Assembly: GCA_029865265.1 (NCBI GenBank)
Contig: JAOUHG010000004.1
Coordinates: 89,835 to 153,834, forward strand
Length of the DNA: 64,000 bases
Origin: Candidatus Krumholzibacteriia bacterium
GTDB lineage: Bacteria; Krumholzibacteriota; Krumholzibacteriia; WVZY01; JAKEHA01
Reading direction: 5' to 3'
Part shown: positions 1 through 64,000 of the stretch, piece by piece
Position numbering within the stretch: position 1 is the stretch's first letter
Layout of the letters: the number at the start of each line of letters is the position of its first letter
Translations under genes and position numbers: made by a program
The notes under the pieces: generated by a model
Database searches by the model: none
What the model saw: the letters and a program-made list of their open reading frames with translations, nothing else
What the model was told of the DNA's origin: nothing

Positions 1-119
1 ACACGAAGGTGTGGGACGGTCGCAACGATGCCGGCCAGCCGGTGTCGAGCGGTGTCTACTTCTACAAGCTCGTGTCGAACAACTTCACGCAGACGAAGAA
101 GATGGTTCTTCTGAAGTAA
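1..119 (+). CDS. 3' end of a secreted protein, T9SS type-A-like C-terminal sorting domain (partial; gene starts upstream of window)
   Basis: Frame 3 reads ...TKVWDGRNDAGQPVSSGVYFYKLVSNNFTQTKKMVLLK* with stop TAA at 117-119. The W-DG-N ... SGVYFY-L ... K-rich tail matches the same CTD seen at the ends of 4639..5958, 11604..12707, 18109..32532 and 45283..46983. Confidence 0.5.
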   Translation, partial: TKVWDGRNDAGQPVSSGVYFYKLVSNNFTQTKKMVLLK

Positions 120-157
120 GGAGTTTCTTCGAACCCGAGTTCGTGGGAATTACGCAC

Positions 158-194
158 GGGGGTCGCATCGAAAGATGCGGCCCCCGTGTTTTTT
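158..194 (+). terminator. Rho-independent terminator after upstream CTD gene
   Basis: Stem gggggtcgcatc, loop gaaa, stem gatgcggccccc, then gtgtttttt T-tract, 40 nt after the stop at 119. Confidence 0.6.
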
Positions 195-335
195 GCCCCT
201 CCCGACGCCGTCCGCCCCCGGAGGGGGAGGAGAGGGGGCAGGTGGGGGTCCGACATCGGGTAATCCCGGCCCCCCGTCCGACTCCATCTACGGGTATCGG
301 GGGCAGGGCGGGTGGTCTCCCGCCGGAGATTTGGT

Positions 336-365
336 TTGACACGATTTCGCGGATTCCATTATATT
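336..365 (+). promoter_or_regulatory. candidate sigma70-type promoter (TTGACA-N18-TATATT) for the 430..5958 lipoprotein operon
   Basis: TTGACA at 336-341, TATATT at 360-365. A local AT-rich island in otherwise 70 % GC DNA. AAGGAG Shine-Dalgarno precedes the ATG at 430. Confidence 0.4.
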
Positions 366-429
366 TCAACCGCTTCAGCGCCAAGTCCCCAACCCAGATA
401 GCCCCACGCACGAAGGAGCCGTTCTTCGA

Positions 430-2310
430 ATGAGGACATACGTCCAGGGTCTAGTCTTACTGCTGCTCTGTGTGGTTGCCGTGACGGCATCCTGCCGCCG
501 CAACCAGCCCTCGCTGGTGGATACCAACCAGCCACCGGACACGGAGTTGTGGTACGCCCCGCCGGATTCCACCGACTACGAGTACATCGTGCACCTCTAC
601 TGGCGTGGCCGCGACAATGACGGCGTCACCCAGCAGTACATCTGGACGGTCCGGGATACCCTGGCCACGGACGCCACGCGCTGGAATCCGGCCACGCGCC
701 TGCGTGACTACCAGGAAGGCCACGTCACCTTGCGCACGGACTCGGTGTACTCATTCACCGCCTACAAGGACGTGGCCGGGGTGGGCGTGCGGAAGAACCG
801 CCAGGCATTCTACGTGGCGGCCATCGACGACAACGGCGTCATCGACCCGTTCCCGGCGGCGGTCGAGTTCATCGCAACCATCGACCGGCTGCCCGAGATG
901 AGGTTTGTGACCTACGTGGATGGCGTCGCGCGCAACTACAATTCCAGTGCGTCACCGCCGGTGGACACCGTGGGCATGTTTCGGCCGTTCCAGATCAGCT
1001 ACCACGGCATAACGGGGAACGGCGTCGTGCGCGGGTACGAGTTCTTTCCGCTCAACTCCAACGTGATCCTGCCGGGCGCCAATGAATGGACGGAGGATCT
1101 CTCCGATACCTTGCGGTCCTTCCCCAACACGGGTGTCGATGCGCTGCCGGCTGGTGTTTTCCGTTTTGCGGCGCGCTGTATCGACGATGCCAATGCGGAG
1201 TCTCAGGTGGACGCGGGCCAGTTCCGCCGCGGTGTTTGCCAGGTCGTGGTCAACTTCGATCCCGACACCCGCATCACCGAGGTGTTCAATACCTGGTTCC
1301 GTAATGGTGTCCCCACCACGGTGCCCATCAACTTCACCGACGGCCAGCCGGATACGGTCCCGTTCAGGAGCTGGGTCAACTATCGTTACAACGCCTGGGA
1401 CGACCGCCGGGATGTCAAGGTGTGCTCGGTGACGGACCCGGACCAGTGCATCGATTTTCAGGTGAAGTACGTCCGCAACTCGGACCGTGTCCCCGGCGCT
1501 TTCGAAGACAGCGGGTGGTTGCCGCGAAACGGGAAGCACGATTCGGACGCCAACTCGGCCACCGACTCGAACAGCGTCGCCATCGGGTCGCTCGAGTACC
1601 AGTGGTACGCGCGCGCCATCGATGAGAACGGAAGCGGCGACGGGACGCCGCCCTATTTCAGTATTATCGGCAACTTCGACCCCACGCTGGACTCGTCTGG
1701 CCTGGTGGACCATTTCGGCAACCCGGTGAACATTGCCACCGTCGACACACTTACCTGGAATTTCTACAAGGGAATCGGCTGGCCCTACAACGCGCAGGCC
1801 GACACGTTCGATCCCGGCACACAGAAGTACGTCAAACGCTGGGGCTGGACCCTGTCCGGCACCGGGCACGACAGCCCCAAGGATCCACCGGGCTCGGCGG
1901 TCAACGCATGGCGATACTACGTGTACACCGACTACAATCCGGCAACCAACACCGGCACTTTCTGGCCGCTGGGGCGCGCGGGGAACTCGTGGTTCCCGGG
2001 TCCGGCGATCAACGTGATGAACGACGTCTTCCAGCTCACGGTTCGTTACGACGATCCGCAGGGCGACGACGTGTTCGCCAACCAGCCCGGGTATTTCAAC
2101 AACACGGTTACTATTGTTCTCTACGGGCGCGACCTCGCGACGAACGCGGGCGATTTTGCGCAGTTTGTGTTCTGGGATGAAGTCCCCACAGATCAGCCGG
2201 CTGGATCCGGCGTCAGCACCAAGAATCTCGTCAACTCGTTCAATACGAGCTCGCTCGGCCGATGGACGCCCCGCAAGGTGATCCAGTTCTATCTGAAGTT
2301 CGAGCGTTGA
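430..2310 (+). CDS. hypothetical lipoprotein (626 aa), paralog of the next gene
   Basis: Signal peptide plus lipobox (LLLCVVAVTASC). Shares motif Y.V.LYW.G.D.DG....Y.W with 2317..4629. Good SD. The antisense 579-aa ORF is low-complexity. Confidence 0.7.
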   Translation: MRTYVQGLVLLLLCVVAVTASCRRNQPSLVDTNQPPDTELWYAPPDSTDYEYIVHLYWRGRDNDGVTQQYIWTVRDTLATDATRWNPATRLRDYQEGHVTLRTDSVYSFTAYKDVAGVGVRKNRQAFYVAAIDDNGVIDPFPAAVEFIATIDRLPEMRFVTYVDGVARNYNSSASPPVDTVGMFRPFQISYHGITGNGVVRGYEFFPLNSNVILPGANEWTEDLSDTLRSFPNTGVDALPAGVFRFAARCIDDANAESQVDAGQFRRGVCQVVVNFDPDTRITEVFNTWFRNGVPTTVPINFTDGQPDTVPFRSWVNYRYNAWDDRRDVKVCSVTDPDQCIDFQVKYVRNSDRVPGAFEDSGWLPRNGKHDSDANSATDSNSVAIGSLEYQWYARAIDENGSGDGTPPYFSIIGNFDPTLDSSGLVDHFGNPVNIATVDTLTWNFYKGIGWPYNAQADTFDPGTQKYVKRWGWTLSGTGHDSPKDPPGSAVNAWRYYVYTDYNPATNTGTFWPLGRAGNSWFPGPAINVMNDVFQLTVRYDDPQGDDVFANQPGYFNNTVTIVLYGRDLATNAGDFAQFVFWDEVPTDQPAGSGVSTKNLVNSFNTSSLGRWTPRKVIQFYLKFER

Positions 2311-2316
2311 GGGGGA

Positions 2317-4629
2317 TTGGAACCTATGAAGCAACTCGTCGTTCTTTGCATGCTTCTTTCCGTGGTGGCGATTGCCGCCTGCAGCGAAAGCGGCGGTGGT
2401 GAAGCCTACGAAAACCAGCCCCCGCAGGTCTGGTTGTCCGCGGCGCCTCCGGAGGGCTCGGTCAGCAAGTACACCGTGAAGCTGTACTGGGGTGGCTGGG
2501 ATCCGGACGGCGAAATTCGCTACTACCAGTATCTGGTAACGGATAACAAGACGGGTGTGTTCGACCCGATGGACCTCGAGAACGGGGAGTGGCTGACGGT
2601 CGTCGCCAACGACTCCACCTTCACCTTTACCGCCGACAGCCTGGTCAACCCCAATACGACCAAGCTCAGCGCGGAGTTCGTGCGATCGCACACCTTCTTC
2701 ATCCGTGCCGTCGACGAGCGCGGACTCAAGTCAGAGTATGCGTACCGCTCGTTCACCTCGCGCACCCTGTCGCCGGAAGTGATCATCGACGTGCCCAAGG
2801 CCAGCGGCGGCAGCGCCGCCGACGTGCCGCCGATTGCGACCTTTCGCTGGCGGGCCACCGACTACGTGGACGATTTGAACAGCAAGCAGGATCCGGAGTC
2901 GGTGCAGTACGTGCTCAAGAGCACGGCGCCATTCGGAGGGAACTTCATTGCCACGCTCGATTACCTGCGCTCTCCGGCGTCCAGGGTCGACTGGTCGGAC
3001 TGGATCTACTACAAGCTCCCCGGCGACAGCGGCAAGTCATGGACCACGTCACCGCAGGACTTCGGGACCTACATGCTCGCCGTGCGGGCCAAGGATGAGG
3101 CCGGTGCCATCACGCCGGTGCTGGACGAGCGTTACAACGCGCGGCGCGTTCGCGTGTCCACGCGCACTACGGGCCCCCTGTTCTACTGTTCCAATATCTA
3201 CATGGGTTCGGTATCGACCACGGTGTGCAACACCCCTGCCACGATTCTTGACATTCCCGCTGGCGTCGGGCTCGATTTCCGCCTCACCGCCACCGCCGAT
3301 TCCTACGGCGGTCTGGTTTCCGGGTACCGCTACGGCTGGGACATCACCGATCTCGACGATCCCGAGCAGTGGGAAGTGGATTTTACGCCGTTCGTGATCA
3401 CCGACGATCTGGGACGGGTTACCGCGAAGACACCCGCGCGCTCGTTCTTCTTTGGAACGCACGTATTCACGGCCGAGGTCATCGACAACTCGGGCTACTG
3501 CTCGCGCGTCGAGGTGAAGGTCAACATCGTGCAGTTTTCACTGGAGCGCAACGTGCTGGTGGTGGACGATTTCTCCGCCGACAACGAGGTGCTGCAGGCG
3601 GGCTGGACCAACCCGCTGGGCAGGGGAATCCTTCCCAGCGACGCCGAGCACGACGCGTTCTGGCTTAGCATGATGGACAACGTGTTGGGCTTCGATCCGA
3701 CCCTCGACATGGTTGCCACCCAGCTGGGCAGCAACATCCCGCTCACCAAGCTGGCGAATTACAAGTCGATCATCTGGAGCGTGTATGGTGACGTGGCCAC
3801 GCGCGAGGCGACCAAGTTGCCGGAGTTGTACCGCTACATCCTGCATCGCTCGTCCAGCGGCGCATCCACCGCGAGTGGAAAGGTGACGCCCAACCTGATC
3901 GCGCTCACCATGGCCGCGGGTGGGCACATTCTCATCGCGGGTCAGCAGCCGGTACAGAACGTCATTCCGCGCTCGCAGAACACACCGCGTTTCCCGTTCA
4001 TCTTTCTGTATGAGCTGGAGGACCCGCAAACGGGCACGCCAGATATCGACGATCCGTCTGGCAGCACCGACTTCTCGTACCGGGAGCTGTGCCTGGAGAC
4101 GCTCGACCTGGCATACATGACCAACCAGCGCCTGCGCAACAAGGCGGATAACTACTGCCGCGTGGTATCTACCATTCGCTCGCAGTTCGGGTCGCTGCGC
4201 GACGACACCATGCGCGAGGCGCGTCCCATTGATCCCAACTTCCCGCTGCTGCAGCTGCGGCCGGAGACCGCCGCCCCCGGAAAGTGGCACGATCCGGCCG
4301 TGCGCGGCCTGGATGTGGAGGTCTACAACCCGCAGTACTTCGCGACTTTCTGCAGGTATGTGCCCACCTCGCCGCGGAGCTGCTTCCAGCCCATCTATGG
4401 TCTCGGGTGCAACGACGTGAACGAACCCACCTACAACCAGCCGGTGGCGTTCTTTACGTCCACGTACGCGAACAAGGTGGCGGACGTGCCCGGCGCCATT
4501 GGCGCCCGCAGCGCGGTGTTTGGATTTTCGCCGGTCATGTTCAACCCGGACCAGGTAAGGCCAGCAATCGAGTACATCTTGTTCAATGAGTGGAAGCTGC
4601 CCCGGAAGGCCACTACCGCTTCCAATTAG
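2317..4629 (+). CDS. hypothetical lipoprotein (770 aa), paralog of 430..2310
   Basis: Lipobox MLLSVVAIAACSESGG. Motif YTVKLYWGGWDPDGEIRYYQYLV parallels YIVHLYWRGRDNDGVTQQYIWTV in the previous gene. Only 6 nt from the previous stop. Confidence 0.7.
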   Translation: MEPMKQLVVLCMLLSVVAIAACSESGGGEAYENQPPQVWLSAAPPEGSVSKYTVKLYWGGWDPDGEIRYYQYLVTDNKTGVFDPMDLENGEWLTVVANDSTFTFTADSLVNPNTTKLSAEFVRSHTFFIRAVDERGLKSEYAYRSFTSRTLSPEVIIDVPKASGGSAADVPPIATFRWRATDYVDDLNSKQDPESVQYVLKSTAPFGGNFIATLDYLRSPASRVDWSDWIYYKLPGDSGKSWTTSPQDFGTYMLAVRAKDEAGAITPVLDERYNARRVRVSTRTTGPLFYCSNIYMGSVSTTVCNTPATILDIPAGVGLDFRLTATADSYGGLVSGYRYGWDITDLDDPEQWEVDFTPFVITDDLGRVTAKTPARSFFFGTHVFTAEVIDNSGYCSRVEVKVNIVQFSLERNVLVVDDFSADNEVLQAGWTNPLGRGILPSDAEHDAFWLSMMDNVLGFDPTLDMVATQLGSNIPLTKLANYKSIIWSVYGDVATREATKLPELYRYILHRSSSGASTASGKVTPNLIALTMAAGGHILIAGQQPVQNVIPRSQNTPRFPFIFLYELEDPQTGTPDIDDPSGSTDFSYRELCLETLDLAYMTNQRLRNKADNYCRVVSTIRSQFGSLRDDTMREARPIDPNFPLLQLRPETAAPGKWHDPAVRGLDVEVYNPQYFATFCRYVPTSPRSCFQPIYGLGCNDVNEPTYNQPVAFFTSTYANKVADVPGAIGARSAVFGFSPVMFNPDQVRPAIEYILFNEWKLPRKATTASN

Positions 4630-4638
4630 GCGCTTCCC

Positions 4639-5958
4639 ATGCTAGGAGGAAGTTCTTTGACCCCATCCCGCTCCGCGGTCCGGGCGGTGATCGCTGCGAT
4701 CGCCGCCCTTGGATCGGTCACGGCTGTGCGCGCCCAGACGAGTGCGCCTGACTCGCTTGTTCTCCAGGTTCCAACCGACGTGGTGGCGCGGAGCGTATAT
4801 GATCGTGGCTCGCGGGACTTCGTGGTGTGGGTGACCTGGCGCGAGAGCCCCGACAGCATCGCCGCGGTTATTCACCAGCCGGATGTCTCCGGGTGGTCGG
4901 TGACCACACCGCCCGCCCAGCTCACCCAGCCGGTGGCGGCCGGAGCGTATAGCGGCGACACGGACCGAACAATCCTGTTCCGCTGCACGCGTGCGGGTGT
5001 GGTGGGCGTGGATTCGGTGCGCATCTCCTACGAGATCCGGCGTGAAGAATTCCTGTCCGGTACGTTGACGCTGACCCCGTCGTACGTGCCCGGTACCTAC
5101 CTTCCCGTCCCGTTTCGGAACCAGAACGACGGCCAGACCGTCGACTTCGGCATCCAACTGGCGTTTGGCTCCGGCAGCGCCGACCTGCAGGGGAGCTTCT
5201 CCCTGGGAGTCGAGGACTTCGAGGGCTTCCACGTCTGGCGCGGTATCGAGCCCGACGGCAGCGACATGGTGATCATCGGCGAGTTATCCAAGGAAGAGGC
5301 GTTCTACGGCTTCTCTCCCGGCGGGAGCATCGTCGACTCGGTGTATTTCTACATGATTCTCCCCGTGCTGCGTCAGCAGATGCCCTGGTTCTCGCCCTTC
5401 GGCGCGGTCGATTGTCTGGGCACGCGCATCGACCAGGATCTCGACCCGGACCAGTTGTTCTGGTTCGATTGCAACGCCACCAACGGATTCACCTACCAGT
5501 ATGCGGTCACCTCGTTCGACCGCGGATACAACATCGGGTCGAGTACGCAGGGGCTGGTCAAGACCGACCACTGTCCGGTCACGGAAGGTATGCCCTATCC
5601 CTGCAGGGACGAGCTCGTGCCGCTGGATATCCAGGTGGACGCGCAGAACGACCTCTACGACGTGTACGCGGTTCCAAATCCGTTTCGATCCGGCAGCAGC
5701 CGGCTCACCGCGGAGAACTATCACGACTTCCCGGACGACGTCATACGGTTCGTCAACGTTCCGCCCAGTTGTACCATCCGGGTCTACACCGTCGCCGGAG
5801 ACCTGGTGTGGGAGACGACCCACGACGCGTCCACCGGGAACGTCGAATGGGACGTGACCAACCAGAACTCGCAGGATGTCTCTTCGGGCGTCTACCTGTA
5901 CCGCGTGGACAAACCCAACGGGGCCTATGTCTACGGACGCATCGCCGTGATTCGCTGA
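4639..5958 (+). CDS. secreted protein with T9SS type-A-like C-terminal domain
   Basis: N-terminal signal peptide (AVIAAIAALGSVTAVRAQT). C-terminus reads YAVPNPFRSG...IRVYTVAGDLVWE...WDVTNQNSQDVSSGVYLYRV... Confidence 0.7.
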   Translation: MLGGSSLTPSRSAVRAVIAAIAALGSVTAVRAQTSAPDSLVLQVPTDVVARSVYDRGSRDFVVWVTWRESPDSIAAVIHQPDVSGWSVTTPPAQLTQPVAAGAYSGDTDRTILFRCTRAGVVGVDSVRISYEIRREEFLSGTLTLTPSYVPGTYLPVPFRNQNDGQTVDFGIQLAFGSGSADLQGSFSLGVEDFEGFHVWRGIEPDGSDMVIIGELSKEEAFYGFSPGGSIVDSVYFYMILPVLRQQMPWFSPFGAVDCLGTRIDQDLDPDQLFWFDCNATNGFTYQYAVTSFDRGYNIGSSTQGLVKTDHCPVTEGMPYPCRDELVPLDIQVDAQNDLYDVYAVPNPFRSGSSRLTAENYHDFPDDVIRFVNVPPSCTIRVYTVAGDLVWETTHDASTGNVEWDVTNQNSQDVSSGVYLYRVDKPNGAYVYGRIAVIR

Positions 5959-6033
5959 GCCGGGTTTAGCGCCCGCTCCTTTTTGTGCACACGGCCGCCC
6001 CCGGAGGCGGCCGCGGTGCGTTGTGGCGTGGAA

Positions 6034-6063
6034 TTGACGCCCCCCGCCCGCCTCTGTTAGAGT
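6034..6063 (+). promoter_or_regulatory. candidate promoter TTGACG-N18-TAGAGT upstream of aldehyde dehydrogenase
   Basis: Spacing and hexamers are sigma70-like. Sits about 140 nt upstream of the ATG at 6203. Confidence 0.3.
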
Positions 6064-6202
6064 GGCGCGAGGGGCGCCAAAACATCGCGTGAGCGCCGCA
6101 CCGGGTAGCCAAGCCGCAACACGCCCCGGCCGTTTCCGCCGCAAATCCGAATCGCGATCCCCGATCCGTTTCACCGCTTCCGGCGAAAGGACACGAGAAG
6201 AC

Positions 6203-7699
6203 ATGCACGAAATGTTGAACTACATCGATGGTAAATGGGTTCGTTCGCGCACCGGACGAACCGAGGAGAACCGCAATCCCGCCGACCACGACGAGGTGGT
6301 GTGCACGTACCAGGCCTCTTCGGCGGAGGATGTCGACGCGGCGGTCGCGGCGGCAAAGAAGGCCTACCGTTCCTGGCGCCTGGTCCCGGCGCCGCGGCGG
6401 GCCGAATACCTGTTCAAGCTGGGCGCGATTCTCAGCGCTCACAAGGAGCAGTACGCGAGCGACATGACGCGGGAGATGGGCAAGGTGCTGGCGGAGACGC
6501 GTGGCGACGTCCAGGAGGGCATCGACACCGCGTATCTCTCCGGTGGCGAGGGGCGGCGCCTGTTTGGAGACGCGGTACCCTGCGAGCTGCCCAACAAGGC
6601 GGGTTGGTCGGAGCGTCATCCGATCGGTGTGTGCGGACTCATCACGCCGTGGAACTTCCCCATGGCCATCCCCACCTGGAAGCTGTTTCCGGCGCTGGTG
6701 TGTGGGAACACGGCGGTCATCAAGCCCGCCAGTGACACGCCTCTGTCGGTGTGGAACCTGGTCAAGGCATGCGAGGAAGCGGGCATTCCCCCCGGTGTGG
6801 TCAATCTGGTAACCGGGGACGGCCGCAGTGTCGGCAACCGGATCGTGGAACACCCGGATGTCCGCGTCATCTCCTTTACCGGCTCGTCGGACGTGGGGCG
6901 GCGTCTGGGTGAGGTGTGCGGGCGCTCGCTCAAGCGCGTCTCGCTCGAACTGGGAGGCAAGAACGCGCAGATCGTCATGGATGACGCCAACCTGGAGCTC
7001 GCCCTGGAAGGGGTGCTGTGGGGCGCATTCGGGACCACCGGACAGCGCTGCACCGCCACCAGCCGGCTGATTCTTCACAAGTCCATCCACAAACGCTTCG
7101 TGGAGATGCTCGAGGCGCGCGTAAAGACGCTGAAGCTCGGCAACGGGCTCGACGAATCGGTTCAGATCGGGCCCACGGTGAGCAAGTCGCAGCGCGAGAG
7201 CGTGCACCACTACGTGGAGATCGGCAAGAAGGAGGACCGTGCCCGCCTGGTGTGCGGCGGTGAGTTCTACACCCGGGGCGAGTGCGAGAAGGGCTGGTTC
7301 TACGCGCCTACCATTTTCGACGGCGTGACGCGTTCCATGCGCATCGCACGCGAGGAGATCTTCGGTCCGGTGCTGTCGGTGCTGGAGGCGAACGACCTGG
7401 ACGACGCCATCGAAACCCTCAACGACACCGATTACGGGCTGTCGTCTTCCATCTACACCCAGGATGTCAACAGCGCATTCCGCGCCATACGGGATATCGA
7501 GGCCGGCATTACCTATGTCAACGGCCCGACCATCGGTGCGGAAGTGCAGTTGCCGTTCGGCGGCGTCAAGGATACGGGCAACGGGCACCGCGAGGCGTCG
7601 CACACGGTGCTGGACATTTTCACGGAATGGAAATCGGTATATGTCGACTACAGTGGGCGGCTCCAGAGAGCACAAATCGACACGGAAGCGGCGGAGTAG
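6203..7699 (+). CDS. aldehyde dehydrogenase family protein
   Basis: Motifs ELGGKNA, FTGS..VG, GQRCTA, ITPWNFP, EEIFGPV are characteristic of the ALDH superfamily. Start chosen at ATG 6203 (MHEMLNYIDGKW), preceded by AAAGGA. The upstream part of ORF 6062 lacks homology. Confidence 0.9.
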   Translation: MHEMLNYIDGKWVRSRTGRTEENRNPADHDEVVCTYQASSAEDVDAAVAAAKKAYRSWRLVPAPRRAEYLFKLGAILSAHKEQYASDMTREMGKVLAETRGDVQEGIDTAYLSGGEGRRLFGDAVPCELPNKAGWSERHPIGVCGLITPWNFPMAIPTWKLFPALVCGNTAVIKPASDTPLSVWNLVKACEEAGIPPGVVNLVTGDGRSVGNRIVEHPDVRVISFTGSSDVGRRLGEVCGRSLKRVSLELGGKNAQIVMDDANLELALEGVLWGAFGTTGQRCTATSRLILHKSIHKRFVEMLEARVKTLKLGNGLDESVQIGPTVSKSQRESVHHYVEIGKKEDRARLVCGGEFYTRGECEKGWFYAPTIFDGVTRSMRIAREEIFGPVLSVLEANDLDDAIETLNDTDYGLSSSIYTQDVNSAFRAIRDIEAGITYVNGPTIGAEVQLPFGGVKDTGNGHREASHTVLDIFTEWKSVYVDYSGRLQRAQIDTEAAE

Positions 7700-7700
7700 C

Positions 7701-10352
7701 GTGGCGCGCGCCGGAGAGGCCAAGCGCGTCTATCACTTTGGCGACGGCGGGGCGGAGAGCGGTTCGCACGCCAAAGAGCTGCTGGGCGGCAAGGGTGCGA
7801 ATATCGCCGAGATGACAAACCTCGGCATTCCCGTGCCCCCGGGGTTCACCATCACCACCGAGGTGTGCACCTACTTCATGGAAAACGGGGGCAACTACCC
7901 CCCGGAGCTGAGAGCGGAAGTAGACCAGCATCTGCGCCGGGTGGAGAAGGAAACCGGCAAGACCTTTGGCGGTGGCGAGAACCCGCTGCTGTTGTCGGTA
8001 CGCTCCGGGGCACGTGTCTCCATGCCCGGCATGATGGACACAGTGCTCAACCTCGGTCTCAACGACGACACCGTGCACGCGCTGGCCCGCAAGGCCGGCA
8101 ATCCCCGCTTTGCTCTCGACTCCTACCGCCGTCTGATCCAGATGTACGGAGACGTCGTCATGGGGGTGGATGGCGCGCAGTTCGAACATGTCCTGACCGA
8201 GAGCCGCAACGCCCACGGTGTCGGCGACGACTCCATGCTGCCACCCGAGACGCTGCAGTCGCTCATCGTGCGCTTCAAGGAGATCGTGCGTGCCAGTGCC
8301 GGCCGCGATTTTCCGCAAGATGCCGACGAGCAACTGTGGGGAGCAATCGGGGCGGTGTTCTCCTCGTGGGATTCCCCGCGCGCCATTTCCTATCGGAAGA
8401 TGAGCGGTTATCCCGACCACTGGGGCACCGCGGTGAACGTGCAGGCCATGGTGTTCGGCAACATGGGGGAGGACTGCGCCACCGGTGTCGCCTTTACCCG
8501 CGATCCCTCCACCGGAGAGCGGCGCTTCTTTGGCGAGTATCTGGTGAACGCACAGGGCGAAGACGTGGTGGCGGGCATCCGCACCCCGCTGCCCATCGAC
8601 GGCGCCTCCGAGAGCCTGGAAGCCCGCATGCCCGCCCTGTACGCCGAGCTGGTGGAGATCTACCGTCGGCTCGAGCAGCACTACAAGGACATGCAGGACA
8701 TCGAATTCACCATCGAGACCGGCCGCCTGTGGATGTTGCAGACGCGAAACGGAAAGCGCACCGGACGCGCCGCGGTGAAGATCGCGGTGGACATGGTGGG
8801 CGAGGGGCTGATCGACCGTCGCACCGCCGTGTCGCGTGTGGCACCCGCCCAGCTCGAGCAGCTCCTGCACCCGGCCATCGATGCGACGTCGGCGCCGGCC
8901 CCCATCGCGCACGGGTTGCCCGCCTCTCCGGGTGCGGCGTCGGGACGCGTGGTGTTCGCGGTGGATCGCGCGGTGACGATGGCGGAGGCGGGCGAGCAAG
9001 TCATCCTGGTTCGCTCCGAGACGTCGCCGGAAGACATCGATGGCATGCGTGTCGCGCGCGCCATCCTCACCAGCACCGGGGGGATGACGTCGCACGCCGC
9101 GGTGGTGGCACGCGGCATGGGCAAGTGTTGTGTGGTCGGTTGCACCGGTCTGGACATCGACCACGCCGCCGGCACGTTCTCGGTGAACGGGTGTACGGTC
9201 AAGGAAGGCGATTCCATCACCGTGGAAGGGAGCACCGGGAACGTGTACCTGGGCGAGATTCCCACCACCCAGGCCGAGTTGGACGAGACCTTCGACCAGT
9301 TCATGGAGTGGGCCGACGCCGTGCGCCGCCTGCGCGTGCGCGCCAACGCCGACACCCCGGACGATGCCCGCCATGCGCGGCGCTTCGGTGCGGAGGGGAT
9401 CGGGTTGTGCCGGACCGAACACATGTTCTTTGACGAAGCGCGGATCGACTGGGTGCGCCGCATGATCGTCGCCGAGTCGGAGGCCCAGCGGCGCGATGCC
9501 CTGGAGCACCTGTTGCCGATGCAGCGGGAGGACTTCGTGGGTGTGTTCCGGGCCATGGACGGACTGCCGGTCACGGTGCGCCTGCTGGATCCGCCGCTGC
9601 ACGAGTTCGTGCCCGGCGAGCGGCACGAGATCGAGGCGCTGGCGAAGCGAATCGGTGTCGACGCCGATCATCTGGCAACGAAGATTCGTTCCCTGCATGA
9701 ATTCAACCCCATGCTGGGGCACCGCGGCTGCCGTCTGGGGATCACCTTCCCGGAGATCTACGAGATGCAGGTGCGCGCCATCGTGGAGGCCGCATGCGCG
9801 GTGCAGCGCGACGGCGTGGTGGTGCACCCCGAGATCATGATTCCACTGGTCGGTCTGCGCACGGAACTCGCGCTGTTGCGGGAGATGGTGGTACGGGTGG
9901 CGGATAAAATCATCGCCGCCAACGGCGTGAAGCTGCCCTACCTGGTGGGCACCATGATCGAGGTGCCGCGTGCGGCGCTCACCGCGGGCGAGATCGCGTC
10001 GGTGTCCGACTTCTTCAGCTTTGGCACCAACGACCTCACCCAGATGACGTTCGGGTTCAGCCGGGACGATTCGCCCAAGTTCCTGGCCGCGTACATCGCC
10101 GCGGGGGTCCTGACCCGCGACCCGTTCGAAACCATCGACATGCACGGTGTGGGCCGGCTGGTCCGCCTGGCCACCGAGGAGGGCCGTGCCGCCCGCCCCG
10201 GCCTCAAGGTGGGGGTATGTGGCGAACACGGCGGCGACCCGGCCTCGGTGCGTTTCATGCACGACATCGGGCTCGATTACGTGAGTTGTTCTCCGTTCCG
10301 GGTGCCGGTGGCCCGCCTGGCGGCTGCCCAGGCCGCCATGCAGGCGGGCTGA
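7701..10352 (+). CDS. ppdK: pyruvate, phosphate dikinase
   Basis: GTG at 7701 lies one nt after the ALDH stop (7697-7699). Protein reads RVYHFGDGG...ELLGGKGANIAEMTNLGIPVPPGFTITTE...GGMTSHAAVVARGMGK...CRTEHMF, with the PEP-utilising His and Cys motifs. About 884 aa. Confidence 0.9.
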   Translation: MARAGEAKRVYHFGDGGAESGSHAKELLGGKGANIAEMTNLGIPVPPGFTITTEVCTYFMENGGNYPPELRAEVDQHLRRVEKETGKTFGGGENPLLLSVRSGARVSMPGMMDTVLNLGLNDDTVHALARKAGNPRFALDSYRRLIQMYGDVVMGVDGAQFEHVLTESRNAHGVGDDSMLPPETLQSLIVRFKEIVRASAGRDFPQDADEQLWGAIGAVFSSWDSPRAISYRKMSGYPDHWGTAVNVQAMVFGNMGEDCATGVAFTRDPSTGERRFFGEYLVNAQGEDVVAGIRTPLPIDGASESLEARMPALYAELVEIYRRLEQHYKDMQDIEFTIETGRLWMLQTRNGKRTGRAAVKIAVDMVGEGLIDRRTAVSRVAPAQLEQLLHPAIDATSAPAPIAHGLPASPGAASGRVVFAVDRAVTMAEAGEQVILVRSETSPEDIDGMRVARAILTSTGGMTSHAAVVARGMGKCCVVGCTGLDIDHAAGTFSVNGCTVKEGDSITVEGSTGNVYLGEIPTTQAELDETFDQFMEWADAVRRLRVRANADTPDDARHARRFGAEGIGLCRTEHMFFDEARIDWVRRMIVAESEAQRRDALEHLLPMQREDFVGVFRAMDGLPVTVRLLDPPLHEFVPGERHEIEALAKRIGVDADHLATKIRSLHEFNPMLGHRGCRLGITFPEIYEMQVRAIVEAACAVQRDGVVVHPEIMIPLVGLRTELALLREMVVRVADKIIAANGVKLPYLVGTMIEVPRAALTAGEIASVSDFFSFGTNDLTQMTFGFSRDDSPKFLAAYIAAGVLTRDPFETIDMHGVGRLVRLATEEGRAARPGLKVGVCGEHGGDPASVRFMHDIGLDYVSCSPFRVPVARLAAAQAAMQAG

Positions 10353-11138
10353 TTGGAGGCACTGGCGCGCCGCCCCGCCCTCGCCGCGGCGGGGATCGCG
10401 ATGGCGATCGCCCTCGCCTCCGCGACGGCCCTCGCGGCCATCGCCGGGCGCTGGACCCCCGTTTCCGGGCTGTCCGTCGCCGGCTGGACCCTGGCCGGCG
10501 GGACGGCGACGGCGCTCCTGGCCCTGGCGTTCCCGCGCCTGTTTCGACGCCCCGACGGCACCTCCCTCGCGTCCCCGGGCCTCGCCAATGCCCTCACCCT
10601 CACCCGCCTGGTCTGGACCGCCCCGGTGGCGGTGCTCCTGGCCGGTGGGGCATACGGAACCGCCCTGGCCCTCTACGCCCTGCTCCTCGCGACCGACATC
10701 GTGGACGGGATCGTGGCGCGGGCACGCCGTGAAGTCAGCGTGTTCGGCGTCGTCGCGGATCCCGTGGCCGACGTGATATCGACGTTCGCCGTGTTCAGTG
10801 TCTTTGTGGTCGACAATCTCGTGCCCTTGTGGCTATACCTCTTGCTGGCGGCGCGTTACGCCATGCTGCTGGCCGGATCGGCCATCCTGACCGCGCTGGC
10901 GGGTCCCATTGCCTACCGCGCAACGGTCGCCGGCAAGATCGTCGGCGTGGTGCAGGGTGTCGGTGCGGGCCTGATCATCTGGGGCGCGGGGGGACTGCAA
11001 CCGGGTCTGGCCCGGGCGGTATTTGCCGTTCTCGGCCTCGGATTTGCTTCTGTTATCGTGTCCCAGGGCTACATCGGCTGGCGTCACATCCGCAAAACGA
11101 CACGCGGAAGGACAGTTCAAGGTGGATCTTCGCGGTAA
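10353..11138 (+). CDS. CDP-alcohol phosphatidyltransferase family membrane protein
   Basis: Motif D.VDG.VAR......GVVADPVAD equals D-G-x2-A-R-x8-G-x3-D-x3-D. Multiple TM helices. TTG at 10353 directly abuts the ppdK stop. An alternative ATG lies at 10401. Confidence 0.6.
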   Translation: MEALARRPALAAAGIAMAIALASATALAAIAGRWTPVSGLSVAGWTLAGGTATALLALAFPRLFRRPDGTSLASPGLANALTLTRLVWTAPVAVLLAGGAYGTALALYALLLATDIVDGIVARARREVSVFGVVADPVADVISTFAVFSVFVVDNLVPLWLYLLLAARYAMLLAGSAILTALAGPIAYRATVAGKIVGVVQGVGAGLIIWGAGGLQPGLARAVFAVLGLGFASVIVSQGYIGWRHIRKTTRGRTVQGGSSR

Positions 11139-11607
11139 TCTCGCCATTTTCGGGCCTATTTCGGTCCTGCAGCTCATCAATCTGGAGCAATCCAGCGGGG
11201 AGCTCACGTTCGAGAGCCACGGCAATACCGCTCGCATCTACTTCGAGCGGGGCAGTGTTACCTACGCAGAAATTGCCGACCGCAAGATGAAGCTGGGCGA
11301 GTACCTGCTCGCGCAGGGGCTGATTACGCGCGAGGCGCTGGACCGGGGCCTCGACGCGCAGGGGTTGCGCCGCCGCCTCGGTGCTGTGCTGGTGGAGATG
11401 GGCGCCATCGACGCCACCGCACTCACCCGCGCCATCGAGGAACAGATCAAAGAGGTGGTATACGAAGTGGTCCGCTGGCGTGGCGGGCGTTTCCGTTTCA
11501 CCAGCGGGCGCAAGCCCAAGTCGCAGGACGTCTTCATCGACATTCCGCTCGACCACCTCATCCTCGAGGGACTCAAACGCCTCGACGAAGAGGGAGTGCG
11601 GCGGTGA
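11121..11607 (+). CDS. DUF4388-like domain protein
   Basis: LRGNLAIFGPISVLQLINLEQSSGELTFESHGNTARIYFERGSVTYAE matches the DUF4388 pattern (G.L..F.L..LLQ.L......G.L.......G.I.F..G.I.). Start is uncertain (GTG 11121, or earlier from 11023). Overlaps the end of the previous gene. Confidence 0.5.
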
Positions 11608-12707
11608 ACTTTCGACGACTGGCTCCCGGCCTCGTCGCGCTGATCGTCCTCCACCCCGCCACTGCCCTCGCCACCACGGCGGCCTCGCTTTCCGGCCGCA
11701 TCCACCTGGACGGACGCCTCGACGATTACGCCGCGGACGAGTGGATACTCGATGCCACCAGTGCGTTCCCCGAGCACGACGACGACTCGCGATGGGGCAA
11801 TGACAACGACGTGTCGCGCGTGGCAATCACCTGGGACGACGCGCGTCTCTACCTGGCGGTCGATTTCACCGCCGCGGCCACGGGCGTGATGGTGATGATC
11901 GGCAGCGGACCGGGGGGCATCGCGTCGCTCGATGCCACCGGGGATTTTCGCCGCGCCATCGACCTTCCCTTCGCACCCAACCTTCTGCTGCTCGCGACGC
12001 CCACGTCCGATCCGCTGGCGGCGCGCGCCGACGCCACCCACGCGTTCGGGTTGGTGGACCGCGCCACGCTCCCTGCCGTCGTGTCGTCGTCGGCGGGTGC
12101 CGCGGGGTTCGAGGCGTGGATCCCGTGGACGCTGCTGGACGTGTCGCGCCCGCTGCGCGTCGTGGTGGTCATCACCGGAGACGCCGCAAGCGGGGCGGGG
12201 GATGCGGCGCCGGACTCCCGCGTCGCGCTCTCCCAGGACCGTTACGCACGCGCCTCCCTCGACCGCTGGATCACGCTGACACCCGATGCCGACGGCGACG
12301 GCGGTGCCGACGCCGGCGTGGCCCCGCGCGCGGCGGCGAGCGTGCAGCCGGGCACCGCGCCGGTTGCCGAGCGCGGTGACGCGGGCATCGACATCTATGT
12401 CGACCCGGGCGCGTTCGCGCCCGACCGTGGCGAGAGCGCCGTGTTCACGGCATACTGTCCCGCTGGCCCCATGCAGGACGTGTCCGGAAGCTGCATCATA
12501 TTCGCCATGGACGGCCGCCGCATCCGCACCTTCCCGCTGTCGGCGGCGGGGCCGGTGGCAAACATGAAAGCGTCGTGGGACGGACGCGACGACGGCGGCG
12601 GCGCGTGCGACGCCGGCATCTACCTGGCAGCCTTCGACCTGGAGTTCACCGTGGACGGGACACGCCAGCAGGCCCGCAAGCGCAGCGGCGTTGCGGTGGT
12701 GAGATAG
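11604..12707 (+). CDS. secreted hypothetical protein with T9SS-CTD-like C-terminus
   Basis: Signal peptide LVALIVLHPATALATTA. C-terminus reads CIIFAMDGRRIRTFPL...ASWDGRDDGGGACDAGIYLAAFDLEF. GTG start overlaps the previous stop (GTGA). Confidence 0.6.
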   Translation: MNFRRLAPGLVALIVLHPATALATTAASLSGRIHLDGRLDDYAADEWILDATSAFPEHDDDSRWGNDNDVSRVAITWDDARLYLAVDFTAAATGVMVMIGSGPGGIASLDATGDFRRAIDLPFAPNLLLLATPTSDPLAARADATHAFGLVDRATLPAVVSSSAGAAGFEAWIPWTLLDVSRPLRVVVVITGDAASGAGDAAPDSRVALSQDRYARASLDRWITLTPDADGDGGADAGVAPRAAASVQPGTAPVAERGDAGIDIYVDPGAFAPDRGESAVFTAYCPAGPMQDVSGSCIIFAMDGRRIRTFPLSAAGPVANMKASWDGRDDGGGACDAGIYLAAFDLEFTVDGTRQQARKRSGVAVVR

Positions 12708-12709
12708 CC

Positions 12710-13591
12710 GTGCGGCGCGTGACGCGCTTGCTGGCCGCGTTGCTCATGGCCGCGGCGGTGCCCGCCCCGGCTCAGGCCTACTTTGAGAACGCACTCCTGT
12801 CCGCGCGCACCGCCTCGCTCGGCGGTGCGTTCGTCGCCATCGCGGACGATCCCTCCACGGTCATCGACAACGCGGCCGGACTCACCGGTATCACCGTACC
12901 GTCCTTCATGTTCACCTGGCAGAATCCATACGGGGTCGACGGCCTCGACGAGGGGTTCGCGTCCGCCGCGCTGCCCGCGGGCCCGGTGGCGCTGGGTGCC
13001 GCGTGGTTTCATCGCGGCCTGGACGGGGCGCTTTCCGAGGACATGCTCACGCTGTCGGTGGCCCGCGATCTCAAGCGCACCGCGGAGGATGCATCGCTCT
13101 CCATCGGTTTGAGCGTTGAGCTGGCGCGCGTTTCCGCCCGGGCCGGAATCGACGAGTCGGCCACCGCGTTCGGTCTGGGCGCGTCCGTGCTGCTGCGTCC
13201 CTTCGCATTCATCGGAATGGGCTACTCGCTGCAATCCGTCAACCAGCCCCAGCTCGACCTGGTTGCGGGTGGCACCTCGACACCGTTGCGCCGTACGCAG
13301 GCGGCGGGTCTGTCCTACTACTGGGACCAGCGGCTCACGGTGACGGTGGAGACACACGAGGGCGCCGATGGGATCTGGCGCGGACGCGGTGGCATCGAGC
13401 TCGACGCGAGCCGCCACCTCGCCCTGCGCGCCGGCCTCGACGATTCCCGCGCCACGGCCGGGTTCGGCGTGGCGTGGAAGCGGGTTGTGTTCGACGCGGC
13501 CATGCGCTCGCACGAGACGCTCGGTGCGAGCTACGTGGTATCGCTGCGCTACTCGCTCGCTTCCGGGGAGGTGTCGCGTGTCGCGCCGTGA
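12710..13591 (+). CDS. PorV/FadL-like outer-membrane beta-barrel protein
   Basis: GTG 3 nt after the previous stop. Signal peptide LLAALLMAAAVPAPAQA. Mature N-terminus YFENALLSARTASLGGAFVAIADDPSTVIDNAAGL matches the ..A.GGAF.A.ADDASA...NPAGL signature of PorV/PorQ/FadL-type barrels. Alternating beta-strand pattern throughout. Confidence 0.65.
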   Translation: MRRVTRLLAALLMAAAVPAPAQAYFENALLSARTASLGGAFVAIADDPSTVIDNAAGLTGITVPSFMFTWQNPYGVDGLDEGFASAALPAGPVALGAAWFHRGLDGALSEDMLTLSVARDLKRTAEDASLSIGLSVELARVSARAGIDESATAFGLGASVLLRPFAFIGMGYSLQSVNQPQLDLVAGGTSTPLRRTQAAGLSYYWDQRLTVTVETHEGADGIWRGRGGIELDASRHLALRAGLDDSRATAGFGVAWKRVVFDAAMRSHETLGASYVVSLRYSLASGEVSRVAP

Positions 13592-15053
13592 CGCAGCGCT
13601 CGTCGTGGTGGCGCTGGCCGTCCTCGCGGCGGCATCGCCCGTGGCCGCCGCCGGGGGCGACGGCCCGCTGGTTCCGGTTGCCGCGCGCGCGCGCCTCGAT
13701 TTGAATCTGGTGGCCGCCGAGGGCACCGCGCCGTGGAGCTGGGATGCGCAGTCGCGCTCGCCGCTGGACATGTCGCGCTTCATGGCCGACCTCACCGCGG
13801 GCGATGGCGGGATGGGCGTGCTCTACCTCAAGGGTGCCGCCAACTGGGACGATGCGGACGACGCGCAGGGCCGCGTTGCCTTCACCCTCGAGCAGGGCGA
13901 CTACCTGTACCGGCACGCGCTCGGCGGCGGCGTTCTGTCGGCGCGCCTGTTCGACGACGAGCGGCGCTACTTCACCGGGGAACTGGGCACGGTGCTCATG
14001 CAGGACGACGTGGTGCAGGCGTTCGAGCATCGCTTCGGTATCCGCGTGAACGCCACGCGCGGTTCCCTGGGCGCGGACTACCTGGCGTCTTCACTGGACA
14101 GCGGGCTTGAAACGCAGGTGCTGCAGCGTGGCGCGCTGCGCATGTCATCCACGTTTGCGCACGTGGGCGTTGCCTACCAGCACACCAATCCCGAACAGGG
14201 CGAGGATCGGGCGGTGGTTCAGGCGGAGGCGGCGGCGTACTACCGACGGCTGACCGGCATCGTCTCGTTTGCGCAATCCGGACCGGGCAGCGGGTTCTTC
14301 TATCCGTCGGGATCGTTCGATGCGGACGGAAACGGCTATGTGGCCGCGGCGCCGGAGAACTCGGCGACCTCCCTCGAGGCGCGTGTGCGCCGCCTGGCCA
14401 TCGACGACATCCGCCTGGACGCCATCTACCAGTACCAGGCCACCGGTGTGGCCTACGTCAATGAACTCTCCACCACGCGGCCGGGCAGCGAATCCAACAG
14501 TGCCGGCCTCTACGCCACGCACCGGCTCTATGCGGTGGAGGGGCGGCTGTTCTGGAAGGACGAAACGCGTTTCGAAATTGAAGAGGCGCGCGTGCGTTCG
14601 CTGGAAGCCAGCGCGCGCGCGTTCCTGCGCGACAACTCGCAGTTGCTGCTGCGCGCGGGCGTGCAGCGGCGCGAGTTCCAGGGCCGCGAGGAATCCAATG
14701 CCGGGCTGGTGCAGGGCGGCTATCGCCGCGAACTGCAGCGCTTCATGGGCGGGGTGCAGGCCATGCTGGCCGGCATCGGCGAAGACATCGCGCCGCGCGC
14801 GGGCGTGGAGGCGCGCCTCAACTGGAGTGCGACCAGCGCCCTGTACGCGCGCTGGATCGTTGCGGACGAGAGCGAGCGCGCCAGCGCCATCTACGCGCGG
14901 CTGGAGTTCCGCCCCACCGGCCGCACCTGGGTGACGGTGGCGTACGGGTGGGGAAGTGTGGGAGACGCGCCCGACATGCTGGATGACCGCGACGCCATCC
15001 CCGCCGCCGACACCCGCGACGTGGTCACCGTCACCGTGCGGGGGGATTTCTGA
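13578..15053 (+). CDS. putative outer-membrane beta-barrel protein
   Basis: GTG start overlaps the previous gene by 14 nt. Signal peptide VVVALAVLAAASPVAAA. Alternating amphipathic strands. C-terminal ...TVRGDF (terminal Phe is typical of OMP barrels). Confidence 0.55.
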   Translation: MSRRDAALVVVALAVLAAASPVAAAGGDGPLVPVAARARLDLNLVAAEGTAPWSWDAQSRSPLDMSRFMADLTAGDGGMGVLYLKGAANWDDADDAQGRVAFTLEQGDYLYRHALGGGVLSARLFDDERRYFTGELGTVLMQDDVVQAFEHRFGIRVNATRGSLGADYLASSLDSGLETQVLQRGALRMSSTFAHVGVAYQHTNPEQGEDRAVVQAEAAAYYRRLTGIVSFAQSGPGSGFFYPSGSFDADGNGYVAAAPENSATSLEARVRRLAIDDIRLDAIYQYQATGVAYVNELSTTRPGSESNSAGLYATHRLYAVEGRLFWKDETRFEIEEARVRSLEASARAFLRDNSQLLLRAGVQRREFQGREESNAGLVQGGYRRELQRFMGGVQAMLAGIGEDIAPRAGVEARLNWSATSALYARWIVADESERASAIYARLEFRPTGRTWVTVAYGWGSVGDAPDMLDDRDAIPAADTRDVVTVTVRGDF

Positions 15054-17038
15054 TGCGCGGCCGCGCGTGTGCGTACCGCCTGACCGCGCTGGTGGCGCTG
15101 GCACTTGCCGCGTTGCCCGCAGCACCCGACGCCGCGGTGCGCGTCGACCAGGACGAGGTGATCTTCACGCTCCAGGCGCCGGGGGCGAAGGATGTGTATC
15201 TGGTGGGCGACTTCAACCAGTGGAACCCCACGGTGGAACCGATGGACCGCGACGGTGACCGCTTCGAGGTCGGTCTGTTCCTGGTGGCGGGAAACTACCG
15301 CTACAAGTTCGTGGTGGACGGCGAGACCATCACCGATCCGGACAACCCCGGCCGATCGCCCGACAAGGGGTCGCCGCTGTCGCTGGTGGAGCGCAGTGGC
15401 GGGCTGATCCTGAGCACGGAGCTGCCCGACGACGCCGCGCCGCCGGCGCGCGCGGAGTTCGGCGTGCGCTACATCGGACGCTTCACGCGCGAGGACGGTG
15501 ACTCGGACAACGCACAGCGCGTGGACGGGTTTGTCGCGGCGACGCTGAGCCGGTTGCACGCGCGCGGTGTGGTGGCGTCGCGCGACTCGTCGTGGTCGTG
15601 GTCGCCCGCCAACGCCGACGTGTATTTCGACCGTGGCTTCGTGGAAGTCGACGCCGGCAAACTTTGCATCCGCGGCTTTGAAAACGACTCCACCTGGGCG
15701 TCGTCGGATCCCATGCACATTCTGGGTGACGCCGGCGTGTTCGGCTATAACGCTGGCTTCCGCCGCCACGGCGCGTCGGCGGTGGCCACTGCCTCCAAGG
15801 GCGCCCTGCGCGGATTCTACGCCGACGAGACGCATCGCACCCCCGACGGCCGGGAGGCGCAACCCGTGTTCGGTGACTTCGTGGCCGGCACCGCCGCAGA
15901 TACGAGTGTCTACGCCTACGTGCCCACCTTCGACGGGTCCGATGCCGCGGCGCTCGAGGCGACCCTGTCGTTCGCCGGCGGTGCCGCGGGCTACAGCTAC
16001 CGTTCAGAACGGGGCGTCAACCCGGGCCGGGTGGTGGAGGTTGAGCGCGATGGTGCCGGTTTCGAAACGGACAACTACGCGACGCGCGAGGACCGCAACG
16101 CGTCGTCCCTGTGGCTGGCGTATGATGTTGGCAAGAAGCTGCGATTGACCGGCGCCTACGGGTGGGGCGGCATGAAGGCGCGCGCGTTTGCGGTCGCCGC
16201 CGATTCGAGTGCGGTGCCGTCACCCGTGTTCCCGGGCGCGGGGCAGCCGGTGGACACCGCGTTTCCGCTGGGTGAGACCGACCGCGTGGTGGCGACGCTC
16301 GCGGCGCGGGGCGATGGTGCCGGCGGCTCGCTGCGATGGGATTACACGCGCTTCGAGTTCGACGGTGTGGTGGGGGATGCGCGCGCCGACGTGCATCGCA
16401 CAACGCTCGCCGGACATGGCGCGTGGAGGGGCTGGTCGCTCACCGGTTCGGCGCAGGTCACCCGCGCGGACTACGGTGACACGCCCGATGCGATGCACAT
16501 CGACTGGCCCGAACAGAACGTGTGGCTTTCGTTGTGGGATGACTTCAGCGGCGAACGGCTCGCGGCCCTGAGCCTGGACAACTACAGCGTGTACCGGGGC
16601 GGCGCAACGCTGGAAGGCGGAACCCTGGGCGGCGGCGTCGACGCCACCGCGGTGGCGTCGGATCTGGTGGGGGCGCTCGCGCAGGCCACCGCGCACGCCG
16701 AGGTGGAGTGGCGCATCGCCGGACCCTGGCGCGCGCAGGCCGACGGACGCGCCGCGTGGTACCAGGGCGACCGCTGGTACGGTGCGGTGTACATCGAGGC
16801 CGGCTACCGGACGCACCGCCTCGACGCCAGCATCGGCTTCGGGTTCGACCCGTCGGCCTTCGACCCGGTGATCAACGACTACGCGAACACCGCGCGCGAG
16901 CGGCAGTTGCGCGACGCGCTGAACGGCGGCTTTGCGCGCAGCCGCGCTTCCGAAATCACATCCGGCGTGCGCGCCAGCGAGCGCTTCATGGAGGATACGC
17001 GTGCGATCAAGGTTGAAATCATTGTCCATCTGCCGTAA
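15053..17038 (+). CDS. secreted protein with N-terminal CBM48/AMPK-glycogen-binding-like domain and large C-terminal beta-rich domain
   Basis: ATG shares one nt with the previous TGA. Signal peptide present. VYLVGDFNQWNP...GNYRYKFVVDGETITDPDNP is the classic CBM48/AMPK1_CBM signature. Confidence 0.6.
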   Translation: MRGRACAYRLTALVALALAALPAAPDAAVRVDQDEVIFTLQAPGAKDVYLVGDFNQWNPTVEPMDRDGDRFEVGLFLVAGNYRYKFVVDGETITDPDNPGRSPDKGSPLSLVERSGGLILSTELPDDAAPPARAEFGVRYIGRFTREDGDSDNAQRVDGFVAATLSRLHARGVVASRDSSWSWSPANADVYFDRGFVEVDAGKLCIRGFENDSTWASSDPMHILGDAGVFGYNAGFRRHGASAVATASKGALRGFYADETHRTPDGREAQPVFGDFVAGTAADTSVYAYVPTFDGSDAAALEATLSFAGGAAGYSYRSERGVNPGRVVEVERDGAGFETDNYATREDRNASSLWLAYDVGKKLRLTGAYGWGGMKARAFAVAADSSAVPSPVFPGAGQPVDTAFPLGETDRVVATLAARGDGAGGSLRWDYTRFEFDGVVGDARADVHRTTLAGHGAWRGWSLTGSAQVTRADYGDTPDAMHIDWPEQNVWLSLWDDFSGERLAALSLDNYSVYRGGATLEGGTLGGGVDATAVASDLVGALAQATAHAEVEWRIAGPWRAQADGRAAWYQGDRWYGAVYIEAGYRTHRLDASIGFGFDPSAFDPVINDYANTARERQLRDALNGGFARSRASEITSGVRASERFMEDTRAIKVEIIVHLP

Positions 17039-17048
17039 GAAACGCGGT

Positions 17049-17468
17049 ATGACCGTGCGCCCGGGCTGGCTGGTGGTGGCGGCGCTCGTCGCCGCGGGCT
17101 GCGCGTCGCTCGCGCCGCGCTCGCGCATCGCCGGGCCGGTGTCGGAAGGCGACGGGGTGCGCTTCGTGTACTTCGCGCCCACGGCGCACCGCGTGCAGCT
17201 GGCCGGCAGCTGGCCCGAGAACAACTGGGCCCGTGGGGACGGGTCGGTGGGGGAGGCCAACATCGGCCTGATGGCCGACGACGATGGCGACGGGATGTGG
17301 GAGATCACGGTGCCGCTGCCGGAGGGCCGGCACCAGTACCTGTTCTGGGTGGACGAGGCCACCTGGGCGCTCGACCCGGGCAACCCCGTACAGGTGGAGG
17401 CCGGACCGGCGGGGCGGGCCTCTGAGGTTGTTCTGGTGGCGCGAGGCGCCGAAATGGAGATCCGATGA
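17049..17468 (+). CDS. small lipoprotein with CBM48-like domain
   Basis: Lipobox LVAAGCAS. VRFVYFAPTAHRVQLAGSWPENNW...GRHQYLFWVDEATWALDPGNP. Confidence 0.65.
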   Translation: MTVRPGWLVVAALVAAGCASLAPRSRIAGPVSEGDGVRFVYFAPTAHRVQLAGSWPENNWARGDGSVGEANIGLMADDDGDGMWEITVPLPEGRHQYLFWVDEATWALDPGNPVQVEAGPAGRASEVVLVARGAEMEIR

Positions 17469-17836
17469 AATCCGGGGTGGTGTTTGCGATGTTCGTCCTG
17501 GTGTTGGCTGGTTGCGCCGGTCCCAAGCCGCCGCCGCGTACCGGCGGGCCGGAACTGGTGGGCGGCGGGGCGCTGTTCCGCTACCGAAACTCTGATGCCA
17601 AAAAGGTTTACCTCGTTGGGGACTTCAACGACTGGGCCCCCTCCACCGACCCCATGACCGACGAGAACGGTGACGGGGAATGGACCCTTTTCTACCCCCT
17701 GGGGCCGGGCCGCTACGCCTACAAGTTCGTGGTCGATGGCCGCTCCTGGATTGCCGACCCCACCAACCCGGAGACGGAGGCGGACGGCTTCGACGGCTGG
17801 AACTCGGTGCTGGTCATCCCCGAGCTGACCCCCTGA
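17465..17836 (+). CDS. small lipoprotein with CBM48/AMPK-GBD-like domain
   Basis: ATGA overlap with the previous gene. Lipobox VLVLAGCAG. KVYLVGDFNDWAP...GRYAYKFVVDGRSWIADPTNP. Confidence 0.7.
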   Translation: MKSGVVFAMFVLVLAGCAGPKPPPRTGGPELVGGGALFRYRNSDAKKVYLVGDFNDWAPSTDPMTDENGDGEWTLFYPLGPGRYAYKFVVDGRSWIADPTNPETEADGFDGWNSVLVIPELTP

Positions 17837-17899
17837 TCGGGGTAATTCCCCCGGATTCCGCGTCGGGGTGTGGGGTTTCCGCTGATTCCTCGTGGGGTA

Positions 17900-17928
17900 T
17901 TGCGCGCGGCGGCGGGTGCTGGTAGCAT
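17900..17928 (+). promoter_or_regulatory. candidate promoter TTGCGC-N17-TAGCAT in 273-nt leader of the giant gene
   Basis: Sigma70-like spacing. Followed by an AT-rich patch tagtagttaatcaacc in GC-rich surroundings. Confidence 0.3.
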
Positions 17929-18108
17929 AGTAGTTAATCAACCCACAGCTCCAAGGGGCCGCCGCGGTGTGAGTTTGCCCGCCATGGTTGCCCAGGTGCC
18001 GGGCCTGCACGCGCGGGGCATGGGAGTTGCACGTTTGCCCTTAGGAACGTTCCGCCCCCACCCCGGTATTTGCAGATGCTCCCGTCCGTGAACAGGAATT
18101 TTGACGCA

Positions 18109-21100
18109 ATGAACCTCCCCCGCCTCCCGCGCGTCATCACGCTTGCGGCCACGCTGTCACTGGCGTGGGCGGGCGTGCCCGCGGCCGCACCGGGCAGCGG
18201 CACGGCGATTATATCTCCCACCACGATTGCCGCGGGTTCGAGCGGGACGTGGACGATCACCTATACCGCGACTGAGCCCTTCAAGGACGGCACGGTGCGG
18301 CTCACGATCCCGGCCGGATGGACGGCCCCGCAGAATGGGTCCCCCGTCAGTCCCGGCTACGTGTCCGTCTCCACCAACGAGCCAACCGGGAACCCGAGTT
18401 TGGCCCTCGGCGGCTCCCTCATAACGGTAACGGTCGACACGCTGACGGCGGCCAACACGATCACGATCACCTACGGTGTGGGTCCAACCGGCCTCGCACA
18501 GGCCGCCACCAACGACAGTACCTATACATTCGAAATCGCGTCGGACCCGGCGGGCACGGCGACGGCGCTGATTGCGACTTCGCCCACCGTGCAGGTGAAC
18601 CCTGCCGCGCCGGCCTATTTGACCGTTGCGCCCGACGACACCACGGTGACGGCGGGTGACTTCGCACACTACCGGCTCTTCGTCTTCGACACCTTCGGCA
18701 ATCGATCGCCGCTTCCCTCCAGTCGCACCGTCAACTTCTTCCCGACCCACGGGCAGTTCTATCTCACCGATGACGCAACGCCGATCGGCAGCGTGGTGAT
18801 TCCCGCGGCGCAGAGCTCGGTCGAGGTTCACTATCGCGCGACGCTTGCCACCACCGGCACCCCGCACCAGCTGGGGGCGCTGACCCTGACCGGATCGCCG
18901 CAGCTGGGCGGCTCGGCCGATGTCTCCGTGGTGGCGGGGCCGCTGAGCACGGGCAACTCGCTGATCTCGGCGACCACACCGGTGGTTGCCGACGGGATAT
19001 CGCAGAGTTCGGTGGAGGTGACCTCGCGCGACGCCTTCGGCAACCCGCGACAGGGGGATACGGTGACGCTGGGCGTCGACGGCAACGCGGATCCGACCGA
19101 CCCGGGCCCCACGACCGATGGTAACGGCAAAACGTCGGGTGTGGTGACGGACGAAACGGCCGAGACGGTCACGGTGTCGGCCTTCATCAACGCACAACTC
19201 ATCGCGGCGACCGCACCAATCGACTTCGTCGCCGGAGGTGTGAGCGGGGTCACCAGCACGGTGGACGCCACCACGCCGGTGGTTGCCAACGGGGTGGCGA
19301 CGAGTACGATCACGGTGACTGCACGCGATGCGCAGGGGAACCCGGTTTCCGGTCAGGTCGTGACGCTGGCCCTCCTGCCCACCGCCAACGCGGTGCTGAC
19401 GCAGCCGGGCGGCGTCACCAACGGGCTGGGCCAGGTGACGGGAACGCTCACCAGCACGGTGCCGGGGCCGCGCACGATCACGGCGGTGATTGGTGTGACA
19501 CCGCTGATTGACAACGCCGTCGTCAATTTCAACTCGGGGCCGCTGGCGAGCTTCCAGTGGACCGAAGTGGACGGAAATGCGGTGGCGGGGGTTGCGGAAA
19601 CGGTGCGGCTCACGGCGAAGGACGCGCTCGGGAACACGGTCACCGGTTACACCGGAACGGTGACACTGACGGCGTCCAGTGCGGGTTCGGGAACCGTTGC
19701 CTGGGCGTCGCTGGGCATCAACTCAACCGTACCCGCCGGGAACAACACCGCAACGTACACCTTCGCTCCGGGTGACAACGGGACCCTGCAACTCAGCGTT
19801 ACCGATACGCGCGCGGAGTCGATCCAGTTGACCGCGACGGATGGCGTTCCCACCGGCACGTCCGCGTCGATCCTCGTTGGCGCGGCCACAGCGGACAAGG
19901 TGGTGTTCGATGCGGGTAACAACCAGAGCGCCACGGTGAACACGTCGGTAGGAACCCCCCCGCGGGTCCTGGTGACCGACTTCTACAACAACCCGGTGGC
20001 GGGAGCGACGGTGACGTTCCGCGTGATCACAACCGTTACCGGCGTCGGGAGCGTCGATGTGACGGCGGGCGGCGGGGTGGATTCGACGGGGACGACGGAT
20101 GCAGGTGGCTATGTTGACTGCGATGTCTGGCGAATGGGGATCAACGCCGGGAACAACCGCCTGCGTGCGCTCATTTCGTCGGGCAGCGTACCAGGTTTCA
20201 CCTTCAACGCCACGGGCACGGCCGGAGCCGAGAACACGCTCAGCCTTTCTCCCCCCAGCCAGAGCGTCACGGTGGGGGCATTCCAGGTTGTCACGGCAAC
20301 GCTTACCGACGCGTTCGGCAATCCAAAGCCCAACACGCGCGTCGACATCGCGATCACCGCCGCCAACGGGGGCACGCTCGAGGCGGATCCAGGGCACACG
20401 ACGACCCAGCTCAGTCCGACGGCACGCTGGGGCAACACCGACGCGGCAGGCGTCACGACGGTTCGCTTCCGCGCGCCGTCAACCGCGGGCCTTCCCAATA
20501 CTGTCGATGCATCGACATCTGTTATCGGCCAGGGGAGTGTCGCCGATGTGGTGTACACATCGTCCGCCAGCGGTGCCACCAACCTACGCATCACGTTCCA
20601 GGGGGCGTCGACGGCCGCCGCGGGCACCTCCATCGAGTTTCTGGTGGAGGCAATCGATGGAAACCAGAACGTCGATGTCACCAACACGTCGCAGGTCAAT
20701 CTGACGCCCCAGGTTGGCAGTACGCTCGCCTTCAGCCTCGACGACCTCACATTTGAGACCACGCAGTTCAATCTGCAGAGCGGCGCGCGCACCATTTATG
20801 CGCGGGCGACGATGGCGGGGGATTGGAACATCACCGTCGATGGCAGCGGCCTGGGACCCGATACCAAACAGGTGTCGATTACCGACACGGGTGCCATCGA
20901 CCACTACGTCGTGACCACGGTGCCGTCGGTGGTGGCGGGTGTCACCTTCGACGTATCCGTGCAGGCGCGGGACGTCTACGACAACCTCGTGGTCGGTGCC
21001 AACAACGTCGTGAACCTCGTAGCCATCGACGATGTTACCACCAACCCTGCGCTCTCAACGCTGCTAGTCGCCCAGACCACGCTGTCCGGTGGCCTCGCCA

Positions 21101-24100
21101 CCCAGGCGGAGACTTACACCAGGGCTGAGTTGATGCGGGTGCGTGCGAGCGCTTCCGGCAAAGAGGGAATCAGCGGCGTTGTCAATGTGGCGGCTGCGCC
21201 GGCCTACCGCATCGCGAAGATCTCGGGCGACAATACAGGCGTCGCTGTTAGTGCCCCGCAGTTGCTCGAAGCGCAGGTGCTGGACGCGTTCGACAACCCG
21301 GTGGCCGGCCAGTCGGTGACCTTCGTGGTGATCGGTGGTGGGGGCAGCGTGTTGCCGGGAGCACCCAGCACTGGTGCGGCCGGCACCGCCCAGACCACAC
21401 TTACGACGGGGAGCACGCCGGGCAACAACCTGGTCAAGGCGACGATTCTCGATGAGAACCCGGCCAGCCTGGAGCGCGTCGACTATCTGGTGGAGACCGT
21501 GCCGGGCGGGGTTGCGTACTTCACGGTGGTGCCCGCCAAGTTCAATCCGATTGCGGGCGAGGCTGTCAATCTCACCGTGACCGCGTTTGATGCCGAGGAC
21601 AACGTTGTCTCGGACGACAACACCACCCAGATTCAACTCTCGTCGGGAAGTGGAACCGTCCAGTTCGGCGTGGCCACGGGCACGCTGGCGGCCGGGGTCT
21701 TCTCGACGACGGTAACGGACAACATCGCGGAGCAGTACACGGTGACGGCGGAGCTCTTCGGTGGCGGAGTGCCAACTGGGACAAGCGCGCCGGTTACCGT
21801 GGGGCATGCCCCGGCTTTTGCAGTCGTTTATGTGAGTGGTAACGCGAGCGGTGTTGCCGCCGGCTCGCAGCAGGTGCTGCAGGTGCGCGTGCGCGACGCG
21901 TATACCAACCCGGTGCCGGGTCAGCCGGTGACGTTCGCCGTGGCCAGCTCGCCGGGGGGCGCCACCATCACCGACGCGGTGGGCGATCCCAACGACGGCA
22001 TCACCACCACAAATGCCGCCGGTCTCGCGCAGGCCACGTTGAACACCTCGGCTGTTTCCGGCACGAACCAGGTCAATGCGCGCATTCTGGACGGGCTGCC
22101 GCCCGACCACCTCGTGCCGTTCACCGTGGACACGAGTCCCAATTCGGCTACGACGCTGCGCATCACCTTCCTCGGTCCCACGACGGTGGCGGCCGGGCAG
22201 ACGTCGTCGTTCAAGGTGGAGGCACTTGATGCCGGTCAGAACCTGGACACCTCGAACACCAGTCTGATCACGCTGACGCCGCAGACCGGGAGCAACCTCG
22301 ACTTCAGCCTGTCTGATTTCGCCGGGGGTCTCACCCAGTTCAATCTGGTGGGTGGCACGCGCACGATCTATGTGCAGGGGACGAAGACCGGCTCCTGGAA
22401 CATCACCGTGGATGACGGTCCGGGTGGCCTCGCGAGCGATACCAAGGGCATTACCGTCAACGACGCCGGCGTGGTGGACCACTACGTGGTCACGGCGCCG
22501 TCCAACGCCGTGGCGGGTGCCACCTGGAACGTTCTTGTCGAAGCGCGGGACGTGTACGACAACAAGGTGACGGGCGCCAGCAACCTGGTGAACCTCGCCG
22601 CGGTGCTCGCGTCGGACAGCACCAGTCTCGCCAGCTCCTCGCTGTCGGTGGGACAGGCAACCCTGACGGGCGGCTCGGTGGTCGTCAACGAGTTCTACAC
22701 ACGTGCGCAGGGAATCCGCGTGCGCGTGCGCGACGCGGGCAGCAAGGAGGGCTTCAGCGGGACGGTGCAGATCGGTGCGGCGATTGCCTACCAGGTGGTC
22801 AATGTCTCGGGCGACGGCATCGACATCGTGGCGGGCACCACTCGAACCCTGACAGGCAGAGTGGTCGACAGTTATAACAATCCCGTGCAGAACCAGACCG
22901 TGTCGTTCACCGCCGTGTCGGGTGGTGGTGACTTCGCCGGTGGCACTACGGCTCAAAGCGATATCAACGGCACGGTGGTCAAGGGCTTCAATACCGGGAA
23001 TGTCGTTGGCATCAACGTGGCCCGCGCGTCGATTCTGGACGGGAATCCCATCGGCGTGGAGACGACGGACTTCACCGTGAGCACCAAGGCGGGGGCGCTC
23101 GACAACTACGAAGTGGTACCGGTCGATCCGCTCAAGATCAATCTCGTCGCCAACGAAACCACCAGTGTGATCGCCCGCGCGCGCGACCAGTACAACAACT
23201 ACCGCATCCAGGACAATACCACCGTTGTGGGCCTGACAGCCACCGGGAGCGCCGTACTGGGTTCCGCGGGGGGAACCCTGGTGAACGGCGCGTTTACCAC
23301 CACGGTCCGCGACGATGTGGCGGAGACGTTCACCGTGACGGCTGAAACGGGCCTCGATTCGGGAACCAGCAACCCCTTCACGGTGTCGCCTGGCCCGCCG
23401 TACCGTATCGTCAAAGTCACGGCCGATCCGGTGAATGGACTGCCGGTCGGATTGCAGCAGCCTCTTGTGTCCGAGGTGCGCGATGAGTGGAACAACGCCG
23501 TCGGCGCGGGTGTCAGCGTCACCCATCTGATAGTTCAGGCGCCCGATCCAAGTGCCTATCTGCGTGACGCGGTGGGCGACACCACCGACGGCATTACCAC
23601 GACGGCGGCCAATGGGCGGGCGACGGCTCTACTGGGACCGGCCAACACGGCCGGTTTGAACCGCGTGTCGGCCACCATTCTCGATGGGAGCCCGTCGGGG
23701 CTCGAACGCGTGACGTACGACGTCAACACCGTGGCAGGTGGAATCGCGAAGTACCAGGTGACGATGGGCGCAACCAGCGCCACGGCGGGAACCGCGGTTT
23801 CGGTGAGTGTTCAGGCCCTCGATGCGAACGACAACCCGGTGGCCGACAACGGGACGCAGGTCGATCTGGCGGGGAATCCCGGCGCCGGGCTGATTTTCGC
23901 GGCAAACCCGCTTACGCTGAGTGGCGGCACGGCATCGACCACGGTGACGGCCAGCCTCGTGCAAACGTACGCCATTAAAGCGAGTTCGGTGCTGCAGCCC
24001 GCGGTGTCCGGCCAGGGTGCTTCCGTGGTCGTGTCGCCGGCCGCGCCCGCGGGCGTCATAACCGCCACGGCGACCGCGGACGTCATCACCGCCAACGGGA

Positions 24101-27100
24101 GCTCAGTAACGACACTCACCAGCAGCGTCATAAGGGATGCGTTCCTCAACCAGGTGCCGGCCGGCGGCGGGGTTACCGTGACGACGAGCGGTGGCGTGAT
24201 TCTGGGCACACAGCCCAAGATCATCGGCGCCAACGGACGCGTCTCCTTCGACCTGCGCTCGTCGACCACGCCCGGTCCGGTGACGGTTTCAATGACCAGC
24301 GTGGCCGGAACCGCGTTCGGGCAGAAGGTCATCCAGTTTGCGCAACCGGTGGCGTTCAACACCAGTCAGGGGCCGGTGCCGTCCATCGTGAAGCCCGGGG
24401 ACAATCTGCGCTTCCGCGTCGTCGTCGCCAACACCTCGAGCACGGCCGCCAACCTCACGACGGCCACCCGGTTTGCGTTTGCCGACGGCGTTCACACCTT
24501 CACTGCGTTCCTGGCGGCGCCGAAGACGGTCGCCGCCGCCGATACCGCGACGCTGGTGTTCAACAATACCACGCTGGACGCGGCGTTTGCGTCGGGCGCC
24601 TACACCCCGGTCGTCACGCTGATCGGAAACGACCAGTACGGTTCGGCGTTCAACGTCTCGAGCCCGCTGCCGCTCAATGCCGTGCAGGTTACAAGCATCG
24701 AGATCACGCTTATCAGCGCGCCTTCCCCGGTGAGCCGCGGCCAAACCCGCAACGTGAGCGTGAGCGTACGCAACAACGGCGCCACGCCGGCAAGTCTCAA
24801 CAACCTGACCCTGTCGTTCTCGCCCGGTGTGGGCGTGTACACGCCGGGAACGCCTTCCCCGGCGCTTCCCGTCCAGATCGCGGCGGGGAATACCGCGACG
24901 GTTGTCATTCCGGTCACCATTGAAACCGCCTCGGGCCTCGGCACCGATCAGATCGACGCGTTTGCCGAGGCCACGGTGGGCGGACAACCCGTCACCGACG
25001 ATTCGGCGGATCCGCATCCGTTGGGATCCTGGCAGATCGTTGCGCAGGCCAGCCTCGTGTATGCGCCGGGGTCGCTCACGCCGCCGGCGGCGTCGCGCGG
25101 CAAGTCCTACGGGTTCCAGATGGCGATTCAAAACACGGGCAGCGGCGTTGTCTCGTTGAGCCCCGCCCTTACCCGGCTTACCTTCACCGATGGCTCGCTC
25201 AATTTCTCAGCAGCGCCCGTGCAGGCTTACGCCATCCCCGGGGGCGCGACCCAGGTGCTGACTTTCGTCGACACGGCGATACCCGGCGGATTCGCCGCCG
25301 GGCCCGTCGACGTGGTTCTCGACGCGCAGGGCACGGACAATGGCGCCCCCTTCACCCAGTTGGTCTCGACAGCGGGCTCCGGCGACCAGTTGAACATCGT
25401 GACACCGGCGGTGCTCAGTGCCGTTGCGGGAACGTTGTCGCCGGTGCTCACGACACAGGGTGCCACGGCCACTTTCCAGGTTGCGGTCAACAACACGGGC
25501 GGGGCGACGGTGGACCTGTTCCCGGCGACGACGACGCTGTCCTTCACGGGATTCAACGCCAGCCTCGACCCGACCGGACCGACCTCAATCGGGCCGCTGG
25601 GAAACACGACGTTGCGCTTCATCGGCACTCCGGTCAGCGCGGGCAGCACGCCTCCGGGGAATTACTTCCCGCAGATCGACGTGGACGGCACCGAGAACGG
25701 GCTCGACTACGGTGCGTCGTTCGCGTCTCCCAGCAGCGTGAATGTCCAGGCGGCACCCGACATCCTGATTGCGGCCATCCTGCCCTCGCAGACCACCATC
25801 ACCACCGATCAGGCGCGGCGCATCCAGGTGCGCATGGTGGTGCAGAACAGTGGTGGTGCGACGGTCTCATTCACGTCGGCTTCGATCCGCATGTTCAGCG
25901 GTGCGGTTGAGCGCACCGCGCAGTTCGGTATCGCGCCCCCCTCCGCCTTCCAGGGTGGTGGCAACCTGGCGCCCGCGTCGGTGGACACACTGCTGTTCCA
26001 GGTGACCGACGTCGCCGGCCCCATGTCGGCCGGCCCGCTGACCATCGAGGGGCTGCTGAACGTGGAGGACACCGCCACCAGCCAGCCGATCACCACCAAC
26101 ACCAGCAACGGCGGCAAGGGCGCGCTCAGCGTGCAGACACCGGCCACGATCAACATCCTAGCGGTCACGCCCTCGTTGCCCACGGTGACCGCGGGAATGG
26201 ACCGGGATTTCACCATTCGCGCGCTGATCCGCAATGGCGGCCAGAGCGACGTGAATGTCAACGCCGCCGCGGCAACCCTGCAGTTCACCCCGCCGGGTGG
26301 CTGGGTGAGGACACCCCGCGCGACGCTCGGCAGCGGCAGCAACCTGCTGCAGGGCGGCGAGGTCGACACGCTCATCTTCGACGTGACCACCAGCGGCAGC
26401 GTGACCGGTATGGTCGGCATTGATGCCACCGTGGGTGGCACCGAGAGCAACAGCGCCCGCACGTTCAGCAACGCGTCGTCCGGTGCGGGCTCGATTGTGG
26501 TGCAGACGGCGGGGAACATCGTGGTCAGCGTCGTGTCGTCACGGGCGACCATTACCAGCGGCGCCAGCGTTCCCTGGACGCTCTCGGTGACGGTACAGAA
26601 CACGGGCGGGGCGGACGTCAATCTCGATCTCGGCGCCGCGGTTCTGGTGAGCTTCGGCGACGCCACAACCCCGCCGGTTCCGTCGGTTCCCCCGGTGCTG
26701 GCGGGTGGCGGAACGCTGCTTTCGGGGGGCGAGACCGATCAGTTTGTGATCGGCGTGCCGGTGGCGGGTGTCTATGGAACGCTCGGGCCGCAGAACATGC
26801 AGGTGCTCGTCACCGGGACCGAACTCAACTCGACTGTCGACAAGTTTGATAGTGATGCGGCGTCGGTCATCGTGCAGGCCGCGCCGGACGTCGCGTACAT
26901 ATCGCTCACGCCGTCGCCGGTCGCCAAGGGTGTTTCGGTGCCATTCGCTGTCACCGTTCGTAATCCGGTTGCGAACGGCGCCACACTCACGCTCGACCCT
27001 GTCACCACCCGTCTGCAGTTTGCGGGTGGCGCCTTCGACGCGGGGCTGGCGGGAGGGCCGGTGACGCTGGCGGCGCTCGAGCAGAAGACGCTGCTGTTCA

Positions 27101-30100
27101 ACAGCACGGTGGTGCCGGGCGGCATCCAGTCGGTGTCGCAGGACGACGCCGAGCTGATCTTGAATTGGACGGAGAACGGACGCTCCGGTTCCAACACGGT
27201 CGAGATCACCGACGGCGACATCGAGGTTCAGGAGGCGCCCGAACTGGGCATCGTGAGCCTGATTGCGAGCCGTGCCACCGTAACCGCCGGCCAGACATCC
27301 CCCACGTGGACCGTCGACATGGTGGTGCGCAACCTGGGCGGGCTCCCGGTGGACATCGATCTGGCCGCGGACTCCACCTACCTGGTCATGAATCTCCTGC
27401 AGGGAGGGCTGGATGTCTCCGACGAGTACACCATCGCCCAGCCCACCAAGCTCGAATCCGCGGGAGGCACGCTGCTCGGCCCGAGCCTCACCGACACGCT
27501 GCGGTTCACCGTTCAGCAGGCGGGCCTCACCGAGGGAATCGTGATCATCTCCGGGCTGGTCACCGGGCACGAGAACTCGACAGTGGTCATGGGTAACACC
27601 GACGCCGGCGGTACGGGCAGCTTCGAACTGCAGGCGCGGGGTGAGCTGGCAATCCGCAGCATCACGCCCGCCAGGACCACGGCGACAGTGGGGCAGACGT
27701 CGACCTACCGGATCCGCATGGCGGTGGAGAATACGGGTGGCGCGGCGATCGATCTCGATTTGACCAAGCCGAACACGGACCTCGGCTTCAGCAACTCCGG
27801 GTGGCTCACGACACTGGATGGGAATCTCGCCGGTGGCGGCGTGACGCTCTCCGGTGGAGAGGTCGATACGGTGACATTCACGGTTGATACCACCGGCGGG
27901 CCGGCCGGGGTGGTCACGATCAGTGGTGTCGTTGCCGGCGAGGAGACGAACACGGCCGCACCGAAGTTCGCTGACACCACGTCCGGCGGCACCGGGAGCA
28001 TCACGCTGCAGGGTGCGGCCGCGCTCAGCATCATTAATGTTGCGGGGTCGCGGGCGAGCATCACCGAAAACACCGGCGTGCCGTGGACGATCGACGTGGA
28101 TGTTCGGAATACCGGCGGCGCGATCGCACAGCTCAACCTGCCCGGCGGTGTCTCGGCCAGCGTGCAGGACGGGGCAGTTTCCTTTGCGCCCGTGGTCACC
28201 CTGCAGGGCGGTGGCAGCTCGCTCGCGCCGGGACAAACGGGCAGGCTTGTCTTCCAGGCCACGGCGAACGGCGCGTTCACCAGCTACGGCGCCAAGATCA
28301 TCACCATCGATGTGAACGGTTCCGACACCAACAGCGGCGACCCGCTCAACGCCGCCAGTAACTCGGCGAGCATCCTGGTGCAGAAGGCACCGGTCCTGCA
28401 ACTGGCCGGGTTCGACCCGTTCACGGTGACAAGCGGGGCCAACGCCCGCTTCAATGTGCGTGTTTCCAACCCGGATGCGGACGCCGCCACGGTTACGTTC
28501 GACCGCGGCAACACGCGCGTCCATTTCGCCGCGGGGGCCTACAGCGCGTTCCTCGACCTGAACAGCCCGGTGGCCATACCCGGCGGGGAAGACACCACCC
28601 TCGTCTTCGAAGACAAGACCGTGGTCTCGTCCATCCCGCTGGGCAAGTACGACTTCAACGCCAACCTGGCTTACAGCGCCAACGGGGTTCCGGTCACGTT
28701 TGCACCCTCACTGCTGGATACGCTCAGCGTGCAGGCGGCACCAACGCTTTCCATCGACCAGATCGAGGCCTCGCGGACAACGGTGACGGCCGGGCAGCAG
28801 GCGGACTGGACCGTCACCATGACGCTCCGCAACAGCGGCACGCAGCCGATAACGCTCGATCTCGCGCCGGCGGCCACGTACCTCACATTTGTTGCACCGG
28901 GCGCGCAGGTGGATGGTGGCTATCTGGTTATCCCCCCGCCGGGACTCCAGAACGCCGGCGGCGTGGTGCTTGGCGCCGGCCTCACGGACGTCCTGCTGTT
29001 CACCATCGACCAGACCGGCAGTCTCACCGGGCCGGTGACCATCAACGGACGCGTGCGCGGGCTGGTGGGCGGCGTCACCGAAGTCCTCGACGACACGTTC
29101 GACGGCGGCCGCGGGAATGTCAACGTGCAGAGCGCCGCGGCGGCGGCGATCACCGCCATTCGCGCCACCCAGCCCCGGGTGACCGCCGGGCAGTCGGCGG
29201 TCTGGGGCATCCGCGTGATCCTTGCCAACTCCGGTAGTTCCGCCGTGGACCTGGACTTCCCGGGGCTGGCCATTACCTTCGATGGCGCCGATCCTCCCAC
29301 CGCGGGCTGGGGCGTGACCCCGCCGACCGCACTCCTCTCAGGCGGCTCTACGCTTGCGGGTGGTTCGGTGGACAGCCTGGTGTTCACGGTGGAAGTCACC
29401 GGCCCCGCAGGTACGCCGGCGGTCGGCGTGGAGATTCCATACATAGAGGTGAACACGCAGCAGGCGGACACGCTCCTTTCCGGGGGCTACCAGCCCGTGG
29501 TTGTCGAGACGCCGCCGTCGTTGCACATCCTTACCACCAACCTCCTCGCACCCAACGCGCCCAACGTGAATGTCGGGCAGGGCTACAGTGTGGCGGTGAA
29601 CGTGGAAAACAGCGGCGGTGCGGCAGCGCGCGACGTGCAGCTCGAAGTGGAGTCGGGCAACGGCTGGAGCACCATCACCGGTGTGGCGCCCATCCCACTG
29701 GTGGGCGGGGCCGGCCAGACGGTGCTGGTGCCGATACCGGCCACGGCGGATACTGCCGGCCTGGATCTCCTGACCGCACGGATCGTTTCGGCGCTGGATG
29801 ACAACTCGGGCGAAGCGGCACCCGTCGTGATCGATGGTGATACCACCGAGGCGGTCAATGTGCAGACACCGGCGCAGCTCACCGTCGTCCTTGTGAGCAC
29901 GTCGCAGGCCTCGGTTACGCAGGGCCAGTCGAACCCGTGGAATGTGATCGTCACCGTGGAGAACGGCGGCGGCGCGGACCTCGATCTCACGGCGCCCACC
30001 AATGACGACCTGGTTTTCCGCCGTGGCGCGATTCAGAACGACTACTCGGTGGTCCCGCCGACGGCATTCGCCTCCGGCAACCCGGCCTGGCGCCTCGCCG

Positions 30101-32532
30101 GCGGCGCGAGGGACTCGCTCGTCTATGAGGTCGTGTCGACCGGCGCGCAGGTTGGCCTGGTCGACATCACCGCTCCGGTGGCGGGGACGGACCGCAACCA
30201 GCCCGCCAACAAACCGGCCGCGAGCGGTACCGCGCAGGTGACGGTGCAGCCCGCGGCCGGGCTGTCGATCCTCTCGACCGCGACCGTGGGGACCGTCAAC
30301 CACGCGACCGCCAACCGCGACACGGTCAACACGAACTTTGCATACGAGATTCACGTGACCGTGCAGAATCTGGGCGAGGCGGTGGACAGCGTGCTGGTCA
30401 ACCTGAGCACCGACCTGGCGTTGAATATGTCGGATATCCAGGCGGCGAGTTCCATCCGTCAGCAGATCGACGCCGATTCGCTGAAGACGTTCGTGTTTAA
30501 TGTCACCTCGCCGAGTGTGTCGACGCCGCTCGAGACCTTCACCGCCACCATCGCAGCGGGTGTGGTATCGCGCAACTCCGGCCAGCCGGTGACGCCCCAG
30601 CCGCCCATCGATGCGACACAGGTGGTGGTGGCGCAGCGGCCGGCGAACCTGGTGACGACCCTGGCCATCACGTCGCCGCCGACGGCCGTTGGCGGTACCG
30701 TGAGCCCCGGCCAGCAGTTCCAGGTGACGGCGCGGGTCAACAACACCGGCCAGGCGCTGGTCGGCGGCGCCGCCGAAGTCGAGTTGACGCTCCCGACCGG
30801 GTTCACGACGACCGACAACACGACACGCCCGTTTGTCGCCAACCAGCCGGTGGTGTGGAGCATCACGGCACCCGGTGCGGAACAGCCGGCCGACACGTTC
30901 CTGTGCGCGATCACGACGCGGCCGATCGATGTGAATACGGGGCAGGTGGCGTCCGCGTCCGTCCCGAGCTCTGTTCTCCTGGTGACCGTCGGCAGCGGCG
31001 GCGGCATGACGTCGCCGACGGTGAGCATCATCGGCCCCACCGGGGCAATCGATGGCACCATCAGCGCCGGGCAAACATTCACCGTGGACGCGTCGGTGGT
31101 TGCGACGCTGGACACGGAGAATATCGTGGCGACGATTGCGTACCCACCGGGCTTCTCCGTGTCGGGCAGCCCGGACCGCGCCATGGGCAACGGAACCGGC
31201 GCCGCGGTTTCCATCAACCCCAAGTACACCGTCACCGCGCCGGCAGTACCCGGCGGCGCGGATATCTATGTCACCTTCGTTGGCACGGACGCAAACTCGG
31301 GCGATCCGGTGTCCGCGGTTGACACCCTCCGGGTGACCGTGGTGCCGGTTGCGTCGCTCTCCGTCAGCGCGGGCATCACCGGCCCGCCCGAGGCCACCGA
31401 TGGAAGCGTGGGGGTGTCGACGCCATTCGTGGTCGAAGCGACGGTGGACAGCCTTGCGGGTACCGCCGGCGTCAGCGGACTCGCGACCATCAGCATCACG
31501 CCGCCCGCCGGCTACACCCTCGACGCGGGAAGCGCCATCGAAAACTTCACCGTCGGTGTGCCCGTGCAGTGGACCTTGCGCTCGCCAGCGATACGCACGC
31601 CGACGCCCGGTCAGATCCAGTTCCGCATCGAGACCATCCCGGTGGACGAGAACAGCGGCCAGACCGCGCAGGTGACCGCGCGCACGGCATCCATCGCCAT
31701 TCTCACCGAAGGCGCCACCGTGGCCGTCACCGAGGTCTCAAGCGGCCTTGGCCTCAACGACGGGCCCGTGCCCGGGGGAACCGCCGGCATCAGCCTGCTC
31801 GGCCTGCGCATGGCGTACAACGCCTCCGACGCCAACGCGCCCGACGCGGCCATCGACAACATCGCCGTTACCGTGTTGGACAAGAACGGCCAGCCTCTGG
31901 GCAACAGCACCCTCGCGCAGACCCTCAAACGTCTCACCGTCGACCTTGGCGCGCAAACCTACGAGGTCGTCGATCCGTCCGCGAACCCCGTCATGGTGGA
32001 TCTCACCGGCGGCGGCATCGACCGCATCATATTGCCGGACAGTTTCGTCACCGCCGTGGTCGGCGTCGACCTCGATGCGTCGCCGAAGGTAACCGAGTTC
32101 AGCGTGGGCATCCGCAACGGCGGCGTCACCGTGCGCGACACCGGCTCGGGCCAGAACCTCAGCATCACCGATGGCAACGGCAATGCGCTCGACGGGCAGA
32201 TTACGTCGGATCCCTTGATCGTGCTCTCCTCGAGCTTCGAGGAGTACGTGCACAACTATCCCAACCCGTTCCGGGCCGGGACACAGTCGACCAGGATCAC
32301 CTACCTACTCGACCAGCCCAGCGACGTGACCATCAAGGTCTACTCGATGACCGGCGAGCTGGTGTGGGAGGAGAGCATCTCTCGCAGCGATCCGGGCGGA
32401 CAAGCCGGCGCGCAGGAGGCCGAGTGGGACGGCCGCAACGGCAGCGGGGAAGTCGTGCGCAACGGTGTCTACGTGTGCGTGCTCAACGCCGGATCCAGGT
32501 CGGCGAAGTTCAGAATCGCGGTGGCCAAGTGA
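18109..32532 (+). CDS. giant (about 4,808 aa) repeat-rich surface protein: Ig-like repeats, CARDB-like repeats, T9SS type-A CTD
   Basis: Uninterrupted 14.4-kb ORF. ATG 18109 gives signal peptide MNLPRLPRVITLAATLSLAWAG (TTG 18070 and ATG 18076 are alternatives). At least 14 repeats of the type V.ARDA.GNPV.GQ.VTF, then about 20 repeats of the type V.N.GGA.V.LDL.... C-terminus NYPNPFRAGTQSTRITYLL...TIKVYSMTGELVWEE...VRNGVYVCVLNAGSRSAKFRIAVAK. Confidence 0.85.
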   Translation: MNLPRLPRVITLAATLSLAWAGVPAAAPGSGTAIISPTTIAAGSSGTWTITYTATEPFKDGTVRLTIPAGWTAPQNGSPVSPGYVSVSTNEPTGNPSLALGGSLITVTVDTLTAANTITITYGVGPTGLAQAATNDSTYTFEIASDPAGTATALIATSPTVQVNPAAPAYLTVAPDDTTVTAGDFAHYRLFVFDTFGNRSPLPSSRTVNFFPTHGQFYLTDDATPIGSVVIPAAQSSVEVHYRATLATTGTPHQLGALTLTGSPQLGGSADVSVVAGPLSTGNSLISATTPVVADGISQSSVEVTSRDAFGNPRQGDTVTLGVDGNADPTDPGPTTDGNGKTSGVVTDETAETVTVSAFINAQLIAATAPIDFVAGGVSGVTSTVDATTPVVANGVATSTITVTARDAQGNPVSGQVVTLALLPTANAVLTQPGGVTNGLGQVTGTLTSTVPGPRTITAVIGVTPLIDNAVVNFNSGPLASFQWTEVDGNAVAGVAETVRLTAKDALGNTVTGYTGTVTLTASSAGSGTVAWASLGINSTVPAGNNTATYTFAPGDNGTLQLSVTDTRAESIQLTATDGVPTGTSASILVGAATADKVVFDAGNNQSATVNTSVGTPPRVLVTDFYNNPVAGATVTFRVITTVTGVGSVDVTAGGGVDSTGTTDAGGYVDCDVWRMGINAGNNRLRALISSGSVPGFTFNATGTAGAENTLSLSPPSQSVTVGAFQVVTATLTDAFGNPKPNTRVDIAITAANGGTLEADPGHTTTQLSPTARWGNTDAAGVTTVRFRAPSTAGLPNTVDASTSVIGQGSVADVVYTSSASGATNLRITFQGASTAAAGTSIEFLVEAIDGNQNVDVTNTSQVNLTPQVGSTLAFSLDDLTFETTQFNLQSGARTIYARATMAGDWNITVDGSGLGPDTKQVSITDTGAIDHYVVTTVPSVVAGVTFDVSVQARDVYDNLVVGANNVVNLVAIDDVTTNPALSTLLVAQTTLSGGLATQAETYTRAELMRVRASASGKEGISGVVNVAAAPAYRIAKISGDNTGVAVSAPQLLEAQVLDAFDNPVAGQSVTFVVIGGGGSVLPGAPSTGAAGTAQTTLTTGSTPGNNLVKATILDENPASLERVDYLVETVPGGVAYFTVVPAKFNPIAGEAVNLTVTAFDAEDNVVSDDNTTQIQLSSGSGTVQFGVATGTLAAGVFSTTVTDNIAEQYTVTAELFGGGVPTGTSAPVTVGHAPAFAVVYVSGNASGVAAGSQQVLQVRVRDAYTNPVPGQPVTFAVASSPGGATITDAVGDPNDGITTTNAAGLAQATLNTSAVSGTNQVNARILDGLPPDHLVPFTVDTSPNSATTLRITFLGPTTVAAGQTSSFKVEALDAGQNLDTSNTSLITLTPQTGSNLDFSLSDFAGGLTQFNLVGGTRTIYVQGTKTGSWNITVDDGPGGLASDTKGITVNDAGVVDHYVVTAPSNAVAGATWNVLVEARDVYDNKVTGASNLVNLAAVLASDSTSLASSSLSVGQATLTGGSVVVNEFYTRAQGIRVRVRDAGSKEGFSGTVQIGAAIAYQVVNVSGDGIDIVAGTTRTLTGRVVDSYNNPVQNQTVSFTAVSGGGDFAGGTTAQSDINGTVVKGFNTGNVVGINVARASILDGNPIGVETTDFTVSTKAGALDNYEVVPVDPLKINLVANETTSVIARARDQYNNYRIQDNTTVVGLTATGSAVLGSAGGTLVNGAFTTTVRDDVAETFTVTAETGLDSGTSNPFTVSPGPPYRIVKVTADPVNGLPVGLQQPLVSEVRDEWNNAVGAGVSVTHLIVQAPDPSAYLRDAVGDTTDGITTTAANGRATALLGPANTAGLNRVSATILDGSPSGLERVTYDVNTVAGGIAKYQVTMGATSATAGTAVSVSVQALDANDNPVADNGTQVDLAGNPGAGLIFAANPLTLSGGTASTTVTASLVQTYAIKASSVLQPAVSGQGASVVVSPAAPAGVITATATADVITANGSSVTTLTSSVIRDAFLNQVPAGGGVTVTTSGGVILGTQPKIIGANGRVSFDLRSSTTPGPVTVSMTSVAGTAFGQKVIQFAQPVAFNTSQGPVPSIVKPGDNLRFRVVVANTSSTAANLTTATRFAFADGVHTFTAFLAAPKTVAAADTATLVFNNTTLDAAFASGAYTPVVTLIGNDQYGSAFNVSSPLPLNAVQVTSIEITLISAPSPVSRGQTRNVSVSVRNNGATPASLNNLTLSFSPGVGVYTPGTPSPALPVQIAAGNTATVVIPVTIETASGLGTDQIDAFAEATVGGQPVTDDSADPHPLGSWQIVAQASLVYAPGSLTPPAASRGKSYGFQMAIQNTGSGVVSLSPALTRLTFTDGSLNFSAAPVQAYAIPGGATQVLTFVDTAIPGGFAAGPVDVVLDAQGTDNGAPFTQLVSTAGSGDQLNIVTPAVLSAVAGTLSPVLTTQGATATFQVAVNNTGGATVDLFPATTTLSFTGFNASLDPTGPTSIGPLGNTTLRFIGTPVSAGSTPPGNYFPQIDVDGTENGLDYGASFASPSSVNVQAAPDILIAAILPSQTTITTDQARRIQVRMVVQNSGGATVSFTSASIRMFSGAVERTAQFGIAPPSAFQGGGNLAPASVDTLLFQVTDVAGPMSAGPLTIEGLLNVEDTATSQPITTNTSNGGKGALSVQTPATINILAVTPSLPTVTAGMDRDFTIRALIRNGGQSDVNVNAAAATLQFTPPGGWVRTPRATLGSGSNLLQGGEVDTLIFDVTTSGSVTGMVGIDATVGGTESNSARTFSNASSGAGSIVVQTAGNIVVSVVSSRATITSGASVPWTLSVTVQNTGGADVNLDLGAAVLVSFGDATTPPVPSVPPVLAGGGTLLSGGETDQFVIGVPVAGVYGTLGPQNMQVLVTGTELNSTVDKFDSDAASVIVQAAPDVAYISLTPSPVAKGVSVPFAVTVRNPVANGATLTLDPVTTRLQFAGGAFDAGLAGGPVTLAALEQKTLLFNSTVVPGGIQSVSQDDAELILNWTENGRSGSNTVEITDGDIEVQEAPELGIVSLIASRATVTAGQTSPTWTVDMVVRNLGGLPVDIDLAADSTYLVMNLLQGGLDVSDEYTIAQPTKLESAGGTLLGPSLTDTLRFTVQQAGLTEGIVIISGLVTGHENSTVVMGNTDAGGTGSFELQARGELAIRSITPARTTATVGQTSTYRIRMAVENTGGAAIDLDLTKPNTDLGFSNSGWLTTLDGNLAGGGVTLSGGEVDTVTFTVDTTGGPAGVVTISGVVAGEETNTAAPKFADTTSGGTGSITLQGAAALSIINVAGSRASITENTGVPWTIDVDVRNTGGAIAQLNLPGGVSASVQDGAVSFAPVVTLQGGGSSLAPGQTGRLVFQATANGAFTSYGAKIITIDVNGSDTNSGDPLNAASNSASILVQKAPVLQLAGFDPFTVTSGANARFNVRVSNPDADAATVTFDRGNTRVHFAAGAYSAFLDLNSPVAIPGGEDTTLVFEDKTVVSSIPLGKYDFNANLAYSANGVPVTFAPSLLDTLSVQAAPTLSIDQIEASRTTVTAGQQADWTVTMTLRNSGTQPITLDLAPAATYLTFVAPGAQVDGGYLVIPPPGLQNAGGVVLGAGLTDVLLFTIDQTGSLTGPVTINGRVRGLVGGVTEVLDDTFDGGRGNVNVQSAAAAAITAIRATQPRVTAGQSAVWGIRVILANSGSSAVDLDFPGLAITFDGADPPTAGWGVTPPTALLSGGSTLAGGSVDSLVFTVEVTGPAGTPAVGVEIPYIEVNTQQADTLLSGGYQPVVVETPPSLHILTTNLLAPNAPNVNVGQGYSVAVNVENSGGAAARDVQLEVESGNGWSTITGVAPIPLVGGAGQTVLVPIPATADTAGLDLLTARIVSALDDNSGEAAPVVIDGDTTEAVNVQTPAQLTVVLVSTSQASVTQGQSNPWNVIVTVENGGGADLDLTAPTNDDLVFRRGAIQNDYSVVPPTAFASGNPAWRLAGGARDSLVYEVVSTGAQVGLVDITAPVAGTDRNQPANKPAASGTAQVTVQPAAGLSILSTATVGTVNHATANRDTVNTNFAYEIHVTVQNLGEAVDSVLVNLSTDLALNMSDIQAASSIRQQIDADSLKTFVFNVTSPSVSTPLETFTATIAAGVVSRNSGQPVTPQPPIDATQVVVAQRPANLVTTLAITSPPTAVGGTVSPGQQFQVTARVNNTGQALVGGAAEVELTLPTGFTTTDNTTRPFVANQPVVWSITAPGAEQPADTFLCAITTRPIDVNTGQVASASVPSSVLLVTVGSGGGMTSPTVSIIGPTGAIDGTISAGQTFTVDASVVATLDTENIVATIAYPPGFSVSGSPDRAMGNGTGAAVSINPKYTVTAPAVPGGADIYVTFVGTDANSGDPVSAVDTLRVTVVPVASLSVSAGITGPPEATDGSVGVSTPFVVEATVDSLAGTAGVSGLATISITPPAGYTLDAGSAIENFTVGVPVQWTLRSPAIRTPTPGQIQFRIETIPVDENSGQTAQVTARTASIAILTEGATVAVTEVSSGLGLNDGPVPGGTAGISLLGLRMAYNASDANAPDAAIDNIAVTVLDKNGQPLGNSTLAQTLKRLTVDLGAQTYEVVDPSANPVMVDLTGGGIDRIILPDSFVTAVVGVDLDASPKVTEFSVGIRNGGVTVRDTGSGQNLSITDGNGNALDGQITSDPLIVLSSSFEEYVHNYPNPFRAGTQSTRITYLLDQPSDVTIKVYSMTGELVWEESISRSDPGGQAGAQEAEWDGRNGSGEVVRNGVYVCVLNAGSRSAKFRIAVAK
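18970..24220 (+). repeat. array of divergent bacterial Ig-like (Big/invasin-type) domain repeats within the giant gene (protein-level periodicity about 100 aa)
   Basis: Recurring V(T/Q)(A/S)RDA(F/Q/Y)(G/D)NPV.G(Q/D).VT(F/L) motifs at roughly 300-nt spacing. Approximate boundaries. Confidence 0.5.
24340..30700 (+). repeat. array of CARDB/DUF11-like domain repeats within the giant gene (about 110-130 aa period)
   Basis: Recurring V(R/Q/E)N(T/S/G)GGA.V(D/N)L(D/N)L and ...L.F(T/S)... motifs. Approximate boundaries. Confidence 0.45.
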
Positions 32533-34415
32533 TGAAACCCGTGACGCGCATACTCTGTGTGGTGACAATGGCCTGCCTGTGCATCCCGGGGACGGCACGT
32601 GCCCAGGACGCCGGCACCCAGAGCATCTTCTCGCTCGGCGCCGGCTCGCGCGGCATCGGGCTGGGCAACGCGTTCGTCTCGCTCGCCGACGACGCCAGCG
32701 CGGTGTACTGGAACCCCGCCGCGCTCAAGAACGCCGGCTCCATGCAGTTCATGGCCATGTACATGCCGCTCTACGGCGACTTCACCGGCGCCGACTACAC
32801 GTACTTTGGCTTCGTCTACCCGACGCTGTCGGCGGGCGCCTTCGGCGTGGGCTACACGCGCGTGGGAACCACCTTCGATTCCTACGACGAGCAGAGCCGC
32901 CCGCTGGGTGAGGGCAACTACTCGGAGAGCCAGCTGCTGTTCTCCTACGCCTTCGAGCGCCACTCGGGCTGGTTCCTGGGCTCGCTGGCCATGGGCGCGA
33001 GCTTCAAGATCAACCGCCAGATCGTGGATCCGTACTCGAGCACCGCGCCCGGCGTCGACGTGGGCTTGCGCTGGATTCCCGACGCGGCCAAGTCGCTCTC
33101 CATCGGTGTGAACCTGCAGGACGTGGTGGGCGCGCAGTACAAGCTGGATCTCAACGAGGACACGGTCTACCGCACCATCCTCATGGGCGCGGGCTGGACC
33201 CGGAACTTCGACAACGGGTCCGCGCTGCGCCTGATGTTGCAGTACGACATGCCCGAGGTGGCCGATGCGCGCTTCCACGCGGGCGCGGAGTACGCGTTCT
33301 CCAAATTCATCGCGTTGCGCGCCGGTTACGACAAGGACGTGGTCACCTTCGGCCTGGGTGTGGGCGCGTTCAACTACGGGCTGGACTACTCGTTCTACTC
33401 GCGCGACGAGGCCGGCTCCAACCAGGGCGTCACCTTCACCGCCCGTCTTGGCAAGTCGCTTGCAGAGCAGCGCGCGGAAATCGCCGAGCAACAGGCCCGG
33501 GAGGAGAGCGAACTCATCCGGCGCACCTTCGAGGCGCGGGTGGCGGCGCACAAGAAGACGGCGCGCGAGCTGGAGGCGCAGGGGGACTGGTCCGGGGCGC
33601 TGGGCGAATGGCGCATCGTGCTGGAGTACGTCCCCGACGACCAGGATGCCATCGAGGCGGCGGATGCGGCTCGAGCCCAGGTGGTGGCGCAACAGGCGGC
33701 CGCGGTGCGCGACGTCGAGACGCAGGCCGCCATTCGCACCCGCTTCGCGCGCGGGCTGGACCTGTTCAACCAGGACGATCTGCTGGGCGCGCGCGGCGAG
33801 TGGCTCGCCGTCCTGCAGATCGACCCGGGCAACCAGGGCGCGCAGGACTACCTGGCGCAGACCAATACCAAGATCAACGTGGCGGTTGGTTCACACATCG
33901 CCAACGCACACGCGCTCGAGTCGCAGAACCGCCTCACCGAGGCCATCGCGGAGTGGAACAACGTGCAGCAGTACGACCCGCAGAACGCCGAGGCGAGTGC
34001 CGCCATCGCGCGCATCCGCACGCGCATCGAGTCGGTCAGCCAGGACTACGCCACCTCGCAGCGCCGGCTGCGCATCGTGACGCTGTACAACGACGCCCTG
34101 CAGGATTACAACGCGGGGAATTACCAGGTGGCCATGACCAAGCTCAACGAACTCCTGCTCCTGCAACCCAACCACGAGGACGCGAAGAAACTGCAGGCGC
34201 TCACCAAGCGCCGCATCACGCCGTTGACCGACCAGGAGAAGTCGCGCGTGCGCGAACTCTACCTGGCCGGCATGCAGCACTTCTCACGGGACGAGTACGC
34301 CCAGGCCATCACCGAGTGGCAGAAGATCCTGGAGATTGATCCCACCAACGAGAGCGTTCAGCGCAGTATCGACGAGGCCCGCGAGCGTCTGCGCAAAGTC
34401 CAGGAACGGAAGTAA
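32532..34415 (+). CDS. PorV-like outer-membrane beta-barrel fused to C-terminal TPR-like domain
   Basis: ATG 32532 shares one nt with the giant gene's TGA (32530-32532). Signal peptide ILCVVTMACLCIPGTARAQ. IFSLGAGSRGIGLGNAFVSLADDASAVYWNPAALKNAG is the PorV/FadL-type signature. About 300 aa of barrel, then about 320 aa of TPR-like helical repeats (EWRIVLEYVPDDQDA..., GEWLAVLQIDPGNQGAQDYLA..., AITEWQKILEIDPTNESVQ). Confidence 0.75.
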   Translation: MKPVTRILCVVTMACLCIPGTARAQDAGTQSIFSLGAGSRGIGLGNAFVSLADDASAVYWNPAALKNAGSMQFMAMYMPLYGDFTGADYTYFGFVYPTLSAGAFGVGYTRVGTTFDSYDEQSRPLGEGNYSESQLLFSYAFERHSGWFLGSLAMGASFKINRQIVDPYSSTAPGVDVGLRWIPDAAKSLSIGVNLQDVVGAQYKLDLNEDTVYRTILMGAGWTRNFDNGSALRLMLQYDMPEVADARFHAGAEYAFSKFIALRAGYDKDVVTFGLGVGAFNYGLDYSFYSRDEAGSNQGVTFTARLGKSLAEQRAEIAEQQAREESELIRRTFEARVAAHKKTARELEAQGDWSGALGEWRIVLEYVPDDQDAIEAADAARAQVVAQQAAAVRDVETQAAIRTRFARGLDLFNQDDLLGARGEWLAVLQIDPGNQGAQDYLAQTNTKINVAVGSHIANAHALESQNRLTEAIAEWNNVQQYDPQNAEASAAIARIRTRIESVSQDYATSQRRLRIVTLYNDALQDYNAGNYQVAMTKLNELLLLQPNHEDAKKLQALTKRRITPLTDQEKSRVRELYLAGMQHFSRDEYAQAITEWQKILEIDPTNESVQRSIDEARERLRKVQERK

Positions 34416-34416
34416 C

Positions 34417-37400
34417 GTGTCCCGGCCGTCCGCTGCTGTCGAGAAGAAGTTGTCTCGCGATCTCACCGTAGTCGCGGAAGACTCCCAGCTGGGGCGGGTG
34501 CGGGATTTTGTGGTGGAAGTGTGCGAGGGGGCCGGATTCAGCCCGCGAGAGGTTTCCAACACCAAGCTGGCAGTCGACGAGGCGTGCACCAACATCATCA
34601 AGCACGCCTACGACGGTTCCGGGGAGCCGGGCAGCATCACCGTTATCGCCGAGATCGACTCCGGCAAGGTCAAGTTCCGGCTGCAGGATCGCGGCAAGCA
34701 CTTTGACTTTTCGGGTGTCAAGGATCCCGACCTCGACCAGTACGTCGAAACTGGCCGCAAGGGCGGCTTCGGCGTGTTCCTCATCAATCGCCTCATGGAC
34801 GGCGTGGAGTACCACGCCACCGACACCGGCAACGAACTGGTCCTCACCAAGCGCAGCCAGGCGACGTTCTCGGCCTCGGTGCTCCCCGGGAGACTCCCGG
34901 CGCGCGGCACGCTGCGCTTCAAGTTCATGGTGCGCGCCAGCAGTGGCCTGCTGGCGCTGGTCACGGTGATCGGCGTGGTCATGTTCGTGCGCCAGACGCA
35001 GGACATCAAGGCGCAGCAGGCCACGCAGTGGATTGAGAAGAGCCGCCTCACCGAGAGCCTGGCGCGGCGCAGCGTGTCGGCCCTGATGGACCCCAACGAG
35101 TACTCGCTGGAGCAAACCAACCTCACATCCGAACTGAGCAAGATGGTGGCGGCCAACGACGAGATTGCCTACGCGCGCGTCGTGGACGCCCTCGGGAACA
35201 TCCGTGCCTCCGCCACCGTGGACGAGGTGTTCCAGCCCTACCGCGCCCCGCAGGCGCAGCTGCTGCTGGACGACGGCCGAGTGACGTGGAGTCGCCTGGA
35301 GATGGACGGGCGCGGCGTGCGCGACATTGCGGTGAGCGTGTCGGTTCAGAACCCGGGTGGCGCGGCCTTCGACATCGGCGTGCTGCACCTGGGCGTATTC
35401 GAAGACGGCGTCGTGGGCGCCATCGAAGACACGCGCCTGCAGACCATGCTCCTGCTGGTGGCGCTGTTTGGCGTGGGCGTGCTGCTCATCCTGGGACTGG
35501 TGCAGGTGTTCGTGCGCCCCATCCAGATTCTCACCGACGGCGTGCGCGCCATCGGCGACGGCAATCTCGAGGGCAAGCTCGACGTGCGCGGCCCGGCCGA
35601 GATCGGTGCCATCGCCGGCGTGTTCAACGAGATCACCGAGAAGTTCAAGAAGGCGCAGACCTCGATCCTCGAGCAGGAAAAGATGCAGAAGGAAATCGAG
35701 GTGGCCAAGCAGATCCAGCAGTCGCTCCTGCCGCGCAATCGCCCGGAGATCTCCGGCTATGACATTGCGCCGCTATACCAGGCCGCGGCCGAGGTGGGCG
35801 GCGACTACTACGACTTCGTGCAGGTGGACGACGACACCATCGGCGTGGTGGTGGCCGACGTGTCGGGCAAGGGCGTTCCCGGGTCGCTGGTCATGACCAT
35901 GATCCGCACCGCGCTGCGCATGGAGGCGCGCGGCAACCGCAATGCGTCCGACGTGATGGCCAAGATGAACGCCTTCGTGACCGACGACATGAAGAAGGGC
36001 ATGTTCGTCACCATGTTCTACGTCATCCTCGACTCCAAGAATCGGGTGATCAGCTACGCCAGCGCCGGACACAATCCGATGATCCTCTATCGCCACGAGA
36101 CCAAGGAGACCTTCTTCCTCAACCCGCGCGGATTCCCGGTGGGCATCAGCCTCCCCGACGAATCCCTGTTCCGCCGTTCCATCAGTCTGGAGAAGATACG
36201 CCTCAAGAAGGACGACATGCTGGTGATCTACACCGACGGCGTCACCGAGGCCATGAACATGCGGCGCGACCAGTACGGCGAGGACCGCCTGGTGGACATG
36301 GTGCGCAGCTACGGACACATGTCGCCCGAGCAGTTCATTGCGCGTCTGGACGAGGACATCCGCCGCTTCACCGGCGACTACCCGCAGAGCGACGACATCA
36401 CCGTGGTGGCGGTGAAGGAAAAGATGACTGCGGACGACGTCCTGTTCGGCATCCGCCGCAAGCTCCTCGACCTGGTGGACGTGCAGGGCATGAGCGTCAA
36501 GGAGGCATGCCAGCAGATGCGCGTGTCGCCGGCCACCTACTACCGCTACAAGCGGCGCCTGGACCTGATGGGCGAGCGTGGCCTGCGCAACGACCAGTTG
36601 CGCGACGACATGAGCCTCAAGCGCGTGAGCCTGGAAGCGCGCAAGCGGATCATCCGCATCATCGTGGCCAATCCGGAGTTCGGCGCCAAGCGCATCACCA
36701 ACGAGTACAACGATGGCCGCGACGAGAACCAGCAAATCACCGAGCGCATGGTCTACGAGGAACTCAAGCGCCTGAACCTCAACACGCGCGACCTGCGCCT
36801 CGACTACCTGCGCCGCAACCGGCTCATCGACGAGGAAGGCAAACCGCTGCCGCCGGGTGCGCGCGAACCCGAGGCGGCGGGGCGCCCGTCAGAGGCGATC
36901 GACGAACTGCTGCGCGACATCCCCGGCGTTTCGCTGTCCCGGGACGCCGGCGAAGCAGCGGCGAAGCCCGCGCCCGAGACGGCGGATGCCGCGCGGACCC
37001 GCCCCGATGCCATGGGGGTGGCCGCGTCGTCCTCGGCCGGCATCACCGAGATTCGCCTCAACGGACACCTCGATTCCGCCTCCTCGGCCGGTCTCGAGAA
37101 ACGCCTGCGCGACATGATCGCCGCCGGCGCCACCCGCATCCTGGTGGACCTGAGCGACGTGTCGTACGTGTCCAGCGGTGGCTGGGGGATCTTCGTGGGT
37201 GAGGTGCACGGCCTGCGCAGTCGTGGCGGAGACATCGTGCTCTCCGGCATGACGCCCGAGGTCTACGATGTCTACGAACTGCTCGGCTTCGCCGACGTGT
37301 TGCGCGCATTCAAGTCCATTGCGGAGGCGCGCGAGTATCTGTCGCTTCCCGCCGATCAGCGCCCGGCACCGGGTCCGGGTCTCTCGCCCGATGAGGTGGC

Positions 37401-38640
37401 GGTGGCACACGGCCTCAGCGTCGAGCCCACGGACGTCGATGACACGCCGCGCGAATGGCAGAGCCTGCACGTGGAAGCCACCACGGTGGGCGAAAAGGGA
37501 GAGATCGCGGTTCTGTCGCTCGACGGCATCATCGACACGGTCAGCGCGGAGAAGTTGCGCGCGTCCGTCGACCAGATCATCTCCAACGGCCGCAACAAGA
37601 TCGTGGTGGACATGTCGCAGGTCGAGTACGTGTCCAGCGGTGGCTGGGGTGTCTTTACCGAGCGCCTGCGCGAGGTGCGCCGCGCGGGCGGCGACGTGAA
37701 GCTCTTCGGCATGGACCCCGACGTCTACTACGTGTTCACCATGCTCGGTTTCAACATCGTCCTGTCGTCGTTCGACATCCTCGTCGACGCCATCGAGGAC
37801 TTCCAGCGGCCCGCGCCGGCCATGGAGCATGATGGCGTCGATATCGCGCCGGTTCCGGTTGCGGATACGACGGACTACGAGGGGCGGGGACGCGTCGAGG
37901 CCAGCGTCCCCGGCATGGACATCGTATGGGAGGACGGGCCCGGTGGCATCCGCATCGCGCGCCTCTCGGGCATCATCGAGACCACGGCGGTCTCGCTGCT
38001 GGCCGACGAGATCGCCCGCGAGGTCGTGTCCGCACCGGAGGCGATCATCTTCGACCTGAGCCGCGTCGAGTACGTTTCCAGCGCCGGCTGGGGCCAGTTT
38101 GCGCATGCCTACGAGGGAGTGGGTGCGGTGGCGCTGGTGGGGCTGGATCCGGACCTGTACGAGGTCTACGAGTGTCTCGAGTTCCGGGCCTTCATTCGCG
38201 CCTACGCCACAGACGCGGAGGCCATTGTGGGGCTGGCCGGCGGCACCACCCCGCCGGCACCGGCGCCCGGGGCTCCGTCTGCGCAGGCGCCCGAGGCGGT
38301 GCGGCGCGACACGCACATGGACGGGATCGACGACGTCCTGGAGGGGGACACCGCGTCGCGGGTACCCGCACCGGACCCGTTCGACGGCGAGGCCTACCCG
38401 GCCCCGGCGCCCGCGGACCCCGAGGAGGAGCCGGAATGGCGCCACCGCTCGTGGGATGGGGTGGTCAAGCCCCCGGCCGACCTGGACGTAAACGCCTCCC
38501 GGCCGGACGAACGCGTGGATCAGGACCGAAAATTGCGTTCCATGGGCTGGGACTCCTATGGTGAGCGGCTGCGCAAGCGTTCCGGGGACGGCGGCGGTGG
38601 GGACGATGGCGGGGAGCCCGACGGGGGCGGCGACGCATGA
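34417..38640 (+). CDS. fused partner-switching megaprotein: RsbW/SpoIIAB-like Ser kinase (HATPase_c), TM, periplasmic segment, TM plus HAMP, PP2C/SpoIIE phosphatase, HTH, 3x STAS (anti-sigma antagonist) domains
   Basis: GTG 34417 lies 2 nt after the previous stop. N-terminus LAVDEACTNIIKHAY...GGFGVFLINRLMDGVEYH (anti-sigma kinase fold). Two hydrophobic helices. HAMP-like IQILTDGVRAIGDGNLEGKLDV. PP2C: QIQQSLLP...GGDYYDFV...VVADVSGKGVPGSL...YTDGVTEA. HTH: VKEACQQMRVSPATYYRYKRRL. Three STAS units, each with (D/V)(L/M)S.VEYVSS(G/A)GWG.F. Confidence 0.8.
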   Translation: MSRPSAAVEKKLSRDLTVVAEDSQLGRVRDFVVEVCEGAGFSPREVSNTKLAVDEACTNIIKHAYDGSGEPGSITVIAEIDSGKVKFRLQDRGKHFDFSGVKDPDLDQYVETGRKGGFGVFLINRLMDGVEYHATDTGNELVLTKRSQATFSASVLPGRLPARGTLRFKFMVRASSGLLALVTVIGVVMFVRQTQDIKAQQATQWIEKSRLTESLARRSVSALMDPNEYSLEQTNLTSELSKMVAANDEIAYARVVDALGNIRASATVDEVFQPYRAPQAQLLLDDGRVTWSRLEMDGRGVRDIAVSVSVQNPGGAAFDIGVLHLGVFEDGVVGAIEDTRLQTMLLLVALFGVGVLLILGLVQVFVRPIQILTDGVRAIGDGNLEGKLDVRGPAEIGAIAGVFNEITEKFKKAQTSILEQEKMQKEIEVAKQIQQSLLPRNRPEISGYDIAPLYQAAAEVGGDYYDFVQVDDDTIGVVVADVSGKGVPGSLVMTMIRTALRMEARGNRNASDVMAKMNAFVTDDMKKGMFVTMFYVILDSKNRVISYASAGHNPMILYRHETKETFFLNPRGFPVGISLPDESLFRRSISLEKIRLKKDDMLVIYTDGVTEAMNMRRDQYGEDRLVDMVRSYGHMSPEQFIARLDEDIRRFTGDYPQSDDITVVAVKEKMTADDVLFGIRRKLLDLVDVQGMSVKEACQQMRVSPATYYRYKRRLDLMGERGLRNDQLRDDMSLKRVSLEARKRIIRIIVANPEFGAKRITNEYNDGRDENQQITERMVYEELKRLNLNTRDLRLDYLRRNRLIDEEGKPLPPGAREPEAAGRPSEAIDELLRDIPGVSLSRDAGEAAAKPAPETADAARTRPDAMGVAASSSAGITEIRLNGHLDSASSAGLEKRLRDMIAAGATRILVDLSDVSYVSSGGWGIFVGEVHGLRSRGGDIVLSGMTPEVYDVYELLGFADVLRAFKSIAEAREYLSLPADQRPAPGPGLSPDEVAVAHGLSVEPTDVDDTPREWQSLHVEATTVGEKGEIAVLSLDGIIDTVSAEKLRASVDQIISNGRNKIVVDMSQVEYVSSGGWGVFTERLREVRRAGGDVKLFGMDPDVYYVFTMLGFNIVLSSFDILVDAIEDFQRPAPAMEHDGVDIAPVPVADTTDYEGRGRVEASVPGMDIVWEDGPGGIRIARLSGIIETTAVSLLADEIAREVVSAPEAIIFDLSRVEYVSSAGWGQFAHAYEGVGAVALVGLDPDLYEVYECLEFRAFIRAYATDAEAIVGLAGGTTPPAPAPGAPSAQAPEAVRRDTHMDGIDDVLEGDTASRVPAPDPFDGEAYPAPAPADPEEEPEWRHRSWDGVVKPPADLDVNASRPDERVDQDRKLRSMGWDSYGERLRKRSGDGGGGDDGGEPDGGGDA

Positions 38641-39374
38641 GGAAGCTGGCGATCATCACCTCCAAGGGCGGGACCGGCAAGACCACCACCGCCATCAATC
38701 TGGGGCACGGTCTTGCGCTGTGCGGCAAAAAAGTGCTGATCGTCGATTGCGATCCGCAGCGCAACGTGGCCATCGCCTTTGACGTGCGGGCGGGCAAGAC
38801 CCTGTGCAACCTGCTGCAACACGGCGAGGTGGAAGTAATCGAGGTGCGCAAGAACCTCTACGTGATCGATTCGGGTGGGCGCGAGCTGGCCGAGATCGAG
38901 ATGCTGCTGGCCTCGCAGTCGAGCCGCGACCGCCGGCTGGATCTGGCGCTCAAGAATTTGCGCGGGTGCGACGTCGTCATATGTGACTGTTCGCCCACGG
39001 TGAATCTGATCAACATCAACGCCATCGTCTTCGCCGACGAGGTGATCATTCCCGTGAGCATGGATTATCTGGCGCAGGCGGGAGCCCGTCAAACTATGCA
39101 GATTATCGATGAGATTAACGAGCACTCGGTGCGCAAGACGTCGATCATGGGCATCCTGCCCACTTTCTACGACTCGCGCACACGGCTCTCGGCCGACGTG
39201 CTCGGTTCGTTGCGGGAGCGTTTCGAGGAGAAGGTGTTCAAGAGCGTGATTCGCACCAATACGTCGTTGCGCGAGGCGCCGAGTTTTAACCAGACCATTT
39301 TCGAGTACTCGCCCATGTCGCGCGGTGCGTTCGACTACTATCAGTTGACCGAGGAAGTGCTGACCCGTGTCTGA
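38637..39374 (+). CDS. ParA/MinD-family P-loop ATPase
   Basis: ATGA overlap with the previous gene. Deviant Walker A KGGTGKTTTAINLG. DCDPQ motif. About 245 aa. Confidence 0.85.
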   Translation: MRKLAIITSKGGTGKTTTAINLGHGLALCGKKVLIVDCDPQRNVAIAFDVRAGKTLCNLLQHGEVEVIEVRKNLYVIDSGGRELAEIEMLLASQSSRDRRLDLALKNLRGCDVVICDCSPTVNLININAIVFADEVIIPVSMDYLAQAGARQTMQIIDEINEHSVRKTSIMGILPTFYDSRTRLSADVLGSLRERFEEKVFKSVIRTNTSLREAPSFNQTIFEYSPMSRGAFDYYQLTEEVLTRV

Positions 39375-39639
39375 ACGACGGCGCAAGTCCCTGGGGCGCG
39401 ATCCTTTCGAAGATAGCAAGGAATCGCACGAGACCGAGACGGTGAAGAAGCTCATCCGGGGCAAGTCGCCGCTTGCGCCCGACGCGCGCCAGGTCGAGGT
39501 CGTGGTACGGCTAACACCGGCAACGCTGAAGCACATCGACCGGGTGGCGGCGCAGCTCGCAGCGCGGGGACGCAAGATTTCGCGCGACGAACTGATTCGA
39601 ATCGCCATTTCGCTGCTGTCGGCGGAGGACGTCGTCTAG
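39367..39639 (+). CDS. small hypothetical protein (possible ParA partner, ribbon-helix-helix-like C-terminus)
   Basis: Overlaps the ParA-like stop. 90 aa. C-terminal ISRDELIRIAISLL resembles RHH/ParG-like partners. No homology is certain. Confidence 0.45.
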   Translation: MSERRRKSLGRDPFEDSKESHETETVKKLIRGKSPLAPDARQVEVVVRLTPATLKHIDRVAAQLAARGRKISRDELIRIAISLLSAEDVV

Positions 39640-39682
39640 TCATGTTGTGGACGGATGGCGCAAGTCGTATAGTAGGGGAGTC

Positions 39683-40819
39683 ATGAGAGGGGTTACGGCA
39701 ATGGAGAGCTACGACCATCGTAGCGAAATCCAGTCCAGCGGAACGCGCTACCTGATTCAGTCGAGTCTGGTGCCGGCGCAGCGTGCCGTGGTGACGTCGC
39801 TGTTTCTCGAGGGTGCGCTGCTCTCCCGGCACACCGAGCGCTACGAGGGAGAACTGACCCCGGACGCCATGCGCGGCCTGGTGCGCCGTGCGCACGACAC
39901 CTACCGGCTGCGCCTGACCTCGCTGCTCGATCTGCGCGACCGTCTCAAGAAGGACGTGGATGGCCGCGCCCACCTCAAGCTGGGCGAGGCCCTGTACGGG
40001 GAGCGTCTGTTTCGCGAGGCCATGGCGGAGGTCATCCGCTCCATCAAGCTGGGGCTGGAGGACGCGGTTGGCTATTCCATCCTCGGAAACTGCCTGTTGT
40101 CGGTCGGCGACAGCGAGAAGGCGGTGCGCGCCTTCCAGAAGGGGCTGGAACTGGCCCCGGCCTACGCAGACCTGCACAACGACCTGGGCGTGGCCTACCT
40201 CAAGGCCGATCGCTGCCGCGACGCGGCGGCGTGTTTCGAACGCGCCCTCGAGATCAATCGCTATTACCAGAAGGCGCTGATGAACCTGGCGCTGGCGCTC
40301 GCCCGTAACGTGGTCCTCAAGCAGGACTACGACCTGTCGCGTGACCTGCGCGCACGCCTGCGGCGAATTCTGGACCTGAATATCCAGCTCCGGCCGCAAC
40401 TCGAGGGCGAGGACTTCCGGGAGGCGGTGAAGGCGCTCGATGTCGAGCGCTATGACACCGTGTTCGAACGCCTGGCCAAGATCAAGGAAGAGCTGGACAC
40501 GACCGCGGCCAACGATCTGTCCCTGGAAATCTACCTCATCCTGAAGTTCCGGGCCGACGAGCTGACGGAGGGTGACATCGACGGGCTGATCGAGCGTCTC
40601 AATGCGGAACTGGAGGCAAACCCGGGCTTCGCCGACATCCACAACGATCTGGGCGTCCTGTATGCTGCAAAATGCAAGATCCTCGTGGACCAGGCCCACG
40701 AGGCATTCCGACAGGCGCTGGCGCGAAATCCCAACTTCAAGAAGGCGGAAAAGAACCTCCGGCTGGCAGCTAACGATAGGCAGGGCATACACTTCCTGCT
40801 GAAGGCGCTATTGGACTAG
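39683..40819 (+). CDS. tetratricopeptide-repeat protein
   Basis: ATG 39683 preceded by AGGGGAG. Repeated AxxxxxxALxxxPxxxxAxxNLGxxY units (AVRAFQKGLELAPAYADLHNDLGVAYL, AAACFERALEINRYYQKALMNLALAL, AHEAFRQALARNPNFKKAEKNL). Confidence 0.7.
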   Translation: MRGVTAMESYDHRSEIQSSGTRYLIQSSLVPAQRAVVTSLFLEGALLSRHTERYEGELTPDAMRGLVRRAHDTYRLRLTSLLDLRDRLKKDVDGRAHLKLGEALYGERLFREAMAEVIRSIKLGLEDAVGYSILGNCLLSVGDSEKAVRAFQKGLELAPAYADLHNDLGVAYLKADRCRDAAACFERALEINRYYQKALMNLALALARNVVLKQDYDLSRDLRARLRRILDLNIQLRPQLEGEDFREAVKALDVERYDTVFERLAKIKEELDTTAANDLSLEIYLILKFRADELTEGDIDGLIERLNAELEANPGFADIHNDLGVLYAAKCKILVDQAHEAFRQALARNPNFKKAEKNLRLAANDRQGIHFLLKALLD

Positions 40820-40850
40820 CTCTTGCTTATGCCGGGGTTGAGGCAAACTC

Positions 40851-41249
40851 ATGGAAAAACTGATTATCTCCGAAGAGCGTACCAACGCTGCCAACCCGGT
40901 TTCCGTGCTTACCCTGCGCGGTACCATCGAGACGACCAATGCCTCGGGACTCGAGGAGACGCTGGAGCGGATCGTCAACGAGAGCTGCTACCGCATCGTC
41001 GTCGATCTGGGCAGTGTCAGCTACATCAGCTCGGCCGGGTGGGGCATCTTCATCAGCGAGATCAAGCGCATCCGGCGCAACGGCGGCGACATCAAGCTTG
41101 CCGGCATGATGCCCGAGGTGCGCGAGGTATTCGATCTGCTCGAGTTTGGCAACATACTGAAACCGTTCATGAAGACGTCTGAGGCGATTCGTGACTTCGA
41201 AGTTGCGACCGACTCGGGAACACAAGGCGGACCGGCCGGTCGCCGATAG
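40851..41249 (+). CDS. STAS-domain anti-sigma-factor antagonist (RsbV/SpoIIAA-like)
   Basis: SVLTLRGTIETTNASGLEETLERIV...RIVVDLGSVSYISSAGWGIFISEI...DIKLAGMMPEVREVFDLL. Confidence 0.85.
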   Translation: MEKLIISEERTNAANPVSVLTLRGTIETTNASGLEETLERIVNESCYRIVVDLGSVSYISSAGWGIFISEIKRIRRNGGDIKLAGMMPEVREVFDLLEFGNILKPFMKTSEAIRDFEVATDSGTQGGPAGRR

Positions 41250-41284
41250 CGCGCGCGGCGGTCTCATTGCGGGGGATCAAGACC

Positions 41285-41659
41285 ATGGCTGTTGATGGAA
41301 TCGTAGTCAGCGTCACAACCGGCAGTAACGGCGCGGGCGTCTCCGTGCTCAAGGTGAGTGGCTACCTGGACACGACGACCGCGAGCGAACTCGAGACGGC
41401 GCTTTACGGCCTGCTCGATCGCGAGTCGTACCGTATCGTGGTGGACCTCTCCGGCGTCAACTACATCAGCTCCGCTGGCTGGGGCATCTTCATCGGTGAG
41501 ATCAAGCGCATCCGCAACCACGGTGGCGACCTCAAGCTGGCGGGCATGGTGGGCGACGTCCACGAGGTGTTCCAACTGCTCGAATTCCACTCCATCCTGG
41601 AGGCTTTCGGGACCACCGCCGAGGCGATTGACGCATTCAAGTCGAAGAGCGCCGGCTGA
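41285..41659 (+). CDS. STAS-domain anti-sigma-factor antagonist, paralog of previous
   Basis: ATG 41285 preceded by GGGGGA (TTG 41267 is an alternative). VLKVSGYLDTTTASELETALY...RIVVDLSGVNYISSAGWGIFIGEI...DLKLAGMVGDVHEVFQLL. Confidence 0.85.
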   Translation: MAVDGIVVSVTTGSNGAGVSVLKVSGYLDTTTASELETALYGLLDRESYRIVVDLSGVNYISSAGWGIFIGEIKRIRNHGGDLKLAGMVGDVHEVFQLLEFHSILEAFGTTAEAIDAFKSKSAG

Positions 41660-41685
41660 GCCGGGCGCTGTGAATCTGTGCTCCC

Positions 41686-41723
41686 TTCGGGGCCGCGCCG
41701 ACCGCGCGGCCCCGATTTGTTTC
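41686..41723 (+). terminator. Rho-independent terminator of the STAS gene; its T-tract is the IS target site
   Basis: cggggccgcg ccgac cgcggccccg hairpin followed by atttgtttc. The same atttgtttc recurs at 42936-42944 after the IS. Confidence 0.5.
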
Positions 41724-42944
41724 GGTTGTGGCCACGAAATTGTCCCTGGCACGGGGTGTGCCTGTACCGGGACATGGGACCGGGATCGTCGGGATGGGTT
41801 CCTCCCCATTGCCCCAATCCCAACTGCACATACTTCAACACCTTGACGGATGACTGGCCCTTCAAGCGCAAGGGCTTCTACCTGCGCCAGAGGTACCCCC
41901 ACCGTATCCAGCGGTTTACATGTCTGGCCTGCAAGCGTCACTTCAGTACCCAGACCTTCTCGACCTCCTACTGGCAGAAGCGCCCCGATCTCAGCGTCCG
42001 TTGCTTCATGATGGTGGTCGGCTGCATGGGCAACCGACAGATGGCCCGCGCACTGGGTGTCAGCCACGCCAGCATCGCCCACCACGTCGCCCGCCTGGGG
42101 CGGCATTGTCTCCTGCTCCAGGCAAGCGAGCTTGCGCGGATTGAGGATCTTGACGAGATTGCGATCGACGGCTTCGAGACGTTCGAGTGGAGCCAGTACT
42201 TTCCGTTTCATCACAATGTGGCGGTGGACGTTGCCTCGGGCTACTTCCTCTGCCACATCGACAGCGTGCTGCGCCGCAAGGGGCGCATGACCGCGCACCA
42301 GCGGGCGCGCCGCGCGGCTCTCGAGGCCGAGCTGGGGCGGGCGGATCCCCGGGCAGTGGAGGCGGGCATGCGGGAGTTGCTGCAAACCCTCCTGCCCCGG
42401 GGGAAGGCGGTAACCATCCGCAGCGACGAGCATCCGGCCTATCCGCGGGCGATCGTATCCGTTGGTGGCGAGGTGACCCATCAGACCACATCCTCGAAGC
42501 AGCGGCGGGATGAGCGCAATCCATTGTTTGAGATCAACGTGCTCGACCTCTTGATCCGTCACAGCACGGCGGCGCACAAGCGGGAGACGATTGCGTGGGC
42601 GAAGCGGCGGCAGGCGTCGATCGAGAAGCTCGCGATCTTCCAGGTGTGGCGCAACTACGTGAAGCGGCGACGGGAGAAGGGGAACCGGGTGACCTCGGCG
42701 ATGCTTCTTGGGCTGGCAAGCCGGCCGTGGCGGCTTCGGGATCTGCTGAGGGAGCGGCTGTTCTTTGAGAATACGAGGCTCTCAGAACGCTGGCAACAGT
42801 ACTATCGTCGGCGTGTGGAAACCCGGGCGCTGCGGGTCAACCGGGCCCACGAACTGACCTACGCCTTCTAACGACCGCTCCGGGGCAGGATGGCGCGACT
42901 ACGCTCCGCGCAGGGACAATCTCCCGGTCACAACCATTTGTTTC
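41715..42944 (+). mobile_element. IS1/IS1595-like insertion sequence with 25-bp imperfect terminal inverted repeats and 9-bp target-site duplication (ATTTGTTTC)
   Basis: Left IR ggttgtggccacgaaattgtccctg (41724-41748). Right IR cagggacaatctcccggtcacaacc (42911-42935) is its reverse complement with about 4 mismatches. Flanking direct repeats atttgtttc at 41715-41723 and 42936-42944. Element body 1,212 bp with a single transposase ORF. Confidence 0.7.
41774..42871 (+). CDS. IS transposase (N-terminal zinc-ribbon, HTH, DDE-type catalytic domain; IS1/IS1595-like)
   Basis: CPNPNCTYFNT...RFTCLACKRHFS Cys4 ribbon. HTH MARALGVSHASIAHHV. DEIAIDGFETFEWSQYFPFHHNVAVDVASGYFLCH...RSDEHPAYPRA resembles ISXO2/IS1 InsB-type cores. 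First in-frame ATG inside the left IR boundary. Confidence 0.7.
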   Translation: MGPGSSGWVPPHCPNPNCTYFNTLTDDWPFKRKGFYLRQRYPHRIQRFTCLACKRHFSTQTFSTSYWQKRPDLSVRCFMMVVGCMGNRQMARALGVSHASIAHHVARLGRHCLLLQASELARIEDLDEIAIDGFETFEWSQYFPFHHNVAVDVASGYFLCHIDSVLRRKGRMTAHQRARRAALEAELGRADPRAVEAGMRELLQTLLPRGKAVTIRSDEHPAYPRAIVSVGGEVTHQTTSSKQRRDERNPLFEINVLDLLIRHSTAAHKRETIAWAKRRQASIEKLAIFQVWRNYVKRRREKGNRVTSAMLLGLASRPWRLRDLLRERLFFENTRLSERWQQYYRRRVETRALRVNRAHELTYAF

Positions 42945-42978
42945 GGCCCCGCCCCTTTTTAGGGCATCACCGGCAGGG

Positions 42979-45210
42979 GTGAACGTATATAGTGTCGGTA
43001 CGCGCGGACGCCGCGCCGTTCATCCTATGGTCGTCGCTTCATCCACACTGGGTCTTTCCTTTCACGCCTGGGTCGTTCCGCTGGCTGCGGTGCTGGTGGC
43101 GCTCGCCCTGTACGCGTACTGGCGCACGTCGCCTGATGTCTCCGGTCGTCCGCGTTTCGTGCTGACGGTGCTGCGCATTGCGGCGTTCCTGGTGCTCGCA
43201 CTGCTGCTCTTCGACCCCCGTTCCATCTGGCGCGGAAACCGGGTGGAGGACGCACGCGTGGTGGTGCTGGTGGATCGTTCCGCGAGCATGTCGCTACCCG
43301 CGGAAGGCTGGCAGGGGGGCGAGAGCCGGTTCGATGCGGCCCGCCGCGTGGCGGCGGGGATGTCGGACGCGGTTTCCGGCCGTGGCGCGAAGGCCGAGAC
43401 GCTCTTCTTTTCGAGCGACCTCGACGACCGTGGCGGGCAGGACGCCCGTCCGGACCGGCAGGGCACCGATATCGCCCGGGCGCTGGAGAGCGTGACGCGC
43501 CGTTTCGAGGGCGAGAACCTCGCGGCGGTGGTGGTGGTGAGCGATGGGGTGGAAACGGACGCCGCACTGGTGCGCCCGGCGCTGCCGGATGTTCCTGTAT
43601 GGACGGTGGGGGTCGGCGACACGCTGGCGGCCGCGGATGTGCGCCTGGCCGGCGTCGAGTACAGCCCGGTGGTGCGCGCACCCTCGCGTGCCACCATTCG
43701 CGCGCGCGTCGCATCCACCGGCACGACGGTGCGGCGCGTTCACCTGCAACTGAGCGAGAACGGCCGCGTGGTGTTCGAAGCGGACACGTCCCTCGCCGCG
43801 GGCCCGGCCGAGGCTGTGGTGCCGGTGGCGGTGCGGGTGACCGAGCCGGGGCGGCGTGAGTTCGTGCTGACCGTTTCGAGTGACGGCGTGGACACGGAGA
43901 AGGAAAACAACCGCCGCGATGTCGTCATCGAAGTGGAGAAGGCCAGGACGCGCGTGCTGGTGGTCGATCTTGCGCCCACCTGGGAACTGGCGTTCCTGAC
44001 CTCGCTGATCGCGCGCGATCCGGCCTACGAGTGCGAGGTGTTCGTGTCCGGCCGCTGGCCATCGACCCCGGACGGTCGCCTCAAGCGCCCCGCCGAGTTC
44101 ATGCCGGCGCTGGTGGGGGCCGACGCGGTGGTGCTCGCATCCGTCGACGAAACCTTCGTCACGCCGGCGGTGGCGGACGCGTTGCGGCGTTTCGTCACCG
44201 ACCACGGCGGCGGGCTGCTGGTGTTGCCCGGGCCGGGCTCCGCGTTCGAGAACGCCGCCGTATGGCGCGCACTGGCGGACGTGATCCCGTTGCGCGGCGA
44301 CCCGCCGTTTTCCTTCACGCTGCAGTACACGGCGGTGGGTCCCGGGGTGCGCGCGGCGGCCAGTCCCATCACCGCGCCGCTGGTGCCGCTGCTCTCGCAG
44401 ACCGACTGGCAGGAGCGCGCGCCGCTGCTGGGATTCTACGGCGGGCTGGCGCCGACGGCGGCGGGGGAGGTGCTCATCGGCGTTCGCGGCCGCGCGGTGC
44501 CGGCGCTCACCTTCGCCAACTCGGGCAAGGGCCGGGTGGCCGTCATTGCGGCGGGGCCGCTGTGGCGCTGGAAGTTCGTTGCCGAGAGCAACAGCGTCTA
44601 CGACGAACTGATGGCGCGCCTGATCGACGTGCTCACGCGCGGCGAGGAGTCGGGGCGGTTCGTGCTGGTTGCCGACAAGAACGTGTTCGAGGCGGGCGAG
44701 TCGCCGGTGCTGTACGCGGAGATCCTCAACGAGCGTCTGCAGCCGGTCACCGGCGCGCCGGTGCACGTGGAGATTGCGCGTCTCGATTCCGCGGACGTGG
44801 AGACGCCCCTTGCCCAGGCGGCCATGCGGCGCGAATCCCCCGACGCCTCGCGCATGTCCGTCACCCTGGACGCGATGCCGTCGGGGCGCTACGTGGTGCG
44901 TGGCAGCGCCGAACTCGCGGACCGCACCATCGAATCGCGGCCGCTGGAACTGCGCGTGTCGACCTCGTCGGTCGAGTTCCAGCGCACGCCGCAGGATCGC
45001 GAGGCGCTGGCGCGCATCGCCGGGCGCAGCGGGGGTGGATACGCCACGCCGGCCACGGCGCAACAGCTGGCGCCGCGCATGAACCTCGAGCCGCGCACCG
45101 TCCCCACCGTGTCCGAATCGGTGTTGCGCGCGGAGGCGCCGCTGTTCTTGATCCTGCTCGCACTGCTCTCCGCCGAATGGCTGCTGCGCAAACGCAGCGG
45201 GATGATCTAA
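42979..45210 (+). CDS. membrane protein with N-terminal TM region and VWA-like domain (BatA-like)
   Basis: Two N-terminal TM helices, then VVLVDRSASMSLP (vWA MIDAS DxSxS), ...VVVVSDGVETD. C-terminal TM anchor LFLILLALLSAEWLLRKR. Start could be ATG 43027. Confidence 0.55.
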   Translation: MNVYSVGTRGRRAVHPMVVASSTLGLSFHAWVVPLAAVLVALALYAYWRTSPDVSGRPRFVLTVLRIAAFLVLALLLFDPRSIWRGNRVEDARVVVLVDRSASMSLPAEGWQGGESRFDAARRVAAGMSDAVSGRGAKAETLFFSSDLDDRGGQDARPDRQGTDIARALESVTRRFEGENLAAVVVVSDGVETDAALVRPALPDVPVWTVGVGDTLAAADVRLAGVEYSPVVRAPSRATIRARVASTGTTVRRVHLQLSENGRVVFEADTSLAAGPAEAVVPVAVRVTEPGRREFVLTVSSDGVDTEKENNRRDVVIEVEKARTRVLVVDLAPTWELAFLTSLIARDPAYECEVFVSGRWPSTPDGRLKRPAEFMPALVGADAVVLASVDETFVTPAVADALRRFVTDHGGGLLVLPGPGSAFENAAVWRALADVIPLRGDPPFSFTLQYTAVGPGVRAAASPITAPLVPLLSQTDWQERAPLLGFYGGLAPTAAGEVLIGVRGRAVPALTFANSGKGRVAVIAAGPLWRWKFVAESNSVYDELMARLIDVLTRGEESGRFVLVADKNVFEAGESPVLYAEILNERLQPVTGAPVHVEIARLDSADVETPLAQAAMRRESPDASRMSVTLDAMPSGRYVVRGSAELADRTIESRPLELRVSTSSVEFQRTPQDREALARIAGRSGGGYATPATAQQLAPRMNLEPRTVPTVSESVLRAEAPLFLILLALLSAEWLLRKRSGMI

Positions 45211-45282
45211 CCGCCCCGGCTGTTTTACGGTTGCGCCGGGGAGCCGCGCGCGCTACACTGCCATGCGAGGTGGTGGTGTGGT

Positions 45283-46983
45283 ATGGGCGGGGTTCTTCGT
45301 TTCTTCCTCCCTTTCTTTCTTCTCTGTGCATGTTTCGGTGCCGGTCGCGCGTTCGCGCGTGTCGTCATCAACGAGGTCTATTACGATCATCCCGGCGCCG
45401 ACGCCGGCTACGAGTTTGTCGAGCTGATCGACACCGATGGCGCTGCGGCGGACATCGGCGGTCTGACGCTCGAGTTCCACAATGGAACCGGAACCGGTTG
45501 GGTGGTGTTGTGGCGCGCGGAACCCGGCGTGACGATACGTGCGGGCGAGCCGTTCCTGCTGGGTGACGCGATGGTGTCGCCTGCCCCGGACGTTCTCACC
45601 ACGTTGTCGCTGCAGAACGGACCGGATGCCCTGCGCATCGTGGACGCGAGTGGCGCGGTGCTCGACGTGGTCGGTTACGGCGGACTGGACGATGCCGCAT
45701 ACACGGAGACGCGCGGTGCCGCGGTGGTCGCGGCGGGCATGTCGATTGCGCGCGTGCCGGACGCCAACGACACGGGCGACAACGCATCCGACTTCGCGGC
45801 CGCGGCACCCAGCCCGGGCCGTTTCAACGTCCCGCGCCGCGATGTCGCACTGGCGCTCGCGCCGCCCACGCCCGCGCTGCTGGGTCGCGACGCGCCGGGC
45901 GAGGAGCGCATTGCGCTCGAGGTGGTGAACACCGGCGTGCTGGCCGTCGACGCGGGGCAGGTGCGCGTGGCCATTGCCGACTCCACGGAGGCGGGGAGTG
46001 TCGAAGCCGCCGTGGTGGTCAACGCGGCCGTCATTCCACCCGGTGGTGCGGAGCGTGTGGAGCTGCGGGTGGCGCTTTCGCTCGGGTTCCACCGGCTCGC
46101 CGCCACCGCGGGCTATCCTGCCGACGAACGCGGCTTCAATGACACCGTGGTGTTGCTGCGGCGCGTCGGGCGGGTCCCGGTTCTGGTGAGCGAGGTGTGG
46201 AGCGCGCCGGCGCCGCAGTGCCCGCAGTTCGTGGAGGTATTCAACGCCGGCGACGCGCCGGTGGACGTGGGCGGTTGGCGGTTGCGGGACATGCGCGCGC
46301 AACCGGTTCCCATTGCGGCGGACTCGCTGGTCATCGCACCGCGCGGCTTCCTCGCCGTATCCGCGAGCCCGGCGGCACTCATCGCGTGCGTCCCGCAGAC
46401 GCCGCCGGGTTCGGTGGTGGGGGTGGACGGATCGTGGCCGTCGTTCAACCGCTCGGGCAGCGGGGTTGCGGACAGCGTCGTCGTGTCCGACCGGCACGGG
46501 ATCCCGGTGGAGGCGGTCGCGTATCCGCCGCTTCCCACCGGCATCAGCGGCGTGAGCATCGAGCGCGTCGACCTCTACCCGGGCGCGCGCGCCCCGGTGT
46601 GGCGCCTCTCACCCGCCGCGCAGGGTTGCTCGCCCGGGCGTCCCAACGGCGCGTCGCTCTACGACCCGCCGGTGGAAGGCGAACTCGACGTCGAACCCAA
46701 TCCGTTCGCGCCCGCGCGCGGCGACGTGCTGCGCATCGCCGTGGCGGCCGGGGCCGGTGTGGCGCGGGTGGTGGTTTCGGTATTCGATATGACGGGGCGC
46801 CGTGTGGCCGACGTCGGCAGCGCGTTCGCGCTGCCGGCCGTGTTCCTGTGGGACGGGCGCGACCGCAGCGGACACACGGTTCGTCCCGGTCTGTACGTGG
46901 TGGCGTGCGAAGAACTCCTGGCCGACGGCACGCGGGGGACGGTGCAGAAGGTGGTGGTGGGGTGTGCGGGCGCGGCACGGTAG
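45283..46983 (+). CDS. secreted protein with two lamin-tail (LTD) domains and T9SS-CTD-like C-terminus
   Basis: Signal peptide FLPFFLLCACFGAGRAFA. INEVYYDHPGADAGYEFVELIDTDGAAADIGGLTL and VLVSEVWSAP...QFVEVFNAGDAPVDVGGWRL are LTD signatures. C-terminus DVEPNPFAPARGDVLRI...VFLWDGRDRSGHTVRPGLYVVACEE. Confidence 0.7.
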   Translation: MGGVLRFFLPFFLLCACFGAGRAFARVVINEVYYDHPGADAGYEFVELIDTDGAAADIGGLTLEFHNGTGTGWVVLWRAEPGVTIRAGEPFLLGDAMVSPAPDVLTTLSLQNGPDALRIVDASGAVLDVVGYGGLDDAAYTETRGAAVVAAGMSIARVPDANDTGDNASDFAAAAPSPGRFNVPRRDVALALAPPTPALLGRDAPGEERIALEVVNTGVLAVDAGQVRVAIADSTEAGSVEAAVVVNAAVIPPGGAERVELRVALSLGFHRLAATAGYPADERGFNDTVVLLRRVGRVPVLVSEVWSAPAPQCPQFVEVFNAGDAPVDVGGWRLRDMRAQPVPIAADSLVIAPRGFLAVSASPAALIACVPQTPPGSVVGVDGSWPSFNRSGSGVADSVVVSDRHGIPVEAVAYPPLPTGISGVSIERVDLYPGARAPVWRLSPAAQGCSPGRPNGASLYDPPVEGELDVEPNPFAPARGDVLRIAVAAGAGVARVVVSVFDMTGRRVADVGSAFALPAVFLWDGRDRSGHTVRPGLYVVACEELLADGTRGTVQKVVVGCAGAAR

Positions 46984-47725
46984 CGCGCTGCTCGCCGTGG
47001 TGGCCGGCGTGTTGATGCCGTTGTGTGCGCGTGCGCAGGTTCCGTTTCCGTCCGTGCTCGACCGCATCACCGCTGTTCGCGAATCATCCGCGCTGCTTGC
47101 ACCCGCACCCGGTGGTACCTGTGTCGAATTTGGCGATATGGAACTGTTCGGCATCGCCGGGTTGCGCCTGTCGGGGATGCGCGCCGGCACGCGTGTGGGC
47201 GGACTGCCGGTGGGGGTGGAGGTGTGCCGGATCGGCGCACCGGTGGGCTCGCAGACACGCGCGACGCTGCGCGTCGGCGTGGCGTCCGCGCGCTGGCGGA
47301 TCGCGGTCCGCGCCGGCGTTGAGTCGCTGGCGCTGACCGGCGCGGCGGGGGAGTCCGCAGTGGTTACCGCGCTGGTGTCGGGTGTCGCGCTGGGCGGGGT
47401 GACGATCACCGCCGACATGGAATCCCTCGCGGGAGGCACGGGGCGCGATGTCTTCATGACGATGGCGCTCGCCGGACCGGTCGGGGGACGGGCGCGGGTG
47501 CTCGCGTGCATGCGCTACGACGGACCCGGCGCGCTGGCGGCGGGTGTCGCGGCCGTGGTTCCGGTCCACCGCGCCCTGGCGCTGCTGGCGGGCTACGACG
47601 ACGGCAGCGAGACCGCCCGCGTCGGCGCCACCGTGACCGCCCGGCGCTGGGTGGTGTCCACCGGCGCCTTCCGTCACGCGGTGCTGGGGATGTCGCAGGG
47701 CGTGTCCCTGTCGGTGGCGTGGTGA
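46964..47725 (+). CDS. hypothetical secreted protein (possible small beta-barrel)
   Basis: GTG start overlaps the previous gene. Signal peptide SALLAVVAGVLMPLCARAQ. Alternating hydrophobic pattern. Ends ...SLSVAW. Antisense ORFs are Arg/Pro junk. No homology recognised. Confidence 0.4.
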   Translation: MRARHGSALLAVVAGVLMPLCARAQVPFPSVLDRITAVRESSALLAPAPGGTCVEFGDMELFGIAGLRLSGMRAGTRVGGLPVGVEVCRIGAPVGSQTRATLRVGVASARWRIAVRAGVESLALTGAAGESAVVTALVSGVALGGVTITADMESLAGGTGRDVFMTMALAGPVGGRARVLACMRYDGPGALAAGVAAVVPVHRALALLAGYDDGSETARVGATVTARRWVVSTGAFRHAVLGMSQGVSLSVAW

Positions 47726-49158
47726 CGGGCCGGCTGCGCCGGGGCGCGCTGCTCGCGTGCGTGTGGCTCGCGGGGTGTTCCGCCGCGCGCCCGCCGCTGG
47801 GGGGCACGGTCGAGGACACGCCGGCCACCTGGGGCGACGAGTACGAGGGGCTCCTGGCCGACACCGACCTGACCGATGCGGATTTTCACGCCGCGCGCAC
47901 CGCGTTTGCCGCCGACGCACTCGCGTCGGGGGAGGGGCGGGTGGTGCGCGCGACCGCCGCGGCCGGCCCGGTGGCGGCGCGCTATCGCGACTCCACATCC
48001 GGCAGGGCGGGGGCGATGGCGTTCAACACGCGCCGGCTGGGTGTGGTGGTGGGCGCGGTGCGCGCGTCACTGGGGGAGGGCGCCCTGCTGGCCGACGCCC
48101 GCGATGCCGCGGCCGTGCAGCCGCGCGGCGCGCGATCGGCGGACGGCCTGCGCCTTGCCCCGTCGTCGTCCACCTGGGGTTCGTCGCCCGGCGCCGGTGT
48201 GCGCGTCACCCTGGCGCAGGTGCGCCTCGCCGCCGGTGCGTGGCGGGACTGGGACGCGTCCGACGACGCGCGCGCGTTCGTCTCCGCCGGCGTGGTGCAA
48301 CCGCGCGCCTCCGTGTACGCGGCGGTGGGACGCTCGCGCGCGGGGGCGGGAGCCGGCTCGCTGTGCGTGGCGCACGTGTCGAGGTCGGCATTCGTGTCGG
48401 GCGAGATGGGCGCCGCGGCGGACGGCGCACGCGGCGTGTTGCGCGTCATCGTGGGCGAGGGGGGCGCGTGGCGCGCGCTCTTCGCCGCCGGAGCGCCGTC
48501 GGCGGCCGCCGACCCCGCCCCGGCAACCCCGGCATCGCGCTGGGGAGGTGCGCTGGAGCGGCGCTTCGACGCGGGCGGCGTGTCCGGGCGCGCCATGCTG
48601 TCGTCGCGCACCCGGCGCGACGGGTCCGGCGTGCAGCGGCGGCAGCGCGCCGAATGCGCCGGGTCGCTGGCGGCCCCGGGCGCGCGCCTGGAGGTTGGCG
48701 TTCGTGCCACGCGCGAGAGCGAAGCGTTTGCACCCGACCTGCTCGAAGGCGCCGCGCCGTTCACGTCGCACGACGAACTGCGCCTGCGCTGCTTGCTGCG
48801 TGCCCACGAAGACGCGGGCGACGGGTTGCGTGTGGAACAGTCGTTCCGGGTGGACGTCATTGTGTCGGGTACCGGTCCGGCGGGGCGGGTGCTGGCTTGG
48901 ACGGGGCGCGTCCGCTGGCGCGCGATGGACGGCCGTGTGCACGCCTCCGCGTTCGATCTTGCCCCCGGACAACTGGCGTACACCGGCCGCGCGGTCCTGC
49001 CCGGCGCGGCCACGTTTACGACACTGTCCCGCAGCGGCGTCGACCTGTCGGCCAGCCTGAGCCTGCGGCTGCCGCTGGGCGCCGGCATCGGTGTGCAGGG
49101 GATCCGCACCGCCGCGGGCGACGCGCGCCTCGTGCTGCAGGCCGCGCTGACACGCTGA
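47722..49158 (+). CDS. hypothetical lipoprotein, Ala/Arg/Gly-rich
   Basis: GTG overlaps the previous TGA (GTGA). Lipobox ALLACVWLAGCSA. No recognisable domain. Coding status rests on the ORF length and the signal peptide only. Confidence 0.4.
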   Translation: MTGRLRRGALLACVWLAGCSAARPPLGGTVEDTPATWGDEYEGLLADTDLTDADFHAARTAFAADALASGEGRVVRATAAAGPVAARYRDSTSGRAGAMAFNTRRLGVVVGAVRASLGEGALLADARDAAAVQPRGARSADGLRLAPSSSTWGSSPGAGVRVTLAQVRLAAGAWRDWDASDDARAFVSAGVVQPRASVYAAVGRSRAGAGAGSLCVAHVSRSAFVSGEMGAAADGARGVLRVIVGEGGAWRALFAAGAPSAAADPAPATPASRWGGALERRFDAGGVSGRAMLSSRTRRDGSGVQRRQRAECAGSLAAPGARLEVGVRATRESEAFAPDLLEGAAPFTSHDELRLRCLLRAHEDAGDGLRVEQSFRVDVIVSGTGPAGRVLAWTGRVRWRAMDGRVHASAFDLAPGQLAYTGRAVLPGAATFTTLSRSGVDLSASLSLRLPLGAGIGVQGIRTAAGDARLVLQAALTR

Positions 49159-49171
49159 CGGCACGATTCAA

Positions 49172-49200
49172 TTGACAGCCGCGGGCGAGGCTGCTAGTGT
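49172..49200 (+). promoter_or_regulatory. candidate promoter TTGACA-N17-TAGTGT upstream of aminotransferase gene
   Basis: Perfect -35 hexamer in the 123-nt intergenic region. Confidence 0.3.
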
Positions 49201-49280
49201 CATTATTTCAAGGGCTTACAGGAATATCACTGGTGGCTTAACCGGGCCCCAGCGGCCCGGATGCCGCGAGCCACCGCAGG

Positions 49281-50450
49281 ATGGAGATGCACATCATGAA
49301 ATTCGCGGAACGAATGTCGCACCTCGGGACGGAGACCGCGTTCGAAGTGCTGGCCCGCGCCCGCGCCCTCGAGGCGCAGGGGCGCGAGATCGTGCACCTG
49401 GAGATCGGCGAACCGGACTTCGATACCCCCGACAATATCAAGGAAGCGGCCGTCAAGGCGTTGCGCGGGGGCTACACGCACTACGGACCCTCCGCGGGGC
49501 TGCCGGAACTGCGCGAGGAGATCGCCGCCTACATCTCGCGGCACCGCGGTGTCGCGGTGGACCCGGCGCAGGTCGTGGTGACGCCGGGCGGAAAACCCGT
49601 CATCTTCTTTTCGGCGCTGGCGCTGCTCGATCCCGGCGACGAAGTCATCTATCCCAACCCCGGCTTCCCGATCTACGAGAGCATGATCGACTACATCGGC
49701 GCGCGGGGAGTTCCCATTCCGCTGCTGGAGAAGAACAAGTTCGCGTTCGATCCCGACCAGATCGAGTCGCTCATCACAAAGAAGACGCGCCTGGTGGTGA
49801 TCAACTCTCCGCAAAATCCCACCGGCGGCGTCCTGCCGCGCGAGACCATTGCGCGCCTGTGCGAGCTGGCGGTGAAGCACGACTTCTACGTGCTCTCCGA
49901 CGAAATCTACTCGCGCATGATCTACGATGGCGAACACGTGACGCCATATTCGTATCCGGGCATGCCGGAGCGCACCATCATCCTTGACGGTCACTCCAAG
50001 ACCTACGCCATGACCGGCTGGCGGCTCGGTTACGGCGTCTTCCCCAAAGAAATGGCGGTCAAGGTGGCCAAGCTGCAGACCAACTCCAACAGCTGCACGT
50101 GCAGCTTCACCCAGATGGCCGGTGTGGAAGCGCTGCGCGGACCCCAGGACAGTGTGGACACCATGGTGGCGGAGTTCCGTGCCCGGCGCGACCTCATTGT
50201 GGACGGGCTCAACGGCATCCCCGGGTTCAGCTGTCACAAACCCTCGGGTGCGTTCTACGTGTTTCCCAACATCAAGGGCACCGGCAAGACCTCCAAGCAG
50301 ATGGAGGACCATCTGATGAACAAGGCGGGCGTGGCCGTGCTCGCGGGAACCGCGTTCGGGCAGTACGGCGAGGGCTACATCCGTCTTTCCTACGCGAACT
50401 CGCAGGCCAACATCAAGAAGGCCATCGCGTGCATCAAGCAATCGCTCTAG
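49281..50450 (+). CDS. aspC: PLP-dependent class I aminotransferase (aspartate aminotransferase-like)
   Basis: GEPDFDTP...NPTG...SKTYAMTGWRLGY (PLP-Lys in SK(T/S)...G(W/L)R). About 389 aa. ATG 49296 is an alternative start. Confidence 0.9.
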   Translation: MEMHIMKFAERMSHLGTETAFEVLARARALEAQGREIVHLEIGEPDFDTPDNIKEAAVKALRGGYTHYGPSAGLPELREEIAAYISRHRGVAVDPAQVVVTPGGKPVIFFSALALLDPGDEVIYPNPGFPIYESMIDYIGARGVPIPLLEKNKFAFDPDQIESLITKKTRLVVINSPQNPTGGVLPRETIARLCELAVKHDFYVLSDEIYSRMIYDGEHVTPYSYPGMPERTIILDGHSKTYAMTGWRLGYGVFPKEMAVKVAKLQTNSNSCTCSFTQMAGVEALRGPQDSVDTMVAEFRARRDLIVDGLNGIPGFSCHKPSGAFYVFPNIKGTGKTSKQMEDHLMNKAGVAVLAGTAFGQYGEGYIRLSYANSQANIKKAIACIKQSL

Positions 50451-50462
50451 TGAGGTCTCTGG

Positions 50463-51740
50463 TTGAAAGTACTGGTGGTCGGTTCGGGCGGACGCGAGCA
50501 TGCGCTCGCGTGGGCCATCGCGCGTTCCGGCGCGGTCGAGGCCCTGTACGTCGCGCCGGGTAACGCGGGCACGGCGGGCATCGCGCACAATCTCGACATC
50601 GCCGCCACCGACGTCGACGCGCTGTACGGGTTTGCGCGCGAGCACCGCATCGATCTCACCGTGGTGGGACCGGAGGCGCCGCTCAACGCGGGCATCGTCG
50701 ACCGCTTTCGCGCCGGTGGCCTGGTGTGCTACGGGCCCACCGCCGCCGGTGCGCGCCTGGAGGGAAGCAAGGCCTTCGCCAAGGAGTTCATGCTCCGCCA
50801 CGGCATCCCCACCGCCGCCTTCGCCGTGTTCGACGACCCCGCCGCCGCAAAGTCCTTTGCGCGGTCACTCGCGGCGCCGCTCGTCATCAAGGCGGACGGG
50901 CTCGCCGCGGGCAAGGGCGTGATCATCGCGCAGGACCACGAAGAAGCGGACCGTGCGATCGACGGCATGATGGTGGAGAAGCAGTTCGGCGCGTCGGGCG
51001 GGCGTGTGGTGGTGGAGGAATTCCTGGCGGGCGAGGAAGTGTCCGTACACGCCATGTGCGATGGCGCGCGCGCGGTGTTGCTGCCGAGTTCCCAGGACCA
51101 CAAGCGCGCCTTCGACGGCGATGCCGGACCCAACACCGGCGGCATGGGTGCCATCGCACCGGTGCCGTGGATGACGCCGGAGCACTTGGCGCTCGTGCGC
51201 CGTACGGTGATTGAGCCGGTGCTCGAGGGCATGATCGCGGCAGGGACGCCGTTCACGGGCACGCTCTACGCGGGCCTGATGTGGACGGCGGACGGGCCGA
51301 AGGTGCTGGAGTTCAACACGCGCTTCGGCGATCCGGAAACCGAGGTGCTGATGCCGTTGCTGGCCGGGGATGTGGCGGCGTTGTTCCTCGCCGCCGCCTC
51401 GGGACGGTTGCCGGACGAGGTGCCCACGCGGCCGGGTGCCGCGGCCACCGTGGTGGTGGCGTCGCGCGGGTACCCGGAGAACTACCGCAAGGGGCTGCCC
51501 ATCGGGGGACTCGACGCGATCGGCGGGGATGATTGCGCGGTGTTTCATGCCGGCACCCGGCGCGCGCCGGATGGCACCGTTGTCACCGCCGGCGGCAGGG
51601 TGCTGGCGGTGACGGGATGGGCGGGCGACCTGCGCGGGGCGCTGCGCGTCGCCTACGACGGCGTCGCGCGCGTACAATTTGACGGCGCGTTCTGGCGTTC
51701 GGATATTGGGCGCCGGCACGTGGCCGCAGACAAGACCTGA
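50463..51740 (+). CDS. purD: phosphoribosylamine--glycine ligase
   Basis: MKVLVVGSGGREHALAW...LVIKADGLAAGKGV...EEFL.GEE.S...GPNTGGMGA...EFN.RFGDPE. Confidence 0.9.
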   Translation: MKVLVVGSGGREHALAWAIARSGAVEALYVAPGNAGTAGIAHNLDIAATDVDALYGFAREHRIDLTVVGPEAPLNAGIVDRFRAGGLVCYGPTAAGARLEGSKAFAKEFMLRHGIPTAAFAVFDDPAAAKSFARSLAAPLVIKADGLAAGKGVIIAQDHEEADRAIDGMMVEKQFGASGGRVVVEEFLAGEEVSVHAMCDGARAVLLPSSQDHKRAFDGDAGPNTGGMGAIAPVPWMTPEHLALVRRTVIEPVLEGMIAAGTPFTGTLYAGLMWTADGPKVLEFNTRFGDPETEVLMPLLAGDVAALFLAAASGRLPDEVPTRPGAAATVVVASRGYPENYRKGLPIGGLDAIGGDDCAVFHAGTRRAPDGTVVTAGGRVLAVTGWAGDLRGALRVAYDGVARVQFDGAFWRSDIGRRHVAADKT

Positions 51741-51756
51741 ACGGAAAGGATCACCG

Positions 51757-52224
51757 ATGGCAAAGTCACCCACCGTTGCGATTCTGCTCGGGAGCAAGAA
51801 CGACGAGACCAACCTTCGACCCACCACCGACCTGCTCGACCGATTCGGTATCGACTGGGAACTGCGCGTGATCTCCGCGCACCGTCAGCCGGAGGCGTTG
51901 CACGAATACGTGCGCGCGGCGGACAAGGGCGGCACGAAACTCTTCATCGCCGCGGCGGGTCTGAGCGCGGCGCTGCCCGGTGTCATCGGTTCCATCTCTT
52001 CGCGTCCGGTGATCGGACTTCCCATCCCGGGCGGTGCGCTCAACGGTATCGACGCGCTGCTGTCCATGGTGCAGATGCCCGGCGGGATCCCGGTGGCGAC
52101 GGTGGGCGTGGGTTCCAACGGTGCCAAGAACGCGGCCATTCTGGCCGCTCAGATTCTCGCGCTCTCCAACGACGCGGTGGCGCACAAGCTCGCGGCCTAC
52201 CGCGACGAACTGCGGAACGGATAA
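51757..52224 (+). CDS. purE: N5-carboxyaminoimidazole ribonucleotide mutase
   Basis: VAILLGSKNDE...AAGLSAALPGV....PVIGLPIPGGALNGIDALLSMVQMPGGIPVATVG. Confidence 0.9.
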   Translation: MAKSPTVAILLGSKNDETNLRPTTDLLDRFGIDWELRVISAHRQPEALHEYVRAADKGGTKLFIAAAGLSAALPGVIGSISSRPVIGLPIPGGALNGIDALLSMVQMPGGIPVATVGVGSNGAKNAAILAAQILALSNDAVAHKLAAYRDELRNG

Positions 52225-52227
52225 CCG

Positions 52228-52851
52228 GTGGCGGGCAGGGCACCCATCGTCGGCGCCATCGACGACCCCCGCAGCGCCGAGCTGGCCTGCGACGCGCTGG
52301 TGCGCGGGGGTGTGGTGGTGCTTCCCACCGACACGCTGTACGGCCTGAGTGCGCGTCTGTCGGCGGAGGATGCGGTCCGCCGGATCTCGGCGATCAAGCG
52401 CGCACCCAACGACCGGCGCTACATCCTGCTGGCGTCATCCATCGACATGGTGGACGGGATCGTGCGCTCCTACGGCTGCGGCAGCCGCGAGGTGCTCGCC
52501 GCGGCGTGGCCCGCGCCGCTTTCGGTGATCGTGCCCGCGGGACCGGCGTGCCCGGCGTGGGTGGGGCCGACGGTGGCCATCCGCGTGCCGGCGCTGGCGC
52601 CGTTGCGCGCGCTGATCGAACGTGTCGGCGAGCCCATCGTGTCCACCAGCGTCAACCGCGCGGGCTCGGAACCGCTTGACGATGCGCACGAAATACGCCA
52701 CGAAATGGGGGGTGAGGTGGATCTCATCGTCAGCGGACTCATGGATGGACGCACCGCGTCGACCATCGTGGATTTGTCGGGGAAGGCGCCGCGCGTGGTA
52801 CGGCGCGGGAGCTACGCCTGGGCGGCTGGGGACGGGAAGCCTTCGAAGTAG
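52228..52851 (+). CDS. tsaC: L-threonylcarbamoyladenylate synthase (YrdC/TsaC family)
   Basis: VVLPTDTLYGLSA...RPL..ILLASS...PLSVIVPA...AIRVP...EPIVSTSVNRAGSEP. Confidence 0.85.
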   Translation: MAGRAPIVGAIDDPRSAELACDALVRGGVVVLPTDTLYGLSARLSAEDAVRRISAIKRAPNDRRYILLASSIDMVDGIVRSYGCGSREVLAAAWPAPLSVIVPAGPACPAWVGPTVAIRVPALAPLRALIERVGEPIVSTSVNRAGSEPLDDAHEIRHEMGGEVDLIVSGLMDGRTASTIVDLSGKAPRVVRRGSYAWAAGDGKPSK

Positions 52852-53675
52852 TGGTTCTTGTAGGCCTCGCAGTTTGAACACAGCAGAATGTCCCGGCGGC
52901 GGCCCTCGGCCAGCAGGGCGCGGTAGCGCCGGTTCAACTCCCCGTTCCAGATGTCCATGACGTGCTCGTGGGTGGCGTCGCCCACCACACCGCGCTCGTG
53001 TGAATCCCAGCAGCACAGCGTGGCCTTCCCGTTCACGTAGAAGAACATCTCCTTGAGCACCTTCTTGCACGGCAACTGCACCGGCTTCACCCCGGGCTCC
53101 CACGGCCACAGGTAGAGGTCGGTCACCACCGCGACCGCGCCGGCATTCGTCCAGAAGTCGACGAACGCCTCCTGTTCGTGCGTGTTGTAGTCCATCGCGA
53201 TCATGCGCACCTCCACATGGCCGGCGTTTCCGCGCTCGCGCGCCAGCTCCACGAAGCGGCGCGTGCGTTCCACGGTGAGGTTGTAGTCGAGGCCCACGCG
53301 GGACCTCGAAAATGTTTCTTCGCTGAAGCCGTCGATGGAGAAGCGGATGATGTCGATGCCCGCGTCCAGGATCTCCAGCGCCTTCTCCTCGCGCATCAAC
53401 TCGCCGTTGGTATTGATCTCGATCTGCGCCGTGTCATCCTTGCGGATGTAGCGCATGATCTCGCCCAGCCGGTGGTCGGCGAGCGGCTCGTTGATGAGAA
53501 AGGGCCGGTAGGTGATGCCCATGCCGCGCGTCTCGTCGATGATCTTCTTCCACAGCCAGTCCTCCATGCGGCGCGGGCGCCGCGTCAGGGTGGCATGCGA
53601 GCAGAAGGGGCACTCCGCGTTGCACGCGAGCGTGGTCTCGATCTGCACGAAGCTGGGATGGGCGGGCTGGATCAT
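52812..53675 (-). CDS. radical SAM / SPASM-domain protein
   Basis: CNAECPFCSH (CxxxCxxC). C-terminal Cys-rich CCWDS...CSNCEAY (SPASM-like). 3' end overlaps tsaC convergently by 40 nt. Confidence 0.8.
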   Translation of the reverse strand: MIQPAHPSFVQIETTLACNAECPFCSHATLTRRPRRMEDWLWKKIIDETRGMGITYRPFLINEPLADHRLGEIMRYIRKDDTAQIEINTNGELMREEKALEILDAGIDIIRFSIDGFSEETFSRSRVGLDYNLTVERTRRFVELARERGNAGHVEVRMIAMDYNTHEQEAFVDFWTNAGAVAVVTDLYLWPWEPGVKPVQLPCKKVLKEMFFYVNGKATLCCWDSHERGVVGDATHEHVMDIWNGELNRRYRALLAEGRRRDILLCSNCEAYKNHYFEGFPSPAAQA

Positions 53676-53708
53676 GGTGCGGCCGCGGCTGGCGCGGACC
53701 CCCGAATA

Positions 53709-54986
53709 TTACAGCCAGGGGAGCAGCGCCGCCATGCATTTCTCGGTGGCGCCGAGCTGCGATTCCACGTACGCGCGCGCCGCGTCCCCCGCCGCGAGGC
53801 GCCGATTCCTGTCGGTGAGGTAGCGGAGCAGTGCATGGACGATCTCGGGGGTGCTGGACACGGTGCCCGCCGCGCCGCGCGCAAGCAGTTGCTGCGCCTC
53901 GAACGAGTTGTCGTGACGCGGGCCGAAGACGACTGGAATGCCGGCGATGGCGGGCTCGATGACGCTGTGCACGCCGGTGGAGAAGGCGCCGCCCACGTAA
54001 GCCACGTGCGCGTGGCGGTAGGCTTCCGCCAGCACGCCCACCGCATCGAGAATCACGATGCGCGCGGAGCGATCCCCCCCACGCTCGCTCATCACGCGCC
54101 AGGAGAACCCGGTTCCCGCCGCCCACTCGCGCAATGGTGTGACATGGGACGGCACCGGTTCGTGCGGAACCAGCACCACGCGCACGTCGGGCAGCTCGCG
54201 CAACACGACCCCCAGCGCAGGCAGCAGGTAGAACTCGTCGGCCGGCCAGGTGCTGCCCGCGATGAGCGTGGGACAACCGTCGTCCGGGAGCTCGATATGA
54301 GTGGAGGAACGCTGGTTCCAGCGCTCCATGACGCGGTCGAAGCGGGTGTCGCCGGCGACGCTGATGCCGGTGTGACCCGGGGCCGCGTGTGCGAAGCGCG
54401 CCGCGTCGGCCTCGCTTATGGCCAGGATGCGCGCGATGCGCGCGTAGACGTCGCGGTAGATCCAGCTGGCGGGTGGGCGCAGCCGTCCGGAACCGGCGCT
54501 GAGGGTGGCGTCGATGAGCACAATGGGAATGTCACGCGCGTTTGTCTCCCAGATGTGGTTGGGCCACAGGTCGAACTTCACCGCGACCAGCACGCGCGGG
54601 CGGGCCACGGCCACGCAGTGGCGCATGGCGCCGGGCAGGTCGAAGGGGAGGTAGTCGATGAAGCGGATGGAGCCCTCGCCCACGGTTTCCCGCCGGCGCG
54701 CAAAGTGATACCCGGACGGCGACGAGAAGGTGATCATTACCGGCAGTTCGGGACGCGCGCGCTCCAGAGAAGAGATCACCGGTCGCGCCTGCTCGAACTC
54801 GCCCACGCTGGCCACGTGGAACCACACCGGCCGTTCGTCCAGCGCGCGCAGCGCATCCCAGCGGCCGCGCCATCCGCGCCGCCCGTTCACCGCCTCGCGC
54901 ATCTTGGGGAGAAACAGCGCCGAAGCGCGCGCGCCGGCCGCCCCCAGCGGGGCGAGCGCGTTGTATGCGATGCGTGCGCCGTTCAT
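53709..54986 (-). CDS. waaA: 3-deoxy-D-manno-octulosonic acid (Kdo) transferase
   Basis: From Met MNGARIAYNALAPLG...VWFHVASVGEF..ARPVI...ITFSSPSGY...VAVKFDLWPN...GSTWPADE...VPHEP...VGGAF. The upstream part of the 579-aa ORF is Arg-rich with no homology. Confidence 0.8.
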   Translation of the reverse strand: MNGARIAYNALAPLGAAGARASALFLPKMREAVNGRRGWRGRWDALRALDERPVWFHVASVGEFEQARPVISSLERARPELPVMITFSSPSGYHFARRRETVGEGSIRFIDYLPFDLPGAMRHCVAVARPRVLVAVKFDLWPNHIWETNARDIPIVLIDATLSAGSGRLRPPASWIYRDVYARIARILAISEADAARFAHAAPGHTGISVAGDTRFDRVMERWNQRSSTHIELPDDGCPTLIAGSTWPADEFYLLPALGVVLRELPDVRVVLVPHEPVPSHVTPLREWAAGTGFSWRVMSERGGDRSARIVILDAVGVLAEAYRHAHVAYVGGAFSTGVHSVIEPAIAGIPVVFGPRHDNSFEAQQLLARGAAGTVSSTPEIVHALLRYLTDRNRRLAAGDAARAYVESQLGATEKCMAALLPWL

Positions 54987-54997
54987 GCGTCCGCTCT

Positions 54998-56005
54998 TCA
55001 GGGGAGCACCACGCGCGCGGTCCCGGCGCCGGCCAGCGCATCCAGCACCACTTCCAGGACGCGCTGGTGGGGAATGGCCGCAAGGCACTCGCCGGTTCCG
55101 CGCGGGCAGGGCACGGCGCCGTTGCGCGAGCAGGGCCGGCAGGCAAGCGCGCGTTCGACCACACGGCTCCCGTCCAGCGAGGGGAAGTAGCCGAAGCTCT
55201 CCACGGTGGGTCCGAACATCGCCACCACCGGCACGCCCACCGCCTCGGCCAGGTGCATGAGGCCGGAGTCGTTGCCGACGAAGAGGCGGCAACGCGCAAT
55301 GTGCGCCGCGGTGTGCAGGAGCGGGGCGGAGCCCGCCAGGTCGAGCGCACGATCTCCCAGGGTGGCGGCGATGGGTGCGGTGACAACGCGGTCCTGCTCG
55401 TCGCCCACCAGCACGATGACGTGCCCGCGTGCTGCGAGCGCCGCGCACAGCTCACCGAAACCCGCCCAGCGTTTTCCCTCCCAGCGGCTGCCGGGTGCGA
55501 CCGCGATGGCGTCGCGCGCGCCGAGGGCCCGATCCGCGGCGGCGGCCGCCGTCGCGGGCAGGACGATGCCGCCGGGACGCAGCGTCGCCGCCGGCAACCC
55601 GGCGGGCCCGGCGAGAGCCGCATAGCGCTCGAGCATGGTGGGCAGCGGTGCGGGGCGCTTGAACACGATGAGCCCGAGCCGGGCCAGCGTGTGCTTCTCG
55701 ATACGCGCCGCCGCGCCGCCCGCGCGCCATGCCACCACGCGGCTGCGCCAGCTCGCGTGTGCGTCCACCACCACGTGCCCCGTCGCGCGCAGCGCGCTGG
55801 CAATTCCCAGCAGCTGCCCCGCCGAGGCGCCGCGTTCGATGGCGATGACGCGGTCCACGCCCTCCGCGGCGGCGAACAACTCCGCGTAGGCGCGCTTGGT
55901 CAGCACGACCACCTCTTCGGCGCCGGATCGGCGCGCGTGGGCCAGCAGCGGGCAGAGCAGCACGCAATCGCCGAGCGAACTGAATCGAATGAAGACGAGT
56001 CTCAC
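54998..56005 (-). CDS. lipopolysaccharide heptosyltransferase (glycosyltransferase family 9)
   Basis: MRLVFIRFSSLGDCVL..P...VGNDSGLMHLAEAVGVPVVAMFGPT matches the WaaC/WaaF/RfaQ pattern. Confidence 0.85.
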   Translation of the reverse strand: MRLVFIRFSSLGDCVLLCPLLAHARRSGAEEVVVLTKRAYAELFAAAEGVDRVIAIERGASAGQLLGIASALRATGHVVVDAHASWRSRVVAWRAGGAAARIEKHTLARLGLIVFKRPAPLPTMLERYAALAGPAGLPAATLRPGGIVLPATAAAAADRALGARDAIAVAPGSRWEGKRWAGFGELCAALAARGHVIVLVGDEQDRVVTAPIAATLGDRALDLAGSAPLLHTAAHIARCRLFVGNDSGLMHLAEAVGVPVVAMFGPTVESFGYFPSLDGSRVVERALACRPCSRNGAVPCPRGTGECLAAIPHQRVLEVVLDALAGAGTARVVLP

Positions 56006-56036
56006 GGCTCCCGTTCCGGTCCTGCGCCTTCGCGCT

Positions 56037-56065
56037 TGACACTGCGCGAATTTCGCGGGGACACT
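56037..56065 (+). promoter_or_regulatory. candidate operator: GACACTG direct repeats flanking 6-1-6 palindrome CGCGAATTTCGCG
   Basis: Located in the divergent region between the heptosyltransferase (-) and the first XRE-cupin regulator (+). Confidence 0.3.
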
Positions 56066-56145
56066 GACCCGGACTATAGCGCAAAAGCGTCCCGGCAGAC
56101 GCTTGTTTTGCCATCTGCTCCGTTTCAGGGAGGAGCTCCGCGGTC

Positions 56146-56688
56146 GTGTCCAACCAGCTCGGTGACAGAATCAGGCGGCTGCGGCTCGCCGGTAACCTCA
56201 CGCTCAGGGAGGTTGGCGCCCGCGCGGGTGTTTCCGCCACGCACCTCTCCGAAATCGAGCGCGGAAGGACGTCGCCGACGGTGGGCGCGCTCATGCGCAT
56301 CGCCGCGGCACTGGGCGAGGAGGCCTCGCGGCTGGTCGACGACGTGCAACCACCCGGGGTGGCGGTGGCGCGTGCGGGTGAACGGCGGGAATGGACCGAG
56401 AACGATGCCACGGTGCAGGCGCTCACCGCGGCCAGCAGCGGGGGCGAACTCACGGTGGTGACGGTTGCGCTGCCGCCCGGTGCGGCGATGCCGCGGCTGG
56501 CCGGGGCCGGCGAACAGTTCGTCCTGGTTCTGGAAGGTGCGGTGGAGATACTGCTGCCCGCGTCGTCGCGGGCGCTGCGTGAGGGGGACGCCGTGCACTG
56601 CATGGCCGAGGATTGCCGCGGTGTGCGCAACCGCGGCGAGACGGGCGCGCGCCTGCTGTGGGCGTGTTCGCCGGCTGCGACCCTGTAG
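56146..56688 (+). CDS. XRE-family HTH plus cupin-domain transcriptional regulator
   Basis: LGDRIRRLRLAGNLTLREVGARAGVSATHLSEIERGRTSPTVGALMRIAAALG. C-terminal cupin-like beta region. Confidence 0.8.
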   Translation: MSNQLGDRIRRLRLAGNLTLREVGARAGVSATHLSEIERGRTSPTVGALMRIAAALGEEASRLVDDVQPPGVAVARAGERREWTENDATVQALTAASSGGELTVVTVALPPGAAMPRLAGAGEQFVLVLEGAVEILLPASSRALREGDAVHCMAEDCRGVRNRGETGARLLWACSPAATL

Positions 56689-57272
56689 CCCCCCGCGGGC
56701 AGGGAGAGGTCACCCTGGACAACAAGGAAATCGGCAGACGCATCAAGACCGCGCGCCAGGAGCGAGGACTCACGCTCAAGGCGGTGGAGGCGTCGTGCGG
56801 GGTGTCGGCGACGCACGTCTCCGAGATCGAACGCGCCGCCGCTTCACCCACGGTGGGTGCGCTGCTGCGCATCGCGCGCGCGCTGGGCAAGCGCCCGGGT
56901 TACTTCCTGGAGGAGAGCGAGATGGGCGAGGTGTCGGTGGTGACGCGCGCGGATCGTGTGCGCGAGTCGGCCGGCACGGGCGTCACCCTGGAGCGGCTCA
57001 CCGCGGGCATCCCCGGCGGCCGCGTGCAGGCAATCCAGATAACGCTGGCGCCGGGCAGCGGACGCCGTGCCGCTGCCCACGCGCACCCGGGTGGCGAGGC
57101 CATCCTGGTGCTGTCGGGACGCCTCAGGGTGACGGTGGACGGTGGCGGTCACGTCCTTGCGCCCGGCGACGCGGTCTACTACGATGCGGCCCGTCCCCAT
57201 GCGTACGTCAACGAATCGCCGGACGCCACGGCGGTCGTCCTGTGGCTGGCGACGCGCCGCGACGTCGACTGA
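56664..57272 (+). CDS. XRE-family HTH plus cupin-domain transcriptional regulator, tandem paralog
   Basis: IGRRIKTARQERGLTLKAVEASCGVSATHVSEIERAAASPTVGALLRIARALG, then a cupin (HAHPGGEAILVLSGRLRV). Start is uncertain. GTG 56664 overlaps the previous gene by 25 nt. Confidence 0.7.
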   Translation: MFAGCDPVAPRGQGEVTLDNKEIGRRIKTARQERGLTLKAVEASCGVSATHVSEIERAAASPTVGALLRIARALGKRPGYFLEESEMGEVSVVTRADRVRESAGTGVTLERLTAGIPGGRVQAIQITLAPGSGRRAAAHAHPGGEAILVLSGRLRVTVDGGGHVLAPGDAVYYDAARPHAYVNESPDATAVVLWLATRRDVD

Positions 57273-57287
57273 CCCTGCCGTTTTGTT

Positions 57288-57317
57288 TTGACACGTTTTC
57301 CCGCGCCCTCCTATGCT
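57288..57317 (+). promoter_or_regulatory. candidate promoter TTGACA-N18-TATGCT
   Basis: Upstream of the DUF1844-like gene. Confidence 0.3.
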
Positions 57318-57362
57318 CGCCCCTGCCCGCAATTCAGCGCGGCCCAAGGGGTGAGACGTACC

Positions 57363-57671
57363 ATGCCGGATGCTTCCCGCGACGAAATCCTGTTCGTGCA
57401 ACTGGTGGCGACCTTTCAGTTCGCCGCCATGCAACAGATGGGGAAGATCGCGAATCCGGTGAGCGGCGAGATCGAGCGCGACCTCGAGCAGGCCAGGACC
57501 TCCATTGACATCGTGCAGATGCTGCAGCGCAAGACGGAGGGCCACCGGTCCGCCCGCGAGTCGGAATTTCTCGACAAGGTGCTCTTCGAGCTGCAGATGA
57601 ACTACGTCGACGAAACCCGCCGGGGTGAGGGGGAGGAGAAGGCGTCCGGCGAGGGCAACCCGGAAAATTAG
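57363..57671 (+). CDS. DUF1844-like small protein
   Basis: MPDASRDEILFVQLVATFQFAAMQQMGKIANPVSGEIERDLEQARTSIDIVQMLQRKTEGH resembles the DUF1844 pattern. Confidence 0.55.
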   Translation: MPDASRDEILFVQLVATFQFAAMQQMGKIANPVSGEIERDLEQARTSIDIVQMLQRKTEGHRSARESEFLDKVLFELQMNYVDETRRGEGEEKASGEGNPEN

Positions 57672-57751
57672 TCCGGGTTACCGGTTTGGAGTCGTTCTTG
57701 CTACCTAGCAACGGTTTACCCCCGGCGATACGCCAGGAAGGAGACGGTTCG

Positions 57752-59632
57752 ATCATGCACGGTCGTTTTCGTGCGCTTTGCGCCGGTACGTTGCTGGTCG
57801 CCGCCGCGTGTTCCATGTGGTTCCCGCTGACGGCCGCAGCGAGCTCGGCATACAACGGGACGCGGGGTCTCCTGCGCACCCGCTCCGCGGACACCTACCG
57901 CAAGGGTACGCTCAGTTTTCAGCTCTCGGCCCAGTACGGGAAGCTGGACAACCAGCTGCTCTCGCCGGGCGGGTATTACCCGCCGGGCGATACCTCCGCG
58001 GTCGTCGACTACCACCTGTTCATCCCGCGGGTGTCGATAACCTACGCCCTGAGTGATTTCTTCGAGGTGGCGGGAAACCTGGATGTTCGCAGCTGGATTC
58101 GTACCGTGCAGGAGGACAATGGTCATAACGACCTCGAGACCTTCACGCGCGGTGGCCTGGGTGACACCGACGTTTCCGCCAAGCTGTCGATACCGCTCCC
58201 GGGCGACAAGTTCAAGCTGGGTGCCTACGGTGACGTGAACTTCAAGACCGGCGACAAGGACCGCCGCTTCACCACCGATTCCAACGACATCACCGTGCTC
58301 GGTCTGGCCACGCTCGACCTCACCGACATGGATACCTTCGTTCCCACACGCGTGCACGTGAACGCGGGCTACCGGTTCAACAAGAACGAGCTTCTCGGCT
58401 ACGGCATCTTCGACCCGGATTTTCCGGATTCCTCCGGCTTCAACCCGCCGGGATATCCGGCGACGCCGGCGGGCGAGAACGACTCGTACAACGACAACTT
58501 CCTGTTCAACGCGGCGCTCGAATTCCCGGCGCCGCAGGTGACATTCTTTGTCGAGTTCGACTGGCAGAATCTCCTGAACATGGAGATCCCGGACGGGGCG
58601 TCCGTCAGTGCCAACACCTACACGCTGACGCCGGGTGTCGAGTTCAAGGGCGGCAGCGGTTCGTCGTTCGAACTCGGGGCCGACATCAACCTGAACTCCG
58701 GGGACAGGCCGTCGGTCATCAACGCGCCCGACTGGGGCCTGTGGATGGCGTTCAACTATGTTGCCGAGGTCATCCCGCGCGACAGCGACAAAGACGGGAT
58801 CGCCGATCCCAACGACGGTTGTCCGGATCAACCCGAGGACTTCGACGGGTACCAGGACGCGGACGGCTGCCCGGACCTCGACAACGACGGCGATGGTCTG
58901 AATGACAAGGACGACATGTGCCCGGATCTGGCCGAGGACTACGACAGCTTCCAGGACGGCGACGGCTGTCCCGACCTGGACAACGACCAGGACGGCATTC
59001 CCGACGCCAGCGACAAGTGTCCGGATGAGGCCGAGGACCTCGATGGCGAGGCGGACGACGACGGCTGCCCGGACCTCGTCAAGGACAGCGACAACGACGG
59101 CGTCCCCGACGATCTCGACCGCTGCCCGCTGCAGGCGGAGGACTTCGACGGGTACCAGGACGACGACGGCTGTCCCGACCTGGACAACGACCTCGACGGT
59201 ATTCCCGACAACGTCGACAAGTGTCCGACGCAGCCGGAGACGTTCAACGGCGTCGACGACGAGGACGGATGCCCGGATGCCAAGGAGATCGGCAAGCAGT
59301 TCGTGCTGCGCGGCATCGGCTTCGAGAGCGGCAGCGCCGCGCTCACGCCGGACTCGTACACGGTGCTCGACCAGGTGATCGCGTCGATGAACGCGTACCC
59401 CGAGGCGCGCCTCGAGATCCGCGGGCACACCGACAGCCAGGGCCCGGCCAACTTCAACCTGGAGCTTTCGCAGCGTCGCGCCGAATCGGTGCGGCAGTAT
59501 CTCATCAAGGGCGGCGTCGATCCGTCTCGCCTCACCTCGGTGGGCGTGGGCGAGGAAGAGCCGATTGCGTCCAACGCCACGCCCGACGGGCGTTCGCAGA
59601 ACCGGCGCATCGAGTTCCGCCGCTTGAACTAG
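57752..59632 (+). CDS. OmpA-family outer-membrane protein with thrombospondin type-3 Ca-binding repeats
   Basis: Signal peptide. N-terminal beta-barrel-like region. About 10 D.D.DG..D..D.CPD units. C-terminal OmpA domain (FESGSAAL...IRGHTDSQGPANFNLELSQRRAESV...NRRIEF). Confidence 0.85.
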   Translation: MMHGRFRALCAGTLLVAAACSMWFPLTAAASSAYNGTRGLLRTRSADTYRKGTLSFQLSAQYGKLDNQLLSPGGYYPPGDTSAVVDYHLFIPRVSITYALSDFFEVAGNLDVRSWIRTVQEDNGHNDLETFTRGGLGDTDVSAKLSIPLPGDKFKLGAYGDVNFKTGDKDRRFTTDSNDITVLGLATLDLTDMDTFVPTRVHVNAGYRFNKNELLGYGIFDPDFPDSSGFNPPGYPATPAGENDSYNDNFLFNAALEFPAPQVTFFVEFDWQNLLNMEIPDGASVSANTYTLTPGVEFKGGSGSSFELGADINLNSGDRPSVINAPDWGLWMAFNYVAEVIPRDSDKDGIADPNDGCPDQPEDFDGYQDADGCPDLDNDGDGLNDKDDMCPDLAEDYDSFQDGDGCPDLDNDQDGIPDASDKCPDEAEDLDGEADDDGCPDLVKDSDNDGVPDDLDRCPLQAEDFDGYQDDDGCPDLDNDLDGIPDNVDKCPTQPETFNGVDDEDGCPDAKEIGKQFVLRGIGFESGSAALTPDSYTVLDQVIASMNAYPEARLEIRGHTDSQGPANFNLELSQRRAESVRQYLIKGGVDPSRLTSVGVGEEEPIASNATPDGRSQNRRIEFRRLN

Positions 59633-59665
59633 GCACGGCTTACGTTCGCCGGTTGAAAAGGGAAT

Positions 59666-59696
59666 GGGTCCGTCATTCGACGGACCCTTTTCTTTC
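59666..59696 (+). terminator. Rho-independent terminator (between convergent ompA-like and mazG)
   Basis: gggtccgtc attc gacggaccc followed by ttttctttc. A-rich on the other side, so it could act bidirectionally. Confidence 0.6.
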
Positions 59697-59758
59697 TCCT
59701 TCCCGGAAGACCCGGTGGAGTGAGTCTTCGAATGGCGGACGGCGCGCGCTGCGCGCCG

Positions 59759-60544
59759 CTAGGACGACTTGGCGCGCTCCCAGTAGACGTCCATCTCGTC
59801 GAGCGTCATGTCTTCGAAGCGCCGGCCGTCGGCGCGGATCATCCCCTCCATGAGCTCGAAGCGACGGATGAACTTGGAGGTGGAACGCTGCAGCGCCTCG
59901 TCGGCGTCGATCTTGAGAAAGCGCGCCACGTTGGCGGCCGCGAACAACACGTCGCCGGTTTCGTCTTCGATGGCCGCGCGCTCGCCGGAGGCGAGTGCGT
60001 GTTCGAGTTCGGCGATCTCCTCGCGAAGCTTCTCGATCACGGGCGGAATCTCATCCCAGTCGAATCCGGTCGAGCCCGCGCGGTCCAGTATCTTCACCGC
60101 GTGGCGCAGCGGCGGCAGGTTGCCGGCCACGCCCTCCAGCGCGCCCTCGCCACGCTTCGCCCGCTCCGCGGCCTTGCTCTTCTCCCAGTGGACGATGCTC
60201 TCCTCCGGAGTCGACGCCGTCTCACGGCCGAAGACGTGCGGATGGCGGCCCTTGATCTTGTCGTGCGCGTGTGTGGCCACACGGGCCAGCGTGAACTCGG
60301 GATCGGTCTCCCGGCGGATGGACAGCGCGAAGCACAACAGGAACAACACGTCTCCCATCTCGTCCAGCAACTCGCCGGGCCCGTGGTGGGTGCCGGCCCA
60401 CTCCAGCTCGTAGGCTTCCTCGATCAGGTCTGACAGGACGTCGTCGAGCTTCTGCTCGCGGTCCCACGGACAGCCGTTCTCGCCGCGCAGGCGCGTGATC
60501 AGGGCGAAGAGTTGTTGCATGGACCCGGCGTCGTCGTTGCTCAT
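59759..60544 (-). CDS. mazG: nucleoside triphosphate pyrophosphohydrolase MazG
   Basis: LITRLRGENGCPWDREQK...EEAYE...EMGDVLF tandem MazG domains (second: EEIAELEHA...ETGDVLFAAANVARF). Start taken at the second Met, MSNDDAGSM. Confidence 0.85.
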   Translation of the reverse strand: MSNDDAGSMQQLFALITRLRGENGCPWDREQKLDDVLSDLIEEAYELEWAGTHHGPGELLDEMGDVLFLLCFALSIRRETDPEFTLARVATHAHDKIKGRHPHVFGRETASTPEESIVHWEKSKAAERAKRGEGALEGVAGNLPPLRHAVKILDRAGSTGFDWDEIPPVIEKLREEIAELEHALASGERAAIEDETGDVLFAAANVARFLKIDADEALQRSTSKFIRRFELMEGMIRADGRRFEDMTLDEMDVYWERAKSS

Positions 60545-60667
60545 TGGGCGAGCATAGGGATGTTCCCGGCCTCTCTTCAAGCCCAAGTTGGTTCTTGCCG
60601 GAAGCGTCCCGCACGGCTAAACTCCAAGATTCTCCTTCTTCGCCGCGCTGGAGCGCGGCCCGGCAAG

Positions 60668-63424
60668 ATGACCGATATGATCACCGTGCGCGGCGCGCGG
60701 CAGCACAACCTCAAGAACCTCGACGTCGAGATCCCGCGCGGGAGTCTCACCGTCATCACCGGCGTCTCCGGATCCGGCAAGTCTTCCCTCGCCTTCGACA
60801 CCCTGTACGCGGAGGGGCAGCGCCGCTACATCGAGTCGCTGTCCACCTACGCCAAGCAGTTCCTGGAGCGTATCGGCCGCCCCGACGTGGACGATGTCAC
60901 CGGCTTGAGCCCCGCTATCGCCATCGAGCAGCGCAACACGACCCGCAGCTCGCGTTCCACCGTGGGTACCGCCACCGAGATCTACGACTACCTGCGCCTG
61001 CTGTTCGCGCGCGCGGGGCGCACCCACTGCCCCACCGACGGCGTCGAGGTGCGCCGTCACACAGCGGACGAGGTGGTGCAGGCGTTGCTGGACGGGCACG
61101 CGGGGCGTACCTTCAACGTCATCGCCACCCGCAAGGTGGAGAAGGGCGGGGCCGCGAAGCACGTGGAGGAACTGGTGCGCGAGGGCTTCACGCGCTTCCT
61201 CATCCGCGGGGACGTGGTGAAGCTCGAGGCACCCCCGAAGGGCATCGGGCGCGCAACGGCGCTGGACCTGGTGCTGGACCGGGTGACCGTCGGCGAGGAG
61301 CGGCGCGCGCGCCTGCTGGAGGCGGTGGAGACCGCGTACCGGATGAGCGACGGTCACGTGCGCTTCGACGACGCGGATTCGGGCGAAAAGGTGGAGTTCA
61401 CCAGTCACCTGGTGTGCACCGCGTGCCGACGCGAGTTCGAGGAGCCGCGCCCCATCCTGTTCTCGTTCAACACCCCGTTTGGCGCGTGCCCCCAGTGCCG
61501 CGGGTTTGGCAACCGCATGGAATTCGACGAGAACCTCATCGTGCCCGACGGGTCGCGCACGCTGCGGCAGCACGCCATCGAGCCGTGGGGAAGCGAGAAG
61601 TTCGAATACTTCTACGACCAGCTGGTGCGTTTCTGCCGCCGCAAGAAGATCCCCATGGACAAGCCGTGGGATAAACTTCCCGAGGCGTCGCGGCGAGCGG
61701 TCATGCAGGGCTCGGGCGAATACACCGGCGTGTTGCCGTTCCTGGAGAACATGCGCGAGAAGACGTACAAGAAGTACGCGCGCTTCTTCACGCGCCGTTA
61801 TCTCGCCTACCGCGAGTGCCGCATGTGCAACGGCGGGCGCCTGCGCCCGGAGGCTTACTTCGTCCTGCTGGACGGGCGCACCATCCGCGAGGTCGCGTCG
61901 ATGACGCCGGGCGACGCGCTGAAATTCGTGCGCGGGCTGGAGTTCTCGGAGCGCGGGCGCACCGTGGTTCGCGACGTGCTCATCGAGCTCGAGTCGCGCC
62001 TGGGCTTCCTGCTGGCGGTGGGGTTGCACTACCTCACCCTCGACCGTCTGGCGCGCACGCTCTCAGGCGGCGAGTCGCAGCGCATTTCGCTCGCCAACTC
62101 GCTCGGGTCGAACCTGCTCGACGTCCTGTACGTGCTCGACGAGCCCAGCATCGGCCTGCACCCGCGCGACACGGACCAGCTGGTGGCCGTGCTGGTGGAC
62201 CTGCGCTCGCGCGGCAACACGGTGGTGGTGGTGGAACACGACCTCGACATCATTCGCAGCGCCGACCACGTGATCGACCTCGGGCCCGGTGCGGGCGAGG
62301 CCGGCGGGAGCATCGTCTACCAGGGGCCGGCGCTGGCGGGCGGGACGTCGCGCACCCTCAAGTACCTCAAGGAGGGCCCGCCGCTGCGCATCGCCAACGG
62401 GGACGGTTCGAAACCGGAGAACTTCCTCACCCTGCGCGGCGTGCGTGAGCACAACCTGCGCGGCGTGGACGTGTCGTTTCCGCTGGGGGCGTTCACGGCC
62501 GTTACCGGCGTCTCCGGATCGGGCAAGAGCACCCTGGTTTGCGACGTGCTGCACGACGCGCTGCGCGGGCGCGGTGACGCCGGCGCGCGCGCGTGGCGCT
62601 CGGTCGAAGGCACCGGGCCGGTGCGCGGCGTGCTCATGGTGGACCAGGCCCCCATCGGCAAGACCCCGCGCTCCAACCCGGTGACGTACGTCAAGGCCTT
62701 CGCCGACATCCGCGAGGTGTTCGCGGCGCAGAAGAAAGCGCTCAAGCGCGGCTACAAGTCCGGGCGCTTCAGCTTCAACGTGGCCGGGGGCCGCTGCGCG
62801 CGCTGCCAGGGCATGGGCTGGGAGCGTGTGGAGATGCACTTCATGGCGGACATGTTCGTGCGTTGCAGCGAGTGCGACGGAAAGCGCTTCAACCAGGAGA
62901 CGCTCGAGATACACTACAAGGGCCTCGACCTGGCCGACGTCCTGGATCTGACGGTGGACGAGGCCATCGAGCACTTCTCGGATTACCCCGCTCTGGTGGG
63001 ACGCCTGCGTGTGCTGCACAAGGTGGGGCTGGGTTACCTGCGGCTGGGGCAGCCTTCGACGACGCTGTCGGGGGGCGAATCGCAGCGCATCAAGATCGCG
63101 CGCGAACTGTCCGACAATACCGAAGGCGGATTCGTCTACATACTCGACGAGCCCACCACCGGACTCCACGTGGACGATGTGGAGACGCTCATCGATGTGT
63201 TGCGCGAGTTGATCGCCCGGGGCAACACGGTGATCGTGGTGGAACACAACATGCAGGTGATCGCGCAGTCGGATTGGGTGGTCGACCTGGGCCCCGAGGG
63301 AGGGGACGGCGGTGGCAGGGTGGTGGCGGCCGGAACGCCGGCGGAAGTTGCCGCCGCGACCGGATCGCACACGGGCATGTTCCTGAAACGCTTCCTGCGC
63401 GGAACCAGACGGAGGGCGTCGTGA
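60668..63424 (+). CDS. uvrA: excinuclease ABC subunit A
   Basis: MTDMITVRGARQHNLKNLDVEIPRGSLTVITGVSGSGKSSLAFDT...LSGGE.QRI.LA... with two ABC modules and Zn-finger cysteines. About 918 aa from ATG 60668. Confidence 0.95.
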   Translation: MTDMITVRGARQHNLKNLDVEIPRGSLTVITGVSGSGKSSLAFDTLYAEGQRRYIESLSTYAKQFLERIGRPDVDDVTGLSPAIAIEQRNTTRSSRSTVGTATEIYDYLRLLFARAGRTHCPTDGVEVRRHTADEVVQALLDGHAGRTFNVIATRKVEKGGAAKHVEELVREGFTRFLIRGDVVKLEAPPKGIGRATALDLVLDRVTVGEERRARLLEAVETAYRMSDGHVRFDDADSGEKVEFTSHLVCTACRREFEEPRPILFSFNTPFGACPQCRGFGNRMEFDENLIVPDGSRTLRQHAIEPWGSEKFEYFYDQLVRFCRRKKIPMDKPWDKLPEASRRAVMQGSGEYTGVLPFLENMREKTYKKYARFFTRRYLAYRECRMCNGGRLRPEAYFVLLDGRTIREVASMTPGDALKFVRGLEFSERGRTVVRDVLIELESRLGFLLAVGLHYLTLDRLARTLSGGESQRISLANSLGSNLLDVLYVLDEPSIGLHPRDTDQLVAVLVDLRSRGNTVVVVEHDLDIIRSADHVIDLGPGAGEAGGSIVYQGPALAGGTSRTLKYLKEGPPLRIANGDGSKPENFLTLRGVREHNLRGVDVSFPLGAFTAVTGVSGSGKSTLVCDVLHDALRGRGDAGARAWRSVEGTGPVRGVLMVDQAPIGKTPRSNPVTYVKAFADIREVFAAQKKALKRGYKSGRFSFNVAGGRCARCQGMGWERVEMHFMADMFVRCSECDGKRFNQETLEIHYKGLDLADVLDLTVDEAIEHFSDYPALVGRLRVLHKVGLGYLRLGQPSTTLSGGESQRIKIARELSDNTEGGFVYILDEPTTGLHVDDVETLIDVLRELIARGNTVIVVEHNMQVIAQSDWVVDLGPEGGDGGGRVVAAGTPAEVAAATGSHTGMFLKRFLRGTRRRAS

Positions 63425-64000
63425 ATCTTTGCGTGACCGGAGGCGCGGGCTATGTCGGATCGGTGGTCGCGGAGCGGTTGCTGGCCGACGGCCACCGCGT
63501 GACGGTGGTGGACAACCTCTCCACCGGGCACCGCGACGCAGTGCCGGCGGGGTGCGACTTGGTCGAGGGCGACGTGCGCGATGCGCGCGTAATGGCGCGC
63601 GCCCTGGGCGCATCCACCGATGCGGTGCTGCACTTTGCGGCGCTGAGCGTGGTGGCGGAGTCCGTACAGCGGCCGCTGGACTACTTCGACAACAACGTGG
63701 GCGGGACGGTGTCGATTCTGCGCGCGATGGAAAAGGCGGGCGTGGGCAGGATTGTATTCTCGTCCACGGCGGCCGTGTATGGATCGCCCGCGTCGTTGCC
63801 CATCGAGGAGGCCGCACCGTGCGTGCCCGAGAATCCCTACGGCTGGTCCAAGCTGGCGGTCGAGAAGGTGCTGGAAGCCGCGCGCGTCTCCGCCGGGCTG
63901 CAGTACGTGGCGTTGCGCTACTTCAACGCTGCCGGCGCAAGCGCGGCGCTGGGCGAAGATCACCGCCCGGAATCCCACCTCATTCCCATCGTGCTCGAGG
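63421..64000 (+). CDS. galE: UDP-glucose 4-epimerase / NAD-dependent epimerase (5' partial, continues beyond window)
   Basis: GTG overlaps the uvrA stop (GTGA). VTGGAGYVGS...VDNLSTGH...HFAA...YG.SK (Rossmann fold and YxxxK). Confidence 0.8.
   Translation, partial: MNLCVTGGAGYVGSVVAERLLADGHRVTVVDNLSTGHRDAVPAGCDLVEGDVRDARVMARALGASTDAVLHFAALSVVAESVQRPLDYFDNNVGGTVSILRAMEKAGVGRIVFSSTAAVYGSPASLPIEEAAPCVPENPYGWSKLAVEKVLEAARVSAGLQYVALRYFNAAGASAALGEDHRPESHLIPIVLE

Follow-up and report, generated by a model that had tools for sequence, protein, structure and literature searches.

The analysed window, a 64-kb stretch of DNA, holds a single open reading frame in which an RsbW-type kinase, TM1, a periplasmic domain, TM2, HAMP, PP2C, a bipartite HTH module, three STAS domains and a C-terminal helix follow one another (Table 1). 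Pfam and NCBIfam matches bore out the original prediction that kinase, sensor/HAMP, PP2C, HTH and three STAS domains share one ORF: HATPase_c_2, HAMP, SpoIIE/PP2C and three STAS stretches were all found, as were the strings it had quoted (LAVDEACTNIIKHAY, GGFGVF, YVSSGGWG twice and YVSSAGWG once). The stop-to-stop frame spans 34336..38640. The start codon is a GTG, not an ATG; it sits 1 nt past the TAA that ends the upstream gene and is preceded by a purine-rich stretch (GGAACGGAAG). All catalytic motifs are intact, as are the phospho-acceptor serines of all three STAS domains.

Table 1. Features of the regulator locus (nucleotide positions within the window)
Feature	Position	Strand	Details
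Surface protein, 4,820 aa	18070..32532	+	Signal peptide, Big_1/Invasin repeats, T9SS type A C-terminal sorting domain
PorV/PorQ-family outer-membrane barrel with C-terminal TPR domain	32532..34415	+	Signal peptide; stop 1 nt before regulator start
Fused partner-switching protein, whole gene	34417..38640	+	GTG start, TGA stop, 1,407 aa
RsbW/SpoIIAB-type Ser kinase domain, aa 20-145	34474..34851	+	Cytoplasmic; Pfam HATPase_c_2 E 6.7e-28
TM1, about aa 176-196	34942..35004	+	Hydropathy peak; 4 K/R within preceding 17 aa
Periplasmic sensor domain, about aa 197-342	35005..35442	+	Weakly sCache_3_2-like
TM2, about aa 343-365	35443..35511	+	Hydropathy maximum 3.0
HAMP domain, aa 364-406, then helical linker to phosphatase	35506..35634	+	Pfam HAMP E 4e-8
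PP2C (SpoIIE/RsbU-type) Ser phosphatase, aa 471-667	35827..36417	+	Pfam SpoIIE E 1.3e-47
Bipartite HTH module, aa 672-805	36430..36831	+	IS481/IS3/IS630 transposase N-terminal type; basic, pI 9.8
STAS domain 1, aa 874-971	37036..37329	+	Phospho-acceptor Ser920; Pfam STAS
STAS domain 2, aa 1012-1130	37450..37806	+	Phospho-acceptor Ser1074; Pfam, NCBIfam, alignment
STAS domain 3, aa 1165-1275	37909..38241	+	Phospho-acceptor Ser1222; Pfam; 4QTP match aa 1158-1238
C-terminal helix motif, aa about 1365-1392	38509..38592	+	D..LRxLGWxxYGxRL; behind roughly 90-aa disordered linker
ParA/MinD-type ATPase	38637..39374	+	Start overlaps regulator stop (ATGA)
TPR protein, 390 aa	39647..40819	+	Profile searches; in other lineages TPR fused to regulator C-terminus
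Free STAS protein A, 132 aa	40851..41249	+	YISSAGWG motif; Pfam STAS 8.7e-19
Free STAS protein B, 130 aa (Met at 41285)	41267..41659	+	YISSAGWG motif; Pfam STAS 7.8e-19
Strong terminator-like hairpin	41687..41715	+	12-bp stem, 11 G-C pairs, T-rich tail

Public collections contain an identical protein (P0001, 100%), and a cluster member in NCBI nr, MDH4036338.1 from Ca. Krumholzibacteria, is labelled 'anti-sigma factor antagonist'. Among the 120 best-matching database homologues, which are 44-88% identical and come from Krumholzibacteriota/Latescibacterota, 115 share the nine-part layout and 109 carry three Y[VIA][SN]S[GAST]GWG motifs; the loci of five independent MAGs are colinear (L001, L002, L003, L019 and L081). 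Since the layout recurs in this way, the ORF is not an assembly artefact produced by a frameshift, and the 1,407-residue regulator is a real, conserved inner-membrane protein of Krumholzibacteria.

The overlaps and gaps of 1-30 nt between neighbouring genes, together with the terminator-like hairpin that follows the gene for free STAS protein B, point to one operon, of which the hairpin is the probable end. The giant surface protein scored 29.8 bits against the TIGR04183 cut-off of 23, and the PorV/PorQ-TPR protein matched NCBIfam PorV_fam at 3.4e-25 with 89.3 bits, 0.7 bit short of the cut-off of 90. The ParA/MinD-type ATPase carries a deviant Walker A motif, KGGTGKT. The two paralogous single-domain STAS genes bring the total to five STAS domains in the operon, and free STAS protein A is conserved in all five colinear MAG loci. 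The original prediction was silent on the two free STAS genes, the giant T9SS-type protein, the PorV/PorQ-TPR gene, and the wider family and STAS-HTH fusion proteins described below. VWA and LTD genes are also syntenic with the regulator. The region upstream of the giant surface-protein gene yielded no candidate operator repeats.

The kinase domain was matched by NCBIfam RsbW (PRK04069, 3.8e-22) and by PDB RsbW 6M36 (1.3e-11), with the N-box AVDEACTNIIKHAY, DRGKHFDF and GGFGVF aligned to RsbW; residues E55, N59, D91, G93, G116, G117 and G119 are invariant across 18 sequences. The two TM helices and HAMP predicted at the outset were recovered as hydrophobic segments and a Pfam match, and the four K/R residues ahead of TM1 place kinase and phosphatase in the cytoplasm and about 145 aa in the periplasm. 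A kinase ahead of TM1 had been called an unusual topology, but it is the ordinary N-in arrangement with two TM segments, and is conserved. The periplasmic domain gave a weak Pfam sCache_3_2 match (aa 198-332, E 0.004), with PF17203 precomputed on many homologues, and recurs in other phyla in TM-HAMP-PP2C genes that are not fused. The HAMP segment PIQxLTDGVRAIGxG is invariant in the alignment, as are PP2C residues D463, D466, D481, G484, D607, D659 and D660. The PP2C domain matched Rv1364c (3KE6), SiaA (6K4E) and REC-PP2C proteins in the PDB at about 1e-12. HAMP-linked PP2C is a common architecture, for which regulation through a dimeric helical linker has been predicted (PMC12143880).

The HTH module was matched by Pfam HTH_23/HTH_28 (aa 680-725, E 3e-6) and over aa 680-791 by the NCBIfam IS481 transposase N-terminus (3e-13, profile positions 2-110 of 284), and its predicted structure comprises two three-helix subdomains. 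The likeness to the N-terminal domain of IS481/IS3/IS630 transposases (HTH_28 + HTH_32, 'paired-like') extends across both subdomains. As the match ends at position 110 and Pfam found no rve domain in the regulator, the module is without a DDE/rve catalytic domain. Unlike in these transposases, it forms part of a signalling protein and is conserved between phyla, which marks it as an exapted domain and not a mobile element. It has 32 invariant positions across 64 sequences and is rare, with 329 representatives at E<=1e-3 among 1.84 billion proteins. For 148 listed representatives, roughly 40% (about 58, a count that takes in N-terminally truncated fragments) have the module at about aa 650-800 of a complete kinase-to-HTH core, approximately 35 are fragments with the HTH directly behind a PP2C domain, and approximately 50 show the HTH match alone. 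The HTH is constant in all kinase-fused family members.

The three STAS stretches were recovered by Pfam (E 6e-48) and by the NCBIfam anti-sigma-factor antagonist model (9e-40), and the conserved phospho-serine context predicted for each domain was confirmed. In domain 1, where YxSSGGWG is invariant, Ser920 falls on the SpoIIAA/RsbV phospho-serine in alignments to SpoIIAA 1AUZ and RsbV 6M36_B, and the acceptor serines of domains 2 and 3 likewise correspond to it. The C-terminal motif, with D1370, G1377, W1378, G1382 and L1385 invariant, was modelled as a helix (pLDDT about 80). AF2 gave no fixed arrangement of the HTH and STAS domains (pTM 0.40), so that docking in cis is not predicted.

Comparison among lineages defined a family with a constant kinase-TM-sensor-TM-HAMP-PP2C-HTH core, in which the STAS or TPR partners are encoded separately or fused at the C-terminus, and the C-terminus beyond the core is bare, TPR or 3xSTAS according to lineage. 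The series runs from unfused PP2C, STAS and kinase operons (L011-L017, L038, L039, L072, L078), through the core with a free STAS gene (L004-L006, L033) and the core with a C-terminal TPR (P0181, P0186, P0198, P0175, P0137; L082), to the core with 3xSTAS, the type of the 1,407-aa regulator, which is the fully fused end-member. In lineages with unfused STAS, the free STAS protein continues at its C-terminus into a segment that is homologous to HTH subdomain 2 (hhalign 96%, E 3.8e-9); this STAS-HTH family comprises more than 120 clusters, and free proteins of this kind occur in Eisenbacteria. The order giant T9SS cargo, PorV/PorQ-TPR, regulator is kept down to homologues of 45% identity (L081) and also occurs in TPR-type (L082) and unfused versions. 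A PorV/Q-TPR gene is adjacent in 11/11 loci with the regulator's periplasmic domain versus 7/69 without it, a difference confounded by shared ancestry.

These observations suggest, with moderate confidence and from sequence evidence, that the regulator is an envelope-sensing serine-phosphorylation switch whose output would lie in the HTH and/or STAS domains rather than in a linked sigma factor. The fused protein probably controls the giant secreted surface protein encoded upstream. It would form a self-contained switch at the inner membrane, with kinase and PP2C on the cytoplasmic side of a two-TM HAMP sensor. The RsbW-type kinase would phosphorylate the serines of all five STAS domains, and a periplasmic signal may pass through HAMP and the helical linker to a PP2C dimer and set the rate of dephosphorylation, as in RsbU-type phosphatases. 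The source of the signal is probably the giant T9SS-type surface protein or its PorV/PorQ-TPR outer-membrane partner, whose TPR domain should be located in the periplasm. The phosphorylation state of the STAS domains would be read without a linked sigma factor, most likely by gating DNA binding or oligomerization of the fused HTH, as in CapS; the ParA-like ATPase and TPR partner may provide a second readout. The earlier suggestion of the HTH or the ParA-like protein as output is thus viable.

An output that is instead post-translational or spatial is possible though unlikely. In that case the STAS domains in their unphosphorylated form, or the C-terminal helix, would target the ParA/MinD-like ATPase, the TPR protein and the VWA membrane protein, and would thereby position or gate both secretion and anchoring of the giant surface protein; the HTH would be only a tether or of minor importance. 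It is favoured by the translational coupling of the ParA-like gene, which lies downstream of the regulator in 6/6 3xSTAS-type loci, the confinement of the C-terminal helix motif to the 3xSTAS clade, the use of TPR as fusion partner in other lineages, the syntenic VWA and LTD genes, and the non-sigma targets of the STAS proteins SypA and HsbA (for HsbA, PMC6482189 and PMC5085249). However, the short-type and TPR-type loci (L004-L008, L033, L082) have neither ParA nor the TPR gene nor the C-terminal motif, yet retain the core, the HTH, a STAS gene and the giant/PorV-like genes.

The classical anti-sigma scheme, in which the membrane-tethered RsbW-like domain would sequester a sigma factor encoded elsewhere until displaced by dephosphorylated cis or free STAS domains, with the HTH as an accessory, appears doubtful. 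RsbW is nearest to the kinase domain by the matches above, the fused chain Rv1364c still controls SigF (PMC9138534), and five STAS domains could allow steep, titratable release. Against this, and as originally predicted, sigma-factor families had no Pfam/NCBIfam match in about 50 scanned ORFs of the window, and none was detected in 80 related loci by an insensitive scan with two short RpoD segments as query. Moreover, a sigma output leaves unexplained both the constancy of the HTH in kinase-fused members and its fusion to free STAS, and several characterized partner switches, such as SypA and CapS, have non-sigma outputs. That separate conventional genes were joined by frameshift or mis-assembly, or that the HTH is an IS insertion leftover, has a negligible probability and is effectively already refuted: other phyla do carry unfused operons with the same components and the HTH does resemble IS481/IS3/IS630 transposase N-termini, but the architecture is continuous across many independent assemblies, the MAG loci are colinear, and the HTH has a fixed place and invariant positions in the family and lacks the transposase catalytic part.

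The preferred reading, a membrane-bound switch read through its HTH and/or STAS domains, can be set against several known systems. RsbU-RsbV-RsbW and SpoIIE-SpoIIAA-SpoIIAB have the same three folds and catalytic motifs, and relatives have unfused operons with the same gene order; the canonical switches differ in being separate proteins with a sigma-factor output, whereas the present chain unites all the components, tethers its kinase to the membrane and adds an HTH. The PorA-PorXY-SigP pathway offers a precedent in which a T9SS C-terminal-domain cargo that interacts with PorV can relay a signal to an inner-membrane sensor controlling transcription (PMC7712824). It works through a histidine-kinase two-component system with an ECF sigma factor, and the likeness is conceptual only.

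The original prediction knew of no architecture that combines all three partner-switching activities with a DNA-binding module. The combination with a DNA-binding module looks new, but the three activities are already fused in Mycobacterium tuberculosis Rv1364c, a single PAS-PP2C-RsbW-like kinase-STAS chain in which kinase and PP2C both act in cis on the STAS serine, the one adding and the other removing the phosphate (PMC9138534). Its PP2C (3KE6) is detectably similar to that of the Krumholzibacteria regulator (4.2e-12). Rv1364c is, however, soluble, with a PAS sensor, the order sensor-PP2C-kinase-STAS, one STAS domain, no HTH and action on SigF, whereas the regulator has an N-terminal kinase, a two-TM periplasmic sensor with HAMP, an inserted HTH, three cis and two free STAS domains and no nearby sigma gene.

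The kinase-sensor-phosphatase order was rejected as new, as it is already present in Vibrio fischeri SypE, with an N-terminal RsbW-like kinase, a central sensory module and a C-terminal PP2C; its downstream non-sigma output, the STAS protein SypA, controls a surface/biofilm trait (PMC10120452). The sensory module of SypE is a cytoplasmic receiver domain rather than TM-sensor-TM-HAMP, an HTH is absent, SypA is a separate protein of 105 aa, and the locus is a polysaccharide locus rather than one for a T9SS-type giant protein.

The joint occurrence of kinase, STAS and HTH was likewise rejected as new. CapK is an HTH-STAS-kinase chain that is activated by ssDNA, controls anti-phage operons and phosphorylates the STAS-wHTH repressor CapS at Ser54, whereupon the CapS dimer comes apart and lets go of DNA (EMBO J 2026, PMC13373217). 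The system combines an anti-sigma-type GHKL kinase, STAS and HTH as the regulator does, but has no PP2C or membrane sensor, and its wHTH is MarR/ArsR-like rather than transposase-like. A PDB search with a STAS-HTH protein as query gave no match to CapS, and homology with the regulator is demonstrated for no more than the common STAS and kinase folds; as a mechanistic analogue, CapK/CapS is the best available both for the HTH-STAS part of the regulator and for the Eisenbacteria proteins in which free STAS is joined to an HTH. Fused partner-switching modules were thus known before, whereas the combination of kinase, phosphatase, three STAS domains and a DNA-binding module was not, and the apparent novelty lies in the kinase-TM-HAMP-PP2C-HTH core family with its IS481-transposase-type HTH.

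The stop-to-stop frame from 34336 to 38640 (+) is open across its whole length, and the regulator that it encodes starts at a GTG (34417) 1 base past the TAA of the upstream gene, with GGAACGGAAG just before. The original prediction had placed a kinase, a HAMP domain, a PP2C phosphatase, an HTH and three STAS domains in this single ORF. Pfam and NCBIfam searches recovered every one of them, and all the strings quoted with that prediction were found in the sequence. The order in the 1,407-aa product is kinase, transmembrane (TM) segment, sensor, TM segment, HAMP, PP2C, HTH and three STAS domains, and the NCBIfam matches were to RsbW (3.8e-22) and to an anti-sigma-factor antagonist (9e-40). Two hydrophobic segments were present (approximately aa 176–196 and aa 343–365); a basic flank precedes the first, which gives the kinase and everything after the HAMP domain a cytoplasmic location and leaves about 145 aa on the periplasmic side.

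An AF2 model of aa 668–1407 gave well-folded HTH and STAS domains (pLDDT >90) separated by disordered, Pro/Ala-rich linkers. It showed no fixed STAS/HTH assembly, and this beads-on-a-string arrangement (pTM 0.40) is uninformative for docking. A short helix was also predicted at the conserved C-terminal motif. This motif is restricted to the clade with the ParA-like gene and may serve as a docking peptide or as a helix for membrane targeting.

Positions of the regulator, its domains, the neighbouring genes and the free STAS-HTH proteins of related loci
Feature	Position	Strand	Remarks
4,820-aa protein	18070..32532	+	signal peptide; Big_1/Invasin repeats (Invasin_D3)
Outer-membrane protein	32532..34415	+	N-terminal PorV/PorQ-like barrel, C-terminal TPR half
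Regulator	34417..38640	+
HATPase_c_2	regulator aa 20-145		Pfam 6.7e-28
sCache_3_2	regulator aa 198-332		Pfam, weak match
HAMP	regulator aa 364-406		Pfam 4e-8
SpoIIE/PP2C	regulator aa 471-667		Pfam 1.3e-47
HTH_23/HTH_28	regulator aa 680-725		Pfam ~3e-6
STAS	three stretches of regulator		Pfam 6e-48
C-terminal helix motif	regulator aa 1365-1392; 38509-38592	+	D..LRxLGWxxYGxRL; basic, conserved, after ~90-aa disordered linker
ParA/MinD-type ATPase	38637..39374	+	ATGA overlap with regulator stop
RHH-like ORF, 90 aa	39367-39639	+	overlaps ParA-like gene; basic N-terminal tail; weak ribbon-helix-helix match
TPR protein	39647-40819	+	downstream operon gene
Free STAS gene, 132 aa	40851..41249	+	Pfam ~8e-19; YISSAGWG
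Free STAS gene, 130 aa	41267..41659	+	Pfam ~8e-19; YISSAGWG
397-aa ORF	41678-42871	+	IS1-transposase-like HTH (1.7e-10)
Terminator-like hairpin	41687-41715		strong, 12 bp, G+C-rich; overlaps annotated start of 397-aa ORF
VWA membrane protein	42979-45210	+	hydrophobic segments: two N-terminal, one C-terminal
Lamin-tail-domain protein	45283-46983	+	signal peptide
STAS-HTH proteins	L004:7535-8269; L005:12349-13095; L006:9022-9762; L033:6219-6932; L082:14364-15029

An identical protein (100 %) and over 115 full-length homologues (44–88 % identity, 1,380–1,575 aa) are present in public collections from many independent assemblies, with source names of Ca. Krumholzibacteria and Latescibacteria; a cluster member in NCBI nr is MDH4036338.1, named 'anti-sigma factor antagonist'. 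Domain HMMs built from the alignment were run on the 120 best homologues, and all nine parts were found in order in 115 of them and exactly three Y[VIA][SN]S[GAST]GWG motifs in 109. The loci of four GTDB species representatives (L001, L002, L003 and L019) and a further related locus, L081, are colinear with the window locus. An origin of the ORF by assembly or frameshift fusion is ruled out, to near certainty, by the shared architecture of these 115 homologues and the colinear independent loci, in agreement with the original claim of a single ORF.

The presence of functional kinase, phosphatase and substrate domains was assessed from conserved motifs. The kinase aligned to Bacillus subtilis RsbW (PDB 6M36, 1.3e-11) with its N-box AVDEACTNIIKHAY in register with AVSEACTNAVQHAY of RsbW, as were the DxG (DRGKHFDF in the regulator, DEGDSFDF in RsbW) and GGxG (GGFGVF and GGLGLY) motifs. 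It is of the HATPase_c_2 type and has the N-box (E..N) and the G1 and G2 boxes of GHKL kinases. The PP2C domain has the metal-binding aspartates of the PP2C/SpoIIE family, with Rv1364c and SiaA as PDB relatives. In the first STAS domain, the second Ser of YVSSGGWG (Ser920) aligned with the phospho-acceptor position of SpoIIAA and RsbV, which in RsbV is Ser56. The SpoIIAA acceptor at the aligned residue is Ser58 (PMC13373217). Ser1074 and Ser1222 are the equivalents of Ser920 in the alignment of the STAS domains, and each of the three cis STAS domains has its acceptor Ser where helix 2 begins. Conservation was scored on 18 sequences (46–77 % identity) and again on 64. In the 18-sequence alignment, kinase residues E55, N59, D91, G93, G116, G117 and G119 and PP2C residues D463, D466, D481, D607, D659 and D660 were invariant, as were the acceptor serines, which are invariant or nearly so in the wider set of homologues. 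Judged by these conserved motifs, aspartates and serines, the kinase and PP2C activities and all three cis STAS substrates look functional.

The HTH module matched the IS481 transposase model NF033577 of NCBIfam (3e-13) over profile positions 2–110 of 284, at 49.9 bits against a whole-protein cut-off of 224. No DDE (rve) catalytic core was found in the regulator with Pfam, and the IS481 match ends before the remainder of the profile. The module is bipartite (HTH_28 plus HTH_32-like), a DNA-binding domain type that is N-terminal in IS481, IS3 and IS630 transposases. It is basic (pI 9.8) whereas all other domains of the regulator are acidic, and 32 positions are invariant among 64 sequences. We interpret it as a transposase DNA-binding domain that has been exapted, with DNA binding as its probable function. 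A recent IS remnant is ruled out by the conservation and the absent DDE domain.

When the module was searched against a 50 %-representative library of 1.84 billion proteins, only 329 representatives matched at E≤1e-3. Among the 148 matches listed, about 58 had the HTH at approximately aa 650–800 of a full kinase-to-HTH core, approximately 35 were fragments with the HTH directly after PP2C and approximately 50 matched through the HTH alone. This placement indicates that the constant unit is the core from kinase to HTH (kinase-TM-sensor-TM-HAMP-PP2C-HTH), and that what is attached to its C-terminus varies.

The scan of genomes and the search of representatives together gave a graded fusion series. 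In its first form the genes are separate, in the order TM-sensor-HAMP-PP2C, STAS and kinase, as found in Spirochaetes, FCPU426, Goldbacteria, Planctomycetota, Ignavibacteria, Bacteroidota and Geobacter, one of them the cultured species G. hydrogenophilus (locus L078). In the second, TM-HAMP-PP2C carries an N-terminal kinase and a C-terminal HTH and STAS is the next gene, as in L004/L005 of Eisenbacteria, in L006 and in L033. The third has a TPR domain at the C-terminus of the core (proteins P0181, P0186, P0198, P0175 and P0137; loci L007, L033 and L082), and the fourth, with three STAS domains and the conserved C-terminal helix, is the type found in the window. Cores ending in TPR rather than STAS were observed in KSB1- and Calditrichota-like lineages. 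A natural series of this kind is a 'Rosetta stone' telling which proteins work together.

In lineages with unfused STAS, the free STAS protein is 220–250 aa long rather than about 120 aa, and hhalign detected homology between its C-terminal extension and the regulator's second HTH subdomain (probability 96 %, E 3.8e-9, 58 columns). Pfam annotates the STAS part alone. This large and tightly conserved STAS-HTH family comprises more than 120 clusters, mostly from Eisenbacteria, and the 120 listed are 78–100 % identical along their whole length. The HTH is thus in cis in the window regulator and on soluble STAS-HTH proteins in Eisenbacteria and relatives, such that STAS and HTH travel together in two different arrangements. 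This co-occurrence is the strongest argument here, drawn from sequence comparison, that the HTH would be the thing being switched.

The genes downstream of the regulator are all on the + strand and nearly gapless. The ParA-like ATPase has a deviant Walker A motif (KGGTGKT, aa 10–16) and matched AAA_31 (3.9e-37) and CbiA (1.9e-20) in Pfam, but it did not reach the cut-offs of the ParA, BcsQ and MinD equivalogs, so that its subfamily is undefined. Together with the 90-aa ORF it recalls type Ib ParA/ParG pairs; that ORF was rejected as a ParG-like partner, as it is kept in L001 only and L003 has no room for it. The single ORF does hold all the parts claimed for the module, but the original prediction had missed the two free STAS genes. 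Their products are 52 % identical to each other and are kept in all loci with the three-STAS type of regulator. The motif Y(V/I)SS(G/A)GWG is common to all five STAS domains, which have 32–52 % mutual identity and 15–24 % identity to SpoIIAA. L001, L002, L003, L019 and L081 also carry the free STAS pair, the ParA gene and the TPR gene. The 397-aa ORF was rejected as a component of the system: no related locus has it, and in those loci the VWA gene comes straight after the second STAS gene. It resembles an IS remnant or an insertion specific to this lineage. Loci of Krumholzibacteria, Latescibacteria and Eisenbacteria keep the VWA and lamin-tail genes in synteny with the regulator. A sigma-70 promoter scan of the operon gave background level only.

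Upstream, the extreme C-terminus of the 4,820-aa giant protein matched TIGR04183, the T9SS type A sorting domain (29.8 bits, cut-off 23), with further Pfam matches to FlgD_ig, CHU_C and Por_Secre_tail. The PorV/Q-TPR protein between it and the regulator matched PorV_fam of NCBIfam at 3.4e-25 over profile positions 7–319 of 326, just under the cut-off (89.3 bits against 90). The order of giant protein, PorV/Q-TPR and regulator is kept in the 45 %-identical L081 and also in Eisenbacteria, KSB1 and Calditrichota. The TPR-type locus L082 shares only these three and one STAS gene, after which housekeeping genes follow, and the giant and PorV/Q-TPR genes also lie in this order upstream of some unfused PP2C genes. 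The PorV/Q-TPR gene is a direct neighbour in 11 of 11 loci in which the PP2C protein has the periplasmic domain of the regulator and in 7 of 69 others, a count that ignores phylogeny. The synteny suggests a dedicated surface-adhesin regulator in uncultured bacteria, and we know of no such regulator in them. Operator-like repeats sought upstream of the giant gene yielded short, G+C-rich, chance-like matches only.

Several other genes upstream of the giant gene were also noted, all on the + strand. A second, weaker PorV/Q-like ORF (12575–13591) is approximately 31 % identical to homologues of the PorV/Q-TPR protein. The C-terminus of a 439-aa protein (4639–5958) resembles T9SS sorting domains (CHU_C and PorZ/PorU C-termini), and this product may be another T9SS cargo. 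Shortly before the giant gene, three consecutive ORFs (15053–17038, 16923–17468 and 17426–17836) have CBM48/AMPK1_CBM glycogen-binding-type modules, the first with a signal peptide. A DUF4388 protein (10975–11607; 1.9e-33) also matched an MshE-related cyclic-di-GMP-binding motif model (2.8e-12).

From what is known of these families, the STAS serines would be phosphorylated by the kinase and dephosphorylated by the PP2C domain, and the HAMP domain and helical linker would control the PP2C dimer (PMC12143880). The signal could come from a T9SS cargo or from the PorV/Q-TPR protein, the periplasmic domain of the regulator communicating either with the periplasmic TPR of the PorV/Q-like protein or with cargo. 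The relay from PorA through PorXY to SigP in Porphyromonas is a parallel for such envelope signalling (PMC7712824). The readout might be DNA binding by the HTH, gated by STAS phosphorylation as in CapS, possibly with ParA and TPR partners. Our tentative reading is a Ser-phosphorylation counterpart of a two-component system, in which STAS serves as receiver for the attached HTH and one membrane kinase/phosphatase sensor reads, in the periplasm, the state of the T9SS giant protein through the TPR domain of the PorV/PorQ-like outer-membrane protein. If true, a surface adhesin would be under feedback control across the envelope, by a partner-switch module combined with a transposase DNA-binding domain that has been domesticated.

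TPR is fused to the core in some lineages and is a separate gene in the window operon, which hints at an interaction between core and TPR protein. An output at the protein level alone, on ParA, TPR or VWA partners and resembling that of SypA or HsbA, is a doubtful alternative to the HTH readout. Control of a sigma factor that is encoded at a distance and bound by the kinase domain, as in Rv1364c, appears unlikely. Against it, no sigma-factor gene was found in the 64-kb window among approximately 50 ORFs scanned with Pfam or NCBIfam, as had been claimed; phmmer with two RpoD segments as queries also gave no match in the window or in 80 loci, in a test too insensitive to carry much weight.

Partner-switching modules have usually been studied as sigma-factor controllers made of separate proteins. 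In Krumholzibacteriota, Latescibacterota, Eisenbacteria, KSB1 and Calditrichota, all little-known phyla, the module is wired differently, with kinase and phosphatase in one membrane sensor, a constant DNA-binding domain of transposase origin, and STAS and TPR swapping between separate genes and fusions. The regulator is also a compact construct for the balance of kinase and phosphatase on multiple cis substrates. The family sequences are public with automatic names only, and the label 'anti-sigma factor antagonist' conceals most of the make-up of the regulator. The family, the fusion series and the genomic setting suggest a regulatory circuit that has yet to be described. Literature searches and curated family libraries contained neither the membrane-anchored core with a transposase-type HTH, nor three cis STAS domains together with two free paralogues, nor free STAS-HTH proteins, nor the association with a T9SS-type giant and PorV/Q-TPR.

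For the architecture as a whole, literature searches returned nothing beyond the precedents cited here, of which Rv1364c, SypE and CapK/CapS had been overlooked when the combination of partner-switching activities was proposed as new. The soluble Rv1364c (PAS-PP2C-kinase-STAS) already fuses all three activities, but the order in the regulator differs and no PAS match was found. SypE has the same kinase-sensor-PP2C order, but its central module is a receiver (REC), whereas that of the regulator is TM-periplasmic-TM-HAMP with no REC match. The HAMP-PP2C pairing is a common architecture. CapK (HTH-STAS-GHKL kinase), paired with the STAS-wHTH (MarR/ArsR-like) repressor CapS beside an immune operon, combines kinase, STAS and HTH as the regulator does, but differs from it in domain order, in the type of HTH and in genomic context. 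CapK phosphorylates Ser54 of CapS, whose dimer then dissociates and releases DNA (2026; PMC13373217). A PDB sequence search with a STAS-HTH protein did not return CapS, from a copy of the PDB that perhaps lacks it. This result and the differing HTH types suggest that the likeness to CapK/CapS is one of mechanism rather than of membership.

Follow-up and report, generated by a model that had tools for sequence, protein, structure and literature searches.

A predicted autonomous insertion sequence from an unnamed clade of remote IS1 relatives, inserted in the T-tract of a STAS-STAS operon terminator

Between the last gene of a STAS-STAS operon and a gene for a VWA-domain membrane protein, the window (the whole stretch of DNA that was analysed, 64,000 nucleotides) carries an element bounded by inverted repeats (IRs) and by a 9-bp target-site duplication (TSD), the features of which are collected in Table 1. 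Taken individually, this is an ordinary insertion of an insertion sequence (IS), yet a real one, and the element at 41724-42935 is very probably an autonomous IS of an unnamed clade that is distant kin of IS1. A single IS behind a terminator is routine; the association of the clade with terminators and the sigma-54-like motif at its left end are its noteworthy features.

Table 1. Coordinates of the element, its parts and the adjoining features in the window
Feature	Position	Strand	Basis
STAS-domain gene (STAS2), last gene of the terminated STAS-STAS operon	41285..41659	+	
Intrinsic-terminator hairpin of the STAS-STAS operon (predicted); 12-bp stem, 5-nt loop	41687..41715	+	Terminator scan, RNA fold, stem in relatives
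Left TSD copy, ATTTGTTTC, equal to the terminator T-tract	41715..41723	+	Single copy in empty-site allele L178
Complete insertion sequence, 1,212 bp	41724..42935	+	IRs and TSD; elements of the same length and with the same ends elsewhere
Left inverted repeat, GGTTGTGGCCACGAAATTGTCCCTG	41724..41748	+	All family-invariant IR positions kept
Sigma-54-like -24/-12 element: CTGGCACG (41746-41753), N5, TGC (41759-41761)	41746..41761	+	Motif match; 12 nt upstream of ATG
Transposase gene, 365 aa	41774..42871	+	Uninterrupted ORF
Right inverted repeat, reverse complement GGTTGTGACCGGGAGATTGTCCCTG	42911..42935	-	
Right TSD copy, ATTTGTTTC	42936..42944	+	
Conserved upstream block of the VWA gene, TTTTTAGGGCATC ... 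GTATATAGTG	42956..42994	+	Kept in relatives, site occupied or empty
VWA-domain membrane protein gene; 727 aa when started at the homologues' ATG	43027..45210	+	

The two copies of the flanking 9-mer match perfectly, and the identity of the direct repeats reaches 11 nt (ATTTGTTTCGG) rather than 9 because the element and the right flank both begin with GG. The imperfect 25-bp inverted repeats reported in the initial annotation match at 21 of 25 positions (84% complementary), and the degenerate IR pattern had no match in 100 shuffles; in the 64-kb window it occurs at two sites only, so that no second copy of the element was detected there with it. Relatives in which the site is empty were located through their VWA homologues. 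In L178, whose VWA protein is 88% identical, the locus has the same hairpin and reads ...CGGGGCCGCGCCTCTCGCGCGGCCCCG ATTTGTTTC TGGGG...TTTTTAGGGCATC, with one 9-mer and no element, and insertion and duplication are therefore both proven. The site is also empty in L176 and L177, and an exact search of metagenome contigs for the empty-site pattern GGCCCCGATTTGTTTCGGCCCCG gave no match. The empty-site alleles that had been proposed as a check thus exist, and the initial description of an intact IS with a 9-bp TSD is borne out by the agreement of the IRs, the duplication, the open ORF and the empty-site allele.

The hairpin into whose T-tract the element is inserted starts 27 nt past the STAS2 stop codon, has 11 GC pairs among its 12 and is followed by TTTGTTTC. 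It is called as a predicted terminator by the terminator scan, it forms in the RNA fold with or without the element present, and its stem is conserved in the empty-site relatives L178 and L176, in which the loop varies. The insertion point given by the initial annotation, the T-tract of the operon terminator, is supported by this call and by the identity of the TSD with the T-tract; the reconstituted hairpin and T-tract that it described also hold in that the hairpin folds without the element, but the string it quoted is two bases short of the true one, cggggccgcgccgaccgcgcggccccg. What does not hold is that the element interrupts the terminator. The hairpin and the left duplicate, after which the element begins with GGTTGT, remain together upstream of the element and make up the whole terminator, which is therefore not destroyed. 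The two would still form a terminator 5′ of the element, and since this predicted terminator persists, the transposase gene would be insulated from transcription of the operon. On the other side, transcription from the element may possibly reach the VWA gene, since the terminator scan predicts no terminator between 42872 and 43026. The block upstream of the VWA gene is intact 3′ of the element and is conserved in the window, L175, L176, L178, L183 and L184; it is probably the promoter or leader of the VWA gene, which would thus retain its own conserved upstream block. Rfam gave no RNA family in the window at the gathering score.

The transposase is composed of a Cys4 zinc ribbon (C13/C18/C50/C53), an HTH that spans roughly residues 85-107, and an RNase H-like core containing D132 and D218. 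Among 48 diverse members of the family, the invariant residues are the four cysteines, both aspartates, R262, R270 and T272, and the ORF is single and uninterrupted in all of these as well as in 20 close members. The zinc ribbon and HTH that had been read from the sequence are confirmed. The label "DDE" is only partly right: D132 and D218 are invariant, but hhalign sets N255 opposite the IS1 glutamate (of the 48 members, 38 have N in this column, 9 have D and 1 has T), with an invariant R262 at +7, and no Pfam catalytic or DDE model, DDE_Tnp_IS1 included, matches even at E ≤ 10. An alternative third residue, E271, is present in 44/48; judged from the alignments, N255 is a likelier third catalytic residue than a glutamate. 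The AlphaFold model (pLDDT 91) has a core of beta1-3/alpha/beta4/alpha/beta5/alpha, and among PDB structures it matches retroviral integrases, the ISCth4 transposase and Mos1 best, while a sequence search of the PDB with the family profile returned zinc-finger and HTH noise only. By analogy with IS1, the N-terminal zinc ribbon and HTH would bind the terminal repeats of about 23 bp (GGTTGTG...GAnAnTGT). Cleavage of the ends and their transfer to a target opened with a 9-bp stagger would fall to the RNase H-like domain, and repair of the stagger would leave the ATTTGTTTC duplication. Both the domain that binds the repeats and the catalytic triad are assigned here by inference.

Compared with Pfam, NCBIfam and InsAB′, the transposase is a distant member of the IS1 superfamily. 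Against E. coli InsAB′, hhalign gave a probability of 94% (E 1.3e-7) over 187 columns, which include the second Asp and the region past the third residue and pair TDGWPLY with SDEHPAY and RKSLSFSK with RETIAFSK. The NCBIfam IS1 model (NF033558) matches the window transposase at residues 43-128 only (E 1.3e-10), with 41.6 bits against a cut-off of 100; it weakly matches 46/48 members, IS1_IS1595_Zn matches 11/48 and HTH_Tnp_IS1 2/48. The element shares with IS1 the order of domains, with an N-terminal zinc finger and HTH ahead of an RNase H-like catalytic domain, as well as ends of the form GGnnnTG (GGTTGTG at both ends here, GGTGATG in IS1A). IS1 prefers AT-rich targets, and so does the present family. 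The 9-bp TSD is a further likeness, the TSD of IS1 being 8 or 9 bp (PMC12428005). The present element differs from IS1, however, in its length (1,212 against 768 bp), in about 130 extra residues that form a beta3-beta4 insertion and a C-terminal extension, in the N (or D) in the glutamate column, in a score far below the NCBIfam IS1 cut-off together with the missing DDE_Tnp_IS1 match, and in the sigma-54-like motif of its left end. Its transposase is also encoded by one 365-aa ORF, with no insA/insB frameshift; ISfinder lists single-ORF and ISMhu11-type subgroups within IS1. IS1595, the sister of IS1, has DDNK, DDEK and DDHK motifs. The present family has in common with it the N-terminal zinc-binding domain that IS1595 shares with IS1 (the 11/48 matches above) and, going by the description of that family, the arrangement N255...R262, with a basic residue at +7, resembles DDNK. 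The IS1595 transposase models, however, match none of the members, and IS1595 elements typically have 8-bp TSDs and different ends.

More than 2,000 homologues of the transposase were found, with 1,952 cluster representatives (clusters at 50% identity) at E ≤ 1e-3. They are spread over Krumholzibacteriota, Latescibacterota, Gemmatimonadota and related MAGs, and the plasmid collection gave no tblastn match to the transposase. Named members are "hypothetical protein" in NCBI sources and "transposase-like protein" in JGI; standard annotation misses the family, and naming it would improve the annotation of mobile elements in the poorly known phyla of the FCB group. Further copies and relatives, which the initial annotation had suggested looking for, are numerous: there are 91 distinct bounded elements of 1,198-1,236 bp with the same end sequences, and in several MAGs 3-5 or more copies lie at unrelated loci. 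TSDs matching at 8/9 positions or better flank 31 of the 91, and perfect TSDs are present at 20 different sites. No recognisable 9-bp TSD was seen at 55 sites; boundary shifts of up to 3 nt rescued one of them, and a search for reciprocal flank pairs that would explain the 55 gave only low-complexity T-tract matches.

Over the 91 sites, the target pattern is S|WWW-NNN-WWW|S. Positions 0-2 and 6-8 of the TSD are 74-97% A/T, the positions just outside are 16-45% A/T, and the TSDs have about 29% GC against 66% in the flanks; the family prefers AT-rich WWW-NNN-WWW 9-mers within GC-rich DNA. Strong hairpins are overrepresented beside these targets. Perfect stems of at least 6 bp adjoin 25/91 sites but about 3% of controls, and anchored hairpins of -15 kcal/mol or stronger adjoin 28.6% of sites but 3.2% of motif-matched controls. 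The excess is also seen near gene 3′ ends (41.5% against 3.0% of controls) and where the flank on the side in question is GC-rich (40% against 5.6%), and it persists against intergenic-matched controls; genes for the controls were called with a crude GC3-based ORF filter, and the matching of all these hairpin controls is therefore imperfect. Hairpins are not required, because only about a quarter to a third of sites adjoin a strong one. Neither end of the element is significantly favoured by the hairpins (17 against 9 for perfect stems, 20 against 18 for folded ones). The family is found disproportionately in the T-tract directly past GC-rich terminator hairpins, and here the element entered the STAS-STAS terminator.

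For the association with terminators, the data fit either targeting or the survival of harmless insertions. Survivorship alone, in which a preference for AT-rich 9-mers is followed by persistence at harmless 3′ spots of densely packed 66%-GC genomes, has in our estimate a little under an even chance of being the whole explanation. It accords with the low GC of the TSDs amid GC-rich flanks, with the majority of sites that have no hairpin, and with the distribution of the elements among spacers, since the elements are scarce in divergent (promoter-side) spacers, which hold 4 of the 54 intergenic sites that could be classified but 36% of the control 9-mers, and are enriched in convergent ones (28/54 against 15%); several sites adjoin a stop codon, and there the terminal G of the element completes TAG. 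However, the hairpin excess survives matching, imperfect as it is, for the motif, intergenic location, gene 3′ ends and GC-rich flanks. If targeting is true, it would be new for the class of DDE-type elements, whether cut-and-paste or copy-paste, and a simple, tractable natural example of safe-harbour insertion; a limited open-access literature search on DDE-type ISs targeting terminators returned nothing relevant.

The insertion had been thought possibly recent, which finds no support: it is present in at least four metagenome contigs and at the same site, with the same TSD, in the sister strain L175 (dS of flanking genes 0.05-0.08), and in two lineages further removed the site is not empty either, L184 having another element of the family there and L183 a solo right-end remnant; the insertion is old enough to be common to the sister strain. 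A single ancestral insertion is, nevertheless, not the sole reading, because the elements of the window and L175 diverge far beyond their flanks: they are 87.7% identical between flanks that are about 98% identical. It has to be considered, with a probability that we put somewhat below one half, that the two are independent insertions of different variants, in the same orientation, into one 9-bp target, which would make the terminator a true hot spot. Under this hypothesis one expects the dS of 0.35 for the transposase gene against 0.05-0.08 for its neighbours, for which faster evolution of the IS is a disfavoured cause (about 0.06 in the flanks). It also accommodates that the window, L175, L005 and L096 elements are about equidistant (85-88%), that the differences start within the IRs (at IS positions 15 and 17 and, counted from the right end, at position 8) whereas the adjoining 50 nt on each side are identical, that the noncoding ends have 9 differences in 114 positions and the flanks 3 in 200 (Fisher p=0.01), and that the spacer is occupied in L184, scarred in L183 and empty in the intermediate L178 and L176. 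Yet over their last 200 nt the two elements are 93% identical to each other against 84-86% to other elements, which fits common ancestry and later gene conversion of internal parts by other copies; the way divergence varies along the element parallels the conservation profile of the whole family, and the p value, from few sites, is modest. Flanks of 98% identity here carry elements of 88% identity, which affects the analysis of strains and assemblies. It is very improbable that the element is a relic, domesticated or inactive, which the host keeps as a single-copy gene for another function. The exact window protein is found at this locus only, the relative P0013 occurs at one locus in 10 samples, the ORF is under purifying selection (dN/dS 0.25) and the 64-kb window has no second copy, all as domestication would have it; but both IRs keep every position that is invariant in the family (G2, T3, T4, T6, G7, C9, A14, A16, T18, G19 and T20), perfect TSDs at 20 different sites and many MAGs with 3-5 or more copies at unrelated loci speak for mobility, contig ends often fall at the element, and the neighbouring genes vary from site to site.

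Other mobile elements are known to settle at comparable places. Group IIC introns insert directly 3′ of intrinsic-terminator hairpins; they are retroelements whose ribonucleoprotein recognises the DNA stem-loop, and their insertion makes no TSD. The position directly 3′ of a GC-rich terminator stem-loop, a low-harm site, is the same here, but the present element, with its IRs and 9-bp TSD, is a DNA transposon, and the hairpin is found at only about 30% of sites. Extragenic palindromes are also used by IS110/IS1111 elements in REP or attC sites (ISPpu9, ISPpu10) and by IS1397 in BIMEs (PMC12288879; bioRxiv 10.64898/2026.03.19.712850), and serve there, as here, as recurrent safe landing sites. 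Those elements, however, use bridge-RNA-guided DEDD transposases or IS3-type enzymes and insert inside a specific repeat, the IS110 group without a typical TSD, whereas the hairpins here are unrelated in sequence and the insertion is beside the palindrome, not inside it.

The left end of the element carries a sequence resembling a sigma-54 promoter, for which GG at -24, GC at -12 and 10 nt between them were required, in the context YTGGCACG-N4-TTGCW. The window element reads CTGGCACG-GGGT-GTGCC and has the GG-N10-GC arrangement. Exact register of GG and GC is kept in 89/91 left ends but in 0/91 right ends, and T36 and C27 are each present in 82/91 left ends. ATG lies at IS position 51 in 70/91 and 12-13 nt past the GC in 87/91; the putative sigma-54-type promoter would give a nearly leaderless mRNA. 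Homologues of NtrC-type AAA+ proteins are present in the host loci L063, L058 and L062; none was found in the 64-kb window, and rpoN was not found in the host sequence examined. Such a motif before a transposase gene suggests that transposition may be under the control of an enhancer-binding protein and so of a specific signal; a limited open-access search for sigma-54 transposase promoters in the literature gave nothing relevant. That all of these traits belong together, in an undescribed IS1-superfamily clade that homes to terminator T-tracts, repeatedly to the same terminator in separate lineages, with a transposase silenced through sigma-54 dependence and a leaderless mRNA, is a tentative and rather unlikely proposal. 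If true, a DDE-type transposon would join structure-guided targeting of safe sites, as in group IIC introns, with activator-gated expression.

RNA structure at the left end was considered as well. A family-wide hairpin that hides the start codon was rejected, as RNAalifold gave 0 pairs, and so was a named 12-pair left-end helix, whose paired cells amount to 51%, compared with 49% in shuffles. The palindromes that do occur at left ends are subfamily-specific ones only.

A 1,212-bp insertion sequence occupies the T-tract of an operon terminator in the window, as the initial annotation had claimed, and its 9-bp target-site duplication (TSD) and 25-bp imperfect inverted repeats (IRs) were both located, the IRs matching at 21 of 25 positions. 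The strongest confirmation of the insertion is the empty site in the metagenome contig L178, whose VWA protein (the downstream membrane protein) is 88% identical to that of the window; there the hairpin is followed by a single ATTTGTTTC and then by the conserved TTTTTAGGGCATC block, without the element. The sites in two further relatives, L176 and L177 (84% identical), are likewise empty. The degenerate IR pattern has no further match in the 64-kb window and none in 100 shuffles. STAS2, the second of two STAS-domain genes, has its stop codon 27 nt before the hairpin. Because the duplication copies the T-tract, the terminator is unbroken: the hairpin and the left TSD copy (then GGTTGT) stand complete directly upstream of the element, so that a terminator precedes the transposase gene. 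The block upstream of the VWA gene is also retained, was seen in all lineages examined, with and without an occupied site, and is probably the promoter or leader of that gene. The insertion point is just upstream of this block, which is conserved down to 76% VWA protein identity. As first written, the finding is correct and describes an individually ordinary IS insertion.

Features of the insertion site and its surroundings (window positions)
Feature	Position	Description
Gene cluster	39367-45210	ParA/MinD-like ATPase, 90-aa protein, TPR protein, two STAS-domain proteins, VWA membrane protein, LTD-domain protein; order conserved in L001, L175 and L176
Terminator hairpin	41687-41715	12 bp, 11 GC, then TTTGTTTC; called by terminator scan
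TSD, left copy	41715-41723	ATTTGTTTC (9-mer), flanks left IR
IR, left	41724-41748	25 nt; sequence comparison
Left-end motif	41746-41753	CTGGCACG
TGC of left-end motif	41759-41761
Transposase ORF	41774-42871	Uninterrupted single frame between the IRs, 365 aa; ATG at 41774
IR, right	42911-42935	25 nt; sequence comparison
TSD, right copy	42936-42944	ATTTGTTTC (9-mer), flanks right IR
Conserved block	42956-42994	TTTTTAGGGCATC...GTATATAGTG, upstream of VWA gene
Segment divergent from L175	45227-46126	80-88% identity; surrounding genes 97-99%
LTD-domain gene	45283-46983	Overlaps the divergent segment; dS 0.29, window vs L175

The suggestion that the insertion may be recent is not supported. At this locus the exact element recurs in at least four contigs, which come from different samples. 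In L175, a 795-kb contig with flanking genes about 98% identical to those of the window (dS 0.05-0.08), an element with an identical TSD sits at the very same position (L175:2198-3409). In the more distant L183 (VWA 82% identical), only a right-end remnant is left, GGGACAATCTCCCGGCCACAACC, immediately following the stop codon of STAS2 (about 2206-2245). L184 (76% identical, a Krumholzibacteriia MAG; L184:1-500) carries a family element whose right end borders on TTTTCATTT, directly before the conserved block that precedes the VWA gene. With a family element or a remnant in the same spacer of these three contigs, a recent date for the insertion cannot be demonstrated, and the terminator has served as an insertion site, once or repeatedly, in different lineages.

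Two histories can account for this pattern: either more than one insertion occurred at the STAS|VWA terminator, or one insertion was inherited and recombination with other copies later replaced its sequence. The spacer is occupied or scarred in the distant L184 and L183 and empty in the intermediate L178 and L176. The L175 and window elements are 87.7% identical (tnp dS 0.35, dN/dS 0.25), about as distant as elements at unrelated loci (L005, L096), and only their last 200 nt are closer (93%). Their noncoding ends show 9 differences in 114 positions, as against 3 in 200 for the adjoining flanks (p=0.01). Separately, the segment that overlaps the LTD-domain gene and diverges from L175 looks like a mosaic or recombined stretch in a probable surface protein.

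The transposase was placed with Pfam and NCBIfam models and with E. coli InsAB', rebuilt from IS1A for profile comparison. The Pfam matches were confined to weak ones for an HTH; no catalytic domain came up, even with the threshold relaxed to E<=10 and with diverse relatives included. The NCBIfam IS1 model matched residues 43-128 at 41.6 bits (cut-off 100) and, equally weakly, 46 of 48 diverse members; the ISL3 model matched 29 of the 48 weakly, and IS1_IS1595_Zn matched 11. The 48-member profile aligned with InsAB' over 187 columns (94% probability, E 1.3e-7), spanning the second CxxC, the HTH and part of the catalytic core. Strands and helices in a confident AlphaFold model (pLDDT 91, pTM 0.91) follow an RNase H-like order; among PDB structures the model comes closest to retroviral integrases, the ISCth4 transposase and Mos1. 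A zinc ribbon, an HTH and a DDE triad had been proposed. The first two are borne out by the invariant C13, C18, C50 and C53 and by the HTH matches; D132, D218, R262, R270 and T272 are also invariant. The third catalytic residue may need revision: because the column facing the glutamate of IS1 holds N255 here (across the 48 members, 38 have N, 9 have D and 1 has T) and R262 follows at +7, a DD(N/D) triad with a basic residue at +7, a flavour like that of IS1595, appears more likely than a plain DDE. E271 is present in 44 of 48 transposases. Residues of about 172-212 (IS positions 601-800), between beta3 and beta4 of the catalytic core, are hypervariable, with 59-77% nucleotide identity even between close elements (transposase alignment A2), and most of this segment has no counterpart in canonical IS1 InsB in the hhalign alignment.

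Because the ends (GGnnnTG) and the 9-bp TSD are as in IS1, beside the protein evidence, we assign the element to the IS1 superfamily as a distant member with a single ORF, not to canonical IS1: it has no frameshifted insA/insB and scores below curated model cut-offs. On this comparison it appears to work like IS1 and to be remotely homologous to it, and we regard the family as an uncharacterised variant of the IS1 kind, two features of which deserve testing. Scoring covered more than 2,000 homologues, and the full HMMER scan gave 1,952 cluster representatives (50% identity) at E<=1e-3. Records that name a host list Candidatus Krumholzibacteriia, Latescibacteria/Latescibacterota, MAGs labelled Fibrobacteraceae, and Gemmatimonas. 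For both the transposase and the VWA protein of the window, the closest homologues with a named host are from Krumholzibacteriia, and the window therefore most likely belongs to a genome of that group. Family copies elsewhere were indeed found: elements of 1,198-1,236 bp were delimited through the end motif in 112 of 171 loci, 91 of them being unique sites with usable flanks.

The 31 clean TSDs follow a symmetric target pattern, S|WWW-NNN-WWW|S, with 74-97% A/T at positions 0-2 and 6-8, a mixed centre and G/C-rich bases just outside (flanks 66% GC). Hairpins concentrate 3-13 nt from the element boundary, where 26 perfect stems of >=6 bp were counted versus about 6 expected from the background rate further out. 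Such stems lie in register at 25 of 91 sites (5.5% of all flank 9-mers as controls) and at 9 of 36 TSD-bearing sites (2.6-3.0% of GC-matched 9-mers; p about 3e-7). Folded hairpins of -15 kcal/mol or stronger end within 4 nt of the 9-mer at 28.6% of insertion sites (3.2% of motif-matched 9-mers), rising to 41.5% for sites no more than 60 nt from the 3' end of a gene (controls 3.0%) and 40% for sides with a 10/12-GC flank (controls 5.6%). The association with terminator-like hairpins is thus real and goes beyond AT-richness; hairpins show no orientation bias relative to the element among family sites. With crude gene calls behind the controls, convergent spacers are enriched (28 of 54 classifiable intergenic sites vs 15%) and divergent ones depleted (4 of 54 vs 36%). 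The numbers fit both active targeting and the survival of harmless insertions, and cannot separate them. Group IIC introns have a similar terminator association, and palindrome-homing IS110 and IS1397 elements resemble it more loosely, although the chemistry of both differs from that of this element. A limited search of the open-access literature found no description of a DDE-type IS targeting terminators.

TSD identity is bimodal among the 91 sites (31 at >=8/9, 55 at <7/9). The 55 sites (e.g. L023, L107, L121, L148 and L172) have intact IRs and no recognisable 9-bp TSD. Often a hairpin with a T-tract lies on one side, and on the other the element directly adjoins the stop codon of a convergent gene, where TA plus the G of the element makes TAG. 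IS1 is known for causing adjacent deletions, which may possibly have produced the TSD-less sites; L183 shows one such deletion-type scar. Reciprocal flank pairs, sought between family copies as another explanation, were not found.

All 91 left ends share YTGGCMCG-N5-TGC, with T or C at the second position (left-end alignment A3). In 89 of the 91 left ends, but in 0 of 91 right ends, GG (IS positions 25-26) and GC (37-38) keep exactly this register. The spacing is that of the sigma-54 -24/-12 geometry, GG-N10-GC, and we put at about an even chance that the motif is an RpoN-dependent promoter of the transposase. The ATG lies at a fixed distance, 12-13 nt downstream of the motif, at IS position 51 in 70 elements, 50 in 13 and 52 in 4. 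With this spacing, transcription would be predicted to begin at the A of the ATG or right beside it, giving a leaderless or nearly leaderless message. A family-wide hairpin in the left-end region was tested and was unsupported. No description of a sigma-54-driven transposase was found in the open-access literature within a limited search. rpoN was not found in the window and host-locus sequence examined; NtrC-type activator homologues are absent from the 64-kb window and present in three host loci.
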